Below are positions 1 through 64,000 of a DNA stretch of 64,000 nt, piece by piece. The DNA comes from Myxococcota bacterium (GTDB taxonomy: Bacteria > Myxococcota_A > SURF-8 > G963663525). The notes below the pieces were generated by a model, which had not been told where the DNA came from, made no database searches, and was given only the letters and a program-made list of their open reading frames with translations. The stretch's first letter is position 1, and each line of letters starts with the position of its first letter. The stretch covers positions 64,001 through 128,000 of the forward strand of contig CAXXVK010000067.1 in NCBI GenBank assembly GCA_963676915.2, given 5' to 3'. A program made the translations under genes and the position numbers.

Positions 1-1
1 T

Positions 2-409
2 TTCAACATCGACAATATCCTGTACGACAGCAAGCAAAAGAAAATCAACTTCATCGATCTGAATCGCTCTACACAAACGGATTACGTGCAGGATATCTCC
101 ATTTTCCTCGTGTCGGCCTTTCGCTTGCCGCTTTTCGAAAACCGGCACCGCCTGCGCCTGAATTTCGTTTCCGACAGTTTGTATGATTTTTCCAAAGGAT
201 TTGCCGAACGTCACGGCGACGCGGAGTTCGATACCCGACTTGCGTTAGGGTTGATCCGTTCTTTCGTAACCTCCACCCGCTTCGTGGTGCACCCGCGTTT
301 TGCCAAAGACATGTTTTTACGAGCGCAATTTCTGATGGAAAAACTGCTCGACCATCGGGGGCGTCCCTGGTCGGAATTTGTCCTGCCACGTTCCATTTTA
401 GTGTACTGA
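2..409 (+). CDS. C-terminal fragment of an APH/choline-kinase-like phosphotransferase (5' end outside window)
   Basis: The open frame from base 2 reads FNIDNILYD...INFIDLNRS...DYVQDISIFLVS. This is the tail of an (HGD)FNxxN catalytic loop followed by an IDL metal-binding motif. TGA stop at 409. Confidence 0.6.
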   Translation, partial: FNIDNILYDSKQKKINFIDLNRSTQTDYVQDISIFLVSAFRLPLFENRHRLRLNFVSDSLYDFSKGFAERHGDAEFDTRLALGLIRSFVTSTRFVVHPRFAKDMFLRAQFLMEKLLDHRGRPWSEFVLPRSILVY

Positions 410-557
410 GAGTTTCGAGAAAATTACCCGTAAATTTGAAAAAACTGGGATCTATCCTTTACCGACCGAAATAAATGCCGCATAATACGCCATTGATTTT
501 TCGTCGTTTTTTCCATTTTCAAGCATGATCGTATTTATCGTCGAACGAGAGGACAGT

Positions 558-3371
558 ATGCGAAATTATTTCATTTTGATGGTATGGGTCGTCGCTTTGG
601 TATTTTCCGGCTGCGGTGGAGGAGACTCTAGCGGAACCACGGACAATCCCGGCGATCAGGATGTCCAGGAAAACGTCGATAACAACGATGATGTGGTCGC
701 CGATCAGGACGAACCTCTCCCGGCCGATGAAGAGGAAATGGCTCCCGCCGACGAGGATAATATTGACGAAATCGAGGCTGAGGAAGAAATCGCGGACGAA
801 GCGGAAATTGAGGAAGAAGTGGAAACCGGTCCCCGGCGCGGCAGCGTGGACGACTTGCCTGCCGACTCGATCAGCTGTTTCGATGCCTGCACGAAAATGG
901 ACGAATGCGGCCACCTGACGGCAGAGCCGCTCGAAAGTCTCGATGCTTGTTTGTATCTCTGCGAAGATGCCGACAACCTGCCGTTCTTCGGGGATTCCCA
1001 ATCCAACGAGTATTTCCAGCGTTGTGCGAGTGTTGAAAACGACTGCGACGCTATCGAGTATTGCGGAGATTGGCTATTCGATCCTCGCACATACACGGCT
1101 TGCTGGGCCGTGGGAGAATGCTTAAGTGCCTATCTTGGAAAAACCGAGCAATCCCGGCACGTTGTAGCCTTGACTCCCGAGGGTATGACCCCCGCGCTTT
1201 CCCATGTTGTCGCCAGAAAACGGGCGTCGATAGATCTTCAGGGATTGCTTGACGCGTACGACGTTTCGGCTCAAATCGAAGCGAACGGCCGGTACGTCCG
1301 GTTGCGTTTCCTGTCCTCGGTCAGCGAGGAAGCGGCCAAAGCGCTGGAACAACAGTTGGAAATTCTGCCGACCTACCAGAACGCCTGGGGTGTCGTCGTG
1401 GCCGCGACGGGACGGTTGATCGTCAAAAGCGATTCGTTGTCCGTGGTCGAGCGGGACAAAGCTCTGACCGGTGCCGGTCTGGACGAGATCGAAACCCTGC
1501 ATTGGACCGACCGCCTGTACGCCTACGCGAAATCACCGGTCAAAGCACTGGAAGCGTTGAAAACCCTCCGTCATGATGCTCGTTTCGAAGCGGATATGGA
1601 CTGGGTACGGTTCTACGAAACCTACGATACCCCGGACGACCCGCTGTACCCGATGCAATGGCATCTGCGTAACACAGGCGAAAATGAGTCTGTGCGATAC
1701 GCCGATAGCCGCGTATGGGAAGCCTGGGTCGTTACGGAAGGTTCGTCGGACGTGGTCGTGGGTGTCAACGACGATGGTTGCGACCTCAACCACGAGGAAT
1801 TTGAAGGCAAAATGGCCGATACCTACGACTTCCCAGACGACTGGGAAAGTCGTCTTGATGGTACGAGCGGATTCGGTGGTCATGGTACTTGTGTGGCCGG
1901 TGTCGCCGCCGCCCAGGGATACAATGGTAAGGGCGTTGTGGGTGTTTGTCCCTATTGCGGTGTTCGTTGCTCGTGGACCATCGACACTTCCGATTCCGTT
2001 TCCAGCGGTCTGAGCGATGCCGAAATCGCCGAGAAATTCACCTGGCACACCGATCAGGGAACCGCAGTGGTCAACAATAGCTGGGGACCGTGGGGCGGAG
2101 ATCCGGGTGTGGCGGGCGATACGCCGGGTATCCAGCCGATTCCGACGGTCATTGAAGATGCCTTCGAATATGCCGAATCCAATGGCCGCAACGGCAAGGG
2201 TATGGTTATCGTCTTCGCGTCGGGCAACTCCAACGAAGATGTCGCCGCCAGCCCGCTGGCCAACTACGAAAACAGCGTGGCGGTTGCCGCCGTGGATGAC
2301 CAGGGACTGAAATCCTTCTATTCCAACTGGGGCGCTGGGATCGACATTGCCGCGCCGTCCAACGGCGGAATGAACGGCATCGTGACCGTTTCGCCGTCGG
2401 GAACGGTTGTCGATATCGAAGGACAACCGGGGTACACGAAGAGCTTCGGTGGCACGAGTTCCGCTTCGCCGTTCGTTTCCGGTGTTGTGGGTCTGATCAT
2501 CTCGGCCAACCCGGACCTGACCGCCGCCGACGTGCGGGATATTCTCAAGCGCTCGGCTCGTAAAATCGACCCGCTCAACGGAGAATGGGACGAAAACAAC
2601 CACAGCATCTATTACGGCTGGGGTATGGTGGATGCTTACGTGGCGGTGAAAATGGCCAGCGATCCGGCAACCTGCGTCAACCGTGAGGACTGCCTGAGTT
2701 ATACGGATCAATGCACCCCGCGACGGGAGGGAGATTGCCAGAGTGGTGTTTGCGACGAATGCGCGAACGATTCCCAATGCGCTTCCGGCCATTGTCAGGC
2801 GTTGATCGAGTTGGGGATGCAAATCTGCGTCGAAACCTGTGAAAACGGTGAAACCTGCTCGGACGGAACGTTCTGTATGGGTGGTGTGTGTCTGCCTCCC
2901 AATGGCTTCCGTACCTATTGCGGAATGTGCGATAGCGAAGAAAGCGAAATCTGCAACGGACGCGACAACGATTGCGACGGAACGGTGGATAACGACGGTT
3001 GCACGGTGTGTCACGACGATTCTGCCTGCGATGAAAACACCCACTGTGCGTACTCGATGTTCGATGGCGCACGTATCTGCCGTACCGAGTGCGAAACCGC
3101 GTCCGATTGTCCGCAAGGATCGTCCATGCTTCCGCCAAGTTGCGTGGTTCCCACGTATCGGTATGGAGAGCAGGAAGGCGAGGAAATGATCTGCCTGATC
3201 GGAATTCCTCCTACGCGGCTGGAATGGGATGAAGTCTGCGGTGCGGGGCTGTCCGGCAGGGATGACCAGAGCATCGATTCCATCGTTCAATGTACCGAAG
3301 GGTATATCAACGGAATGCAGGTGGATTGCATGGGTATCGTGATGAACTGCCTGATGCGAATGACGAGATAA
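558..3371 (+). CDS. Subtilisin-like S8 serine peptidase lipoprotein with acidic linker and Cys-rich N- and C-terminal modules
   Basis: Lipobox VFSGC. Catalytic motifs VVVGVNDDG, GHGTCVAGVAAA and GGTSSASP, plus NNSWG and ASGN. ATG 558 follows a GAGG Shine-Dalgarno (SD). Cys-rich tail includes EICNGRDNDCDG and CxxDxxC repeats. Confidence 0.9.
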   Translation: MRNYFILMVWVVALVFSGCGGGDSSGTTDNPGDQDVQENVDNNDDVVADQDEPLPADEEEMAPADEDNIDEIEAEEEIADEAEIEEEVETGPRRGSVDDLPADSISCFDACTKMDECGHLTAEPLESLDACLYLCEDADNLPFFGDSQSNEYFQRCASVENDCDAIEYCGDWLFDPRTYTACWAVGECLSAYLGKTEQSRHVVALTPEGMTPALSHVVARKRASIDLQGLLDAYDVSAQIEANGRYVRLRFLSSVSEEAAKALEQQLEILPTYQNAWGVVVAATGRLIVKSDSLSVVERDKALTGAGLDEIETLHWTDRLYAYAKSPVKALEALKTLRHDARFEADMDWVRFYETYDTPDDPLYPMQWHLRNTGENESVRYADSRVWEAWVVTEGSSDVVVGVNDDGCDLNHEEFEGKMADTYDFPDDWESRLDGTSGFGGHGTCVAGVAAAQGYNGKGVVGVCPYCGVRCSWTIDTSDSVSSGLSDAEIAEKFTWHTDQGTAVVNNSWGPWGGDPGVAGDTPGIQPIPTVIEDAFEYAESNGRNGKGMVIVFASGNSNEDVAASPLANYENSVAVAAVDDQGLKSFYSNWGAGIDIAAPSNGGMNGIVTVSPSGTVVDIEGQPGYTKSFGGTSSASPFVSGVVGLIISANPDLTAADVRDILKRSARKIDPLNGEWDENNHSIYYGWGMVDAYVAVKMASDPATCVNREDCLSYTDQCTPRREGDCQSGVCDECANDSQCASGHCQALIELGMQICVETCENGETCSDGTFCMGGVCLPPNGFRTYCGMCDSEESEICNGRDNDCDGTVDNDGCTVCHDDSACDENTHCAYSMFDGARICRTECETASDCPQGSSMLPPSCVVPTYRYGEQEGEEMICLIGIPPTRLEWDEVCGAGLSGRDDQSIDSIVQCTEGYINGMQVDCMGIVMNCLMRMTR

Positions 3372-3389
3372 CCGAAACGGATAGAATCC

Positions 3390-3418
3390 AAAGCGCCCCC
3401 GTTCAGGGGGCGTTTTTG
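3390..3418 (+). terminator. Rho-independent terminator
   Basis: aagcgccccc-gttca-gggggcgttt hairpin plus T tract just after the peptidase stop. Confidence 0.8.
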
Positions 3419-3527
3419 TTCGGAGATGCTTGTTTTCGGTGGAAAAAGGTCTCATACTATAAGTCTTGATCGTGGCTTGCATTGGAGGGGCAGCAGGCTG
3501 GTTCCAAGATGTTTTCGAGGATGTATC

Positions 3528-4454
3528 ATGCTGAAATTTCACCCATGGACGGTAACACGAAGAAAACTTCCGGTCGTTGTCTTGATCTGCCTGGCGGTTT
3601 TGACTGCGTGTTCGGAGAAAGCGCCTTCCGCTGTATCGGAACCGCCTGCCGAGCCTGCCCAACCGGTTGTTAACAAAGAGAAAACACCGAGTTCCCCGCT
3701 GGATATCGAGATGGTTCGTATCGAGGCTGGACGCTTCGAGATCGGAACCAACGAAAACGACCCGTATTTCATTCCGATGGAGCGCGGACATGCCGTTGTC
3801 ATCGAAAAGCCGTTTTGGCTTGGGAAAACGGAAGTTACCCAGGCGCAATGGAATGCTGTGATGGGAAAAAATCCCAGTCATTTCAAGGAATGCGGGCCGA
3901 ATTGCCCGGTGGAGAACGTGACCTGGTTCGAGATCGTGGATTTCGCCAACCGGTTGTCCGAGAAAAGCGGTTTGTCGAAGTGCTACGAAGGCAAGGGCGA
4001 ATTGACACGAGTGGTTCCCGATTGCGAAGGCTACCGTCTTCCTACCGAGCAAGAATGGGAGTATGCCGCCCGTGCGGGGACGAAGGGGAGATTTTACACG
4101 GGAGATTGCCTAAGCGCCGAGCAGGCGAATTTCAACGCTACGTTTAGCGTTCCGGGCTGCGAAAAGGGAGTGTATCGAGAAAAAACGGTCGAAGTCGGTC
4201 GATTTCCTCCCAATCCGTGGAAGCTTTTCGACATTATCGGCAACGTTCAGGAATGGACCTGGAGCCGTTATCTGCCCTACCCGAAACCTGGCGAGAAAGT
4301 GGACGATACCCCGATTTTCAACGTCCATCGCACGGTGCGTGGTGGCGGTTGGAAAAACGGTATGTCTGCCTGTCGGGTGGCGAAAAGGGAAGGTTTTTCG
4401 CCGGTTTATCGAGATCCGAACATCGGTCTGAGGTTGGCACGATTTGCAAAATAA
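3528..4454 (+). CDS. Formylglycine-generating enzyme (FGE-sulfatase/SUMF1) domain lipoprotein
   Basis: Lipobox VLTAC. Motifs TEVTQAQW, PVENVTW, YRLPTEQEWEYAARAG, PNPWKLFDIIGNVQEW, RGGGW and IGLRLAR. Confidence 0.9.
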   Translation: MLKFHPWTVTRRKLPVVVLICLAVLTACSEKAPSAVSEPPAEPAQPVVNKEKTPSSPLDIEMVRIEAGRFEIGTNENDPYFIPMERGHAVVIEKPFWLGKTEVTQAQWNAVMGKNPSHFKECGPNCPVENVTWFEIVDFANRLSEKSGLSKCYEGKGELTRVVPDCEGYRLPTEQEWEYAARAGTKGRFYTGDCLSAEQANFNATFSVPGCEKGVYREKTVEVGRFPPNPWKLFDIIGNVQEWTWSRYLPYPKPGEKVDDTPIFNVHRTVRGGGWKNGMSACRVAKREGFSPVYRDPNIGLRLARFAK

Positions 4455-4477
4455 CGATGTTTACGTTTTTTCACGAG

Positions 4478-4508
4478 AAGGGCGTTTTGCGAGAAAGCGC
4501 CCTTTTTT
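4478..4508 (+). terminator. Rho-independent terminator between convergent genes
   Basis: aagggcgtttt-gcga-gaaagcgcccttt hairpin followed by a T tract. Confidence 0.7.
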
Positions 4509-4550
4509 ACTACTGGGTGTGGTTCTTTTTTACGTCGCTGACGTGAAAAA

Positions 4551-5642
4551 TTAAAACATGTAGCGGCGCATGGAGACGTTCAGAAGCAATCCAACGCTGA
4601 TGGCGCAAACGACCAGCGAGGTGCCGCCGTAGCTCATGAAGGGTAGGGTCATACCTACGACGGGAAGGATACCCAATACCATTCCGATATTGATCAGCAT
4701 CTGCCAGAAGAGAATCGCCGTACAGCCGAGTGCAAGCAAAGCACCGAAACGCTCTCGTGCGCTCGATGAAATCTGCAAGCCGAAGAGAAATAGCGCGAAA
4801 TAGAGCAACAAAAGCGCAAACGACCCGACAAAGCCGTGTTCTTCGGCCCAGACCGAGAAAATGAAATCGGTATGTTTTTCGGGCAGAAATTTCAATTGGG
4901 TTTGTGTGCCTTCCTGATAGCCTTTGCCGAATGTCTCGCCCGAACCGATGGCGATGATCGATTGGCGCCGGTGATAGCCGCTGCCCTTGATGTCCGCCTC
5001 GGGTTCCAGCAGATTGAGAATTCTCTGTTTCTGGTAGTCTTTGAGCACGAATTTCCAGGCCGGAAAGCTCACTAAAATCATGACGACCAAAACCAGCGCC
5101 AAGGATTTCCAGCGCACACGCACGAACAGAATAAGGGTTCCGCCGATGGCCAGAATCAGCAGCGAGGTGCCGAGGTCCGGTTCCATCAGTACGAGCAATG
5201 CGCAACTACCCAGAAGTGCAAGGGGAATTCGTAATTGTTTCAACGTATACGGACGGCTGCGGGCGTCGTCGTGGAACCAGCGAGCCAGAACGGCGACGAT
5301 AGCCAGTTTGGCCAGTTCCGAAGGTTGTAATTTGAAAAACACCAGTGGAATCCAGCGTTTCGCTCCTCCGGCGGATGGAAAGAAAAAGACCGCCAGCAGC
5401 AGGAATACCACCAGGAAAAAATAGAAGTAGGCGAGGCGTTCGTGGATGCGGTAATCGATGAGTACAGCGAAGATCCCTGCGGCCAGTGCCAAGCCCATCC
5501 ATGCCAATTGACTCATGAAATAGGGGGCTGAACCTGCGGAGGACGCGGAGTACAGGTTAAACAATCCGAGGATGCAGATCGTCAAGGATACGCCCAGCAA
5601 CGGCAGATGAAAGTTGTCGATGGCTTTACGCGGGGTTGTCAT
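4551..5642 (-). CDS. rodA: Rod shape-determining protein RodA (SEDS family)
   Basis: GAKRWI, QPSELAK, EPDLGT, YQKQRI, GSGYH..QSIIAIGSG, FLPEKHTDFIFSV and LPFMSYGGTS, with about 10 TM helices. Confidence 0.9.
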   Translation of the reverse strand: MTTPRKAIDNFHLPLLGVSLTICILGLFNLYSASSAGSAPYFMSQLAWMGLALAAGIFAVLIDYRIHERLAYFYFFLVVFLLLAVFFFPSAGGAKRWIPLVFFKLQPSELAKLAIVAVLARWFHDDARSRPYTLKQLRIPLALLGSCALLVLMEPDLGTSLLILAIGGTLILFVRVRWKSLALVLVVMILVSFPAWKFVLKDYQKQRILNLLEPEADIKGSGYHRRQSIIAIGSGETFGKGYQEGTQTQLKFLPEKHTDFIFSVWAEEHGFVGSFALLLLYFALFLFGLQISSSARERFGALLALGCTAILFWQMLINIGMVLGILPVVGMTLPFMSYGGTSLVVCAISVGLLLNVSMRRYMF

Positions 5643-5654
5643 CCGCCGGTACCT

Positions 5655-6191
5655 CTATGGTTGTGCGTCTACGTTTAGAATCCCGATGTACGGCAGGTTT
5701 CGATAGAGTTGCGCTGCGTCCAGGCCATAACCGATAACGAATTCGTCCGGCACTTGGAAGCCCAGGTAGTCGATGGGGATTTCGACTTTCTTGCATGCCG
5801 GTTTTTCCAGAAGCGAACAAAGCCGCAGACTTGCCGGATTACGGCTGCGGAGGTTGTCGAACAGATATTGCAGTGTCAAGCCGGTGTCCACGATGTCTTC
5901 GACCACGATCACATGCTTGTCCCGAATGGGGATACCGAGATCGCTGACCAGCCGAACCTGACCGGTGGACTTGGTTTCGTCGCCGTAACTCGATAGTGCG
6001 AGAAATCCCACCTTGAGCGGCAGATCAATGGCCCGGCAGAGATCGGCCATGAAAACGAACGATCCCTTCAACACCCCCACGATGAGGATTTCTTTCTTTT
6101 TATCCCGGTAATCGCTGGTAATCTGACGGCCCAGTTCCGCGACACGTTTGGCTATCTTTTTTTCGTCGAACAGTACTTTGATATCGCCCAT
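5655..6191 (-). CDS. hpt: Hypoxanthine phosphoribosyltransferase
   Basis: VLKGSFVFMADL, VEDIVDTGLTL PRPP-binding motif and FVIGYGLD...YRNLPYI. Confidence 0.95.
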   Translation of the reverse strand: MGDIKVLFDEKKIAKRVAELGRQITSDYRDKKKEILIVGVLKGSFVFMADLCRAIDLPLKVGFLALSSYGDETKSTGQVRLVSDLGIPIRDKHVIVVEDIVDTGLTLQYLFDNLRSRNPASLRLCSLLEKPACKKVEIPIDYLGFQVPDEFVIGYGLDAAQLYRNLPYIGILNVDAQP

Positions 6192-6463
6192 GGTTCCCTC
6201 GGAAAATCTTAGTGAATGCCTAAGCTTGGATCATACCTTTTTTGCTCTGGGTTGCAATGGTCGTGTACCAAAATATCATGGAAAACGACACGTTCCTTGA
6301 TAAGAGGCTGCATGACTTATTTGAAAGTGTTCCAAGAAAGGTTTTCGTAAGATTTCGTCGATCAGACGATGAAGGTTTTTCGTTTGTTCGATAGAAAGAA
6401 AGTGACTGGATCGTTGCCAAAAAGGTAAGGACCGGGACGAAAAACATCCCGGATTCTGAGGAA

Positions 6464-6664
6464 TTATTCCTCGTCGTCTTCGAAAACGATTTCGCGTTCG
6501 TTGACGGCAATCCCTAATGCTTTCAGTATCTTACGTTTAGTAGAAACCCGACACTTGTATCCCCGCTCGATGCGATCGATGGTTACGGCAGAGACACCGG
6601 CCTGTCGGGCGAGTTCGAGTTTGGACAACAAACGATCTTTTCTAATTTTCTTTAACTTGCTCAT
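6464..6664 (-). CDS. Small XRE-family helix-turn-helix regulator
   Basis: LKKIRKDRLLSKLELARQAGVSAVTIDRIERG is a typical HTH_3 sequence. AAGG SD and a sigma70 promoter lie upstream. Confidence 0.85.
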   Translation of the reverse strand: MSKLKKIRKDRLLSKLELARQAGVSAVTIDRIERGYKCRVSTKRKILKALGIAVNEREIVFEDDEE

Positions 6665-6696
6665 TAACCCCAGCCTTTCCTTAATATTATAGGGGG

Positions 6697-6748
6697 TTAA
6701 ATTATGTTTAATTACTTAAAATTTACTTAACTTGCGTCGGGCTGTCAA
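6697..6748 (-). promoter_or_regulatory. Sigma70-type promoter of the XRE gene overlapped by two TTAA-N7-TTAA palindromes
   Basis: Minus strand TTGACA(6748-6743)-17 bp-TAAATT. TTAA-attatgt-TTAA at 6697-6711 and TTAA-aatttac-TTAA at 6716-6730. Confidence 0.6.
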
Positions 6749-7045
6749 GGTTTCTCATGGGCTGCAACAGTCCTCATGACGGGATGAAAAATCCATAGGC
6801 TGTTATATAACCGAAAACGTTAACCATTTTCGAATCTTGATGATTTCTGTCACACCATTTTTTTTCGAAATTTTCTTTCCCGTCCGGCAGCCAAAACCAC
6901 GACACCCTTGGACTAGATGATTCTCAATCGCATCCATATCGCATCCATAGTGCTGGAGGGGTGAAACGTTACCCTGTCGATCAATTACAATAAATACACA
7001 ATGTTTTCAGGGGACGTCTTTTCTTTGCGGGTGTGGAAAGAAAAC

Positions 7046-7148
7046 TTGACATACGTTGCGTTGTCAATTTTGAGGTCTATCTAACTGCTTGATTGTACGT
7101 GGTTTTTTTGCGTCGTTGATTTTTTGTGATTTTGGCCCGTTTCCTGCA
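7046..7148 (+). promoter_or_regulatory. Sigma54 promoter with IHF site and candidate enhancer palindrome
   Basis: TGGCCCG-tttc-CTGC at 7133-7147 (-24/-12 spacing). The reverse complement of 7082-7094 is AATCAAgcagTTA, matching WATCAANNNNTTR. TTGACA-N10-TGTCAA palindrome at 7046-7067. Confidence 0.65.
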
Positions 7149-7235
7149 GTTTTACAAAAGCAACCGAGCTCGAAGGTTTAGAGGAAAGAAAACATGTCAC
7201 ATTTTAAGACCATACAGGAAAAAGGAGTACCGATC

Positions 7236-9587
7236 ATGATTCGAAAAAGCTGGATCATCCTGTCTTGTCTGTCTTTGCTGTTCTCTCTTGGTTGTCTGGA
7301 GGAAGACAGCTCGCAAGACGGCATTTTCCTGGGAGAACCCTCCCAAAGCGAATGCAAATCCCAAGACGACCAGTTGGTGCTTAAAGCGCTGGCCGATGAT
7401 GCCGATCCTTCCGAGGCTGGAAGCTCCGACTTTTACATCGGAGCGCTCGACTATCGCACCGAAGGCACCGAGGTAACGGTCTATCATTTCGATAGCCTGC
7501 AAAACTGCTCGGCTGAAATGGCTTTCAACATGGAGCGCCGGGGTCAGGAAATCACACTGACCGAGATCAACACCTCCAGCGAAGACAGCCGCTGCACCTG
7601 CCGCATGGATCTGGAAGTCACTCTTCACAATCTCACCGATGGCGAAACCTATTTCATCGAGGTTTATAATGAGGATCATTCCACCTTTTACGGCCGTTTG
7701 ACTGTGGAAGTGGGCGAGCCTTGCACGCTGGAATGCGTCGAGCCGGAGGATTGCTGGAATCTCGATATCGCCATCCCGGATTGCATCGGTGACTGGGCTT
7801 GCATCGAAAATACTTGCCAGTGGCATTGTGAGCAGGATTGGGAATGCGCCTCGGATAGCGACTGCCCCGAAGGCATGTTCTGCGACTACGTCTACCCGAC
7901 CGACGTGGAACCGTTCTGCGACGAAGAAGGTGATTGCTGGGATCCGACCACCGGCACCCCCAATCCCGGCGTAGGTTTCTGCGCCTCCGGTGGCGATGAA
8001 TGCCGCACCGATGCCGATTGCTACACGAACCCCAATGTTCCCCAACCCGACTGCGAAGGCTACTTCGTCTGCAACACGGGCTACTGCGATTTCATCAGCG
8101 AGCAATGGTACGAGTGCTTCGACGATGCCGACTGCCCTGAAGGTTACTTCTGCGCCGTCTACCCGATGGCGGATGACGAGGGAATGTATGACCTCGACGA
8201 AAACGGTGGAATGCCGTATCCCATGGGTGGCGAATGCATGCCCTACCAGGAAGAATGCACGTCCAACGCCGATTGCTGGGAATATTTGGAAAACGGCGAA
8301 CTGATTTTGGACGATTGTGAAGGCAACCTTGCCTGCATCAATGGGATGTGTGTCTGGGAATGCACCCAGCCCGATGAATGCCGCACCGATGATGATTGCT
8401 GGGAACTTTTCGAGACGGGCGAGCTTGGAATCCCGGAATGTGAAGGCTACTTCCTTTGCATGGAAAACATGTGCCAGTGGGAGTGCTATGGTGGGGATGA
8501 TTGCCGTTCCAACGCCGATTGCCCGGAAGGCATGATCTGTGAATTCGGACCGGAAGGTTACGGCCAGTGTGTTCCGAACGAAGAACCGATGATCTGCTTC
8601 GACGATCTCGACTGCCCGACGGGCTACTTCTGCGAGATCAATTGGGACGAGACCGGACATTGGAATGATCTGGACAGCAACGGTGCACGCTGCGGTGGAG
8701 CCGAGCGCTGCATCCCCGAGGGAATCTGCCAGCCCATCGAAACACCGGAAGAGTGCTGGTCTGATGCCGATTGCCCTGACGGCATGATCTGCGAACTTCC
8801 CGTGTTCGAAGGCGAAGAAGTCTGTGTAGAGTTGGATGACGGTTCTGTGGAATGCTACGGAAATTCCGATACTTGCTGGATGGACGAAAACGGCGAAGTG
8901 TTCTGCGAAGAACCGCCTTTCCCCGGTGTTTGCGTGGCTTTCAATGAGCCCGAGCCGGAATGCTATGTGGATGAGGACTGCCCCGAAGGAATGATCTGTG
9001 ACTTCGTGAATGTTTACCCCGAAGAAGACTGCATCGTGCTGGATGACGGTACGGAAGAATGCTTCCCGGTTCCTGGTTACGTGGGTGGTGTGTGCATCCC
9101 GGCCCCGAATACGGAATGCAGCGACGATGCCGATTGCCCCGAAGGTATGGTTTGTTTCCTCGTGCGTACCCCTGCCGACCCTGACTACCCCTGCGATGCC
9201 GATGATCCCGCCAACTGCGAAGAATTCGTGACGGGTATCTGCGAATACCCATCGGTTCCTCCTGAGTTTTGTATGACCGATGCCGACTGCGGTGCGGACT
9301 ATGTCTGCGAAGTGATGGGTGAAGAAGAAATTTGCATCGAACTGGATGACGGTACGATCGAATGCACGACCGATCCTTCCACCGGCATGTGTTGGGTTGA
9401 CGAAGCTGGGAATGAATTCTGTGAATCCTATGGCATTTGCAGGCCCGCCGCTCCTACGCCCGAACCCTACCTTCCCTGCGAGGCGGACGACGACTGCCCC
9501 CAAGGCACGTTCTGCGCAGCCGTAGATTGCGTGGATGATCCTGATGCTGATTGCTTTGGCGGAAATATCTGTCTCCCCCTCGATTAA
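7236..9587 (+). CDS. Hyperacidic Cys-rich repeat lipoprotein
   Basis: ATG after AAGGAG and lipobox FSLGC. About 13 C-x-x-[DN]-x-D-C repeats (e.g. CASDSDCPEGMFC, CFDDADCPEGYFC). Very D/E/C-rich. Confidence 0.85.
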   Translation: MIRKSWIILSCLSLLFSLGCLEEDSSQDGIFLGEPSQSECKSQDDQLVLKALADDADPSEAGSSDFYIGALDYRTEGTEVTVYHFDSLQNCSAEMAFNMERRGQEITLTEINTSSEDSRCTCRMDLEVTLHNLTDGETYFIEVYNEDHSTFYGRLTVEVGEPCTLECVEPEDCWNLDIAIPDCIGDWACIENTCQWHCEQDWECASDSDCPEGMFCDYVYPTDVEPFCDEEGDCWDPTTGTPNPGVGFCASGGDECRTDADCYTNPNVPQPDCEGYFVCNTGYCDFISEQWYECFDDADCPEGYFCAVYPMADDEGMYDLDENGGMPYPMGGECMPYQEECTSNADCWEYLENGELILDDCEGNLACINGMCVWECTQPDECRTDDDCWELFETGELGIPECEGYFLCMENMCQWECYGGDDCRSNADCPEGMICEFGPEGYGQCVPNEEPMICFDDLDCPTGYFCEINWDETGHWNDLDSNGARCGGAERCIPEGICQPIETPEECWSDADCPDGMICELPVFEGEEVCVELDDGSVECYGNSDTCWMDENGEVFCEEPPFPGVCVAFNEPEPECYVDEDCPEGMICDFVNVYPEEDCIVLDDGTEECFPVPGYVGGVCIPAPNTECSDDADCPEGMVCFLVRTPADPDYPCDADDPANCEEFVTGICEYPSVPPEFCMTDADCGADYVCEVMGEEEICIELDDGTIECTTDPSTGMCWVDEAGNEFCESYGICRPAAPTPEPYLPCEADDDCPQGTFCAAVDCVDDPDADCFGGNICLPLD

Positions 9588-9609
9588 TCCCTTCCCGCCC
9601 CTTGCGTCC

Positions 9610-9642
9610 TGCCCCGGTTTTTCGACCGGGGCATTTTATTTT
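9610..9642 (+). terminator. Rho-independent terminator
   Basis: tgccccggtt-tttc-gaccggggca hairpin followed by ttttatttt. Confidence 0.75.
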
Positions 9643-9811
9643 GAAAGAAATGCATTTTGGAAAAAGATGGCAAAAGATCGAAAATACGGTTGAAAATCCT
9701 GCTTTTTCCGTTTATTCTAGATGTTATATAGTCTCCTGCCAAACAAGCGAATGGGAAAGGAGGGCTTTTCGCTTCGCGTTTTACTCACCCGAAATCGAAA
9801 GGAGCCTCATC

Positions 9812-10291
9812 ATGCGTTGTTCAAGTCGACGTGGGGTGCCGGTCGGGTTGCTATTCGTGTTGTTGATACTGACCACTGTTTTTTCTCTCGCCTACGCCGC
9901 CACACGGTACAAGATCACCGAGCCGGTTGAAAACGAACCCGTCGTCATCGACCAGGACACGGGCCTTCAATGGGCGCTTACCTTCGCCGCGAAAAAAAGT
10001 TGGCAAGAAGCTAACGCCTATTGCGAAAAGCTTGAGTACGGGGGCGCCGATGACTGGCGTTTGCCGACCAAGTACGATCTGATGGGTTTGATCGGCGAGC
10101 CGGGGAATTTTCCGGTAACCGAGTTTCCCAAAATGCCTGAAAAAGTTTTTTGGTCCGATACACCCAAAGAAGACAGTGAAAAGCACGCTTTTTACGTGGA
10201 TTTCTACAACGGGTTCATCGACTTCGACTACAAAGGCAATCGCTACTACGCTCGGTGTCTGCGTGGAGAAGAAGACCTCGATTTTGATTGA
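9812..10291 (+). CDS. Secreted DUF1566 (Lcl C-terminal) domain protein
   Basis: Signal peptide, then VIDQDTGLQW, SWQEANAYC, GGADDWRLPT, FWS and ARCLR. AAGGAG SD before ATG 9812. Confidence 0.85.
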   Translation: MRCSSRRGVPVGLLFVLLILTTVFSLAYAATRYKITEPVENEPVVIDQDTGLQWALTFAAKKSWQEANAYCEKLEYGGADDWRLPTKYDLMGLIGEPGNFPVTEFPKMPEKVFWSDTPKEDSEKHAFYVDFYNGFIDFDYKGNRYYARCLRGEEDLDFD

Positions 10292-10309
10292 GGCATGAAA
10301 AGAACGGTC

Positions 10310-10382
10310 ACCGGGGACGTTAAGCACGTTCCCGCCCCGGTAAGCCGGGAAACAAGTGGACGGGAATTCGCTTGTTACCGGG
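10310..10382. other. Overlapping hairpins between convergent genes (possible bidirectional terminator)
   Basis: accgggg/ccccggt (10310-10341), aacaag/cttgtt (10351-10376) and cccggtaa/ttaccggg (10336-10382). No clear U tract. Confidence 0.35.
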
Positions 10383-10419
10383 TTGATTTATTCGGAAACC
10401 ATAGGGGGATTCTTACGGG

Positions 10420-11058
10420 TCAACTGTTTTCGTTTTCCTCGAACACGTCCCGTATATTGGTGCGTGTGAGATACCACACGATTCCTGCGTGTAACACTGC
10501 AAATAGCAGGACGATAGCCGTCCATCCAAGGTATAGATTTCGTTCAAGATTTCCCGTTTCGGCCATTCTCGAAGCGCCCATAGCTTTAGCAAATTCAACC
10601 GTTAACCGTCCGAATCCAGGGATCATCAGGTAGCCGTACAGCGCCGCAAAAAGCGTTGCTGCGATGATAAATCCGATTTCCAGCTTTCTTCCCCAGTCTT
10701 TTCGCTTGAACATCCCCACTGCCGCCGCCAACGCCACGATGGCGAACAGAAAATTCGCGGTTCGGTAGACTCCCGGCATGGGTACCAGGCTTTTCACTGA
10801 TTCCATCAATTCTTCGATCCGTTCCAATAGCTCCGGGGATTGTCGAAACGTCGCAACGGCGTCTTTCTGCTCCGGGGTCAGTTCTCCTTCCACTCGCTCC
10901 AGCATTTCGGACAGGCTTTCGTCTGCGTGGTCGGACGAAAACCACGTTCCCATCTCCGAAGCGATGCCCACCACGCCGATAACCGCCCCGAACAGTGCAA
11001 GAAGGAACAAACCCATCGGCATGGGACGAGGACGTGAGGATTTTGGTGAAGATGGCAT
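10420..11058 (-). CDS. Hypothetical integral membrane protein (4 predicted TM helices)
   Basis: Four hydrophobic segments, GMFKRKDWGRKL loop and C-terminal YLTRTNIRDVF. Start codon uncertain (11058 or 11100). Confidence 0.7.
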   Translation of the reverse strand: MPSSPKSSRPRPMPMGLFLLALFGAVIGVVGIASEMGTWFSSDHADESLSEMLERVEGELTPEQKDAVATFRQSPELLERIEELMESVKSLVPMPGVYRTANFLFAIVALAAAVGMFKRKDWGRKLEIGFIIAATLFAALYGYLMIPGFGRLTVEFAKAMGASRMAETGNLERNLYLGWTAIVLLFAVLHAGIVWYLTRTNIRDVFEENENS

Positions 11059-11254
11059 GATCTGACCCGATTGTAGAAAAAACGCAACCGAGTATAGCAC
11101 TTCGATTCGGGAAAACGAAGTCTCTATTGTTCAGAGAAAGTCTTTCTTTTTCAAAAAGATTCAGAACTTGACACATTTCGTTGCTGGGTGGAAGATGACC
11201 GGAATTTGTAGGAAAAAACCAGATCGGTAGATTGTGCATCTCGGAGGCAGTTCG

Positions 11255-12961
11255 ATGAATTCCGCGTGGTTTTTGACGTTTGCAAGTGCCTGGTTTTTGT
11301 TGGCGTATTTCGTATATGGTCGTTGGTTGTCCCGAAAAGTGTTTCGGCTGGATGATAAACGAACCACACCAGCGTGTGAAATCGACGATGGGAAGGATTA
11401 CGTCCCAACCGATGCCAAGGTTGTTATGGGGCATCATTTCACGTCCATTGCGGGAGCGGGGCCGATTGTCGGACCGGCGATTGCCGTAATCTGGGGATGG
11501 ATGCCCGCAGCGGTCTGGATCATTGTAGGTTCGGTGGTTGCCGGAGCGGTTCACGATTTCGGGGCGATGGTTCTAAGTTTGCGGTATGAGGGGAGAAATA
11601 TCGGTTCGATTGCCGGAAACGTAGTATCTCCCGGTGCTCGAAGCGTTTTTTTGCTGATTATCGTGTTTTTGCTCTGGTTGGTAATCGCTGTATTCGCCTT
11701 GGTGATCGGCATCCTGTTCAAAATGTTTCCCGCTTCGGTTCTTCCCACCTGGTCCGTGATGTTTGTGGCCGTCGCTTTCGGGCTTGCCTATCGGAAAACC
11801 GGGCGTCTGGCCTTGACCGGCAGCGTAGCGACTCTCGTATTTATCGGATTGATTCTGCTCGGTACGCGGGTTCCCCTGTCCATGCCAAATCTTTTCGGTG
11901 TGGATAGCCTCATTTGGTGGGCGATCCTGCTGTTTTCATACTGTTATGTGGCTTCCATTCTGCCGGTGCAGTGGCTTTTACAGCCACGCGATTACATCAA
12001 TTCCCACGTGCTGTATCTGGTTATGGTGTTGTTGGCGGTAGCGATTTTCAACGCCGCTCCGGATATCAACGTACCTGTATATGTAAAAAAACCGGCTGGC
12101 GCGCCTCCGCTTTTCCCGGTTTTGTTCATTACGGTGGCCTGTGGAGCGATTTCGGGGTTTCATTCGCTGGTCTCTTCCGGGACGAGTTCCAAACAACTCC
12201 AAAAGGAATCCTCTTCGCAACTTGTCGGCTACGGATCGATGTTGCTCGAAGGCTTATTGGCTCTGCTCGTTATCGTGGCTTGTACGGCGGGAATCGAAAT
12301 GGGGATCGTCGGGAAAGACGGCGAAATTCTCCAAGGGATGGCGGCATTTTCCCATCATTATGCCGACTGGAATTCCGCTTCGGGACTTGGCGCGAAGGTT
12401 GGGGCGTTTATCGACGGTTCCGGGAACCTGCTGGCGGGAATCGGGCTGCCGTTGGCTTTCGCGAAAACGATTGTTGCCGTTACGGTCGTGGCGTTTGCGG
12501 CAACGACTCTGGACACAGCCACGCGACTTCAGCGGTACGCACTGAATGAATTGGGGCAGGATTTTCGCATCAAACCGTTGACCGGTATCCATTTGCCGAC
12601 GTTTCTGGCCGTCGCCAGCGCTGCGGCGCTTTGTTTTTCGCAAGGTGGCGCAAAAGGCGGGATGGTGCTCTGGCCGGTCTTTGGAACGACCAATCAGCTT
12701 CTGGCCTTGCTGGGGTTGGCGGTTTTGAGCGTCTATCTTTATCGTATCAAGAAAGCGGTCTGGTATACCCTCGTTCCTGCCATTGCCATGACGGGAATCG
12801 TTACAAGTGCGATCGTCATGAATCTTATCCAGTTCGTCCAGAGCGGACGCTGGTTTCTCTTTTCCGTACAAATTGTGCTTTTGTTGCTCGAAGCGGCATT
12901 GTTGTTCGAAGTCGTTCGTTTTTGGCTCAAAGAACGAAAAGCACTTGTATCCAGTCGCTAA
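11255..12961 (+). CDS. cstA: Carbon starvation protein A (peptide/pyruvate transporter family)
   Basis: TPA...DGKDYVPT, GHHFTSIAGAGPIVGP, WLLQPRDYIN, ITVACGAISGFHSLVSSGTSSKQL and TTLDTATRL. Confidence 0.95.
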   Translation: MNSAWFLTFASAWFLLAYFVYGRWLSRKVFRLDDKRTTPACEIDDGKDYVPTDAKVVMGHHFTSIAGAGPIVGPAIAVIWGWMPAAVWIIVGSVVAGAVHDFGAMVLSLRYEGRNIGSIAGNVVSPGARSVFLLIIVFLLWLVIAVFALVIGILFKMFPASVLPTWSVMFVAVAFGLAYRKTGRLALTGSVATLVFIGLILLGTRVPLSMPNLFGVDSLIWWAILLFSYCYVASILPVQWLLQPRDYINSHVLYLVMVLLAVAIFNAAPDINVPVYVKKPAGAPPLFPVLFITVACGAISGFHSLVSSGTSSKQLQKESSSQLVGYGSMLLEGLLALLVIVACTAGIEMGIVGKDGEILQGMAAFSHHYADWNSASGLGAKVGAFIDGSGNLLAGIGLPLAFAKTIVAVTVVAFAATTLDTATRLQRYALNELGQDFRIKPLTGIHLPTFLAVASAAALCFSQGGAKGGMVLWPVFGTTNQLLALLGLAVLSVYLYRIKKAVWYTLVPAIAMTGIVTSAIVMNLIQFVQSGRWFLFSVQIVLLLLEAALLFEVVRFWLKERKALVSSR

Positions 12962-14715
12962 GGCTTCACCTTCTTTGAAGAAGAAAGCTGTTTTTTCAGT
13001 ACTTGAACTAGCTCCTGTACAGCCTGCTTGGCGTTTTCCGATAACTGTTGTTCCGGTTCGAGGTTGATGGAAATCCGAACGGTTCCTTGGAGAACATACA
13101 GGTATTTCTTTCGAGGGTGTGTGAAAAGGGAAAGCGAAAGTTTCTCTTTTCCATCGAGAGAAACCAAATCGACGGTTCCATTGGTAGAAGACTGCTCGAT
13201 GTTTTCCACGCGATAGGCCTCGTTGAAACGTTGACCTTTCAAAATCGATAAATTCAGCGCCTCGGGGAAGGGTTCGAGAAACGCCGTAATGGGTGCAAGC
13301 TTCAAATCCGGATCGATGACCTTTTGGAACGAACGAGGAATTTTGGCGTCTACGGCAAATTGGGCAATACTTTGGCGTAGTTCCTCGAAAGGGTGTTGTG
13401 AGTAGCTTCGTTTCGCTTCATCCAACGCCAGAATAAGGACCATTCGCAATACATAGGCGTTGAAATGGACGAAATCGAGATGGCGGCTCAAATCCTCATT
13501 GATCGTTGCATCCCCCTTGAAATGGTTTGCAAAAGCGGAAACCAATAAGTCTTCCCTAGGGAAGCTTTGTAGCAACGATGTCAGATTCAGGAACTTTGCC
13601 TCATGGTCGATCAGCACCTTTTCGACAGTGTTTATCAGAGGTGTCAGAGGATTCGGTTGCACACGATAATTGTATGGGAAAATCACGAAGACGGCTGGAA
13701 CGTCGTGCCGTTTCAATAATTCGATGCTTTGTCCCAAGGCATCGAGATTTTCGCGGAATTCCTTGGTTTCGGATAGGGCCGTATAAAAAGGCTCCACCTC
13801 TTTGAAATCGAAATTAGCCTGTTCCCCGAGATGCCGGATCAAAGTGTCACGGTGTTTTTTTACCCAGGGATGATTGCTTTCAAGAAAAAGGGGAAGCCTG
13901 CCTTCTTGTAGCATTTCTTCTGAAACAGAAGTCGCCCAAGAATAGCGATGACGACCTTGGCCGAGATCGAGTTCCAACTCCCAAGGACCGAAATCGTTAA
14001 GGCAGATTCCGACGAGTACGAAATCGGGTTTGGGGGATTGTTCTAGTAATTCTTTGAGAATGCACTGTTCATCGACCTGGTTGTATCCTCCAAGGGAGGT
14101 ATCGGTTACGAGACCCGAGGTGTTGCTTCTTTGCATTCCCATGAACAATGCGGAACCCAGGGCCATCGTTGAAACCGAATCCCCGATGATGGCGCCATGA
14201 AATCCTTCTCCCGTTCCATGGCGGTACCGAATCCAGCCGTTTTCATCTCTTCCTTCGATGGGTTTGTAGCGAAATCGTGGACAATCGCCGAATGTCATCT
14301 TTTGTTCCAGTTCGCTCGGTCCACCACGAAGAGGAATCCATCTCTGGATGCGGTCGCTCAAGGATTCGAGATCGAAAATCGCCAAGGTTGCACTGCCGAT
14401 TGCAACCGGAAGCAGTCCTGCCGTACATCCAAGAAGCCAGCGTAAGGATTTCTTAGGCTTTTTCTCGATAAACCACCATAGAACGGCAGGAAATACAAGC
14501 AATAAGCCGAGTTGAAACCAGGCCGAGCCTTCGGACCAACTGAGAATTTCCACAAAAAGGACCAAAACCGTCAGGAGAACCCAGACGAGGTCGGTTTTCC
14601 GTGTCAACGGAATGGATGCATCGGTTGATTTCAAGTGAGACTCCCAAAATCGATGACGTATGCAGCGAAGAAAAAAGGCGAGGACTTGAATCCCCGCCTT
14701 TTTGTCATTCTGCAA
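12958..14715 (-). CDS. Membrane-anchored SGNH/GDSL hydrolase-family protein
   Basis: Three N-terminal TM helices. Block I IIGDS, block II GGYN, block III CLND and block V DFVHFN. Start codon uncertain. Confidence 0.7.
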   Translation of the reverse strand: MQNDKKAGIQVLAFFLRCIRHRFWESHLKSTDASIPLTRKTDLVWVLLTVLVLFVEILSWSEGSAWFQLGLLLVFPAVLWWFIEKKPKKSLRWLLGCTAGLLPVAIGSATLAIFDLESLSDRIQRWIPLRGGPSELEQKMTFGDCPRFRYKPIEGRDENGWIRYRHGTGEGFHGAIIGDSVSTMALGSALFMGMQRSNTSGLVTDTSLGGYNQVDEQCILKELLEQSPKPDFVLVGICLNDFGPWELELDLGQGRHRYSWATSVSEEMLQEGRLPLFLESNHPWVKKHRDTLIRHLGEQANFDFKEVEPFYTALSETKEFRENLDALGQSIELLKRHDVPAVFVIFPYNYRVQPNPLTPLINTVEKVLIDHEAKFLNLTSLLQSFPREDLLVSAFANHFKGDATINEDLSRHLDFVHFNAYVLRMVLILALDEAKRSYSQHPFEELRQSIAQFAVDAKIPRSFQKVIDPDLKLAPITAFLEPFPEALNLSILKGQRFNEAYRVENIEQSSTNGTVDLVSLDGKEKLSLSLFTHPRKKYLYVLQGTVRISINLEPEQQLSENAKQAVQELVQVLKKQLSSSKKVKP

Positions 14716-15061
14716 AGATTTTACAAAAACGCGATGGATACCGCAACAAAGGAACCATAAAAAGATAGAGCAGAAGGGAGTTTACGGCTTTTCGCGCTGT
14801 TGACGTGACAAAAAAGAGGGGTGGGCGAAAAAAAAAACGATTTCAGATTCGATTTCGATAAAAGGCAGAGAGGCTTTTTTTCGTTTTTTCTTTGTGATGA
14901 AACGTTGGTAAAAGGAGTTGAAATATCAATAAAATTCACGCATTGGATTCGAAAAATGAATTACTGCTGCCGACGGAGGAGGTAGTCTTTGATCGCGGTT
15001 ACTCTCTGGAGCTTGCCAAAGTTGGCTGTTTTGACATATAGTATCTTATATGCAGGATGAC

Positions 15062-15259
15062 GAATCCTGTTTCCGCGTTCCCAATTGAACGCATGGGGGA
15101 ATTCCAGTAGAGGTCGGTTCGATCCGCTGAAACCGGAACATTCATGAGGGCGTAAGCAGACTCTTCATGGAGTTTCCGGTTTGGTGCCGCTGGACAGAGA
15201 TTCCGTCGCCTTCGGGTGTTCGTCGAAGTATCCAGGCTGGAGCGTACGAGCCGGTTTTT
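15062..15259 (+). ncRNA. Candidate structured RNA or 5' leader (family not recognised)
   Basis: Begins just after TTGACA(15031)-16 bp-CAGGAT. 15062-15077 can pair with 15188-15203. Long internal hairpin aaaccggaa..ttcatgaggg / ctcttcatgga..tttccggttt (15130-15182). Hairpin plus T tract ending near 15259. Confidence 0.3.
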
Positions 15260-15369
15260 CCACAACGATATCGATTTGTCAGGCGAATACGGATGTTCGG
15301 ATCGGCGTTGTGGTTTTTCATAACCAAGCCCATTGTCCTAATGGCTTGCGGAAAGAAAGGAGGAATGCA

Positions 15370-15912
15370 ATGGAGAGGATTCAGCACTCATTGGGGATGG
15401 AACGAGATCGGAAAGATGTTCTCGATATCATTATGAAACGGCGTTCCATTCGGAAATTCACAGGTGAACCTGTGCATGAGGAGGATCTTGTCACGTTGCT
15501 CAAAGCTGGGATGTCGGCTCCTTCTTCGAACAATCGACGTCCGTGGCGTTACCTTGTGGTTACCGATCCGCAAAAAATACGCAAAATCAGTCAGGCCCAT
15601 CCGTATGCACGATTTGCTGCGAAGGCGGGGGCAATTATCATCCCGTTCGGTGTTCCCGATCGTCGGCACTATTTTTTCCAGGATTTCGGTGCGAGCGTAG
15701 AAAACATTTTGATTGCTGCTGCCGGAATTGGCTTGGGAGCGACATGGTGCGGTATGAATCGTGAACGTCAGATGTTGTTGCGTTCCATCACCGGATTGCC
15801 CGAAAGGTACTGGCTTTTTGCCGTGATTCCGGTGGGATATCCCCGAGAAGGCAAACCACCAAGGACGCAATACGACGAGGCGAAAGTCTATTGGAATCGT
15901 TATGGGAAATAG
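15370..15912 (+). CDS. Nitroreductase family protein
   Basis: RRSIRKF, APSSNNRRPWRY, ENILIAAAGIGLGATW and IPVGYP. GGAGG SD. Confidence 0.92.
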   Translation: MERIQHSLGMERDRKDVLDIIMKRRSIRKFTGEPVHEEDLVTLLKAGMSAPSSNNRRPWRYLVVTDPQKIRKISQAHPYARFAAKAGAIIIPFGVPDRRHYFFQDFGASVENILIAAAGIGLGATWCGMNRERQMLLRSITGLPERYWLFAVIPVGYPREGKPPRTQYDEAKVYWNRYGK

Positions 15913-15939
15913 ATAACAGGATTTTTCCAGTAGTATTCA

Positions 15940-15969
15940 GCCGGACCTTTGATGGGCCCGGTTTTTTTT
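15940..15969 (+). terminator. Rho-independent terminator
   Basis: gccggacc...gggcccggt hairpin followed by 8 T. Confidence 0.7.
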
Positions 15970-16031
15970 CGTCTTCAAAGAGGATATTCTTATTGGATTC
16001 ATGAATAGTTTCGCTTCCTTCTTTGAAATAC

Positions 16032-16060
16032 TTGTGTTTAATATTGTAAGTTGTTATAAT
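16032..16060 (+). promoter_or_regulatory. Sigma70 promoter of the dctP operon
   Basis: TTGTGT-17 bp-TATAAT with a TG extended -10 motif. Confidence 0.55.
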
Positions 16061-16105
16061 AAAGATATGCTTAATTTTATTAAATTAGCTAAAAGAATGT
16101 AAAAA

Positions 16106-17188
16106 ATGAAAACACTCTATAGCGCCTTTGGTTTCTCGGTATGGTTAGTGTTGTTGGTTTGTCTGATGTTACCAGTACCTGGAACTGCAAAAACGGTTAA
16201 GCGGGAAAGCGTCAAAGTACTGAAGTTAGGAACCGTCGCTCCCGAGCACACCCCTTGGGCGCAGTCCATGCAAAAACTGAAAGAAATGGTGGAAGGGCAG
16301 GGTAAGAGTGCAGTTCGTGTCAAACCGTTTATGGGTGGTCGCCTGGGAAATGAAACGTTCCTCCTCAAATCCTGCATGAAAGGTGAAATAGACATCGTGG
16401 CGGTTTCCGGGACGGTGGTTGCTGAAATCATCCCGGAGTTTGATGTTCTTGAATTCCCTTATCTTTTCGAGTCGGCGGAAGAAGCGGACTGGGTTATCGA
16501 TACGATATTGACAAACAAGATTCTCAGCAAACTTGAAAAAAACGGTCTCGTACTGCTGGGTTGGGCGGAAAACGGTTTCATGGGTCTCGCTTCGACCGAT
16601 AAAGCGATTCATCATCCCGATGATATGGCAGGGATGTCAATTCGAAGCCAGGAAAGCCGCGTTGCCATGGAAACATTGGCATCGTTTGGTACCAAACCCA
16701 TGAAGCTCGGTGTTCGGGACGTAGCATTGTCGTTGAAGTCTGGCATTATTCATGGCTTTCAAGGCTCCGTAGTGTGGATCGGCGCTTCCGGGTGGTCCAA
16801 AGCCTCGAAATATTTTCTGAAAACCCGCCATGCTTATCAGCCGGCTTTGGTGATAGCTTCCAAAAAATCATTCGACAACTGGCCCAAAGCCGTTAAATCT
16901 TTATTTCGTCTTCCCAACGAAGAATTCACGCGCTTTTCTCGCGAAGTGATTCGACGTAGCGAAGATCAGTGGGAAGAAAAACTGAAAAAAGACGGAATGA
17001 TCGTCTCTGAAGTCACTGAAGAACAGCACCAAGCATTTGCCAAGAGAACCGAAGTCGTGTACGCTCGCAAAAGTCAGATTCTGGGACTTTCCGGAGCCGA
17101 GTTACTCGACGAAGTGCTCCGGGCTTTAAAGCAACGACGTGCGGGAGGTGCTGATGCAGTGCGAGGAAAAGACGATCCGGGCCGCTGA
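16106..17188 (+). CDS. dctP: TRAP transporter substrate-binding protein DctP
   Basis: Signal peptide, KLGTVAPEHTPW, GGRLGNE, FPYLF, LLGWAENGF and LKSGIIHG. Confidence 0.85.
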   Translation: MKTLYSAFGFSVWLVLLVCLMLPVPGTAKTVKRESVKVLKLGTVAPEHTPWAQSMQKLKEMVEGQGKSAVRVKPFMGGRLGNETFLLKSCMKGEIDIVAVSGTVVAEIIPEFDVLEFPYLFESAEEADWVIDTILTNKILSKLEKNGLVLLGWAENGFMGLASTDKAIHHPDDMAGMSIRSQESRVAMETLASFGTKPMKLGVRDVALSLKSGIIHGFQGSVVWIGASGWSKASKYFLKTRHAYQPALVIASKKSFDNWPKAVKSLFRLPNEEFTRFSREVIRRSEDQWEEKLKKDGMIVSEVTEEQHQAFAKRTEVVYARKSQILGLSGAELLDEVLRALKQRRAGGADAVRGKDDPGR

Positions 17189-17990
17189 CGGCTATCAATT
17201 ATACACTCAAAGTTTCGAACCCGAAAACCCCGTGGCCGCGCTGGTCATTTTTCATGGATACGGCGAGCATATCGACCGTTATCGTCATGTGGTCGCGCAT
17301 TATTACGAAAAAGGTTATGCCTGTTATCTGCTCGATCATCGTGGGCACGGACGCTCTCAGGGGCGTCGTGGTCATGTGATGCAGTGGCGGGAATATCTGG
17401 ATGACGCCGAATGCTTCTGGAATGAAATCGTGGCTCCGAAATGGGAAAACGGTCCGGTCTGGTTGCTGGGCCACTCCATGGGCGGATTGATTGCCGCATC
17501 CTACGTGCTGGACAAGAAGCCGGTTTTGAAAGGGCTGATTCTTTCCTCTCCGTTTTTCGGACTCAAAGCCAAAGTGAATATCGCGAAGTTGATCGCGGGA
17601 CAGATCATGAGCAGGATCGTACCGACGCTTTCCCTCAAGACCGATATCGAGCCTGCTTTGCTGACCCACCAACAGGAATTCGTCCGGGAATACGAGGAAG
17701 ATCCGCACGTGCACAAAGTGGCCAACGCTCGTTGGTTCACAGAGACGTTGAAGACCCAGGAGCATTGTCTCAAGGACGCCTCGTTGCTCGAAACACCCAA
17801 CCTGCTCGTGGTTCAGGGTGGAGATGATCAGATCGTCGATCCGTCGGTCAGCCGGGCGTTTTACGACCGCGTGGCCGTTGAAGACAAGAAGTTCATCTTA
17901 TACGAAGGTTTTTATCACGAAGTGCTCAACGAAACGGATCGGGAGCGGGTTTTTGTCGATCTCGACGCCTGGTTGGATGAAAGGGTGTAG
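17154..17990 (+). CDS. Alpha/beta hydrolase, lysophospholipase/monoacylglycerol lipase family
   Basis: HGYGEH, DHRGHGRSQG, GHSMGG nucleophile, GDDQIV and YHEVLNE. Confidence 0.92.
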   Translation: MQCEEKTIRAADGYQLYTQSFEPENPVAALVIFHGYGEHIDRYRHVVAHYYEKGYACYLLDHRGHGRSQGRRGHVMQWREYLDDAECFWNEIVAPKWENGPVWLLGHSMGGLIAASYVLDKKPVLKGLILSSPFFGLKAKVNIAKLIAGQIMSRIVPTLSLKTDIEPALLTHQQEFVREYEEDPHVHKVANARWFTETLKTQEHCLKDASLLETPNLLVVQGGDDQIVDPSVSRAFYDRVAVEDKKFILYEGFYHEVLNETDRERVFVDLDAWLDERV

Positions 17991-17992
17991 GA

Positions 17993-18931
17993 ATGGACCC
18001 CCAAAAATTGGAAAAACTCAATAAACTGAAGGATTCACGATCGGTCAAGGCGATTCGTCGTTCGAAAGGTCGCTATCTGGTTCCCAACGCGATTACGGCG
18101 CTCAGTTTGATTTTGGGTATCGTGTCGATCGTTATGGCTCTTAAAGGGAACCTCGTTCCCGCTGGTTGGACCATTCTGCTTTGTGCCATTCTCGATCGTC
18201 TGGACGGTCCGACGGCCCGTGCTCTGGATGCTTCCTCTGCGTTCGGTGGAGAGATGGACAGTTTTGCCGATTACACATCGTTCGGTGTGGCTCCGGCGAT
18301 TCTCGTGTTTTCGTCGCTCGGTCCTTCGGCTCCGGCAGGATTTTCCCTCCAGGGCGGCGAGGAATATTTCCTTTACGCTACGGTGATTATCTGGGCGTTG
18401 TTTGCTGCCATGCGCCTTGCGCGTTTCAATATCACTTCATTACCCAACAATCCGTACATGATCGGTATGCCTGCCCCGGCGGCTGGGACGATTGTCATTA
18501 CCATTCTGTTGATCGGATTGATGCGGCACGAGTATTCCTACGGACTGGCTCTTTTGGGTGTCATTCCTTATTTCATGCTGTTTTTCGCCTTGATGATGAT
18601 TTCCCGCATCCCCAGTTTGAAAAATTCCAAAGGTCGTGGTTGGCACTCGGAAAAATTCGAGCGAGGAGCCAGTGTGGTGATTTTCTTCCTGGTGATTACC
18701 CGAATGCTTCCGGAGATTCTCTTTTTCCTTGCCATCGCCTACATTATATTGGCCTTCGGATGGCCCCTGTTCCATCGTGAACGAGTGCAGGAAGAGTTGA
18801 AAAACCTTGGAATGCAGCTTGAAACGGGGACACTTCAGGTAGAGGAAGTCGAGGAAGACCTCTACGAAGAGGATGACTCCGATGATGCGGAAGGCGATTC
18901 CGAAAAAAGCACGGACGGAAACGAAAAATGA
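17993..18931 (+). CDS. pssA: CDP-alcohol phosphatidyltransferase (PssA-like)
   Basis: PNAIT, DRLDGPTARAL..SAFGGEMDSFADYTSFGVAP, RLARFN and GMPAP. Acidic C-terminal tail. Confidence 0.8.
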   Translation: MDPQKLEKLNKLKDSRSVKAIRRSKGRYLVPNAITALSLILGIVSIVMALKGNLVPAGWTILLCAILDRLDGPTARALDASSAFGGEMDSFADYTSFGVAPAILVFSSLGPSAPAGFSLQGGEEYFLYATVIIWALFAAMRLARFNITSLPNNPYMIGMPAPAAGTIVITILLIGLMRHEYSYGLALLGVIPYFMLFFALMMISRIPSLKNSKGRGWHSEKFERGASVVIFFLVITRMLPEILFFLAIAYIILAFGWPLFHRERVQEELKNLGMQLETGTLQVEEVEEDLYEEDDSDDAEGDSEKSTDGNEK

Positions 18932-20103
18932 CGGTTGCGACGGGTCTGGATCGCTGGCTGAACGGTTCGGTTGACCTCCCGGGACACCGGGCCGCAGTAT
19001 TGTGTCACGCCGCGAGTGTAGACCGTCGTCTGAGGCATATCGTCAATCTCATTGGTGAAGATTCCCGCCTGGAAATCGTTCGCATCCTGGGACCGGAACA
19101 CGGGTTTCTGGGGGCGGCACAGGATATGGAGCCGGTTGAAGGCGGTTTCGTCTGGCGGGGCATTCCTGTCACCAGTCTTTATGGATTTACGGAAAAAGAA
19201 CTAAAGCCGACGCCCGAGGATTTCGATGGGGCGGATTTCCTGCTTGTGGATTTGCAGGATGTCGGTTCTCGCTATTACACCTATGCCGCCACCATGGCTT
19301 TTTGCATGGAAACGGCGGCGGATATCGGCTTGCCGGTTGTCGTGTTGGACCGTCCCAATCCCATCGGGGGGCGCATCGAAGGTTTTTCCCTGGAGGAAGC
19401 ATTTCGCTCTTTTGTGGGAATTTTGCCGGTCCCGACACGTCATGGCCTGACGATCGGTGAGTTGGCAAAGGTGGTCCATGGTGAAATGCGACCCGATGTG
19501 CAGCTTCAGGTCGTTGATATGGAGGGTTGGCAGCGCTCGATGTATTTCGAGCAAACCGGCTTGCCCTGGGTCATGCCTTCGCCCAATATGCCGACGGTGG
19601 ACACGGCTGTGGTCTATCCGGGAGGTTGCCTGCTGGAAGGCACCAATCTGTCCGAGGGACGTGGCACTACCCGTCCGTTCGAACTGTTTGGCGCACCTTG
19701 GCTCGATGTAGATCGAATCTTGGCGAAATTGTCTGACGAGGATCTGCGAGGATGCGCGCTTCGGACGGTGGAGTTTCTTCCGACGTTCCAGAAATGGGCC
19801 GGGAAATCCTGCCGGGGATTTCAGCTTCATGTTACCGACCGAGAACGTTTCGACTCGATTCGCACCTATTTGGCGCTGCTTGTCGCGATTTTTCAGGTTC
19901 ATTCTTCCTCTTTCGCTTGGCGCAACGACGAATACGAGTTCGTCGGCGACCGGCTCGCCTTCGATCTGCTGATCGGTCACGACCGGGTTCGTTCCCGCCT
20001 TGAGGCGGGAGAAGGAATCGAAGCGTTGCTTGAGTTGTCGAAAGCCACGGTCGAAGCGTTCGCCGAATCCCGCAACCGTTATCTGATCTATCCCGAATCA
20101 TGA
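18928..20103 (+). CDS. DUF1343 / exo-beta-N-acetylmuramidase NamZ family protein
   Basis: GPEHGF, SLYG, DLQDVGSRYYTY, LDRPNPIGG, PSPNMP and SEGRGTTRPFE. Confidence 0.9.
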   Translation: MTVATGLDRWLNGSVDLPGHRAAVLCHAASVDRRLRHIVNLIGEDSRLEIVRILGPEHGFLGAAQDMEPVEGGFVWRGIPVTSLYGFTEKELKPTPEDFDGADFLLVDLQDVGSRYYTYAATMAFCMETAADIGLPVVVLDRPNPIGGRIEGFSLEEAFRSFVGILPVPTRHGLTIGELAKVVHGEMRPDVQLQVVDMEGWQRSMYFEQTGLPWVMPSPNMPTVDTAVVYPGGCLLEGTNLSEGRGTTRPFELFGAPWLDVDRILAKLSDEDLRGCALRTVEFLPTFQKWAGKSCRGFQLHVTDRERFDSIRTYLALLVAIFQVHSSSFAWRNDEYEFVGDRLAFDLLIGHDRVRSRLEAGEGIEALLELSKATVEAFAESRNRYLIYPES

Positions 20104-21422
20104 ATTCCACCCGCAACGCGCCTGGCACCGGGAAGACTTTTGGCCCCTATCGACTCGTTCAGTTGCTGGGACAGGGAGGGATGGCCAAGGTCTGGATGGC
20201 GCAAAAAAACGAGGCTTCGGGAATGTTGCCTCGTTTCGCGGTGAAAGTCATTCACGACCATTTAAGCGGTCAGGAACGCTTCCAGGATCTCTTTCAGCGT
20301 GAGGCACGGATTCACGTCGGATTGAACCACCCGAACCTCGTCAAAGCGTTCGAAGTGGTGCGAGAAGGTGATCGGCTGGCGCTTGTCATGGAGCTGCTGG
20401 ACGGCAGCCTCGATAACGTTACGGCGAAATGGACGCCGGAACAGGTTGCCGAAATGATTCGTCAGGCGGCCTTTGCACTGGATTACCTGCACCATCCGCC
20501 GGAGAAAGAGACACGTTCTCCCCTCATTCATCGGGATCTTTCACCTTCCAACCTGCTTCTCGATTGTTTCGGTACGTTGAAAATCGGGGATTTCGGGATT
20601 GCTCGGTTATCGTATAGCAGCGGACTGACTGCCTTTACTCCGGGAAAACCGTTTTACATGGCGCCGGAACAGTTCGAAGGTCAAGTAACCTCGGCGAGCG
20701 ATATTTATTCCTTGGGCGTGGTCGCACTGGAGAAATGGAAGGGTAGGGAACTTTTTCGTGGAGAGCAAAAGCGAGAGACGCGACACGAACGTACCCTGGA
20801 GGCCCTGGAAAGTCTCACCGCGATACATGAAGAGTTGGTGGGTCTGCTTCGTGAGATGCTGCAAAACGATCCGAAGAGCCGTCCCACAGCAGCCCGGATC
20901 GTCGAGCGGTTGTCTGCACCTCATTGGAAAGGCGATGCATTGGCGCTAAAAGGGATGGTAGCGAAGCGTAATCGCTCGCTCACCACGCCTTCCGCCTCTC
21001 CGGTTTCTTCGACACCGGTTATGGGGATCGGCAAACCTCCCAAAATGGAAGCCCCCAAAAACGAGGTAACGCCGACAGGAAAACGGCTGCGTTTTCCGGT
21101 GCTCGGGCTTATCCTGGTGGTTGTAGCGTTCTTCCTGTTTCTTTCCGTGCGATGGGGACAGAATGAAAGCGAAGCACCTCTTACCGGCTTCGGATCGGTT
21201 GTGGAAACCGTGACGCCGGAAATGTACGACGCCCTTGTGGTCGTCTCGGCAAAGACCCGGCACGATGTTTTTCTGGACGGCAAACCCGTTGGGGTTACTC
21301 CTGTCAACCTGCGATTGCCCGTTGGGCGGCATGTGGTGGCTGTCCGCAAGGGAGATCAACCCATGCGGAGCAAAACGTTTGTTGCCGTTCGTGGGGCCAA
21401 CGCAGAACTTTACTTCAAATAA
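20100..21422 (+). CDS. Hanks-type Ser/Thr protein kinase with TM helix and C-terminal PEGA-like domain
   Basis: LGQGGMAKV, AVK, HRDLSPSNLL, DFGIA, YMAPEQ and SDIYSLG. One TM helix, then VFLDGKPVGVTP...GRHVV. Confidence 0.92.
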   Translation: MNSTRNAPGTGKTFGPYRLVQLLGQGGMAKVWMAQKNEASGMLPRFAVKVIHDHLSGQERFQDLFQREARIHVGLNHPNLVKAFEVVREGDRLALVMELLDGSLDNVTAKWTPEQVAEMIRQAAFALDYLHHPPEKETRSPLIHRDLSPSNLLLDCFGTLKIGDFGIARLSYSSGLTAFTPGKPFYMAPEQFEGQVTSASDIYSLGVVALEKWKGRELFRGEQKRETRHERTLEALESLTAIHEELVGLLREMLQNDPKSRPTAARIVERLSAPHWKGDALALKGMVAKRNRSLTTPSASPVSSTPVMGIGKPPKMEAPKNEVTPTGKRLRFPVLGLILVVVAFFLFLSVRWGQNESEAPLTGFGSVVETVTPEMYDALVVVSAKTRHDVFLDGKPVGVTPVNLRLPVGRHVVAVRKGDQPMRSKTFVAVRGANAELYFK

Positions 21423-21540
21423 TTTTAGACGATTTTCGAGAAGAAGGCCGGAATGGAGTCTATTGAAGGTATAAAACAATGCTTAATACTGTAAAATAAC
21501 ACTTAATTAAATTTAATTTATATCAACTCTGCAAAATTGA

Positions 21541-21569
21541 TTGACAAGCGATATTTTATGGTCTACAAT
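21541..21569 (+). promoter_or_regulatory. Sigma70 promoter
   Basis: TTGACA-17 bp-TACAAT with an AT-rich upstream element. Confidence 0.75.
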
Positions 21570-21602
21570 CAGTGTAAACAAGTCAAGATAACCGAGAGGT
21601 GA

Positions 21603-22103
21603 GTGATGCCTGATCCTTTTACCAAAACCGAACTGAAAAAATTGTCGAGCGATTATCCCAATGGAATCTCCTCGCAGGAAATCGTTCAGCTTTTCCGTGA
21701 ACGCGGATTCAAGTTCTCCGAAGCGACATTCCGCAAATACGTCCAGATGGGATTGGTCGAGCGCTGCCGCCGGGTCGGTCGTAAGGGCAAGCATCGGGGA
21801 AGCCGTGGTCTGTACCCGATTTCCACGATCGAACGGATCAATACGATCAAACGGATGATTTCGGGCGACATGACGTTGGAGCAGTTGCGAGGATCGTACT
21901 TCCAGCTTCGCCAGCGCGTGGAAGAGGTGGACCGCATCTTGATGGAAGTCCAACACGAAATCACCCGCCAGGAAGAGCAGAAGGAGCGTAAGGACCGCCA
22001 GGACGCCGCGATTCGTCGTGACGTGGAGCAAATCAGCAAAACGGTCCGACGCCTGATCCGCAAGCTTGAAACGCTGGAAAACGCTTACCTTCCCAGGCGC
22101 TAA
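21603..22103 (+). CDS. MerR-like winged-helix DNA-binding protein with coiled-coil C-terminus
   Basis: SEATFRKYVQMGLV...GLYP...IERINTIKRM...MTLEQL, followed by a heptad-rich helix. Confidence 0.7.
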   Translation: MMPDPFTKTELKKLSSDYPNGISSQEIVQLFRERGFKFSEATFRKYVQMGLVERCRRVGRKGKHRGSRGLYPISTIERINTIKRMISGDMTLEQLRGSYFQLRQRVEEVDRILMEVQHEITRQEEQKERKDRQDAAIRRDVEQISKTVRRLIRKLETLENAYLPRR

Positions 22104-22233
22104 GAACGGCTTGTCTTTCTCCGGAGAATGATATTCCTTACGTTTTCCGGAGAAGATACCCCAACTTATTGGAACATTTCGCTCCAAAAGGCTTGGTTTT
22201 CACACTTTTTTCACAAAACCGGGCAAATGGGGA

Positions 22234-22262
22234 TTGACAATGTTGCGCCCATCCATTACTAA
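22234..22262 (+). promoter_or_regulatory. Probable sigma70 promoter
   Basis: TTGACA-17 bp-TACTAA. Confidence 0.45.
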
Positions 22263-22367
22263 ACCATCTTTGTGAATGGCTGAATGCCGATTGAAATCGA
22301 TGGTTTATTGGGCGTGCCGTCCTCAGCTACTATGGAATACTATGTGTGCTTCTAGGGAGGGGAGATC

Positions 22368-22781
22368 GTGTCGAGAAAAAAAGCCAACATGAAGAAGCAG
22401 GAGTTGGAAGAATTACGTAGGCAAAATGCCGAGCCGGAAATGGCCCACTGGATCGATGTTGCCGATCACGTGCGGCCAACCGAGCGCAAGCAATGTATGA
22501 ACGAAAAACGACCTTGCCTTTTTGTATCCTGCAAACATCATTTGTACCTGGATGTAAATCCTGAAACGGGATCGATCAAATTCAATTTCCCTGAAAAAGA
22601 AGTATGGGAAATGAAAGAAACCTGTTCTCTGGATGTGGCCGACCGTGGGGGAATCACCCTGGAGGAAGTCGGCGAAATTCTCAACCTGACGCGTGAACGT
22701 ATCCGCCAGGTCGAGGTCAAGGGCTTGACCAAGCTCAAGCACCAATCCCGCAAAAACAATCTCAAGGATTTCATAAGCTAA
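22368..22781 (+). CDS. Sigma-70 region 4-like HTH protein with Cys/His-rich N-terminal domain
   Basis: C-terminal [24 protein letters not shown] closely follows RpoD region 4.2. N-terminal C-x6-C-x4-C-x-HH...TC. No region 2. GGAGG SD. Confidence 0.85.
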
Positions 22782-22849
22782 CGAAACTCCAGATTGTTTT
22801 TCAGGCCAAAACGCTAGCAAAGAAAATTGGTGGCGATTCTCGGGGGGAA

Positions 22850-23323
22850 TCAGCGTCGTAGTGTGGCGATGAGCCGGAGTGGATCGAGAAGAAGATCCAG
22901 GCCGGTTTCAATGCTCGGTACTACTGCATCCGACGCCAGCAGAGCCGAGGAGGCTGCACCTTCGTTGGGACTTAGAATCGCTATTCCGATGGCGGCGTCT
23001 TGCAAGGCTCCGGCATCGTTGGCACCGTTGCCGAAAACGACGGTCCGGTCGGCTCCGAGGGTATGGAGAATTCTACGTTTGGCTTCAATGGCGTTTTCGC
23101 TGGCGTCGAGAATTTCCACCTGCGCACCCAATCGTTCCGCAATGGCGCGTCCCTTGCCCCGAGTATCGCTTGTGACAAGGTGAATCGTGAGTTTTTCCGA
23201 AAGTTTACGGACTTTCTCCACCGTCTCTTCCGAAATTTCGCCTAACTCCGCGAGCGTGCCGTTTACATCGAAAAAGGCGTGTTCCAGGGTCAGCGTTTTC
23301 CAACCGGGAATGTCGATTTTCAT
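22850..23323 (-). CDS. HAD-family hydrolase (soluble P-type ATPase-like phosphatase)
   Basis: DVNGTL, TSDT, K and GNGAND motifs. Confidence 0.85.
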   Translation of the reverse strand: MKIDIPGWKTLTLEHAFFDVNGTLAELGEISEETVEKVRKLSEKLTIHLVTSDTRGKGRAIAERLGAQVEILDASENAIEAKRRILHTLGADRTVVFGNGANDAGALQDAAIGIAILSPNEGAASSALLASDAVVPSIETGLDLLLDPLRLIATLRR

Positions 23324-23380
23324 GGCGATGTCTCCATAAGTTCGTGAGATTTCAACCAAGAAAAAGTGCTGTCGAAAGGG

Positions 23381-25465
23381 TTAGCCCATCCAGCGCAACA
23401 AAAGCACTTCGGCGAAAAAGATCAGCAATATCAAACCCATCAACGATCCTGCCCACTCGCTTCGCAGGTTGGCGTCATGACCTTGACCCATGGGGCTAAG
23501 ACTGCCGGACAATACGGCGAGATCGCCTGGTTCAACAGGCATCAAATCGGATTCTTCAGGCTCCAGACCGGCGGAGAATGTCGAGGTGTGGTTTTTATCT
23601 TGGATGCGCCAGATTCCCGGTTGATCGATAAACGGAATCAGCAGTTCGTCACCTGTCGGTTTGATTTCGGTTTTTGCGCCGTTGGGGGCGAAAACTTCGA
23701 TGTTTCCTTCCAGATTGGAACCAACGATAACGTGCTTCGAACCTACCGTAGCCACTCGGGGGATTCGGCTGTCCGTGCGACCGGACAGGTAATGGGCAAT
23801 TTCCTGCATAAGTGCCAAAAAGCCGGGTTGAATCGGTAGGTTGGTCCATTGGCGGTCCACAGTGGAGGTGTAAAGGATCGAACGACCGCTGCCATAAGGA
23901 ACTTCCACCAAAGCCGGTTGGTGGTTCGTGTATCGGGCGAGGATGGTTTTTGATTTCGCCGGTTCCGGGTCGTAAAGATAGTAGTGATCGAAGGTCGCGT
24001 GATACAGGCTGGCGGCGGTTTCCTCGTTGAATACACGAAAGACGGGATGACCGAAGGCCAGTTGGGAGAGGTTCAGTGCGGCGGCGTTTTCCTCCGATGC
24101 CGTGGCGATTCTCGCCGCCTTGGCTCCCCGAAGTCGTCCGGGAAGCATGGGGCTAAGACCTTCGTTCAGGTCGTCCACCGCCAGTTTTTCGCCGGTACTG
24201 ACGAACAACCCGCCGCCACCGTATACGAATTCCCTGATTCGCATGGCGGCGTCCAGCGGTAATAAGCTTAAATGGCAAAGGAAAATTACGTCGAAATCCT
24301 CGAACGTCATGCCGGGGAGCTGGTCTACCGTTATTTGTCGGACATGCACTTGGGAGCGACCATCTCCCCCCGGATCGAGGGCGCTGGCGAGGTAAAACGC
24401 TTCGTCTTTCAGGCGTATTGTGGATGGTTCCCCCGAGACGATCAGAGCGCGGACTTCTTTTCCTGTGTCGATAATCAGCGACCGTCGATTGTCTGGGGCA
24501 AGGGCGTCGTCGGGAAGACGAATCTCCAAGTTGACCAGTCCAGACGATGCGAAACCATGCACGAACTCTTTGACTTCTTTCGAACGCGGGGCAAGGTCCA
24601 AAAAGCCACCCGCTACCGTTTTGCCTTCGCTGAGCAGGCTGATGGGGTAGTTGTTGAGCGCAGTGGCTCCCCAGTTGGCGACGGTCGCTTGGATTGACCA
24701 CACCGGTAGACCGCCGACGTACGTTTTTTCGGCGGTTATATCTTCCACCGAAACGTTAGGCAGCGGTTGTCTGTCGCGTACGTCCACCGGAACCAACAAT
24801 GGATCGTCCGGGTTGCCGGGCAGGGGCGAGCTTTCGAGACGATAGCCCTTGGAAAAATCCCCTACAAGGTAGATCAATTTCATTTCCTGAGGAGAATCTC
24901 TCAGCAATGCCAGCGCTTTTTCGATACCCATGGAGAGATCCGTGGATAAAAAGCCGGGCGTGATGGTGTCGAGCGTGTTCAGCAAAAGACCACGGTCGAA
25001 GGTAAGCTCGGTGGCATCACGCGGTTCCGAGCGTGAAAACGGCACGATAGCCGCACGATCCGTGGTGGGAAAGCTCTGTACCAACTCGTAGCTTTTTTTC
25101 CTTGCCAGATCGAACAGACTGCGACCCTCGTGCATGGCCTGCATGCTCAAGGAGGTATCCAGCAGGATCACCCGGCTGGCGGGTTTATCTTGCAAGGCGG
25201 CGGTCTCTATGGCGTTTTCAGGTGCCGTGAATGGCCGAGAGACGATCAAAACGGCCAGAATAATCAGCAGAATTCGCAACAACAACAACAGGATTTGCTT
25301 GATTTTGATCGAACGTGCCAGCTTTTTGTTGGAAAGTTGCACGAAGCGGAACGCCGCAAAAGGAACGATGCGCGCCCGTCGGCGGTTGATCAAATGGATG
25401 ATGATCGGCAGGGAAGCCAACAGCAATCCAGCCAGCAATCCCGGATGAAAGAACCCGAAATTCAT
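23381..25465 (-). CDS. BatA-domain / VWA-domain membrane protein
   Basis: LPIIIHLINRRR...LLLRIL...RP BatA motif, LLDTSLSM MIDAS, LAPDN, WTNLP and a C-terminal ESD + TM helix. Start overlaps the DUF58 stop. Confidence 0.88.
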   Translation of the reverse strand: MNFGFFHPGLLAGLLLASLPIIIHLINRRRARIVPFAAFRFVQLSNKKLARSIKIKQILLLLLRILLIILAVLIVSRPFTAPENAIETAALQDKPASRVILLDTSLSMQAMHEGRSLFDLARKKSYELVQSFPTTDRAAIVPFSRSEPRDATELTFDRGLLLNTLDTITPGFLSTDLSMGIEKALALLRDSPQEMKLIYLVGDFSKGYRLESSPLPGNPDDPLLVPVDVRDRQPLPNVSVEDITAEKTYVGGLPVWSIQATVANWGATALNNYPISLLSEGKTVAGGFLDLAPRSKEVKEFVHGFASSGLVNLEIRLPDDALAPDNRRSLIIDTGKEVRALIVSGEPSTIRLKDEAFYLASALDPGGDGRSQVHVRQITVDQLPGMTFEDFDVIFLCHLSLLPLDAAMRIREFVYGGGGLFVSTGEKLAVDDLNEGLSPMLPGRLRGAKAARIATASEENAAALNLSQLAFGHPVFRVFNEETAASLYHATFDHYYLYDPEPAKSKTILARYTNHQPALVEVPYGSGRSILYTSTVDRQWTNLPIQPGFLALMQEIAHYLSGRTDSRIPRVATVGSKHVIVGSNLEGNIEVFAPNGAKTEIKPTGDELLIPFIDQPGIWRIQDKNHTSTFSAGLEPEESDLMPVEPGDLAVLSGSLSPMGQGHDANLRSEWAGSLMGLILLIFFAEVLLLRWMG

Positions 25466-26361
25466 CAGCCCCCCCTCGACAACAGAAAAGACAGCAACGT
25501 GCCTTCCACGGCGTCGTCCGTGCGTACGCGGCGATATTCGATGCCTCGGGAGCGGCAGTCCTTTGCCAACTGGTCGGCCCATCCAAGAAAGACTTTGAGG
25601 TATTCTTTGCGAATGGCTTCCGGGTCGGCCAGCAGGCGTTCGTCGCCCTCCATGTCCTCGAAAAGACTGAGATGTTCGAAACGGAAGTCCAACTCGTCCG
25701 GGTGCAGAACGTGAAACAGCACCACTTCGTTATGACGCGCTTTGAGTCGTGCAAGCATCTGTACGATGTCGGTTTCCGGGTCGAACAGGTCGCTGACCAC
25801 GATGATCAGGTTGCGTCCGTGCACGGTTTCCGCCAGAAAACGCAGTGGGGTTTTAAGGTCGGTTTCGCCTTCGGGAGAAAGTTCCACGAGGGTGTGTAGC
25901 AATTCCTGAAAATGACTGCTGGCCGAACGTGGAGGCATGTAGCGCAACACGCGGTCATTGAAGCCGAGCAGTGCCGGAGAATCCTGTTGGCGGATCAGCA
26001 GAAACGCCAGGGCGGCGGTCATTACTCTCGCATATTCGAGTTTGTTCGTGTCGTCGCTTCCATATCCCATGGAACCGGAGGCGTCGATCAGCAGATAACC
26101 GCGCAGATTGGTTTCATCTTCGAATTTTTTGACATAAAACCGGTCGAAACGTCCGTATGCCTTCCAGTCGATGTGCCGGGTGTCGTCGCCCTGGGAATAT
26201 TCCTTGTGTTCGGCGAATTCGATGGACGAGCCATGTTGGGGCGATTTGTGCAGTCCCGTCAACACGCCATCGACGACGCGGTTGGCCTTGAGTTGCAGAT
26301 TCTGCAAGCGGGCCAGCAACTCGGGTGTGAGCAGCAATTGATCCTGCACCGGGGCGGTCAT
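25465..26361 (-). CDS. DUF58 (VWA-like) protein
   Basis: GSSIEFAEHKEYSQGDDTRHIDWK, VKKFEDE, DASGSM and VSD. Confidence 0.92.
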   Translation of the reverse strand: MTAPVQDQLLLTPELLARLQNLQLKANRVVDGVLTGLHKSPQHGSSIEFAEHKEYSQGDDTRHIDWKAYGRFDRFYVKKFEDETNLRGYLLIDASGSMGYGSDDTNKLEYARVMTAALAFLLIRQQDSPALLGFNDRVLRYMPPRSASSHFQELLHTLVELSPEGETDLKTPLRFLAETVHGRNLIIVVSDLFDPETDIVQMLARLKARHNEVVLFHVLHPDELDFRFEHLSLFEDMEGDERLLADPEAIRKEYLKVFLGWADQLAKDCRSRGIEYRRVRTDDAVEGTLLSFLLSRGG

Positions 26362-26368
26362 GGAGAGA

Positions 26369-27391
<1,023 letters not shown>

Positions 27392-27540
27392 GGCTTTGTC
27401 CGTTCGTTTCGCGGTGGTTTCCTATAAGAAACGCACGACTTGTCGAAAATATTCCGGCATTGTAGTGCGGAATGTTTCTAGACGATAGAGCTTTTCACGT
27501 TTTTTTCGTTTTTTACACGAAACGCAAAAATTGGGGCGAT

Positions 27541-27599
27541 TTTTCACGAAAAAACCGGAGCTAAAAAACTCCGGTTCGGAATGGTAACAAACGGGTTTG
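27541..27599 (-). repeat. 59-bp direct repeat copy 1 (contains terminator hairpin), downstream of the YD-like gene
   Basis: ttttcacgaaaaaaccggagctaaaaaActccggttcggaatggTaacaaacgggtttg, 57/59 identical to 29464-29522. Confidence 0.92.
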
Positions 27600-27601
27600 T
27601 A

Positions 27602-29287
27602 TTACTCGCAGGGAAGGACTTCCTCCCGGATGCAGAGGTTGGGGGTGCCGTCGCAGTCTTCGTCTTCTTCGATGGTCTGGAGGTTACCCTCGTTGTCGTA
27701 CGTATAGGTTTTGCATTCGATCCAGTTTGCCTGGCCGGTGGGGTCGCTACGGGAGGATAGCGGTCGTCCGGTATCGTCACGGATTTCCTCGTAAGTATCG
27801 GGAGTTCCGTTGCAATCTTCGTCACAGGAAATCAGTTCTGCCGTTCCGTCTTCATTGACGTAAAATGTACCGCATTTTTCATCTTGAATGAAATTAACTT
27901 CACATTCTTCCTCGCTTAAGCCTTCGCAGTCTGTGTCGAGTCCCAATGTAAGGATCGTTCCATCTTCAGAGTACTGGTAAACGAAAAATACACCATAATT
28001 ACTGAATATTAATGGGCAATATGGCCCGTAAGCTTGTTCATTATAGAAGCTTGCATACAGACACGAGGAAATACCTAAACTGCAATCATTATTACCATGG
28101 CGTTTTGTAATAGTTAAGTCGTAATAAATTCGCAAAGATTTTGAAACTCCAGCAAAACAATAATCGGAATTGCCAAAGATGTATGGAAAATCAGTGTATC
28201 CATAGCTCTCACATTCGATTACCGTGCCGTCACAAAGCCTATCATTTTCCATTTGAATTATTCTGCCATTGCTGTCGTATTCATATGTGTAGCAGTATTC
28301 CCAATCGAAACCGTCACAATCTTGATCTAGCCGCTGACGAATTTTATTGCCAGATGTATTATATTCATATGCATAGCAATCTGTAGCCTCTTTGCATCCA
28401 CTGCTCTTTGTTAACACGTTGCCTTGGCCGTCATAAGTATATACTGTGGCATAATCGCATTTTCCATTGCAATCGGTGTCCTGAATAAATGCTCGTTTGT
28501 TGTTTAATGCGTCGTATTCCTGCCAATGACAATTGCTATCGGGGCTTCCATTGCAATCTTCGTCTTTGTAGCCATACAATGTATTTCTATCGTCATCGAA
28601 AACTCTATAGAGGCAATCCGTATCGTGGACTTCGCCGGTGTTCCATGGTTCGGAGGCGCAGTTCCTTTGTTCCTTGGGGTAACCATTTTCGTCGTAAAGC
28701 GTAATCTGGCATTCGTTGGTTTTCCCATCGCAATTGGTGTCAGAAGCGGTTAAAATTTGCCTGCCTTGTTCGTCGAAAGCCGCATGAGTGCATTTAATGG
28801 TACTTCCATTGCAGTCGGGATCTTCGTGGGTGTAAATCACGTTACCGGCGGCATCGTATTCCTTGACTTCACACTGGCTGCGAGTCGTATTGTTGCACTG
28901 AGCATCCTGGTAGCGTAGAACCCGTCGGGCACACACGCCTTCCGGTTGGGGCGATGGTGTGAAAATGGGGATTCCAATCTCCGACCAATCCCATTCCTGT
29001 TCTTGGTCGTTATCTCCATCTACTTGTTGAGATTCATCACTATCGGTAGGGTCTTCATCTCCTACAGTTTGCTGGGAGCCATCGCTGTCGGTATCCCCAT
29101 CCTGTGCGGTAGAGTCACTGTCCGCTGTGTAAAAAACACAGGTTCCGTTTTCGCAGATTCTTCCTTCACGACAATCGGTGTCTTTGGAGCATCCCGATCC
29201 ATCGGCGTCTTCGTCAGAGCACCCGATGAAAACGACAAAGAGCAGAAAGAGAACAAACAGAGTTGGTTTCCAGGACACATACTGCAT
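27602..29287 (-). CDS. Lipoprotein with Cys-stapled YD/RHS-like repeats
   Basis: Lipobox FIGC, CSKDTDCREGRICENGTC module and acidic linker. Tandem C-x4-YD-x-x-G[NR]-x6-D-x-[DN]-C-x-G repeats. Confidence 0.8.
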   Translation of the reverse strand: MQYVSWKPTLFVLFLLFVVFIGCSDEDADGSGCSKDTDCREGRICENGTCVFYTADSDSTAQDGDTDSDGSQQTVGDEDPTDSDESQQVDGDNDQEQEWDWSEIGIPIFTPSPQPEGVCARRVLRYQDAQCNNTTRSQCEVKEYDAAGNVIYTHEDPDCNGSTIKCTHAAFDEQGRQILTASDTNCDGKTNECQITLYDENGYPKEQRNCASEPWNTGEVHDTDCLYRVFDDDRNTLYGYKDEDCNGSPDSNCHWQEYDALNNKRAFIQDTDCNGKCDYATVYTYDGQGNVLTKSSGCKEATDCYAYEYNTSGNKIRQRLDQDCDGFDWEYCYTYEYDSNGRIIQMENDRLCDGTVIECESYGYTDFPYIFGNSDYCFAGVSKSLRIYYDLTITKRHGNNDCSLGISSCLYASFYNEQAYGPYCPLIFSNYGVFFVYQYSEDGTILTLGLDTDCEGLSEEECEVNFIQDEKCGTFYVNEDGTAELISCDEDCNGTPDTYEEIRDDTGRPLSSRSDPTGQANWIECKTYTYDNEGNLQTIEEDEDCDGTPNLCIREEVLPCE

Positions 29288-29398
29288 GGGGTTTCCTTCT
29301 CTATGTTGATGAAAACGGACAAAAACGGAGCAACGACAACAAGATGCGGATAGAGAAAGTGCGTTCGATTTGTTGTGTAACTCTCTTTTGAGGATTAA

Positions 29399-29427
29399 AT
29401 CCTAATACATAGAGAAGATGTATACAA
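29399..29427 (-). promoter_or_regulatory. Probable sigma70 promoter of the YD-like gene
   Basis: Minus strand TTGTAT-17 bp-TAGGAT. Confidence 0.45.
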
Positions 29428-29463
29428 CGTAAAGTTGAAGGAAATATTCTCTTTTGGCAGGAG

Positions 29464-29522
29464 TTTTCACGAAAAAACCGGAGCTAAAAAGCTCCGGTTC
29501 GGAATGGAAACAAACGGGTTTG
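29464..29522 (-). terminator. dnaK terminator = 59-bp direct repeat copy 2
   Basis: Perfect aaccggagc/gctccggtt stem with a U tract on the minus strand. The repeat begins about 8 bp after the dnaK stop. Confidence 0.9.
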
Positions 29523-29530
29523 GAGAACGT

Positions 29531-31363
29531 TTACTCCATGCCTTCTTCGGCCGCCTTGGAGGCTTCTTCGTACATGATGTCGGCGATCTTGTGGGAAGCG
29601 TTGGTCAACTCGATGAAACATTGTTTTGTTTCCTCGATGTCGCTTCCTTGAAGGGCTTTTTTCAGTGCGGCGATACCGATGTTGATGTCCTGCTTGTCGG
29701 ATTCGGGAATCAGGTCCGAATATTCCTGCAAAGCGCGCCCGGTGGTGTACAGCAGGGTGTCCGCTTCGTTGCGTAACTCGGCGACCGACCGCTTGTAGGC
29801 GTCGTCCTCGCGGGAGGCTTCAGCGCTCATGATGATGTCTTCGATGGCATCTTCGCTCAGACCGCTCGACGGTGTGACGCGCACTTCCTGGGCACGACCG
29901 GTGCCGAGGTCGCGGGCGGAAACGCTCAGGATGCCGTTGGCGTCGATCGCGAAGGTTACTTCGATTTGCGGTACGCCACGTGGTGCGGGCGGAATACCGA
30001 GCAACTCGAAGCGGGCCAGAGATTTGTTGTCCGAGGCCATTTCGCGTTCACCCTGAAGGACGTGCACCGAGACCGCCGGTTGGTTGTCCATCGCGGTCGA
30101 GAACACCTGGCTTCGTGTGACAGGAACCGTGGTGTTGCGTTCGATCAACTTGGTGAACACGCCACCCAACGTTTCGATACCGAGAGACAACGGGCAGACG
30201 TCGAGCAGCAACACGTCCTGCATGTCTCCGGAAAGCACGCTTCCCTGAATCGCGGCGCCGATGGCGACCACTTCGTCCGGGTTGACGCCCTTGAACGGTG
30301 CTTTACCGAAGAATTCCTCGACCGTGGCCTGGATCTTCGGGATGCGGGTCATACCGCCGACGAGGATTACGTTGCTGATATCGGTTTTCTGTACTCCGGC
30401 ATCTTGCAGCGCCATGCGGCAGGGTTCGATCGTCGCTTCGATCAGATCCCCCACCAACTCCTCGAATTTTCCCCGGGAAAGTTTGGCGTTGAAGTGCTTC
30501 GGACCGGTGGCGTCGGCGGAAATGAACGGCAGGTTGATGTCGGTTTCCAAGGTGCTGGACAACTCGATCTTGGCTTTTTCGGAGGCTTCTTTGAGTCTCT
30601 GAAGGGCCATGCGATCTTCCCGCAGGTCGATGTCGTGCTCTTCCTGGAACTGGTCGGCCATCCAATCGATGATGCGCTTGTCGAAGTCTTCGCCACCGAG
30701 GAAGGTATCGCCGTTGGTGCTGTTGACGTGGAACACGCCGTCACCGATTTCCAGGATGGAGATATCAAAGGTGCCGCCGCCCAAGTCGTAGACCGCGATC
30801 CGTTCGTTTTTCTCTTTATCCAGACCGTAGGCCAGGGCTGCCGCCGTAGGTTCGTTGATAATCCGCAGGACGTTCAACCCGGCGATTTTCCCGGCGTCTT
30901 TCGTCGCCTGGCGCTGGGAGTCGTCGAAGTATGCAGGCGTCGTGATCACGGCGTCTGTGACTTCCTCGCCAAGGTAATCTTCCGCCGTCTGCTTCATTTT
31001 TTGCAGAATCATGGCGGAAACCTCGGGCGGCGAAAGCTTTTTGCCTTGAACCTCGACCCAGGCGTCCTGATTGTCGGCGGGAACGATGCGGTACGATGAG
31101 GTTTCCAAAGCTTTTTGGATTTCATCGGAGCCGAATTTCCGGCCAATCAACCGTTTCACGGAATAAATGGTGCTTTCGGGATTCGTCACGGCTTGCCGTT
31201 TGGCAACCTGCCCCACCATGCGTTCCCCACTATCTTGGAAAGCCACGATGGATGGTGTCGTCCGCGCTCCTTCGGAGTTGGGAACGACAACCGCATCCGT
31301 GCCCTCGAAGATCGCCACACAGGAGTTGGTCGTACCGAGATCGATTCCAATTATCTTGGACAT
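29531..31363 (-). CDS. dnaK: Hsp70 chaperone DnaK
   Basis: [51 protein letters not shown] and GVPQIEVTF. Confidence 0.97.
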
Positions 31364-31525
31364 GTTATGCCCCCCTTTATCGATTTACCGATTGAGTTCG
31401 ATCGCTCAATGGTTTCTGCTGTTCTTTTTGAAACAAACTAGTAACATATAGAATCATTTTACCATAATCCTAGTTGAAAATCGTACCCAAGTAAAAAAAA
31501 TAATCGTTTTTTTTACTTAAAACCG

Positions 31526-32635
31526 TCATTCATTCTTGTCTGCTTCTGACATGTTTTCCGTTGAGTTCTCCTGGCTTCCATGAATATCGCTATCGTCCGT
31601 TTCCCGATCTTCTTCAGTTTCGGGCGTTTTTTCCGGGGCGGTCCTTTTCGAAACGATGACCAACGAGGGCCGCAACAGCTTGCTGTCGATCATATATCCT
31701 TTTTGAAAGACTTCAAGCACGGTGTTGGATGGGACATCGTTGTTAACGTAGACATCCATCGCTTCGTGCACGTTCGGATCGAAGGGAAGGTTCAGGGCTT
31801 CGACCGGAACGACGTTTCGGTTTTTAAGAATTTCGTTGAACTGGTTGAGAATCAACCGAAGCCCTTGCACGATACTGTCTTTTTCACCTTCTTCTTTTTC
31901 AGCGTTGAATAAGGCTCGCTCGAGATTATCGAGTACCGGCAAAAACTGTTTGAGTAAATTGTTGTGGAATTCGTCGAGCGCACGTTTTTTGTCGGTTTCG
32001 ATGCGTCCACGATAAGAAAGATATTCTTTTCGAACGTTCGATAAGGCGTATTCGAGGTCTTCAATGCGTTTATTGGCCTCTTCCTCTTTCTTCTTTGCCT
32101 CCATCTCCTGTTTGCGTACGGCAGGGAGTTTGTGCCGCGGCATTCCGCGAAGCTGACTCGCCGGGATTTTGGAGGATTCAGGCAGCGAAGAAAGCTTTTC
32201 GTCCAGATCTTCGTCTTCGAACAGATCGTTGAGGCTGTCCAAAGCGTTTGGATCGACTTCCAACCCCGCGCTTTCCTTGTATTTTTTCGCCCGGTCGCCA
32301 CCAAGTGCATCTTCCATGATGCCGGCAAGAGAGATTTCAACTTCTTCATCGTCGTCTTCATCGATAGATTCGGATTCCTCGTCTTCGATTTCGATGAAGA
32401 ATTCTTCTTCCTCGTCAGCTTTGGCTTCTGATGCTTCTTGTTCCGGGTCGGTTTCTTCGGAAATATCCGTTTCTTGTTCTTCCGATTCGTCGGACTCCGA
32501 CGGAGGGGGGGCTTTTGGCTTTTTGGGGCGATTCACGCTTTCCAAGGCATCTTCGAACGCACTGGATAGATCTTCTCCCAGGTCGAATTCTTCTTCCAGA
32601 TCCCCCAGATCGATCACATTTTTGCGTGGCGTCAC
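31526..32635 (-). CDS. grpE: Nucleotide exchange factor GrpE with long acidic N-terminal extension
   Basis: LPVLDNLERAL, FDPNVHEAM and QKGY...LLRPSLVIVSK. GTG 32635 is preceded by GGAGG. Directly upstream of dnaK. Confidence 0.9.
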   Translation of the reverse strand: MTPRKNVIDLGDLEEEFDLGEDLSSAFEDALESVNRPKKPKAPPPSESDESEEQETDISEETDPEQEASEAKADEEEEFFIEIEDEESESIDEDDDEEVEISLAGIMEDALGGDRAKKYKESAGLEVDPNALDSLNDLFEDEDLDEKLSSLPESSKIPASQLRGMPRHKLPAVRKQEMEAKKKEEEANKRIEDLEYALSNVRKEYLSYRGRIETDKKRALDEFHNNLLKQFLPVLDNLERALFNAEKEEGEKDSIVQGLRLILNQFNEILKNRNVVPVEALNLPFDPNVHEAMDVYVNNDVPSNTVLEVFQKGYMIDSKLLRPSLVIVSKRTAPEKTPETEEDRETDDSDIHGSQENSTENMSEADKNE

Positions 32636-32787
32636 GTTGGACCTCCCAGAACGTGCCAAGCGCGAATAAAAACTATCATTTCAGGTAGGACGATCCATCG
32701 TCAAAAAATTGACGAAAAAAGAACATTTCGTTCCATAAAAAATCGCAATACCATCGTTATGAAAAGTACGTCCAATCAGTGTAATAA

Positions 32788-32816
32788 ATTATCGCATTAA
32801 TTTGTGCCTATGTCAA
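32788..32816 (-). promoter_or_regulatory. Sigma70 promoter of grpE-dnaK
   Basis: Minus strand TTGACA-17 bp-GATAAT with a TG extended -10. Confidence 0.65.
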
Positions 32817-32918
32817 ATAAATTACCAAAAAATGAATATTGTAAGTGCTTGTTTTTTTTAGCAATCCTTTGTGCCATGATGAGAACCTTCTAAAAAAACA
32901 TCGTCAACGTTTCCATGG

Positions 32919-34001
32919 TCAGATTTCATTGTAAAAACGGCTCTCGAAATAGTGCTGTTCGAAGCGTTTCCATAATATCGCAAGAATGCTCGCCATTGGG
33001 ACCGCCAGCAGAATTCCTGCAAAACCCATAATATGTCCGAAAAGAAGCAGGGCAATCAGTACCCAAACCGAACTAAGCCCCACCTGATTGCCCAGCACAA
33101 GCGGTACCACAACCCAGCCTTCCAGGAAATTCACCACGCCGATGGTGATTCCCATGCCGAGCAGCGCTCCCCATCCCTGCCAATTGAGCAATAAAACCAA
33201 CAACGACAGAACGATGGCCGAAATCCAGCCGACGAACGGCATGAACGAACTGATTCCGGCGATAATTCCTATCGGTAGAGCCATGGGAACACCGGAAATG
33301 GCCAGTCCCAAGGAATATAGCCCGGCAAGGATCGTGCAAACCAACAACTGTCCCCGAATGAAATGGGACATCTTATCATCGATCTCGTGGTACAGACCAC
33401 GAGCAAAGGACTGATATCGTTTGGGAATTCTAAAAATAACCCAGGCTTTGATCCGGTCGAAATCGATCAGGAAAAAAATCGAGAAAATTCCAACCAATAC
33501 GGCTTGGAACATCAGCCCGAACACGCCGACGGTGTTCATCATCGTGGAAACGGCCTGTTTGTAGACCTTCGTCAGTTCTTCGCCTCCGACCGCTCCGGCC
33601 AGCAACGTCAGTTTTTCGCGGAACAGGAGTTGAACGTCTGCGAAATCCTTGCCGGTCCATTCTTCGAGTTTGGGCAAAAGCCAGTGTTGCGTTTTATCGA
33701 TCATATTGGGCAGACGGCGCTGGAACGACGAAACCTGATCCACCATGGCGGGGACGATCAGCAGCACCAGAATCGCCAAAGCCAAAAGGAGTCCGGCAAG
33801 CAAAACGAGAATCGCCGGGATACGTCCAAGCTTTTTCGATTCAAGGTAGTCTACGATAGGATCGAGTACGTAGGCGATGAGAAAAGCGATGAGAATGGGA
33901 AGCAGCGCTTCGGCGAGCAGGATCACAAACAGGGAAAGCAGAATCGTTCCGATCAGAATCCATGTTTCCGGACGAGCGAACCATCGGCGCAGGTGTGTCA
34001 T
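32919..34001 (-). CDS. AI-2E family transporter
   Basis: IAYVLDPIV, FIRGQLL, SFMPFVG and LFGHIMGFAGILLAVP. Confidence 0.9.
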   Translation of the reverse strand: MTHLRRWFARPETWILIGTILLSLFVILLAEALLPILIAFLIAYVLDPIVDYLESKKLGRIPAILVLLAGLLLALAILVLLIVPAMVDQVSSFQRRLPNMIDKTQHWLLPKLEEWTGKDFADVQLLFREKLTLLAGAVGGEELTKVYKQAVSTMMNTVGVFGLMFQAVLVGIFSIFFLIDFDRIKAWVIFRIPKRYQSFARGLYHEIDDKMSHFIRGQLLVCTILAGLYSLGLAISGVPMALPIGIIAGISSFMPFVGWISAIVLSLLVLLLNWQGWGALLGMGITIGVVNFLEGWVVVPLVLGNQVGLSSVWVLIALLLFGHIMGFAGILLAVPMASILAILWKRFEQHYFESRFYNEI

Positions 34002-34159
34002 GACGATTTGGTTTCCTCATCGGTTGCGGGCGGATCGGCTGGAATACGAAACAGGCGGCAAATCGCCGCACCGATCCCGCGAGAAACCAGTTTCGCATTG
34101 GAGAAACCGAATATCAGAAAGCAAATCACGAGAATGATTGCGATTTCCATCGAATTCAA
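33998..34159 (-). CDS. Small TatA/TatE-like membrane protein (not in the ORF track)
   Basis: AAGGAGG-6 nt-TTG start (alternative ATG 34150). Translates as MNSMEIAIILVICFLIFGFSNAKLVSRGIGAAICRLFRIPADPPATDEETKSS. Its stop overlaps the AI-2E start (ATGA). Confidence 0.6.
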   Translation of the reverse strand: MNSMEIAIILVICFLIFGFSNAKLVSRGIGAAICRLFRIPADPPATDEETKSS

Positions 34160-34261
34160 CAGACGCCTCCTTGTTCCGTCGGGAGAATCAGTCCATCGGT
34201 TGTCCGATACTTTGGGATTCTTGTCAAGTCTTGATAAGCTTAGAACAATTTTTCCCGGAAC

Positions 34262-37200
34262 TTACGAATTTGTCGGTGGATTGACGGGCAACGGAGTCAA
34301 CTCTTCATCGCCGAATAATTCCAGGTATCCGGGTTGTGCGCCGAAACATCGGTCGAACAGTCTGCATCCACGGCAACGCTCGGTCTTTTTTCCCAAGTCC
34401 AGAGAGCCTTTTTCGAGACGAAACGTCGAGGTTGGTGTGGCGACCAATGCGTTTTCTTCGAGGGGGTGCCAGACGGCGGCTTCTTCATCCGGGAGAAAAC
34501 AGTAGGGAATGTAGTAGGATCGGACGACGAAATCGTCTCCGAGGGTTCGTGCTGCCTGCAAGGCTTTTTGCACGGCCAACGCCGCCTCCGGGTAGCGAGG
34601 CACCAATTCCTCGGCACGAGATGCGGCCCGGCCTTCGGCAGCGATCATCCAGAGATTGAAGAATTGTACGCCCATGGAACCGAAAAGGGAAACGAGCCGT
34701 CCCAGGCCCGGCAACGTCGGGGTACAGAGAAGCACGTCGAGCTCCAAACGCAAATCCGGTTGAAAAGCGTTGGCTAACGTCACCGAACGTTTGGCTTTTG
34801 CGAAACTCCCCGGACTGTTTGTCAGTGCATCGTGAATCTCGGCCGTATCGCCTCGAACCGAAATGTTGAGTTTGTTCAAACCGTTATCCACGAGTTCGTG
34901 AAGATATTCCCTGTCGGCGGTTCGTTGTCCGTTGGTTTGGACTCCGATGGTTTCGAATCCCAAAGAGGCGGCGTAGTCGATCAGTTGGGGGAGATCGTCG
35001 CGTTCGGTGGGTTCCCCGCCCCCTAGTCGCAGGTCGCTGGGATCGTAGAGCATCGCGCGGCGGATTTTTTCTTTTGCCGCGTCGGTGGTCAAAACTTCCT
35101 GTTGCAGTTCGTCCGGGACCGCACAGAAGACGCAGCCCATCGAACAGGCATAGCCTGGAATCAGGTCCAACAGTTTGACTTTCCAGGAGTTTTCCCCGTT
35201 TTCTTGTTCTTCGAGGGGAGAATAATCCCAAAATCCCTGGCATAGGCTGTCGTAGCGGCAGTTGTCGCAAAGACCGTTTTTGAATCGCCGTTCGGCGAGG
35301 TAATCGGCCAGATTGACGTGCTCGCCCGTTACGAAACGCATGGTGCGCACCGTTTTATAAAAATCCTGGAGAGCGTAGGACTCGTAGCCCTCCAATAGAC
35401 AAAACGGTAGGTTGACAACGTGAATCTTAAGGGATTCCGGGGAGTTGTCGATAGTTTTACGAACCTGTTGCGCCGTTTCCCAGGGATCGGCGGCAAACGC
35501 GGCGTCGATGTGACCGAATGGCGTATAGTATTGGATATTGAACGTATCGGCTCCAAGACGTGCCGCGAGACGACCCATGGCGGGAATCTGCTCTACATTG
35601 TCGGATACCACCGTCATGTTCACGCCCACTCGCTCGAAGCGTTTGCGGACGCGGACGATCCCGGCTACCGTTTGTTTCCATGCACCTGGAACCCGTACCA
35701 GCGAATCGTGGATTTCGGCTTCGGCTCCATGGAGCGAAACGAGGATGTCGAGCGGGTATCCTGCCAGTCGATCGAGGAATTCCGGCTCGTTGAATCGTCT
35801 CCCGTTGCTGGTGATGGTTACACGGTTGTACCCGGTTTCAAGGGCTGCATCCAGCAATTCGAAAAGGTGGGGATAAAGTGTCGGTTCCCCACCGTCGAGA
35901 TCCAGGTTGCGTACTCCGCGTTCGTAGGCTTGTTCCAGGGAGGCGACGAGTTCCGACAGCGGAGCGTCTTTGCGTTCCCTATCGGCGACGGAACAGAAAC
36001 GGCAGTTGTTGTTGCAGCGATAACTTACGTTCAGGATTAGTTTTTCCTGGTCGTTTCCACGGGTACGGAGCCGGAAGTTGTCGCGGGTTTCGGCGAGTGT
36101 ATCCACGTCCAAAGGGCCATAAGCCGTGACAGGTCGTTCCTGCATGGCCTGCATGAGGTCGTATTCGGGCTCGAAATCGAACGCCTCGGGTGGCAGGGCG
36201 AATTCCACTTCGGGTTCAATGTTGTAGATTGAAGCGGCCTGAGCCAGCACCCGGAGCCAGACGTTGATTTCCGGTTGTCCGTCCGGTTCGTGTCCGATAT
36301 CGGAAACGAGCACTTTTTCACCTTTTTGTGCGCACATGCGCAGCAAACCGGCTTCGAACCACTGAGGAAAGCGGTCGTCGGTCAAGAAAGAATTCCAGCC
36401 TTCGGGAAAACCGGGTTTCAAAGCAACTCTGAACGGTTCCGCAATGTTGGAAACCGGTGGCAAAACATCATCGGTTACGAGTTCGAACGGCAATGGATGA
36501 GCGAAGCGTACGTGCAGTTCCGCTTCGTTGACCAGTTCCATGAAGGCACGCAAGCGGTTATGGTCTTCAGTGCCGAAACGGTCCATCACCCAAAGTGTGT
36601 CGATGCCTAGTTTACGGTATTCACCCAAACGGAACCAGGCGCGGTCGTAGTCGAAATCCGTCGAAGAAGGGCAGACCAGACAGGGGAAAGCCCGTTCGTC
36701 TTTTTGACCGCTCAACCAGCCTTCATGACGAGCTTGAGAGAATAATTCACAATACGTTTCAACAAGTTCCGGGTCCAGGCGAGGTGGTTTTTCTTCGGAA
36801 GCTATGGAACCGCCGACCAGTTGCGCTTTCGAACCTATGCGCGATACCAGGCCGGGAGGTGCCAGACCTTCGCAGACCTGCAACAGTCCTTTCGCGGTGG
36901 CGTCCATCAACAGGCTTTCGACTTCGGGCAGACGGTCGAGCAACAAGAGCGGATCGAAACTTGTCGGATAGGGACCGGGACAGGATGGATCGAAAATGTG
37001 GATGCGAGTTCCCGCGTACGAAATGCGATGAATCAGTGTTTCGAGGCGTTCCAGCAGTCCCGGTTTCAGTCGATCAACCTTGCTGAAATGGATCAACGCG
37101 ATTTCGGCTCCCGAATCGATCACCTTTGCCGCTACCGTTTCAGGGTCCGCACCGAGCAAAAAGCCGTCTTCGGTTTCACGTACCAGCGGACCCAGGCGAA

Positions 37201-37351
37201 GGGCATCGATCAATACGGCTTCCGTTTCATGGGCGAGATGCGCCACGGCGTCGAGACAAGGAAAGACATCGAGGATGCCGTTTTGGATCATCCCCCGATG
37301 AACGGAGGCGGTAGGATGTACGATCGCGATTCGGGTCATCTGAGTTTCCAT
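34262..37351 (-). CDS. Multidomain radical SAM protein (degenerate B12-type module + two radical SAM domains)
   Basis: CNNNCRFC + DGGEPT + TSNGRR + LPFC + CDNCRYDSLCQG. Second domain CSMGCVFC + GGGEPT + QTNGQR + IPYC + CRGCRLFDRCFG. The N-terminal ~430 aa lack a CxxxCxxC motif. Confidence 0.88.
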   Translation of the reverse strand: METQMTRIAIVHPTASVHRGMIQNGILDVFPCLDAVAHLAHETEAVLIDALRLGPLVRETEDGFLLGADPETVAAKVIDSGAEIALIHFSKVDRLKPGLLERLETLIHRISYAGTRIHIFDPSCPGPYPTSFDPLLLLDRLPEVESLLMDATAKGLLQVCEGLAPPGLVSRIGSKAQLVGGSIASEEKPPRLDPELVETYCELFSQARHEGWLSGQKDERAFPCLVCPSSTDFDYDRAWFRLGEYRKLGIDTLWVMDRFGTEDHNRLRAFMELVNEAELHVRFAHPLPFELVTDDVLPPVSNIAEPFRVALKPGFPEGWNSFLTDDRFPQWFEAGLLRMCAQKGEKVLVSDIGHEPDGQPEINVWLRVLAQAASIYNIEPEVEFALPPEAFDFEPEYDLMQAMQERPVTAYGPLDVDTLAETRDNFRLRTRGNDQEKLILNVSYRCNNNCRFCSVADRERKDAPLSELVASLEQAYERGVRNLDLDGGEPTLYPHLFELLDAALETGYNRVTITSNGRRFNEPEFLDRLAGYPLDILVSLHGAEAEIHDSLVRVPGAWKQTVAGIVRVRKRFERVGVNMTVVSDNVEQIPAMGRLAARLGADTFNIQYYTPFGHIDAAFAADPWETAQQVRKTIDNSPESLKIHVVNLPFCLLEGYESYALQDFYKTVRTMRFVTGEHVNLADYLAERRFKNGLCDNCRYDSLCQGFWDYSPLEEQENGENSWKVKLLDLIPGYACSMGCVFCAVPDELQQEVLTTDAAKEKIRRAMLYDPSDLRLGGGEPTERDDLPQLIDYAASLGFETIGVQTNGQRTADREYLHELVDNGLNKLNISVRGDTAEIHDALTNSPGSFAKAKRSVTLANAFQPDLRLELDVLLCTPTLPGLGRLVSLFGSMGVQFFNLWMIAAEGRAASRAEELVPRYPEAALAVQKALQAARTLGDDFVVRSYYIPYCFLPDEEAAVWHPLEENALVATPTSTFRLEKGSLDLGKKTERCRGCRLFDRCFGAQPGYLELFGDEELTPLPVNPPTNS

Positions 37352-37486
37352 CGCGTCAGTTGCAATAAAACCAAGCTAGCTCCGCCAAAAGCCAAAGTCA
37401 AAGGCGGACATCATACGAAGCCGGTTTTTCGCAAAAACGTTTCTTTTAAAGATGGATGCACCGAACTTGGAATAAAAAGGTACAAA

Positions 37487-39970
37487 TCAGCCAATCGTGA
37501 GCACGTTTCCGATTTTCTCCTGGGTACGTTCGAACAATTGTTTCAGTCTGCGATGTTCGGGCTTTTCGAGATCGGGGTCCAGTTCGGTCAGTCTGAAGGC
37601 CGTGTTTTTAGCGAGAAGCAGCAAATCTTGATCTCTCGCAAGGTTGGCAAGCCCGAAGCCGTGATTTCCCCATTGACGGGTTCCGGTAACGTCGCCGGGA
37701 CCGCGCAGTTCCATGTCTTTTTCGGCGATCAGGAAGCCGTCTTCGCTGGAGACGAGGGTTTCGAGCCTCTCGCGTCCGGCTGCGTCGTCGCCATGGCATA
37801 AAAAGCAGGTCGAAGCCTTCGTGCCACGGCCGATTCGCCCGCGAAGTTGGTGAAGCTGTGCCAGTCCGAAGCGTTCCGCGTTCTCGATCACCATCACCGT
37901 CGCGTTGGGAACATCCACGCCGACCTCGATGACCGTCGTTGCGACCAGAAGGCGTGTGGTTCCCTTCTGGAATTCGGCCATCACCTGGTCTTTTTCCTCG
38001 CTTTTCATTCGACCGTGAAGAAGACCCACGGGATAGTTTTGGAATCGTTTTCGGTGCCTGTCATATTCCTCAAGAGCGTTTTTCAACTCCAGCTTTTCGG
38101 ATTCCTCGATCAACGGAAGCACGATATACGCCTGCCCGTCTCGTTCCAATTCCCGATGAACGGCGCGCCACATGGCGGGGCGTTGCTCTTCTTCAACAAT
38201 GTGCGTGCGCACGGGGGAACGTCCGGCGGGTTTTTCGCGGATAATGGACAGGTCGAGGTCGCCGTACAGTGTCATGGACAACGAACGGGGAATGGGCGTG
38301 GCGGTCATAACCAGACTGTGAGGATGAACGCCTTTTTGCACGAGCGCACTTCGTTGGCGAACGCCGAAGCGGTGCTGTTCGTCTATAATGACGTAGGCGA
38401 GTTTGTGGAAGTCCACCGACTGTTGAATCAGGGCGTGGGTTCCGACCACAATGGCCGAATCGCCGTGCTTGATGCGTTTCTTGATGGCCTGTTTTTCCTT
38501 CTCTTTTTTGCCGCCGGTCAGCAAAACCGCCTCGATGCCTTCCGGCAGGTGTTTTAGCAGATTCCGATAGTGTTGCTCGGCGAGAATTTCGGTCGGAGCC
38601 ATCAGAGCGACTTGATAGCCGTTCTCCACTACCAGCAGCGCCGAAAGAATGGCCACCACGGTTTTTCCGCTGCCCACATCGCCTTGAAGCATTCGACTCA
38701 TCGGACTTGTGCCGCAAAGGTCTTCCACGATATCCAGCAGTGCTTGTTTCTGGTCGCCCGTCAGTTTGTATTTGAAATTTCGGTAAAAACGAGTTGCCAG
38801 ACCGTTGAGCCGCTCCATTTGGATGCCTGCTTGTGTCTTGACATTTTTTCTTCGTTGGGCCAGGACGAGTTGCAAGGCGAAAAAATCGTCGAAAATCAAG
38901 CGTTTGTGAACGGCTCCGCGTTTGCGGTTCCATTCGCGCACGTCGGCGTTTTCCGGGGGACGATGGATTTGCAGCAGGGTGTCGCTCAGTGGTGAAAATC
39001 CAAGGGATTTTCTCAGTTTATCCGGCAGGTAATCGTCTACAAGTGGGGTGAATTCCTCTGCAATTTGCGCCATGCGCATCCGCAGCAATCGGGACGGAAT
39101 ACCGGCGATGTCCGGATAAACCGGCACGACGGCGGCCAGCCCGTCGGAAGGTTCGCCATGGATGGTGGCTTCCTGGTTTGTGCTATCGGCGGCGGTTTCG
39201 ATATCGGGGTGGACGATCTGCTTGCGATCCCGGTACCACGAGATTTTTCCGCTGAAAATCACCTCATCGCCCACCTGAAAACGACGCGGAATGCTTTGAG
39301 CGCCGTAATGGAACCATGTCAACAGACACGAGCCGCTGGAGTCCTCGACCAGGATGGAATAGGGCCGCTTTTTTCCCCAGCGTCCCGGACGATTGTCCAT
39401 GCCGACGATTTTCCCGGATGCTCGGCAGAATTCGCCCGGAACGGCTTCGGCGATTTTTGCTACCTGGGAACGATCTTCGTAACGTGTAGGGAAGAAACGC
39501 AAGAGATCCCCGATGGTTACGATTTGTCGCGCCGCCAGGGCTTCCGCCGCACGTCCCCCGATTCCTTTGATGATCTGCACGGATTGATCGAGAAGGATTT
39601 GTTTTCGTGTCGCTTCGAAATCCCTATCGGTTTCTTGTCCCGACTTCGAGAGGCAAGTTTGCAGAGAATCCAACAATTTCAAAGCGTTAAGAACCGCCCG
39701 CTGTTTTTCCTGCTCGTCCTGATTTTCCCAGTCCTCGAAACATCCGGCGAGTTTATCCCATTTCGCCAGACAACGGGCCGGTTGGGGAAGGGAGCGTGCC
39801 TGTTCGGTGCGTGATTGCACGTAATTGGAAAGCCCCGCCACGCGAGCCAAGGCGTGGAAATTCCCTCGTGCGGCATAGACCAACGGCTGGCGACAATCCT
39901 GTGCCACTTCCAGAGGTGTGACCTCGGTCGATTTTCGTGTTTTTTTCGAGCGTGACGTTTTCGTGCTCAT
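37487..39970 (-). CDS. recG: ATP-dependent DNA helicase RecG (with N-terminal extension)
   Basis: FPTRYED, QGDVGSGKT, DEQHRFGV, MTATPIPRSL, QLHQLRGRIGRG and DMELRGPG. Confidence 0.97.
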   Translation of the reverse strand: MSTKTSRSKKTRKSTEVTPLEVAQDCRQPLVYAARGNFHALARVAGLSNYVQSRTEQARSLPQPARCLAKWDKLAGCFEDWENQDEQEKQRAVLNALKLLDSLQTCLSKSGQETDRDFEATRKQILLDQSVQIIKGIGGRAAEALAARQIVTIGDLLRFFPTRYEDRSQVAKIAEAVPGEFCRASGKIVGMDNRPGRWGKKRPYSILVEDSSGSCLLTWFHYGAQSIPRRFQVGDEVIFSGKISWYRDRKQIVHPDIETAADSTNQEATIHGEPSDGLAAVVPVYPDIAGIPSRLLRMRMAQIAEEFTPLVDDYLPDKLRKSLGFSPLSDTLLQIHRPPENADVREWNRKRGAVHKRLIFDDFFALQLVLAQRRKNVKTQAGIQMERLNGLATRFYRNFKYKLTGDQKQALLDIVEDLCGTSPMSRMLQGDVGSGKTVVAILSALLVVENGYQVALMAPTEILAEQHYRNLLKHLPEGIEAVLLTGGKKEKEKQAIKKRIKHGDSAIVVGTHALIQQSVDFHKLAYVIIDEQHRFGVRQRSALVQKGVHPHSLVMTATPIPRSLSMTLYGDLDLSIIREKPAGRSPVRTHIVEEEQRPAMWRAVHRELERDGQAYIVLPLIEESEKLELKNALEEYDRHRKRFQNYPVGLLHGRMKSEEKDQVMAEFQKGTTRLLVATTVIEVGVDVPNATVMVIENAERFGLAQLHQLRGRIGRGTKASTCFLCHGDDAAGRERLETLVSSEDGFLIAEKDMELRGPGDVTGTRQWGNHGFGLANLARDQDLLLLAKNTAFRLTELDPDLEKPEHRRLKQLFERTQEKIGNVLTIG

Positions 39971-40048
39971 CGAAAAGCCGCGTCAAAGGGCGAAGATCAT
40001 GGAAAATATAGGAAAACGGGTCGTTCGTATCTCGTTATCTCATCAGAT

Positions 40049-40072
40049 CGAGCCTCCCGAGGGCGAGGCTCG
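40049..40072. other. GC-rich hairpin between greA and recG
   Basis: cgagcctc-ccgagggc-gaggctcg with no U tract. It may be a pause or stability element. Confidence 0.45.
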
Positions 40073-40080
40073 TTGATGGC

Positions 40081-40554
40081 TTATGAATATTCCACGTCCT
40101 CGATTTCGTACGTGCGAATTCCCTTGGGAGTTTTGATGCTTACTTCGTCCCCGATGCTTTTTCCGATCAGTTGCTTTGCCATGGGGGAGTCGAAGGAGAT
40201 CATTTGTTTTTTCAGGTCCGCTTCGTCCACACCCACGATCCGATAGGAGACTTCCTCGTCGGTGTCCAGGTTGATCAGACTGACTTTCGCACCGAAAATC
40301 ACCCGCTCCCCGGAAAGTTTCGAGGCGTCGATGACTTCGGCACGGGCGAGCTTGTCTTCCAATTCCCGGATTCTTGCTTCGAGCAGACCCTGAGATTGTT
40401 TTGCGGCGTCGTATTCGGCATTTTCAGAAAGATCGCCGTGGGCTCGGGCTTCCTCGATGGCTTGCACGATCTGAGGGCGAAGCACTTTTTTCGAGTGGCT
40501 TAGTTCCTCCTGCAACATCTTCTTCCCTTGGATCGTCATCGGTTCGCTTCTCAT
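40081..40554 (-). CDS. greA: Transcription elongation factor GreA
   Basis: [23 protein letters not shown] and [14 protein letters not shown]. Confidence 0.97.
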
Positions 40555-41690
40555 CTGGCGCTCTCCTTCAGTTTGCGAGCGAAAGGTTCGTTTCGTTCAT
40601 GCAGCCATCGGGCTTTATCACCCAAAACGTTTTCGATTTCTTGAATGTTCAGACCGGCTTCCACCATCAGTTGCAGACCCATGGCGATGTCATCGATATG
40701 AACGGTTTCCTGTCGAATTCGGGCTTTGGCTTTTCCTTTGACCGGGGCCATATTGTGGTAATTCCCCAGGGGAAAGGCCATGGCTCCGGTTTTCCAACCC
40801 ATGCTGACGAAAACCGCCGCTTCGCAGACACCACCATCCATTAGTTTACGCTGATATTTGAAGCCGCGCTTGTTTTTTTTCAGATTTTCTCCGCAGTTAG
40901 TCAGGTAGACACCGACCTCCGGGGAGTAGGTGGACATTTTATCGCCCAAACGCACGACCGGTCCGCCGCCCTGTTCGGCACCTGGAAGTTTTTTCGAGGT
41001 TTCGAGGGAGATCATCACCAGGCTTTTGGGCAGCTTTTTCGTTGCGGCCAACGCCAGTGCTCCGTTGAAACCGTTTTCTTCGGCTCGGGTAAAGACACAC
41101 CAGACCTCGCATTCCGCCTTGGTTTTTACGAGTTCCTCCAGTAACGCCAGTTGCACCGCTACCGAGCACAGGTCGTCGGCGGCTCGGGTGTGGACGAGTC
41201 CGTCTTTGAGTTCGTAGCCTTTCAAGTCCCACTGGGCATAGGTCTCCCCAGGGATAACCTCCACCGGACGGGAGAGTTGGAGCACCGCCGTATCGACTCG
41301 TTGGAATTCCGGGGTTGATTTGGCGTCTTTTTTCGTGGAAACGACTTTTCCGGGTACGTCGTCCGGGTAGACGCGGACCTTGGTTCCTTCGAAATATTCT
41401 CTTTTTACGCCGCCCCACCATTTGGCGACCGCTTGTTTTCCCTCGCAGGAAAGCACTTCGAAGCCTGGATGGTCCATGTGGGCAATGTAGCAGATGCGCG
41501 GCTGTTTTCCCTTGACGCGCTCGCCGGAATGGTACACAACGATCCGGTTTCCGTAGCGGTCTTTTTCGGAGGTGAGCCCGAGTTTTTCCACGAAGGAATC
41601 CACGAAATCCATCACCGCGTATTCGTGAAACGGTGCGGTCGTGAGGTTGAGGACTTGTTCCAGAATGCGTTTGAGCCGATTTCGCTGCAT
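40551..41690 (-). CDS. M20/M42-family metallopeptidase
   Basis: AHMDH, AADD, RAEE, SLE and NYH metal-ligand motifs. Confidence 0.8.
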
Positions 41691-41925
41691 AACGATCCTC
41701 AAAGCTTGAAACAATAAAACCCCCTTCAAGCGGGGGAAGCTCTCTATCTATCGTAAATTTCATCGAAAAACAACCGTTTTCCCATGAAAATCCGTGACGG
41801 TGAACAGGACGAAGACTTTTCGAGAAAAGAATATGGTGAAAAAGATTTGAACCGCAAGCGACGAAAATGGTACAAACCATGACATTGTTTATCGGATCGA
41901 ATGGATTCCAAGGGAGGCGGGCCGC

Positions 41926-42705
41926 GTGAAGCCAGCAGCGAAAATCATCGCCGTTTCGAACCAGAAGGGCGGCGTCGGAAAAACGACCACGGCCGTCAGT
42001 CTTTGCGCCGCATTGGCTGCTTCCCGCGTATCGGTGTTGCTGGTCGATTTCGATCCCCAGGCCAATGCAACCTCCGGCCTGGGCGGTGATCCTTCTGAGA
42101 TTCCGAACGTTTATCACCTGATGAATGGGGAAGCGGATCTCGATGAAGTGCTACGCAAGACCGAACTTCCCACGTTACAGTTGATCGGCGCCAGCCCGGA
42201 TCTGGCGGGAGCCGAAATCGAAATGGCCGAGTTGGAAGACAGGCACCATCTCTTACGAGATGCCTTGCAACCGGCGCGTGAACGGTACGAGTTCATTTTT
42301 ATCGATTGTCCCCCCTCTTTGTCTCTGTTGACTCTCAACGGGCTGGCGGCGGCGGACAGCGTGTTGATTCCCGTGCAGTCCGAATATTATGCGCTTGAAG
42401 GCGTGTCACGGCTGACACAAACGATTCAACTCGTGCAGGATAGCGTCAATTCCGAACTTGAAGTCGAGGGTTTGTTGTTGACGATGACGACCCGCACCAA
42501 CCTGTCTTCCGATGTCGCCTACGAATTGCGCGGACACTTCCAATCGCTCGTTTTCGATACGGAAATTCCACGAAACGTGCGGTTGTCGGAAGCGCCATCC
42601 CACGGAAAGCCTATCATTACATATGATCTTGCATCCAAGGGAGCGGAAAGTTACCTGAAACTGGCCCGTGAGTTTCTCAAGCGCAACGGGAGAGGAAATT
42701 CATGA
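41926..42705 (+). CDS. parA: Chromosome partitioning ATPase ParA/Soj
   Basis: NQKGGVGKTTT, DFDPQANAT, DCPPSL and IPRNVRLSEAPSHG. Confidence 0.95.
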   Translation: MKPAAKIIAVSNQKGGVGKTTTAVSLCAALAASRVSVLLVDFDPQANATSGLGGDPSEIPNVYHLMNGEADLDEVLRKTELPTLQLIGASPDLAGAEIEMAELEDRHHLLRDALQPARERYEFIFIDCPPSLSLLTLNGLAAADSVLIPVQSEYYALEGVSRLTQTIQLVQDSVNSELEVEGLLLTMTTRTNLSSDVAYELRGHFQSLVFDTEIPRNVRLSEAPSHGKPIITYDLASKGAESYLKLAREFLKRNGRGNS

Positions 42706-43589
42706 GCGCGAAAAAAGCTACCGGCAAAACCAAACGCGGTCTGGGACGGGGCATGTCAGCCCTGCTACCTTCTGCCTCTCCTGCCGTGAAAAGCGATAAA
42801 ACACTGATCACCGTAGGTGTCGAAGAAATCTCTCCCATGCCGGGGCAGCCTCGCTACCATTTCGATCCCGAGGCCATCGAAGATCTCGCCCGTTCGATCA
42901 AGCGTCACGGTATTTTACAGCCGCTTTTGGTGCGAAAAACGGACGACGGATATCAACTCGTAGCCGGTGAGCGTCGCTGGCGTGCAGCCCAGCAGGCTGG
43001 ATTGTCCAACGTTCCGGTAATCGTCAAACAGGTCGATGAAGACGAAGCGTTTCAGTGGGCGCTCGTCGAGAATATCCACCGTAAAGACCTCAATGCCATG
43101 GAAATCGCTCGGGCTTTCCAACGACTGGTCAAAGAGCACAAACTCAATCAGCAGGATATCGCCGAGCAGGTCGAGAAAGACCGTGCCTCGGTGGCCAATT
43201 ACCTGCGCTTGCTGAAATTACCCAAGGAAATCCAAGACTTGGTGGAAGAAGGTCGTATTCCGTTCGGTCATGCTCGGGCGTTGGCCTCGCTCAACGGCGA
43301 AGAGATCAAGCAGATCAATTTCAAAGCACTGCTCGAAGGCAGACTTACCGTCCGGCAGATCGAGCACCGCGTGGCGGAAATCAAAAAGAGTCGGGAAAAC
43401 CCCGATACTCCCCCAAAAAAAGCTCCCAAAGAGAGCGTACAGTTGCGCCACTTACGTGAATCGGTGGAACGCACGGTCGGGCTGAAAGTATCGCTCAAGG
43501 ACAAAAAGGGAAAAGGCACGCTGAGTTTTCACTACACGAACCTGGACGAACTGGACAACATTCTCGAACGTCTGGGCGTCAAGCAGTAG
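42702..43589 (+). CDS. parB: Chromosome partitioning protein ParB/Spo0J
   Basis: RGLGRGM, QPR, GILQPL, AGERRWRAA, ALVENIHRKDLN and RASVANYLRLL. Confidence 0.95.
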   Translation: MSAKKATGKTKRGLGRGMSALLPSASPAVKSDKTLITVGVEEISPMPGQPRYHFDPEAIEDLARSIKRHGILQPLLVRKTDDGYQLVAGERRWRAAQQAGLSNVPVIVKQVDEDEAFQWALVENIHRKDLNAMEIARAFQRLVKEHKLNQQDIAEQVEKDRASVANYLRLLKLPKEIQDLVEEGRIPFGHARALASLNGEEIKQINFKALLEGRLTVRQIEHRVAEIKKSRENPDTPPKKAPKESVQLRHLRESVERTVGLKVSLKDKKGKGTLSFHYTNLDELDNILERLGVKQ

Positions 43590-43818
43590 GGTTCCGAAGA
43601 AGCTGCAAATCCTCGTGTTCCTTGTGTACTGCTTGAAAATACTAGCTTTTTCATTCCTTTATCGATCAAGTCATTTGAGAATCCAATCGATTCAAAGTTT
43701 GTTGGAATTCACTCCTCGACCTTGAATTTCTCGGCGAAATGTGTAAGGTAGTCACCGTTTATGCGGGTTGTTCTTCCTGTATGGAAAATTCGTGGCGTGT
43801 GACGAAGGGATTGTGACG

Positions 43819-45690
43819 ATGAATCCGCGAATCAAGGCATCTCTCGTTTCCATCGTAGCCGATATCGTTTTGATTGCGACCAAAGGGACGCTGGCGTTTT
43901 TATCCGGCAGCGCTTCACTGTTGGCCGATGCCTACCATTCCCTTTCCGACCTGTTCGTCTCGTTCGCCGTGCTCACGGGCGCCGCGTCACGTACCTGGGT
44001 CGAAAAAAAGGCGAAAGAAAAGGAAAATTCCTTACAAAACGAATCGGAGCAGGAGCCTGGCGAAGGCGAGCGCGTTTCCGACGAAGTGGCGGAAAATCAA
44101 GAGATTGCGGAGGAAAAAAATCCGGCTTCCACGTCCGAACATTCTTCTGCACCCGGGTATTGGATCGAAGCCGGGATCGCTTATCTGGTATCCCTGATTA
44201 TCCTCTATCTTCCCTACGAAATCATATCGACGGTTTCCACTCAGAAAAATCACGACCTGAAATATACCTGGGTTGCAGTCGTCGGCGTGATTGTCTGTAT
44301 TATGATCGCCTATTTCATCTCCCGCTATAAAATGCTTGTGGGGCGAGAGTTGGATTCGCCTGCCCTGGTGGCCGATGGCTACCACAGCCGCATGGATATG
44401 TTTACGTCCATCGCCGTGCTTGCTTCATTGGTGGGGCAGATGATCGGTATCCGTCTGGACGCGCTGATGGCGGTGATCATTGCCGTGATGATCGGCATTG
44501 TTGGCTTGGAACTGTTCATAACCTCGATTGTCGGGTTTATCCGCAAAGCGGGACTCAAGCGCCTGTCCCTTCTCACATGGCTTCAACAGCGTATCGATGC
44601 AGGGTTGGCTTTCGTGTCGAAAAAAGCCCTGGGTCGAACCGTTGAGATGTCGGACCTTCGCCTGATCGAACGTCTGACCTCCGGAAGTCTGATCAATCGC
44701 CGACGTATGGCGCTGTTGTTCGTTCTCATTCTTATCGGTTACTTTTTGGGTGGTTTGACGATGATCCGGGTCGGGGAAACCGGGGTCAAGCTGCGTTTCG
44801 GAAAGATTGTTCAGGACGATATTCCACCCGGTCTGACGTACCGCCTGCCATGGCCGATCGAATCCATAGAACGTGTGCGAAAACAAGACGTTAAAAGGGT
44901 TGAGTTCGGTTTCAGAACGGCGGAAGATATTGTTGGAAGTATTTCCCCGACCTTGTGGGAAGCTACCCATATTGCCAAGGGATATAAAAAGGTAAAGGCC
45001 GAATCCGTCTCTCTGACGGGGGACGAGAACATCGTGGATATCAGTTTGGTGATGCACTATCGCCCCGTTGATCCGGTCAAAGCCGTGTTCCGAGTTCGCT
45101 CCGTTGACGAAGTGCTTCGCGGCCTGCTTGAGTCCGCCACTCGCAATGTGATTTCCATCGAAAAGGCCGACAAGCTGTTGGTCGAGGATCGCAAAGGGAC
45201 GTTGGCGACCATTCGTCAAGCGGTAGAAAAGGATGTCGCTCGTCTGGATCTGGGCGTCGAAATTCTCGATGTGTTCTGTCACGATCTTCATCCCCCGACG
45301 GAGGTTGTCGGCGCGTATCGGGACGTATTTTCCGCTCGTGAGGAAAAAGTCCGTTTGTTGAACAAAGCCGAAACCCATCGCAACGAATCCTTGCCCAAGG
45401 CGCGCTCCGACAGTTTGCAAAACCTTTACGAAGCCGAGGCCGAATCGTTTGAAAAACGGGAACGGGCGACGGGAGATTCGGAGAAATTCCGTGTAACTTC
45501 AGAGGCTTATCGACGCTATCCCGATTTGACGGCGTACCGTCTGTTTATCGAAATGGCGGAAAACAGCCTCACCGGGAAAAAGAAAATCATCGCCGATCCC
45601 AAGGTCAATCGAGGCGGATATCGTATGTGGCTGTTTTCACCGGATAAAGGCGGACCTTTCATGGGATCTTCGAAAGGAGAGCGACTGTGA
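43819..45690 (+). CDS. Fusion of a cation diffusion facilitator TM domain and an HflK-type SPFH domain
   Basis: N-terminal SGSASLLADAYHSLSD and SPALVADGYHSRMD (CDF TM2/TM5 H-x3-D sites). After an extra TM helix: GVKLRFGK, PGLTYRLPWPIE, LTGDENIV, HPPTEV..AYRDV and LPKARS. Confidence 0.88.
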   Translation: MNPRIKASLVSIVADIVLIATKGTLAFLSGSASLLADAYHSLSDLFVSFAVLTGAASRTWVEKKAKEKENSLQNESEQEPGEGERVSDEVAENQEIAEEKNPASTSEHSSAPGYWIEAGIAYLVSLIILYLPYEIISTVSTQKNHDLKYTWVAVVGVIVCIMIAYFISRYKMLVGRELDSPALVADGYHSRMDMFTSIAVLASLVGQMIGIRLDALMAVIIAVMIGIVGLELFITSIVGFIRKAGLKRLSLLTWLQQRIDAGLAFVSKKALGRTVEMSDLRLIERLTSGSLINRRRMALLFVLILIGYFLGGLTMIRVGETGVKLRFGKIVQDDIPPGLTYRLPWPIESIERVRKQDVKRVEFGFRTAEDIVGSISPTLWEATHIAKGYKKVKAESVSLTGDENIVDISLVMHYRPVDPVKAVFRVRSVDEVLRGLLESATRNVISIEKADKLLVEDRKGTLATIRQAVEKDVARLDLGVEILDVFCHDLHPPTEVVGAYRDVFSAREEKVRLLNKAETHRNESLPKARSDSLQNLYEAEAESFEKRERATGDSEKFRVTSEAYRRYPDLTAYRLFIEMAENSLTGKKKIIADPKVNRGGYRMWLFSPDKGGPFMGSSKGERL

Positions 45691-46571
45691 AAAAAGTGCT
45701 GGCGCTTTTCGGAATTCTCGTTATTTCGGGTTATCTCATCAATAGTTCCCTGGTGGTGCTGGATGAGACGGAACTCGGTATCGTCACGTTTTTCAACAAG
45801 CCGACGAGGGTGGTCAAGGAAGCGGGGTTGATCGTCAAATGGCCCGATCCGGTGCAGACGGTGATCCGGCTGGATCGCCGCCTCCAGGCATTGGATTCCA
45901 ATCTGGGCGAATACCTGACGCGGGACAAAAAGAATCTCGTGGCCAGCAGTTTCGTTCTTTGGAGGGTGGACGATCCTCAGCGCTTCATTCAGAGTGTTCG
46001 TTCCCGGACGAACGCCGAAAAGCGGCTGGCCGATCTCGTAGGGTCGGAACTGGGTGTCGCTATCGGTGAACATCCGTTGCATGATTTTCTCACAACCGAG
46101 GAAAACGGCAGTAAAATCGGTGAGATATCCAATCAGGTGCTGGATCGGACCCGTGGGCCGGCGAAAACGGATTTTGGGGTCGAGTTGGTGGATGTACAGC
46201 TTCGACGGATCGGTTTTCCCAGTCAGAACCTTCGTTCGGTATATGACCGGATGCGTACCGAACGTGAACGGATCGCCAAAAAATACCGTGCCGAAGGCGA
46301 GGAGGAAGCCTCCAAAATCCGGTCGCAAACCGATAAAGAAGTTCGCGAATTGTTGGCCAATTCCTACCGCGATGCCCAAATTACGAGAGGTAAGGGGGAG
46401 GCGGAAGCGATTCGGATTTATGCCGAGGCATTTTCGAAAGATCCGGGATTTTACAAGTTGACCCGAACGTTGGAGGCGTATCGGAAGATGATCGACGAGG
46501 ACACGACGTTGATTCTCTCTGCCGATTCTCCCCTTTTCCGTTACCTGGAAACCCCGCCGGACGGACGTTGA
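45687..46571 (+). CDS. hflC: HflC-type SPFH protein
   Basis: LTRDKKNL, WRVDDP, FGVELVDV, VYDRMRTERERIA..YRAEG and DPGFYKLTRTLEAY. The start overlaps the upstream stop (GTGA). Confidence 0.9.
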   Translation: MKKVLALFGILVISGYLINSSLVVLDETELGIVTFFNKPTRVVKEAGLIVKWPDPVQTVIRLDRRLQALDSNLGEYLTRDKKNLVASSFVLWRVDDPQRFIQSVRSRTNAEKRLADLVGSELGVAIGEHPLHDFLTTEENGSKIGEISNQVLDRTRGPAKTDFGVELVDVQLRRIGFPSQNLRSVYDRMRTERERIAKKYRAEGEEEASKIRSQTDKEVRELLANSYRDAQITRGKGEAEAIRIYAEAFSKDPGFYKLTRTLEAYRKMIDEDTTLILSADSPLFRYLETPPDGR

Positions 46572-46573
46572 TC

Positions 46574-47512
46574 ATGCCGAACGAACCGATAGATAACGTT
46601 GCCCGGCACACGTTCCGGCACGTAGGAAAAATCTGTTGCGGAGCGCTTTTTCTGGTGCTGCTGGTCTATCTGGCCAGTGGAATCTACTCGATCAAGCCCG
46701 AGCAGACGGGCGTGGTCAAGCGTTTCGGTGTGATTGTCGCCGATGACGTGCCGCCGGGAATTCACTACCACTGGCCGTGGCCGATCGAAATGGTGGCGCG
46801 TCCGAACACCAAGGAAATCAAGGCGATAGAGCTGAAGTTCGACAAAACCTCGGCGTTGGGTCTGGATGCTTCCGGTGGTGCGCTGTTGACGGGGGACGAA
46901 AACCTGGTGCTTTTAACGCTGTTCGTGCAGTACACCATCGACAGTCCCCAAAAATACCTGACGGTCACGTCCCGACCGTCGGAGATGCTCGAACGTATGA
47001 TTGAAGCGGCAAGTGTACGGCATTTTTCCCAAATTTCCGTGGACGATATCCTCACCACGGGAAGGAACGACATCCAAAGGAATCTCAAAAAAGAGGTGCA
47101 GGGGATGTCGGACACATTGGGGTTGGGACTGCGTATCCTGTCGATTCAGATTCAGCGCGTCGAGCCGCCCAAGACCGTCGCCCATGCTTTCAAAGATGTG
47201 GCGTCGGCGAGAGAAGACATGCACAAAGTGTTGCAGCGAGCCAATGGAGAACGCAACCGGCGACTCCCCGAAGCTCGGGCGAAAGCCGAACGGATGTTGC
47301 GGGAGGCTGAAGCCTATGCCAATGAAGCGGTGCAAATGGCCGAGGGCGATGCAGAGAAATTTCTCTCGACCTGGAAAGCCTATCGCAAAGCGAAAACCGT
47401 CACCGCTCACCGGATCTATCTCGAAACCATTGAAACCATCATGGCGAACGTGAACAAACAGATCGTCAATCCCGAGGCCGAGAAAAACGTTCGTTCGATG
47501 TCGCCGAGATGA
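46574..47512 (+). CDS. hflK: HflK-type SPFH protein
   Basis: GVVKRFG, PGIHYHWPWPIE, LLTGDENLV, PPKTVAHAFKDVASARED, LPEARA and RIYLET. Confidence 0.9.
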   Translation: MPNEPIDNVARHTFRHVGKICCGALFLVLLVYLASGIYSIKPEQTGVVKRFGVIVADDVPPGIHYHWPWPIEMVARPNTKEIKAIELKFDKTSALGLDASGGALLTGDENLVLLTLFVQYTIDSPQKYLTVTSRPSEMLERMIEAASVRHFSQISVDDILTTGRNDIQRNLKKEVQGMSDTLGLGLRILSIQIQRVEPPKTVAHAFKDVASAREDMHKVLQRANGERNRRLPEARAKAERMLREAEAYANEAVQMAEGDAEKFLSTWKAYRKAKTVTAHRIYLETIETIMANVNKQIVNPEAEKNVRSMSPR

Positions 47513-47544
47513 TGATTTAGCGAAATCTCAAAGAAATAGAGAGG

Positions 47545-48207
47545 TTACGGACCTTCGTTGTCGGAGCCATGCCATCGACAGGGAATCAGGAACGTAAAAC
47601 GTAACGGAATGCCTTTCCAGCGGGCCGGTTCGAATGTGCTTTGACCGATCATGTCCCGGCACAGTTCGTCGAGGCTTTCGTCCACACCTTTCATGACTTT
47701 CAGTTGTGCAACGCTGCCGTCTTCGTCCAGATGAACGCGAACGATGGTTTCCTGCCCCTGTAAATGGAGCGGTACCTTGATCTTTTGATTCTGCATTCCC
47801 GAACGAATGAGCCGTGGTTGTTTGAACTGAGGAGCGTGTAGCCACCACGCTTTGGCCTGGGGAACGACGATTCGTTGGTTTTCGCCGGGTTCCGTTGGAC
47901 CTACCGGCTTGAGATCCCCCAAGGAATTTTTACGAATCTCAAGAATATCGGTGACTTGCACGCGACTCTCCGAGTCGTCGGCTTTCATTAAACGATAATA
48001 GGGTAGGGCACTGGGGGGTGGGGCTTTGGACGAAGTCCCGACGTACTCCAACTCGTTTTCACTGTTTTTTGAGGAACCGGTGGAAGCGCATGAAAAACAG
48101 GCGAAAAGGAGAACGAAGAACGAAATTCCCCCCAATGTTTGAAGCCACCGAGAGATAACGACAGAAAAACTCCCGTAAGGAGCCGTCCCGATGTGACGAA
48201 ACCGCAT
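47545..48207 (-). CDS. Putative lipoprotein with TonB C-terminal-like domain
   Basis: Lipobox-like CFSC. C-terminal VRVHLDEDGSV..LKV.KG...LD......STFEPA...G.P. Confidence 0.65.
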   Translation of the reverse strand: MRFRHIGTAPYGSFSVVISRWLQTLGGISFFVLLFACFSCASTGSSKNSENELEYVGTSSKAPPPSALPYYRLMKADDSESRVQVTDILEIRKNSLGDLKPVGPTEPGENQRIVVPQAKAWWLHAPQFKQPRLIRSGMQNQKIKVPLHLQGQETIVRVHLDEDGSVAQLKVMKGVDESLDELCRDMIGQSTFEPARWKGIPLRFTFLIPCRWHGSDNEGP

Positions 48208-48215
48208 CGTCTTGC

Positions 48216-48743
48216 TTACTCCCCTTCGAATTCCACCAGGAAACGGTAGGGGTAGCCTTTGTCTTCGAGCGTTTTTCTGCCTCCGACCTCGGGGAGATCG
48301 ATTACGAACAGCATCGCCGCGACGCTCGCTCCCATTTTTTCTACCAATCGCGCCGTGGCCAGCGTCGTGCCGCCGGTGGCCAACAGGTCATCGACGATCA
48401 GGATTTTTTCGTCGGGGAGAATGGAATCCCGGTGAATTTCCAGCGCGGCGGTGCCGTATTCGAGGGAATATTCCTCGGAAATCGTTTCCGCCGGAAGTTT
48501 TCCCGGTTTTCTGGCGATCACGAAAGGTTTTCCTGTTTCCTTTGCGAGAACCGAACCGAAAATGAACCCTCTGGATTCGATACCGAGCACACGGTCGAAG
48601 TCGAAATCCTGGGTTTTTTCAACCAAACGGCGGCAGGCTTCGGCAAAGCCTTCGGCGTCGTTCACCAAGGTGGTGATGTCGCGAAATTGGATGCCTGGTT
48701 TCGGCCAGTCGGGAATCGTGCGAATCAATGATTTCAGGTTCAT
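48216..48743 (-). CDS. apt: Adenine phosphoribosyltransferase
   Basis: PDWPKPGIQFRDIT, ESRGFIFG, RKPGKLP, YSLEYG and VDDLLATGGT. Confidence 0.97.
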   Translation of the reverse strand: MNLKSLIRTIPDWPKPGIQFRDITTLVNDAEGFAEACRRLVEKTQDFDFDRVLGIESRGFIFGSVLAKETGKPFVIARKPGKLPAETISEEYSLEYGTAALEIHRDSILPDEKILIVDDLLATGGTTLATARLVEKMGASVAAMLFVIDLPEVGGRKTLEDKGYPYRFLVEFEGE

Positions 48744-49022
48744 GATACACTCACAAGCTGTTGATAATGGGACGGAAACAAGATGTACTTGAAAAATGGA
48801 GATAACGCAAGATTGCGACATGGGAAAGAACCTACCATAGCAATCATGTAATGTTTTATTACAATGATGTGATTTTGGTGTCTATTTCGTTCAAAAAGAT
48901 GTCCCTCAATTTGCAATCGGGACGGAAAAAAACGATAATATGTCACAAGATTCAAGCGATTCCGTTTCTTGTGGCTTACGGTTGATTTTCAACGCTTCCG
49001 AGATGTCGGGGCTTCGGGGAGG

Positions 49023-50027
49023 ATGATGATCGTTTTCGCGGTGCTGGGATTCGTTGTGGCGGCGTTGTTCTCGTTTTATCTCGTGCCGGTCATGCGCCGT
49101 GCCGCGATTCGTTGGGGCGTCGTGGACAAACCGGACGGCAGGTTGAAAAACCAACAGGAACCGGTTGCTTACCTGGGCGGTGTAGCGATCTACCTTGCCT
49201 TCCTGCTGGCGATGGTCCTGGTGTATGATTTCACGCCTCATGTGGTTGGATTGCTGTTGGGCGCGACAATTATCGTCCTGATCGGCCTTGTAGATGACTT
49301 CGGCGTTCTCAAACCCTACCAGAAATTTGCCGGACAACTTCTCGCCACCGTGGCTTTGTTGAAATCCGGAATCGTGATCGAACTGGAATTCTTTCCCGTA
49401 TGGATCAATTACATGCTTTCGGCGTTTTGGCTATTGGCCACGTTGAACGCGCTGAACATTATCGACATCATGGATGGTTTAAGTAGCGGATTTACCTTTT
49501 TCGCGTTGCTTGCGTTGGCCGTGGTTGCGGTGATCGACGGGAACGAATCCATGCTGGTTCTGGCCGCGTGTCTGGCGGGAACGTTGCTTGGATTTCTTTA
49601 TTTCAACTGGCATCCCGCCAAAATTTACCTGGGCGATGCGGGAAGCATGTTTTTGGGGTTGATGCTCGGGACGCTGGCCATGGAAGGCAGTTATTCAGGG
49701 CAGGGCAACGTGCTGGGGTACATCGCGCCTATATTGATTCTGGGCGTGCCGATTTTCGACACCTCTTTCGTGATGCTGGTGCGCATTCGCAAGGGAATTT
49801 CGCCATTTCTAGGTTCGCCTGACCACTTCGCCCTTCGTTTGAAACGCATCGGCTGGAGCGTTCCGGCGATCGTCGGATTCTGTTGCTTCGTGACGTTTTT
49901 ACTAAGTGTCATGGCCATTTGGAACATGTTTCTCGCGCCGGAACAGTCTATTGTTTTTCTTTCCTGCATGTTTTTTCTCTGGCTTGGGTGTGTCGTGCTG
50001 TTCTGGCATGTCGGTAATCCGAAATGA
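49023..50027 (+). CDS. MraY/WecA/TagO-family polyprenyl-phosphate sugar-phosphate transferase
   Basis: LGGVAI, GLVDD, NALNIIDIMDGL, FNWHPAKIYLGDAGS and PIFDT...RIRKG. Confidence 0.9.
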   Translation: MMIVFAVLGFVVAALFSFYLVPVMRRAAIRWGVVDKPDGRLKNQQEPVAYLGGVAIYLAFLLAMVLVYDFTPHVVGLLLGATIIVLIGLVDDFGVLKPYQKFAGQLLATVALLKSGIVIELEFFPVWINYMLSAFWLLATLNALNIIDIMDGLSSGFTFFALLALAVVAVIDGNESMLVLAACLAGTLLGFLYFNWHPAKIYLGDAGSMFLGLMLGTLAMEGSYSGQGNVLGYIAPILILGVPIFDTSFVMLVRIRKGISPFLGSPDHFALRLKRIGWSVPAIVGFCCFVTFLLSVMAIWNMFLAPEQSIVFLSCMFFLWLGCVVLFWHVGNPK

Positions 50028-51181
50028 AAGACACCGTTGTCTACGTGATCACTCATTTGGCACGGGGTGGGGCACAACGGGTGGTGTTGACCCTGGCCGA
50101 AGCCCTCGACCGCAACCGGTTCGATGTCGTACTGATTACCGGTCCGGGGGGAGAGTGGCAGGAGCGCGCCCGGCGGATCGAAGCGTTGGAACTGATTCAG
50201 ATCCCGGAACTTGTCAGGGAAATCTCGCCGCGAAAAGACGCGATCGCATTTTGGAAATTGTTTCGTGAATTCAAACGGTTGAAAAAGAGATCTTCCGGTG
50301 GAGTTCTCGTACATACCCATGCGCCTAAACCCGGTTTGCTGGCTCGTCAGGCGGCTCGGGCGGCAGGCGTCAAGATTGTGCATACCTTGCATGGGCTGCC
50401 GTTCGATGTCTACCAGCCGCCACTCAAGCGCATGGCCTATAAGATTTTCGAACGTATCGGGTACCGATATCGCGAGCCGGTCGTGTCGGTCTGCCGAACG
50501 AATGCCGAGGTGTTGGTTGCGCGTTCATGGTCCGATCCGGCCGTGGTTCGGGTGATTTATCCCTGTACCGATGTGGATCGCTTCCAGCCGCTAAAGGGAG
50601 AGAGAAGCTACCTGACCCGGTTCGGAATCGGTGCTGAAGATCCGGTTGTAGGTATGGTGGCGTCGCTGAAACCTCCGAAAGATCCCTGGACCTTCCTGCG
50701 AGCCGCCAAAAAAGTTCACGAATCCCGGCCTGACGTGCATTTCGTATTGGCCGGAGGCGGGACGATGTTGCCGGAGTTGCAAGCCGAGGTCGAACGCTGG
50801 GGTCTGTCGTCTCACATTCATCTGCCGGGGTGGATCGCCGAGCCGGAGAGACTGATTCCCGAATTCGATCTGTTTGTATTGTCCAGTTTCAACGAAGGTC
50901 TGCCGCTGGTGTTGATCGAAGCGATGGCTTCGGGCGTCGTTGCCGTGTCCAGCAGGGTAGCCGGAGTGCCGGAATTGATCCGTGACGGAGAAACGGGATT
51001 CCTGTTTTCTCCCGGGAATCACGATGAACTGGCTGAAATCATGGAAAAAAGTCTTGAAAATCCAACGATGGGAATGACGATCATCTCCAAGGCGTTTTCG
51101 ATGTTGGAATCTTTCCGACCGGAGACGATGGTTCGCGAGCATGAAACGTTCTATAATGAATTATTTAAGAGACGGAATTGA
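50024..51181 (+). CDS. Glycosyltransferase family 4
   Basis: GGAQRVV, VHTLHG and EGLPLVLIEAMASG. Confidence 0.92.
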   Translation: MKDTVVYVITHLARGGAQRVVLTLAEALDRNRFDVVLITGPGGEWQERARRIEALELIQIPELVREISPRKDAIAFWKLFREFKRLKKRSSGGVLVHTHAPKPGLLARQAARAAGVKIVHTLHGLPFDVYQPPLKRMAYKIFERIGYRYREPVVSVCRTNAEVLVARSWSDPAVVRVIYPCTDVDRFQPLKGERSYLTRFGIGAEDPVVGMVASLKPPKDPWTFLRAAKKVHESRPDVHFVLAGGGTMLPELQAEVERWGLSSHIHLPGWIAEPERLIPEFDLFVLSSFNEGLPLVLIEAMASGVVAVSSRVAGVPELIRDGETGFLFSPGNHDELAEIMEKSLENPTMGMTIISKAFSMLESFRPETMVREHETFYNELFKRRN

Positions 51182-51196
51182 AGAACTAGAAGATCC

Positions 51197-51901
51197 ATGA
51201 TTCCGATACGAGATAACATTCCCACGCGCCGTTTTCCCTACGTCAACTATTCGTTGTTGGTCGTGAATGTCGTGGTGTTTATCTGGCAGTTGATCGTCGG
51301 GCTGGATGCGTCGATTGTCGGGTTTGGCCTGATTCCTTACAATGTTGTGGGATATTTTTCGGGGTTCGTGACCGCCGATGCGGCCTGGATACCGTTTTTC
51401 AGCGCTATGTTTTTGCATGGCGGTTTCATGCATCTGGCCTTCAATATGCTTTTCCTTCACATTTTCGGCGACAACGTGGAGGATTACTTCGGTCACGTGC
51501 TGTATATCGCTTTTTATGCGTTTTGTGGGCTTTTTGCCGCTACAGCGCATTTTGCTTTCAATTATAATTCCACGTTGCCGATGGTCGGCGCGTCCGGGGC
51601 GATTGCCGGAGTGATGGGTGCATACATGTTGTTGTATCCATCGGCTAAAGTTCGGGTGTTGCTTTGGGTGCTGTTTTTCGTAACGACCGTGGATTTGCCT
51701 GCTTTTTTATTTTTAGGGTTATGGTTTTTGATTCAGCTATATTCCGGATGGGGAGGTGGTGTCGGTGGTGGCGTGGCCTGGTGGGCGCACATCGGGGGCT
51801 TTGTCGCCGGAGTGGGCTGGGTGCTGCTTTTCCGTCGTTTCAAGCCGCCACCGCGTAAACCATTGCGAATGGCTGGATTTCGTAAAAGGGACTTTCACTG
51901 A
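51197..51901 (+). CDS. Rhomboid intramembrane serine protease
   Basis: MFLHGGFMHLAFNM, GASGAIAG and AHIGGF. Confidence 0.95.
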   Translation: MIPIRDNIPTRRFPYVNYSLLVVNVVVFIWQLIVGLDASIVGFGLIPYNVVGYFSGFVTADAAWIPFFSAMFLHGGFMHLAFNMLFLHIFGDNVEDYFGHVLYIAFYAFCGLFAATAHFAFNYNSTLPMVGASGAIAGVMGAYMLLYPSAKVRVLLWVLFFVTTVDLPAFLFLGLWFLIQLYSGWGGGVGGGVAWWAHIGGFVAGVGWVLLFRRFKPPPRKPLRMAGFRKRDFH

Positions 51902-51955
51902 CGTTCCGTTTTTATTCGAACAAGAACGGATATCGAATACTAAAGGATTCAAGGA

Positions 51956-53926
51956 ATGCCTTCGTTGACTTGGTACAAAGAGCGGTTGTCAATAATGCCG
52001 CTCGAAGAGATTCCATTCAGGATTATTCAACAAGTCCAGAATATTACGGGTCGTATTCGTCGCTGGCCCAAAGCCGAGGATCTCTCGCTGAAGTCGGTTT
52101 GCGGCGGTTCGTTGTCGGCGGTTGCCTTTCGGGAGGCAAAACGTCCGTTTCCCTGCAATTCGGATGCACCTGAAGGGTTTCAGGATCACGCTACTCTACT
52201 GGAAGATGCCGAACAACTGCTAGCCCATCGTTTCAGTTTTCACTCGTTTGTGAACGAGGATCTTGGAAAGGTGTTGAAATGGAATCGGGAATATAGCAAA
52301 GGGATCGATATCCCGTTGCGCTATGGTCCGAGTATCGATTTTCGCGACCCCGAGAAGGTCGGCGATGTGAAATATGCATGGTCGTTGGGTGGTGTAATGC
52401 GCCACCTGCCGAGATTGGCGCAGGCGTATAAAGTCACAGGGGACGAACGATATGCGCGGGAGGTAGTCGAGCAAATTACCTCATGGATCGAACAATGTCC
52501 GAACCGAATGGGAATCCAATGGGCCAGTCCGACGATTGCCGCCAAGCGTCTGATCGGTTGGGTGCTGGTGCTGGAGTGGATCAAGTTTTCTCCCGAATGC
52601 ACCGATCATTTCTTGAATCTGGTGGTTCGAAGCGTATACCAGCATCTAGAATTCGTTGTCAGCAACATGTTGAAACATGGTTCGGTCAACAACCATTTTC
52701 TTGCTGAATTAACAGGTATTTACCTGGCTGCATCCTATTGGAAAGAGATCAAAAAGGCGTCGAAGTGGAAACGGATGGCAAAAAAGATGCTGGTCGAGCA
52801 ATGCCAGCGTCAAAACGCTCCCGATGGTGTCAATTACGAACAATCTCTGAATTACCAGTACTTTGTATGGGACATGTTGTTGCTCCCGGCGCTTTGTGCC
52901 GAATCGGAAGGGCGTCCGTTTCCTGCTGTTTACTTGAAACGTTTGGAAAAAATGGCGGAATACATGGCATGGACCGCCGATTGCCATCACAATATTCCCA
53001 ACGTAGGGGATGAAGATTGTGAAATGGCCTGTTGGATCGGTGACAAAGAAGCTCCCCGACCGATTTCCTTGCTGAACACGGCAGCGCTAATTTGGGATAA
53101 ACCCGAGTACAAACATTGGGCGGGAGGAAGCCTGGACGAGAAAACATCCTGGCGACTTTCCGAAACGCTGGGACAGCGTTATCGTGACCTGGATTGCGGA
53201 GATCGTCTTCCGATTCGTTCCAATCGACTGTTTCCACAGGGTGGATACCTGGTTTTGCGCCACGGTCGATCCTCCGCCGATGAAGTAATGGTGCTGTTCG
53301 ATCATGGTCCCATGGGATATGAAAGAGCATCTGCTCATGGACACTCTGACATGCTGGCCGTTTGCTTGCACTTGGCCGGAGAGCCGTTTTTAATCGATCC
53401 GGGGACATTCAGCTACCAGGAAACGGAATGGCGTCCGTATTTTCGTTCAGCGCTTGTACACAATACGTTGACGTTCGGTGACGAAAATCACTCCAAATAC
53501 ATCAATCGTTTTATCTGGGGGCAAAAAGGGCATGCCCAGTTGGAATTCTTCCAGGATACCGGCTTGTATACGGTGGCTCGGGCGTCGACCCGGTGGTGGA
53601 CGAACGAATTTCATCAGCGGGAGTTGAAGTGGCATCCCAAGGCGGGAACGTTAACGATTTTCGATACGTGGGATTCCGAAAAAACGCCTGAGATTCACTT
53701 TACGTTGTCCCCGGATTTACGAGTGAAATTTGAGGATGGAACGTGCCATGTCGAAGGGAAACAGGCGATTTTGAGCATTGAAAATAACGAATGCGAGATG
53801 GATTTGGAACCGATGCAGGTGTCCCCTACCTGTTACCGTCTGGCCGATAGTCAAAGGCTGGTTATTCGTCCGAATAAAAACGTTCGTTCCACGTTAACCA
53901 CGTTGAAATGGGAGTTTTCCGAGTGA
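51956..53926 (+). CDS. Heparinase II/III family protein
   Basis: GDVKYAW, NNHFLAE, DGVNYEQS..Y, HGHSDML, DPGTFSY, FRSALVHNT and HQR. Confidence 0.88.
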   Translation: MPSLTWYKERLSIMPLEEIPFRIIQQVQNITGRIRRWPKAEDLSLKSVCGGSLSAVAFREAKRPFPCNSDAPEGFQDHATLLEDAEQLLAHRFSFHSFVNEDLGKVLKWNREYSKGIDIPLRYGPSIDFRDPEKVGDVKYAWSLGGVMRHLPRLAQAYKVTGDERYAREVVEQITSWIEQCPNRMGIQWASPTIAAKRLIGWVLVLEWIKFSPECTDHFLNLVVRSVYQHLEFVVSNMLKHGSVNNHFLAELTGIYLAASYWKEIKKASKWKRMAKKMLVEQCQRQNAPDGVNYEQSLNYQYFVWDMLLLPALCAESEGRPFPAVYLKRLEKMAEYMAWTADCHHNIPNVGDEDCEMACWIGDKEAPRPISLLNTAALIWDKPEYKHWAGGSLDEKTSWRLSETLGQRYRDLDCGDRLPIRSNRLFPQGGYLVLRHGRSSADEVMVLFDHGPMGYERASAHGHSDMLAVCLHLAGEPFLIDPGTFSYQETEWRPYFRSALVHNTLTFGDENHSKYINRFIWGQKGHAQLEFFQDTGLYTVARASTRWWTNEFHQRELKWHPKAGTLTIFDTWDSEKTPEIHFTLSPDLRVKFEDGTCHVEGKQAILSIENNECEMDLEPMQVSPTCYRLADSQRLVIRPNKNVRSTLTTLKWEFSE

Positions 53927-53974
53927 AATTGGCGATATATACCATTTCGCTATCATGTATCGAAAACATCTCAC

Positions 53975-54046
53975 GTAGGTCGGGTGATTTTCACCCGACA
54001 ATTTTCGAAAAAGACACTTTGTGTCGGGTGAAATCACCCGACCTGC
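53975..54046. repeat. Inverted doublet of GTAG-type REP palindromes (REPIN-like)
   Basis: GTAGGTCGGGTGA-tt-TTCACCCGACA at 53975-54000. Inverted copy (GCAGGTCGGGTGATTTCACCCGACA on the minus strand) at 54022-54046. Lies between convergent genes. Confidence 0.8.
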
Positions 54047-54062
54047 CGCTACTGACAGACCG

Positions 54063-55322
54063 CTAGCTTAGGTTATTCCGTTTCCAGGCGTTCAGTCGTT
54101 TTACAAACGCTTTGTATGCTTCACGTTTGAAGTCCACGATTCCATCGAGAAGCGCTTCCGGCTCCATCCATTGGAGAGACGAGAACTCGTCCGAAGTGGC
54201 ACTGGAGAGGTCCGGGCCGTGTCCTTCACGGTATCGAACCACGAAAACCTCCTGCTCTTGTCCCGCCCAGTGTTGGGCAATAGGCTGATGGCGTAGCCAG
54301 TCCGGGAAACGGTACGAAAAGCCTTCGAAATGAGCCAGAATTTCCACCTCCGCACAACCGGTTTCCTCTTCGAATTCTCTCAACGCGGCGGCTTGAGCAT
54401 TTTCTCCCTCATCGATGCCGCCCTGGGGAAGTTGCCACGCTCCGGGCAGTCCCTTGCGCTCCCCGGCCAGCACCCGACCTTGGTTGTCGAGGGCGGCTAT
54501 AGCCACGTTGCGTCGCAGAGGACGTTCGAGCGGTTCGGTGATTCGGGCGTACAGTTCGGGGCGACGGTCGAAAAACAGGTGGTTGGTTCCAGCCACACGC
54601 TTTTCTCTGGCGCGTTGGATGTCGCATTCAGCCACAAGCAAGGCTTCGTCGTTTTCTCCGGCTTCCTGCAGCACCTCGCCGTTCGGGGAGATGATCCTAC
54701 TCCTACCGATAAAGCGAAAATCGTGATGAGCATGTATTTCCCTTCCGATACGGTTGGCCGTGACGGTATACACACCGTTTTCCAAAGCACGGGTGACCAT
54801 CGCTTCAGGGGCATGGGGCAGAACGAGATTGGACGGATGGGCCAGAATGTCGGCACCCTGTAATCCCAGGCAGCGGGCAGCTTCGGGGAAACGCCAGTCG
54901 AAACAGATCATCAGGCCGACGTTGAACCCGCCGCAATCCACTACGGGCCACGGTTCGGTTCCGCAGTCGAAAACCTGCTTTTCCGTGCCGAAAACGTGAA
55001 TTTTGCGATAAACCGTGCTTTGTCCTTGCGGACCTGCAAGCACAGCGCTGTTATAAATTCTGTCGCCATCCGATTCGGCGAATCCGGCAACGATCCAGCT
55101 ATCGTGACGCTTGGCCAGATCAAGGAACGTTCCAACGGTCGGACCATCCGCAGGCTCGGCCAATTGCGAGAGTTCCGTACGGTTCTCGAAGGCGTATCCT
55201 GTCGTACAAAGTTCAGGAAACACTACGAGATCGCAGGAATCGGGCATCAGAGAGGCGATGCGCTCAAGATTCCGGGGGACATCCCCGAAGACAGGTTGAA
55301 ACTGAACGGCAGCAACGCGCAT
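54063..55322 (-). CDS. Nitrilase/carbon-nitrogen hydrolase fused to an RppH-like Nudix hydrolase
   Basis: FPEL, YRKIH and ICFDWRFPE (E-K-C triad), ending DRRPELY. Then RRNV, WQLPQGGIDEGENAQAAALREFEEETG (Nudix box), GQEQ and IVDFKREAY. Confidence 0.88.
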   Translation of the reverse strand: MRVAAVQFQPVFGDVPRNLERIASLMPDSCDLVVFPELCTTGYAFENRTELSQLAEPADGPTVGTFLDLAKRHDSWIVAGFAESDGDRIYNSAVLAGPQGQSTVYRKIHVFGTEKQVFDCGTEPWPVVDCGGFNVGLMICFDWRFPEAARCLGLQGADILAHPSNLVLPHAPEAMVTRALENGVYTVTANRIGREIHAHHDFRFIGRSRIISPNGEVLQEAGENDEALLVAECDIQRAREKRVAGTNHLFFDRRPELYARITEPLERPLRRNVAIAALDNQGRVLAGERKGLPGAWQLPQGGIDEGENAQAAALREFEEETGCAEVEILAHFEGFSYRFPDWLRHQPIAQHWAGQEQEVFVVRYREGHGPDLSSATSDEFSSLQWMEPEALLDGIVDFKREAYKAFVKRLNAWKRNNLS

Positions 55323-55427
55323 AGCTTATCCTGTTTTGTGAAATTCAGGCACAAATACGCATAGTTCCTCCTGTTTCTCATTGCTTAAAGCAGGAAAACG
55401 GAGAAATTATGCGGAAAGCTTGGAGTC

Positions 55428-58400
55428 TCAATAGATCTCGTCGGAGTCGAATTTCTTCTTCGCTTTCGCCTTTTTCGCTTTTTCTTTGGCTCGTTTGTAG
55501 AACTTGTGGTTTCCGGCCAACTGGAACATCTGAGCGGCGTTGGAAAAGTCCTCGATGAAGTAATACACCAACCCGGCCCGTTCGAAATCCTCGGCAGCCT
55601 TGTATTGCTCGATGGCGGCGCTCATGTTGTTCATTTCGAAGTAATATTGACCCAGAATACGAGCAGCGATAACTTCGTCTCCCATCGCCTCGGCTACGCG
55701 GGCCATACCGATTCGGTTGTCGATACGACGGTGCATAGCCAACGCCTGATCGAACTGCCGGTTGGCCATGTAGATTTCGGCAGCAAGATTGATACATTCT
55801 TCGCTTTCATCGGACATTTCGAATGCCTGGATGGCGTTGAGGTAATCCTTGCCACGGAAGAACGATTCCATTGCTTCTTTCCAGCGGGCGTGCTTGGCGT
55901 GATCGTGCCCCATCAGGATGTTGAAATCGTTGATGTATCCGGACTGGAAAAGGATCTGCGCTGCTTCGACGTAATGCCGTCCCTGAGTCAATTCCCAGGC
56001 GTGTTCGAGCGGATTGAGCAGGCGTTTGGCATACTTGTTGATGTACAGAAAACCGAAAATTCCGATCAATACGAACAAAAACGGAACAGCGATGTAGGCC
56101 TGATTGAACTGGTAGACTTCGAGGAAATCCAAATCTACTTCAGCCTGTGTTTCATACATTGTGTGCTCGTACACGTTATACATGTAGAGTGTCGGTTTGA
56201 GAGTTACAATCCCGTTGGCGCGGTCACGAACTTTCTTCGTGGTAATGATGAAAATGCTGTCGGCAAGTGCTGCCCGAGCCAGGTTCTCGAATTCCTTTTC
56301 CACGAAGGTATCTTGGCTTAAAATAGCTTTTTCCAATTCAGAGCGTGAAATGGGGATTTCGATGATTTCATAGCGACTGGACAGGGCTTGGGAAATCTCC
56401 GTGACGATTCGCTCGGGATCACGTTCCAGATAGGCGAACAGTTTGGAAAGCCATTGTTGCGATGTCGAAAAATACTGGTAGTCGCCGCCAATGACCATGG
56501 CTTTTTGCAGAGGAAGGATCTGATCGGATCCTTTACGACCGATAACCGGCATCGGCATAATAAGATTCTTGTAAACCTCTTCCAAAAGATGGCCTTCCGA
56601 AAGTTCGGGTTCTTTTACATCGCCCTTAATGAGCATCAGCTTGGCTTGACCGTCCCTTTCCAAAGAGGTATCACGCATGGCGCGACCTAGGAGTACGGAT
56701 TCCTCCAGAATACGAATGTCGGCCGGATAGTCTTTGGAGGCTTTTTGCAAGGAAGCTTTGGCTTTTTTATACTTTTTATCTTTTCGATACCATTGAGCCC
56801 GCAGAAGGTTGAATTCCAGATCCAGACCGGGTTGACGCTTCATTCGCTTGATCAGCCGGTGGGCCTGGTTGTAATTTCCCAGATTTGCATTCAACTCTGC
56901 CTCAATCCATTCTTTGTTGCAGCAATTGGGAATTTTTTTCACCCAACTCTGGGCGGCGGCAAGGTTTTTGTTTTGATTGAGGAAAAACCAAGAAACCATC
57001 ATGGGCCAGCTTTTGGTGTGTTTAGGATTATCTAGCGTGGCCTTGGCGACTTTGGCGAATTCGTCCCAGTTTTCCAGATGGAAATAGATTCGCCCGACTT
57101 TTTCCATAATGGTGAAAAGCTTTTCCTTGTAAGTGATCGTCGCGCTCGAAAGGATTTCTTTGAGTTTGTCGGTTTCCTCTAGGGAAAGCAGAGAAATCGG
57201 AACCAAGCGAATCAAGTCGATGTCGAACCAAGTCGCCAGTAGGGGTAATAGAGTTTGTTTCAGGCGAACGAAATGACCGGCTTCAGCCAATGCAACCGCA
57301 TGTTTTTTCGCGGCTTTCAGAGTGTCGATCTGGGCTTTTTCCAGTGGTGAAAGTTTCGGTTTTCGACGCTTCTTCTTTTTGTTTTTCTTCTTTTGGTTCA
57401 AGTCGTCCACGGTTGGATTGGCCAGTCGTTCTTTGATTTCATCTTCGATTTTCTGGTTGACGAACCAGAGTTGACGGGTGCCTTCGATTTCCCACCCGGT
57501 TTTTTTCGAAAGCTGCGTGGCGAGTTTTTGAGCCGTTGTCCAATGTTCTTGCTTGATCTGCAGTTTGAGCATTCCTGAGATACCCCAGGCAGAATGCAGG
57601 GCTTTGTTGAAGTGTTTTTCAGCCTCCATCGTTCGGTTCAGCTTCAATTTTACTTCCCCGAGCAAGGCTTCCCTACGTGCGTATTCGTATTTCTGCGCTT
57701 TGAATTTTCCTTTCATTTCAAGAAAACGCAGAGCTTCACTGTAATTGGCGGTGATGAAATGAATTCTGGCCGTGTCGAAATGGTTTCCCGACTCTTTTTT
57801 CAGCAGTCGAGCGATGGATGGCATTGTTTGGATGTCTTTATAGAATTCTATGTTGTTGTGCCAAATCCATTCCAATTCGTCGATGGCATTGCCATACTTT
57901 TTCTTTTTGATATTCGAGATAAGAAGATCAAATCGTCTAAGTGATTCCGGCAAAAGACTTTTTGAGGGAGGACCATCCATCCATTCGGTTTTCTTGTATT
58001 GATTGAAGGCGGAGAGACCTTTGTGGATGATGGCTTCAAGGCGGTTTCGAATGCCTTGTAAGTCTTTCTCTTTGTATGGAACTTCCCCGTGAAGAACCGC
58101 AACTCCTGTAGCTCCGCTATAAACTCGAACGGTCCAGGTCCAGCCCAGGTAGTGAGCATTGGCCTGAATGAAGATCATAAAATCGCAGTCGATTTTGGTT
58201 TTGATGTCGAAGATTTCAAGCGGAGTGATCGGTTTCTTTTTGATGTCTTTCAGTTTTTCGGAGATTTCTCTGCTGTCTACAAATTCGTATTGATCCGCCA
58301 GACCTTTGCGGTGTTCCATATCCTGGCTTAAAAGGGTTTGCCATGCCTCAATTTCATCTTGATTCAGATGTGGGGCATAAAAGCCTACAATTGCCAGTTT

Positions 58401-58550
58401 CAGCTTTCCTTTGCCATCCGGTAGGGCTTTGATCACGCCTTGCGGTGGAATGTACGACGGACGGTCGGTACTTGCATGAGCGAAGGAAACCGTTCCGAAA
58501 ACGAAAATCCAAGCCACCAGATAAAAATAGCCGAATTGTTTGACTAGCAT
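55428..58550 (-). CDS. Large TPR/alpha-solenoid membrane protein
   Basis: Signal peptide, helical TPR-like repeats and a single TM helix (IAVPFLFVLIGIFGFLYI). C-terminal AAEIY/AARIL/AAQMF repeats. Confidence 0.7.
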   Translation of the reverse strand: MLVKQFGYFYLVAWIFVFGTVSFAHASTDRPSYIPPQGVIKALPDGKGKLKLAIVGFYAPHLNQDEIEAWQTLLSQDMEHRKGLADQYEFVDSREISEKLKDIKKKPITPLEIFDIKTKIDCDFMIFIQANAHYLGWTWTVRVYSGATGVAVLHGEVPYKEKDLQGIRNRLEAIIHKGLSAFNQYKKTEWMDGPPSKSLLPESLRRFDLLISNIKKKKYGNAIDELEWIWHNNIEFYKDIQTMPSIARLLKKESGNHFDTARIHFITANYSEALRFLEMKGKFKAQKYEYARREALLGEVKLKLNRTMEAEKHFNKALHSAWGISGMLKLQIKQEHWTTAQKLATQLSKKTGWEIEGTRQLWFVNQKIEDEIKERLANPTVDDLNQKKKNKKKKRRKPKLSPLEKAQIDTLKAAKKHAVALAEAGHFVRLKQTLLPLLATWFDIDLIRLVPISLLSLEETDKLKEILSSATITYKEKLFTIMEKVGRIYFHLENWDEFAKVAKATLDNPKHTKSWPMMVSWFFLNQNKNLAAAQSWVKKIPNCCNKEWIEAELNANLGNYNQAHRLIKRMKRQPGLDLEFNLLRAQWYRKDKKYKKAKASLQKASKDYPADIRILEESVLLGRAMRDTSLERDGQAKLMLIKGDVKEPELSEGHLLEEVYKNLIMPMPVIGRKGSDQILPLQKAMVIGGDYQYFSTSQQWLSKLFAYLERDPERIVTEISQALSSRYEIIEIPISRSELEKAILSQDTFVEKEFENLARAALADSIFIITTKKVRDRANGIVTLKPTLYMYNVYEHTMYETQAEVDLDFLEVYQFNQAYIAVPFLFVLIGIFGFLYINKYAKRLLNPLEHAWELTQGRHYVEAAQILFQSGYINDFNILMGHDHAKHARWKEAMESFFRGKDYLNAIQAFEMSDESEECINLAAEIYMANRQFDQALAMHRRIDNRIGMARVAEAMGDEVIAARILGQYYFEMNNMSAAIEQYKAAEDFERAGLVYYFIEDFSNAAQMFQLAGNHKFYKRAKEKAKKAKAKKKFDSDEIY

Positions 58551-58636
58551 CACCCTTCCCGTCTTCCTGCTAGGTCAAGAACCGCAATGCTCCGAATATA
58601 CAGCAGCTTTTCGTCACGTTTCTACGGTTAGCCGCA

Positions 58637-59854
58637 TTATTCCATCAGTTCAAGAAGTTCGTTCAAGCGTTCATTGGCTTTTTCGGCCATTGGAGAATCT
58701 TCTCCCACCAGTTCGATCAACTGCTTGTATTGCTTGATTGCCAAGTCTGGATCGATATTGGAGTTGTAGTTGGCCTGACTGAAAAGGCGCGTCGAATACC
58801 GTCCGAACTTGGACAGCTCTTCTTGGGCATCCTTGTTTTTGGCGTCGATTTCAAGTGCTTTGTTGAATTGATCCCGAGCTTCCAGGTATTTTTGCTGGCG
58901 CACAAGGTCTTTTCCGACGAGCACATGGGCTTTGGCGAATAGAGTCGGGAGTTCCTTTTTGTAATGGCTCTCGTCTTTGATTCCCAACTTGGCGCCTTCG
59001 CGAACGAGGTCTTCTTCGAGGATTTTAAGGTCTTGCAAGCTGTTGATCAGGCCTTTGCCGTCCTCATGCTTGACTTTGTCCTGAACGACCGTGTAGGCCG
59101 AGGAAAAGCGGTTGAGTTGAAGTTCGAGATCGCCGGCCTTCATGTCTGCGCGGCAATCGCAACGCTTGGCTCGGGCGTCACGGATTTTGGACAGGCTGGC
59201 ACTCAGGTCACCGGCTACCCACAGCGAAAACGCTGCTTTGACCTTGGCAATGACTTCATCCGACGAAGCAAGATCTCTTCGAGGGCGGCGAGGAGGAAGG
59301 TCTTCCTCGACCTCTTCCTTTTCTTCATAGACTTCTTCTTTGACGACAACCAGCTTTTCGGGTTTTTCCAACAATTTGGTCGCCCATTCCGTCAACATTT
59401 GCTTGGGTGGTTTCGATGCGGGTTCGAAACGGAAGCGTTTTTGCCGTTTTTTCTCGCCAGCATCGATATTGAAAACGACGAACTTGGCTTCCCATTTGTT
59501 ACCACGTTCGCGAACTTTTCCAGTGATGAACAGGGTATAGCCTTTTTTCAAAAGCCGACGACCGATCAGGCAATCGATATCGGTTCCACAGGCCAGAACT
59601 CTTCGAAGCTGTTTCGTTTTAAACTTCTTTTTGAAGTCGGTGGAATCGTCGACGATGAAGTATTCGTTTTTCTTTATGCTTTTCGAGAATTGCCGGTACA
59701 CCGCATCGGCCTTGTCGTCCCATTGGTCTACGATGTCTTCATCGACGACAAAGGGGAGGAGCAGAACCTTCGGAGGTTTGGCTTGGGCGGTGGATGCGAC
59801 GAAAAGAAAGATGATGACTGCCAGGATAGTTTTCACCGGGTACCGCGTAACCAT
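58637..59854 (-). CDS. Secreted protein with TolB-N/PEGA-associated-like N-domain and C-terminal TPRs
   Basis: GGAGG SD, signal peptide ending AQA, KVLLLPF, CGTDIDC and YLEARDQFNKALEIDAKN TPR. Confidence 0.65.
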   Translation of the reverse strand: MVTRYPVKTILAVIIFLFVASTAQAKPPKVLLLPFVVDEDIVDQWDDKADAVYRQFSKSIKKNEYFIVDDSTDFKKKFKTKQLRRVLACGTDIDCLIGRRLLKKGYTLFITGKVRERGNKWEAKFVVFNIDAGEKKRQKRFRFEPASKPPKQMLTEWATKLLEKPEKLVVVKEEVYEEKEEVEEDLPPRRPRRDLASSDEVIAKVKAAFSLWVAGDLSASLSKIRDARAKRCDCRADMKAGDLELQLNRFSSAYTVVQDKVKHEDGKGLINSLQDLKILEEDLVREGAKLGIKDESHYKKELPTLFAKAHVLVGKDLVRQQKYLEARDQFNKALEIDAKNKDAQEELSKFGRYSTRLFSQANYNSNIDPDLAIKQYKQLIELVGEDSPMAEKANERLNELLELME

Positions 59855-60028
59855 AATTGTTTTACCTCCCATTGGGTCTGTAACAGGGAATATTTGTTGA
59901 AATGATAAAGGTGTCTGCTTCGAACACCAATGCAATTCAAGCGCCTAATTTTACAATTATCCCTTGCCAAGGCAAAAGAAATCAATCTTTTTATCTTTTT
60001 CCCCCGAATTGCCTAATAATTTTCCCCG

Positions 60029-61726
60029 TCAGTACGCTGCGATCAAATAAACGAGAATGCCTTTAAGCTGGCTTTTTGGGTCGCTCGCTCGTTGGACGCC
60101 TATAGCAACGGCCTTGGCTTCCGACTCGACGATTTCTTTCGCCGCTGTCGTCGTTTCCAATTGGCTGGCCTGATAAAGTGTTAGGACATGGAACGTCAAA
60201 CGCCGCCCATCGTAGCCGTTATCTTCGATGGCTGCAAGTACTTCCCCCTGGAATTCCTTGATCATCGTAGGATTTTGCTGAATGTTTTCTGCAGCTTCCT
60301 GCGCAATGGACGTAAGCTCGGTACAATTTTTCAATGGAGAGCGGCCTGTGTGGTCTCTCATCGTATTGAGCGTTGTTAGCAGATCCTTGCGGATGCTGTT
60401 TTGATCCCTTTTGTCGAGGAAAACCGAGAATCCGCAGGAAAGGGCGTAATAATTCTGGTTATTGGTGCCGTTTTTCACCGTGACGGAGCAGCCCATGTGC
60501 GTCAAGTGTTCATTGGTAACGGTTTTGAGGGTTGTCGGGCTGCTTTCTACGCGATGTAGTAGAGCTAACATGGAGTAGTCTCCATCGATAAATCGCATGG
60601 AGGAGAGAGGTTCCAGACCGTTTTGGCGGATTTTTTGCGAAAATTTCAAGCCTTTGCGGTCGGTAAGTGCCGAATAATGGTGCTCCAGCATGTCGGCGGC
60701 GTGTTCTTGGGCGATCTTTTCCAGCACCGGATGTACTGCTACAGGGGCTTTTCGTCGCTCTCCACGGATTTCGTGAATGCTTTCATATAATAGCTTTGTA
60801 CAGCTTGCTGTATCCGTGCAAGGCTCGGTGATCTCTTTGATATCGTATTTCAACGGTGGTTTCGTACGGCTGTACAGCGGGAATTCGGCCACGACCTTTG
60901 TTGCTCCGTTTTTGATTTCAGCAATCTCAAAGCGGTAAACAGCCCGTGCAGAGGGCATTTGGAACTCGGTTTTAAACGCTTTGTTGCGAATAGGAACTTC
61001 GGTTTCTAAAAGCGTTTCACCCAGAAATGTCAGAAAGACCTTTAGTTTGTCTGAATTCGTGGTGGTTGTGCCTTCGAGATAAAACCGGCTTTTCGGATCG
61101 ATCTGCTTGGCAAGTGGTTTCAATTCCAATGTTTGTCGCGTCGCAAGAAGCGTTACGTAACTTAACTTGTTCTGGTTCGGGCTTTTTGTCTCGACGTGAT
61201 ACACGCCCAAACCGAATTTCGTAAGCGCTCCACGCTGGCCAACAACATCTGCCCATTGGGCCAATTGCTGCTTCAGGTCAGCGAAATCCGAATGGTCGAT
61301 TTCATAGGAATAGTGAAGAAACTCCACGTTTGGATCGTAGCCGCCACTCCATTGAAGGGCGAAAGAGACGAAATCCGGTGGTGGTGGTGTTTGATTGAGC
61401 GCCGTGAAGCGGCTGAGTTCCCTTGCCGTTTGAACCAATACACCATCGGATGAAGGTAGGGAGGTGCCTGGAACGATTTTCAACGCTTGTCGCATGAATT
61501 CCGCAAGATAAAGTTCCTCTCCCGTCATTTCGACCGCCTCGACGGTGCTTCCAACGTAGGGTGAAGCGGGAAATGCCATATCCCAGTGCTTTGGTGGTGT
61601 TGGAGGAGGGGCCGGTTTTTCTTCTGTGGGTGTAAGGGGAGCAGGTGTTGGAAGTACTTGAGGCTTGGCGCAACCTGCCAGCACAAGAAAAATCGCGACG
61701 AAATAGAGAAGCTTCAAACGTGACAT
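60029..61726 (-). CDS. CAP (SCP-like) domain lipoprotein
   Basis: Lipobox LAGC and Pro-rich linker. IHEIR...LEKIAQEHAADM and LNTMR...LTSIAQEAA...AIGV form two CAP-like repeats. Confidence 0.7.
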   Translation of the reverse strand: MSRLKLLYFVAIFLVLAGCAKPQVLPTPAPLTPTEEKPAPPPTPPKHWDMAFPASPYVGSTVEAVEMTGEELYLAEFMRQALKIVPGTSLPSSDGVLVQTARELSRFTALNQTPPPPDFVSFALQWSGGYDPNVEFLHYSYEIDHSDFADLKQQLAQWADVVGQRGALTKFGLGVYHVETKSPNQNKLSYVTLLATRQTLELKPLAKQIDPKSRFYLEGTTTTNSDKLKVFLTFLGETLLETEVPIRNKAFKTEFQMPSARAVYRFEIAEIKNGATKVVAEFPLYSRTKPPLKYDIKEITEPCTDTASCTKLLYESIHEIRGERRKAPVAVHPVLEKIAQEHAADMLEHHYSALTDRKGLKFSQKIRQNGLEPLSSMRFIDGDYSMLALLHRVESSPTTLKTVTNEHLTHMGCSVTVKNGTNNQNYYALSCGFSVFLDKRDQNSIRKDLLTTLNTMRDHTGRSPLKNCTELTSIAQEAAENIQQNPTMIKEFQGEVLAAIEDNGYDGRRLTFHVLTLYQASQLETTTAAKEIVESEAKAVAIGVQRASDPKSQLKGILVYLIAAY

Positions 61727-62028
61727 GGCGGTCTTTCCCTCGGTAGTGATTGGCACGAAAAGTTCAACTCTAGACCTTTTGGTGCCATCTGGCCCAATAC
61801 AATAACGTTGTCTTCTTGGTTAAAAACTATAGCAAGCTTCGTGTTTCAAGGCAATGTGCCGGGGGACGACAAGGGACAAGAGAGCAACAAAGCGTCGGTT
61901 TTGCCTTGATTTGACGAGGGCTGCTTCCTTTGGAGGTTAAAAAAAAGAAGTATCCTTTATGTTTGATGATTGAGAAGTTGTTGAAATTACAAGCTGATTT
62001 TGTTTTTTTAAAATTTATTAAATTTTCA

Positions 62029-62440
62029 TTGACTTCGAAGCGTCGTTTTAATAGAAACCCCCTCGCCGCTTACGAGTGGCAGCTTTGAAAACCTGAGATC
62101 GAAACTTTCCCCAACGCCGGGTTGCAGTGCGAACTTTAAATACTTATTCTCGCGCTCAGCCGCTAACGGGAAAGTGGTCTTGGGTTACCAAGGCACGGGT
62201 GATCGACTTTACGGTCAGTCACCACCGGACGGAATACGGTTCCTCCGGGAAGTGAAAAAAAAGAAAAAAAGAAGTTGACATTCTGGGCAAAAACTGGTTT
62301 ATTCCGTCGCCCACGCCGAGGAAACAGTGACTGTCGAGTCACCAAGCCCACGGCGGAAGAAAGTGAAAAAAAGATGTTGACTTCACTGGCAAGATCGAAT
62401 ATAAAATGCGACTTGCCGATTTGATCCGGTCTTTGAAAAC
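62029..62440 (+). promoter_or_regulatory. rRNA operon leader: three tandem sigma70 promoters and boxA
   Basis: TTGACT(62029)-17-TAGAAA, TTGACA(62275)-17-TTTATT and TTGACT(62377)-17-TATAAA, each after an A/T tract. boxA-like ggtctttgaaaac at 62428-62440. Confidence 0.65.
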
Positions 62441-62537
62441 TAAACAGCAGAAAACTTGATGATTGGGTGCCCCAATCATTGAAATTGAGTTAAAGCTTTA
62501 GGCTACTATGTCTAGGCAAACTTATCCGATTTAAATT

Positions 62538-64000
<1,463 letters not shown>

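What the first reader, a model, noticed from the sequence alone, without database searches (positions are those of the whole stretch)
43819..47512. CDF metal-transporter domain fused to HflK in a CDF-HflK / HflC / HflK operon: a candidate SPFH-caged metal transport or sensing system
Seen: one ORF carries a six-helix CDF domain with both intramembrane metal-site motifs (HSLSD in TM2, HSRMD in TM5). I see no usual cytoplasmic CDF C-terminal domain. Instead there is a linker, another TM helix and a full HflK-type SPFH plus coiled coil. An acidic ~45-aa insert occupies the TM2-TM3 loop. HflC (overlapping start/stop) and a second HflK follow, and there is no ftsH in the window. Established: HflK/HflC form a large membrane cage that normally encloses FtsH, and HD-HD site A is typical of Zn-selective CDFs. 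From memory, HflK/C paralogues also occur beside a heavy-metal P-type ATPase in Pseudomonas aeruginosa. Inference: a three-subunit SPFH cage with a covalently attached metal transporter, either forming a metal-handling microdomain or coupling metal status to membrane proteolysis.
Basis: partly seen in the sequence, partly recalled or inferred. Interest (0 to 1): 0.78.

Follow-up and report, generated by a model that had tools for sequence, protein, structure and literature searches.

The report
Metal transporter fused to HflK cage
One bacterial gene joins a metal-export pump to a subunit of the HflK/HflC membrane scaffold, and the same three-gene set recurs across many bacterial phyla, pointing to an undescribed way of housing metal transporters in scaffolded membrane patches.

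Summary
Window 43819-45690 encodes one 623-aa chain: a CDF transporter membrane domain with no ZT_dimer tail, a basic cytoplasmic linker, a seventh helix, and a full HflK-type SPFH/coiled-coil part. HflC (GTGA overlap) and a second HflK follow.

It is not a one-off. The fused ORF is intact in 80 of 80 related genome loci from 13 named phyla. The order fused-HflK/HflC/HflK is kept in 69 of 69 loci whose contig reaches far enough. The transport-site tetrad H-D-H-D is kept in 133 of 139 fused proteins.

HflK also occurs fused to P1B heavy-metal ATPases and ArsP-type permeases. A parvulin foldase gene is added in 46 of 80 loci. Zn/Cd-type ATPases, ArsR/SmtB regulators and FeoB recur nearby.

Best reading: a heteromeric SPFH scaffold that carries its own metal exporter. 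No paper I could search describes this fusion.

The parts
43590..43818 (+). 229-nt intergenic region between parB and the fused gene; presumed promoter/operator region
   Evidence: No sigma-70-like site here, no Rfam match at E<=1, only one 14-nt palindrome at 43657-43670. AAGGGA lies 9-15 nt before the ATG.
43819..45690 (+). Fused gene: CDF membrane domain + linker + TM7 + HflK-type SPFH/coiled coil (623 aa, P0001)
   Evidence: Full-length relatives at 25-98% identity.
43819..44604 (+). CDF (Cation_efflux) membrane domain, residues 1-262; site-A codons are H40 (43936-43938), D44 (43948-43950), H189 (44383-44385) and D193 (44395-44397)
   Evidence: Pfam PF01545 in two stretches. Aligned to YiiP/FieF TM2 and TM5. 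Tetrad HDHD in 133 of 139. Hydropathy finds 5 of the 6 helices at threshold 1.6; the polar TM2 is missed.
43987..44154 (+). Acidic low-complexity insert in the TM2-TM3 (cytoplasmic) loop, residues 57-112
   Evidence: 15 D/E, 1 His and 0 Cys in 56 aa. An insert of 35 aa or more occurs in 32 of 139 fused proteins.
44539..44706 (+). Basic linker between CDF TM6 and the HflK helix, residues 241-296; takes the place of the usual CDF C-terminal domain
   Evidence: The loop 235-297 has 13 K/R against 4 D/E. Across the family the median is 55 aa, with 9.6 K/R against 4.2 D/E. No ZT_dimer.
44707..44772 (+). Seventh transmembrane helix (the HflK anchor), residues 297-318
   Evidence: Hydropathy peak 298-316, score 2.45. 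Aligns with the TM of E. coli HflK.
44761..45603 (+). HflK-type SPFH domain and coiled coil, residues 315-595
   Evidence: TIGR01933 positions 3-250 of 261. E. coli HflK chain 7vhp_E, E 4.8e-29, residues 389-600 against 140-348.
45687..46571 (+). HflC (294 aa, P0002), start overlaps the fused gene's stop (GTGA)
   Evidence: TIGR01932 scores 195.2 bits against 134.4. Overlap and RBS. Next gene in all 73 loci that reach past the fused gene.
46568..47512 (+). Second, unfused HflK paralogue (314 aa, P0003; 'HflK2')
   Evidence: TIGR01933 scores 203 bits against 159.4. Junction. Third gene in 69 of 69 loci that reach that far. These proteins form their own clade, SH-aLRT 95.

Best explanation
The three genes are one operon. 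It builds an HflK/HflC-type SPFH assembly on the outer face of the cytoplasmic membrane. One of its two HflK-type subunits carries a complete CDF metal/proton-antiporter membrane domain where E. coli HflK has a disordered cytoplasmic N-terminal tail. The CDF part is a working exporter of a divalent transition metal; Zn2+ or Fe2+ is most likely but undecided. Its usual cytoplasmic dimerisation and regulatory domain has been replaced by a roughly 55-aa basic tether to the scaffold. The scaffold therefore sets where the transporter sits, how many copies lie together and in what lipid patch. I call this a scaffolded metal-efflux platform. The plain HflK paralogue probably shares the HflK positions and so dilutes the number of transporter domains per assembly. 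What is shown: the domain make-up, the loss of the C-terminal domain, conservation of the transport-site residues, conservation of the fusion and the gene order, shared history of the parts, and recurrent metal-handling neighbours. What is inferred: that the three proteins co-assemble into a ring or cage, that the CDF part transports, which metal it handles, whether the transporter lies inside or outside the ring, and what the benefit is.
For: Architecture. The topology fits. The CDF ends in the cytoplasm. The linker is basic (13 K/R against 4 D/E). TM7 then puts the SPFH part outside, as in E. coli HflK, whose first 78 residues are not modelled (PMC12048511 passages). Selection on the transporter: HDHD in 133 of 139 fused proteins. 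Thirty of 38 short-form proteins have HH/HxH in the cytoplasmic linker, against 0 of 29 long-form ones. Selection on the module: fused ORF in 80 of 80 loci and the gene triple in 69 of 69 that reach far enough. The same subclades appear in the SPFH tree, among the HflK2 proteins and in the CDF-domain tree. The fused CDF domains are split from 17 free CDFs by one branch (SH-aLRT 89). The nearest complete free CDFs are at most 29% identical over most of the domain, and all carry ZT_dimer. Metal context within 6 kb: P1B ATPases in 17 loci, of which 10 of 10 non-redundant ones pass the Cd/Zn-family cut-off. ArsR/SmtB regulators in 12 loci, 5 of 5 confirmed. FeoB directly upstream in 6 loci. DUF1007+NicO directly downstream in L001. 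On a conjugative Aquibium plasmid the module sits with a two-component system, a PPIase, a heavy-metal ATPase and an Nramp. Independent fusions point the same way: 17 full-length P1B-ATPase-HflK and 2 ArsP_1-HflK proteins among 37 scanned. Precedents: stomatin domes enclose AQP1 and UT-B (PMC12407830 section 8). The hmtA/SPFH cluster is zinc-regulated in P. aeruginosa.
Against: No structure or complex prediction could be run, so co-assembly rests on homology and synteny alone. In the window itself the neighbours are not metal genes: parA/parB upstream and a convergent TonB_C gene downstream. No metal riboswitch or recognisable operator was found. Long-form contexts vary. The protein scores below the curated CDF superfamily cut-off (67 against 82.35 bits) and lacks the domain that normally dimerises CDFs, so activity is not assured. 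Six of 139 relatives have lost a site-A residue. The 80 loci are not independent, because several are near-identical (for example L031, L032, L036 and L037). The scan pattern was itself the TM5 motif, so relatives with a degenerate TM5 could not be found through the genome scan.
Confidence: 0.5

Rival explanations
1. FtsH-coupled reading. The assembly is a true HflKC cage around FtsH, and the CDF domain ties metal status to membrane proteolysis. It could do so by tuning zinc near the zinc-dependent protease, or by acting as a metal-gated regulator of substrate access.
For: All three proteins reach the curated hflK/hflC equivalog cut-offs, and 26 of 26 relatives match hflK. The closest solved relatives are the E. 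coli HflK/HflC chains of the FtsH complex. The Arg two residues from the position cited as contacting FtsH is kept in the fused protein, but the numbering does not match exactly, so this is weak.
Against: An FtsH-like ORF lies within the flanks of only 1 of 80 loci and is absent from the window. This is weak, since E. coli hflKC is not next to ftsH either (one search shows hflX-hflK-hflC). Up to three copies of the module occur in one assembly (L004/L007/L009; also L052/L067 and L033/L049). It also rides a conjugative plasmid. Both look like an accessory metal function rather than a housekeeping protease modulator. A CDF exports away from the cytoplasmic FtsH active site.
Confidence: 0.2
2. 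Loading-chamber reading. The transporter pumps metal into the space under the SPFH dome on the outer face of the membrane. Exported proteins are folded and metal-loaded there, or the metal is held away from the rest of the envelope. In the short-form half of the family this happens with a membrane-anchored parvulin foldase.
For: A parvulin PPIase gene with an N-terminal membrane anchor is present in 46 of 80 loci. It lies mostly directly upstream on the same strand, with gaps of -30 to +184 nt. It is also in the Aquibium plasmid module. Zinc-dependent M23 peptidases and other wall hydrolases lie near 5-9 Bacillota loci. SPFH domes do enclose a membrane patch and the space over it (PMC12407830 section 8).
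Against: The window and the other 34 loci have no such PPIase. Nothing shows on which side of the ring the transporter sits. No client protein is identified. The PPIase may only help the dome itself to fold.
Confidence: 0.12
3. The CDF part no longer transports. It serves as a polytopic membrane anchor or a metal-binding sensor for an SPFH scaffold with another job.
For: It has lost the C-terminal domain and scores below the curated CDF superfamily cut-off. No stand-alone copy of this CDF subfamily was found: the three closer short hits lie on contigs of 604-1361 nt.
Against: The four transport-site residues are kept in 133 of 139 proteins down to 23% identity. Other conserved membrane positions are also kept: S41, S48, E117, D186 and G187 at 90% or more. 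An anchor would not need these. A sensor would still need the site, so sensing is not excluded.
Confidence: 0.1
4. The fusion is an assembly or gene-calling artefact (a missed stop or frameshift between a CDF gene and hflK).
For: None found.
Against: The reading frame is uninterrupted in the window. The same holds in 80 of 80 loci from independent assemblies, including isolate genomes (Anaerospora hongkongensis DSM 15969, Desulfosporosinus metallidurans, Blautia, Teredinibacter) and a finished plasmid.
Confidence: 0.01

Closest known systems
E. coli HflK/HflC (with FtsH), PDB 7VHP/7WI3/9CZ1
   Same: Same family by curated models. Closest solved chains (HflK E 4.8e-29). Same order: an N-in anchor helix, then SPFH, coiled coil and C-terminal tail. 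An HflC gene follows the HflK gene.
   Different: The HflK N-terminal tail is replaced by a six-helix CDF domain. There are three genes (K-C-K) instead of two. There is no hfq-hflX context (for E. coli). A link to FtsH is untested.
P. aeruginosa hmtA (PA2435) with PA2437-PA2439, probably the PaFlo5-7 operon of strain PA14
   Same: A heavy-metal transporter beside three SPFH genes of the HflK/HflC kind, co-induced on zinc depletion (PMC4542158 Table 2; PMC11761036). Three SPFH genes sit in one operon with a patchy, transfer-like distribution (PMC13086221 passages).
   Different: There the transporter is a P-type ATPase and is a separate gene. The fused P1B-ATPase-HflK proteins found here look like the joined form, but I could not compare sequences. 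The match of PA14 tags to PA2437-2439 is my inference, since the paper gives no PAO1 tags. Deleting paFlo5-7 gave only slight phenotypes, and metals are not mentioned in the passages I saw.
CDF transporters YiiP/FieF (solved) and MamB/MamM
   Same: Cation_efflux fold by Pfam. Site A aligns with YiiP TM2/TM5. The best curated match is MamB, 74.9 bits, and 26 of 26 relatives match it.
   Different: No ZT_dimer cytoplasmic domain. All curated CDF equivalog and superfamily cut-offs are missed. The site is H-D-H-D, not YiiP's D-D-H-D. That H-D-H-D marks zinc CDFs is recalled; the DxxxD pairs of Mn CDFs are stated in PMC4995437 (passage).
Stomatin domes enclosing AQP1 and UT-B; stomatin-regulated channels
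   Same: An SPFH ring fences a membrane patch that holds a transporter or channel (PMC12407830 abstract and section 8; PMC13724742 seen in a listing only).
   Different: The client there is non-covalent and eukaryotic, and the dome faces the cytoplasm. Here the client is part of the scaffold chain and the dome faces outward.
PacL1-CtpC 'metal efflux platforms' of mycobacteria
   Same: A small membrane scaffold encoded with a metal exporter clusters and stabilises it in membrane foci (PMC9374683 abstract and passages).
   Different: PacL is DUF1490, not SPFH, and the foci are flotillin-independent. This is an analogy of function only, not homology.

Membership tests
Cation diffusion facilitator (CDF, Pfam Cation_efflux PF01545) | Membrane domain matches the family profile above the curated score | tested here: met
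   74.9 bits against a gathering score of 26.6, in two stretches.
Cation diffusion facilitator | Four-residue transport site A on TM2 and TM5 ((H/D)x3D + Hx3D) | tested here: met
   H40, D44, H189 and D193. They align to the YiiP positions. HDHD in 133 of 139 relatives.
Cation diffusion facilitator | Cytoplasmic C-terminal domain (ZT_dimer PF16916) | tested here: not met
   No hit at E<=1. The precomputed lists show only PF01145+PF01545 for the 75 fused hits. Free relatives carry it.
Cation diffusion facilitator | Reaches the NCBIfam superfamily cut-off (TIGR01297), or any equivalog (MamB, MntE, FieF, ZitB) | tested here: not met
   67 bits against 82.35; MamB 74.9 against 350. The profile spans the missing C-terminal domain.
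Cation diffusion facilitator | Homodimer; metal/proton antiport | not testable with these tools
HflK (TIGR01933 equivalog) | Score at or above the curated cut-off | tested here: met
   Fused protein 160.3 against 159.4 (barely). Second HflK 203. 26 of 26 relatives match at E<=1e-5.
HflK | N-in anchor helix followed by an extracytoplasmic SPFH domain, coiled coil and C-terminal tail | tested here: met
   Aligned along E. coli HflK from the TM onward. Basic linker before TM7. This is sequence-level only; no model.
HflK | Adjacent, co-transcribed HflC partner | tested here: met
   HflC scores 195.2 against 134.4. 4-nt overlap. Kept in every locus that reaches it.
HflK | Forms a 12+12 cage with HflC and binds or modulates FtsH | not testable with these tools
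ftsH is not linked, but neither is it in E. coli.
Stomatin/NfeD operons | NfeD partner gene beside the SPFH gene | tested here: not met
   No NfeD among the window ORFs or among the recurrent neighbour clusters that were annotated.
Anti-phage defence systems (PADLOC) | Match to any defence-system protein model | tested here: not met
   0 families for the three proteins at E<=1e-3.

The most novel reading that the evidence does not exclude
Bacterial SPFH domes of the HflK/HflC kind form a general housing for metal transporters, not only for FtsH. Three unrelated transporter families (CDF, P1B-ATPase, ArsP-type permease) have been welded to HflK. The K-C-K module would then make an outward-facing chamber into which the tethered transporter pumps metal. 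In about half of the family a dedicated parvulin foldase would work there on exported proteins. The zinc-regulated hmtA/SPFH cluster of P. aeruginosa would be the unfused version of the same machine.
Probability: 0.12. Interest if true: 0.9.

Novelty: new variant of a known kind. Interest (0 to 1): 0.72.

Why it matters
What bacterial SPFH scaffolds do, and for which clients, is a long-standing open question. Beyond FtsH few clients are known, and deleting all nine SPFH genes of P. aeruginosa gave only slight phenotypes (PMC13086221 passages). A gene fusion is the strongest sequence-level evidence that two proteins work together. Here the client is written into the scaffold chain, in a large family that spans 13 named phyla and includes Blautia and other Lachnospiraceae (Bacillota) genomes. 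The same logic recurs with two other transporter families.

This gives a defined and tractable system for asking several questions. What does an SPFH assembly do to a transporter? How does a CDF work without its C-terminal domain? Why is the P. aeruginosa hmtA cluster zinc-regulated? It also flags an annotation gap: RefSeq names the fused gene only 'FtsH protease activity modulator HflK', which hides the transporter.

Tried and rejected
No model exists, so nothing is claimed from one.
2. Names and cluster members of P0001 and three relatives: the database was switched off.
3. Atlas look-up of P0001: not held. The stored homologue P0041 only confirmed clusters of 111, 50 and 70 members that carry both domains.
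4. Regulation. No sigma-70-like promoter lies upstream of the operon, and the counts are not above shuffles. There is no Rfam match at E<=1 in 43000-48300. Eight related loci have no metal riboswitch, only a cobalamin riboswitch in L041. One short palindrome was found, and no plausible small ORF upstream.
5. An SPFH1 loop insert (LWE..H..GY.K) at first looked specific to transporter-fused HflKs. The alignment with E. coli and other HflKs shows a generally variable loop, so I dropped it.
6. The FtsH contact residue: Arg191 as cited does not fall on an Arg in my numbering of the E. coli protein (an Arg lies two residues on). It is conserved everywhere and therefore uninformative.
7. Single origin of all transporter-fused HflKs: the SPFH tree leaves CDF long-form, P1B and ArsP fusions as an unresolved basal grade, so this is neither shown nor excluded.
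8. Larger fusions: no protein of 1092-3115 aa was found (weak evidence).
9. Defence-system role: no PADLOC match.
10. The acidic loop as a metal-binding loop: 1 His and 0 Cys in 56 aa, and it is clade-specific. It is more likely a disordered spacer.
11. Plasmid search: no plasmid match covers 80% or more of the query. One (Aquibium) covers 79% and proved to be a short-form module.

Full report
1. OBSERVATION

Pfam finds Cation_efflux (E 9.3e-21) and Band_7 (E 7.5e-20) in the first chain. It finds no ZT_dimer even at E<=1.

NCBIfam results:
- First chain: hflK equivalog at 160.3 bits, just over the 159.4 cut-off.
- Second chain: hflC at 195.2 against 134.4.
- Third chain: hflK at 203 against 159.4.

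HSLSD (residues 40-44) and HSRMD (189-193) are read directly. They align with the TM2 and TM5 site positions of Shewanella YiiP/FieF.

The junctions are a GTGA overlap preceded by AAAGGAG, and a TTGA overlap (or an ATG three bases after the stop). The ATG at 43819 is the likely start, not the TTG at 43768, because relatives begin at the matching MN.RIKAS.

No ftsH is in the window. It is absent from 41 ORFs scanned with Pfam and from a Walker-A/HExGH motif scan of all ORFs. The window is ordinary chromosome: parA-parB directly upstream, with greA, recG, dnaK and grpE nearby.

2. ANATOMY

A hydropathy scan finds helices at 9-27, 113-131, 150-168, 195-213, 216-234 and 298-316. The polar TM2 (about 33-56, carrying D37, H40 and D44) falls below threshold but lies within the Pfam match. 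That gives six CDF helices plus a seventh.

The TM2-TM3 loop holds a 56-aa acidic insert: 15 D/E, 1 His, 0 Cys.

After TM6 comes a basic stretch, residues 235-297, with 13 K/R against 4 D/E. It sits where other CDFs have their C-terminal domain. By the positive-inside rule it is cytoplasmic. TM7 therefore carries the SPFH part to the outer face of the membrane, which is the topology of E. coli HflK.

In E. coli HflK the first 78 residues are not in the model, which covers residues 79-355 (PMC12048511, passages). In this protein the CDF domain and tether stand in place of that tail (alignment). From the TM onward the chain aligns along E. coli HflK to the C-terminal tail.

3. A LARGE, CONSERVED FAMILY

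- Word-indexed search: 75 of the 120 listed hits carry both parts, at 26-98% identity.
- Exhaustive search of 50%-identity representatives: 7698 hits at E<=1e-3, and 109 of the 150 best carry both parts.
- Atlas: clusters of 111, 50 and 70 members with both Pfam families on all members (queried with the homologue P0041).
- Genome scan: 172 pattern matches, 146 confirmed relatives, 80 loci kept.

In those 80 loci the fused ORF is intact in 80 of 80. HflC and a second HflK follow in 69. The other 11 loci all end 0-94 nt after the last gene seen, so the triple is kept in 69 of 69 that can show it.

The record titles name 13 phyla. Bacillota has 36 loci, Myxococcota 6, Thermodesulfobacteriota 5 and Eisenbacteria 4. 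Nine more have 1-2 each, and 19 loci are unnamed.

Two caveats apply. Several loci are near-identical (for example L031, L032, L036 and L037). The scan pattern was the TM5 motif itself, so the genome loci cannot speak to loss of that motif. The two protein searches did not depend on that motif pattern. In an alignment of 139 fused proteins drawn from them, the site tetrad is H-D-H-D in 133.

Two forms exist.
- Long form, about 557-640 aa. This is the window's form. Its closest genome relatives are two Myxococcota MAG chromosomes at 61% and 57% identity.
- Short form, about 502-522 aa. In the short form the cytoplasmic tether is His-rich: HH or HxH in 30 of 38 non-redundant proteins, against 0 of 29 long-form ones. 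In that count one short-form linker failed to parse, and L057 was typed short by score although it looks long.

4. CONTEXT

A profile built from the upstream gene finds a membrane-anchored parvulin PPIase in 46 of 80 loci. In 41 loci it is directly upstream on the same strand, with gaps of -30 to +184 nt. It resembles PpiD, PrsA and SurA only below their cut-offs. It is present in 35 of 36 Bacillota loci. It is absent from the window and from the other 34 loci.

Within 6 kb of the module, clustering of neighbours gives:
- histidine kinases in 30 loci and response regulators in 27;
- P1B ATPases in 17 loci. All 10 non-redundant ones pass the Cd/Zn-family cut-off, and 9 of 10 miss the Cu-family cut-off;
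- ArsR/SmtB regulators in 12 loci, 5 of 5 confirmed;
- FeoB directly upstream in 6 long-form loci;
- gyrB-gyrA upstream in the Eisenbacteria group.

In L001, the closest genome relative, DUF1007 and NicO genes follow the module after 4 nt.

A conjugative Aquibium oceanicum plasmid carries, in order, a response regulator, a kinase, the fused gene, HflC, HflK, a PPIase and a heavy-metal ATPase. An Nramp lies nearby. RefSeq names the fused gene only 'FtsH protease activity modulator HflK'.

Three assemblies hold two or three copies of the module. An FtsH-like ORF lies in the flanks of 1 of 80 loci.

The window's own neighbours are not metal genes.

5. OTHER TRANSPORTERS FUSED TO HflK

I scanned 37 further HflK-like proteins:
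- 17 are full-length E1-E2/HAD P-type ATPases followed by Band_7. Of the three I read in full (P0078, P0193, P0254), all carry a CPC motif. Two scanned with NCBIfam pass the heavy-metal P1B cut-offs and the hflK equivalog. None shows an HMA domain.
- 7 are truncated pieces of the same ATPase-Band_7 kind.
- 2 show Band_7 only. One of them, read, begins with P-type-ATPase-like C-terminal sequence.
- 2 are ArsP_1 permease + Band_7.
- 9 are further CDF + Band_7.

All join the transporter's cytoplasmic C-terminus to a linker, a helix and the SPFH part. There hmtA (PA2435) lies with PA2437-PA2439, all raised in a znuA mutant and in zinc-depleted proteomes (PMC4542158 passages and Table 2; PMC11761036 passages).

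A 2026 study of P. aeruginosa SPFH proteins describes three SPFH genes in one operon (PaFlo5-7) with a patchy distribution and slight deletion phenotypes. In the passages I saw it does not connect them to metals (PMC13086221). That these are PA2437-2439 is my inference.

6. HISTORY

SPFH-domain tree: 81 rows, quick IQ-TREE, rooted on 7 HflC rows. HflC rows beyond the first eight were dropped, one more lacked an envelope, and two over-long rows were trimmed. The second HflKs form one clade (SH-aLRT 95). The short-form fused HflKs form another (98). The long-form, P1B-fused and ArsP-fused HflKs form an unresolved basal grade.

CDF-domain tree: 33 fused domains, 16 of the 77 free CDFs, and one neighbour CDF. 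One branch (support 89, not decisive) separates all fused domains from the free ones.

The same small groups recur in the fused SPFH part, the CDF part and the second HflK. So the parts have travelled together since an old fusion. The nearest complete free CDFs are at most 29% identical over most of the domain, and all have ZT_dimer. The three closer short hits sit on contigs of 604-1361 nt.

7. HOW IT MOST LIKELY WORKS

Shown:
- a CDF membrane domain under selection at its transport site;
- its cytoplasmic domain replaced by a tether to an HflK subunit;
- an obligatory HflC and a second HflK;
- recurrent metal-handling neighbours;
- parallel fusions of HflK to other metal(loid) transporters.

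Established for relatives: HflK and HflC alternate in a large ring whose anchor helices fence a membrane patch (PDB 7VHP and related entries). SPFH domes can enclose transporters (stomatin with AQP1 and UT-B, PMC12407830 section 8).

Inferred: the three proteins build such an assembly. The two HflK types share the K positions. The CDF domains are thereby clustered, perhaps paired, in a defined patch. The scaffold takes over the dimerising and regulating role of the lost domain.

I put this at 0.5. The rivals are:
- a true FtsH cage coupled to metal status (0.2);
- an outward-facing loading or containment chamber served by the PPIase (0.12);
- a non-transporting anchor or sensor (0.1);
- an artefact (0.01).

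The metal is open. H-D-H-D is, from memory, the zinc-CDF pattern, and Mn CDFs use D-x3-D pairs (PMC4995437 passage). The His-rich tethers and Zn/Cd-type neighbours of the short form fit zinc or cadmium. The MamB-like best match and the FeoB neighbours of part of the long form leave iron possible.

8. NOVELTY

Five full-text searches found no paper that describes a CDF-HflK or transporter-SPFH fusion. The terms were: HflK + cation diffusion facilitator; SPFH + HflK + metal + fused; cation diffusion facilitator + SPFH; HflK + HflC + P-type ATPase + zinc; and P1B/SPFH/stomatin/HflK/Band 7. The library lacks most subscription journals, and I read no supplements, so a mention elsewhere cannot be excluded. 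The domain pair is visible in public domain tables, but annotation hides it.

I rate it a new variant of a known kind. The kind is an SPFH scaffold with a membrane client. The variant has the client covalently built in, a K-C-K gene set, and a CDF without its C-terminal domain.

9. NOT DONE

I ran no fold, fold search or complex prediction and no cluster-member names. I made no whole-genome check for a separate hflKC or ftsH, no context for the P1B and ArsP fusions, and no sequence comparison with PA2437-2439.

Noticed in passing
L061:5294-7915 (+) and 45 other loci; L081:9921-11612: A 520-870 aa membrane-anchored parvulin PPIase gene is tightly linked to the short-form module (46 of 80 loci). 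It has a long extracytoplasmic region with no Pfam match before the Rotamase_2 domain. In L061 it also has a Cys/His-rich stretch that is not conserved across the group.
   Followed up: partly
P0078, P0193, P0206, P0217 and others; P0080, P0084: HflK-type SPFH domains are also fused to the C-terminus of P1B heavy-metal ATPases (about 1000 aa, no HMA domain) and of ArsP_1 permeases (about 700 aa). Their gene neighbourhoods could not be fetched.
   Followed up: partly
L004, L007, L009 (one Desulfobacteraceae MAG); L052/L067; L033/L049: Two or three copies of the whole module occur in single assemblies. This suggests paralogues with different metals or regulation, though MAG binning could inflate the count.
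   Followed up: no
L011, L017, L020: Near-identical short-form modules are filed under Desulfobacula, an Actinomycetota MAG and a Nitrospiraceae MAG. The cause is either transfer across phyla or mis-binned contigs.
   Followed up: no
L033, L038, L039, L049, L056, L058, L060, L064, L066 and others: Cell-wall hydrolase genes recur near Bacillota copies of the module: M23 peptidase + G5 in these nine loci; NlpC/P60 + SH3 and VanW + G5 in others.
   Followed up: no
L016:4616-6028: An ordinary CDF with ZT_dimer, fused to a dinitrogenase FeMo-cofactor-binding-type domain, sits two genes upstream of the module. FeoB lies between them.
   Followed up: no
window 7194-9587 (+): A 797-aa protein with cysteine-rich DUF7107 and Dickkopf_N-like repeats, an unusual match for a bacterium. 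It is followed by an Lcl_C-domain protein at 9551-10291.
   Followed up: no
window 34262-37351 (-): A 1029-aa protein with two radical-SAM stretches and no other recognised domain.
   Followed up: no
window 31526-32659 (-): GrpE is 377 aa. The GrpE domain covers only residues 183-338, so there is a long unexplained N-terminal extension. It lies next to dnaK (29531-31363).
   Followed up: no
window 23381-27391 (-): A BatA/VWA protein, a DUF58/VWA protein and a MoxR-type AAA ATPase in a row (a Bat-like aerotolerance cluster).
   Followed up: no
window 43657-43670: A 14-nt palindrome (CTTTATCGATCAAG) about 150 nt upstream of the fused gene's start. It is a possible operator, with no known match.
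   Followed up: no
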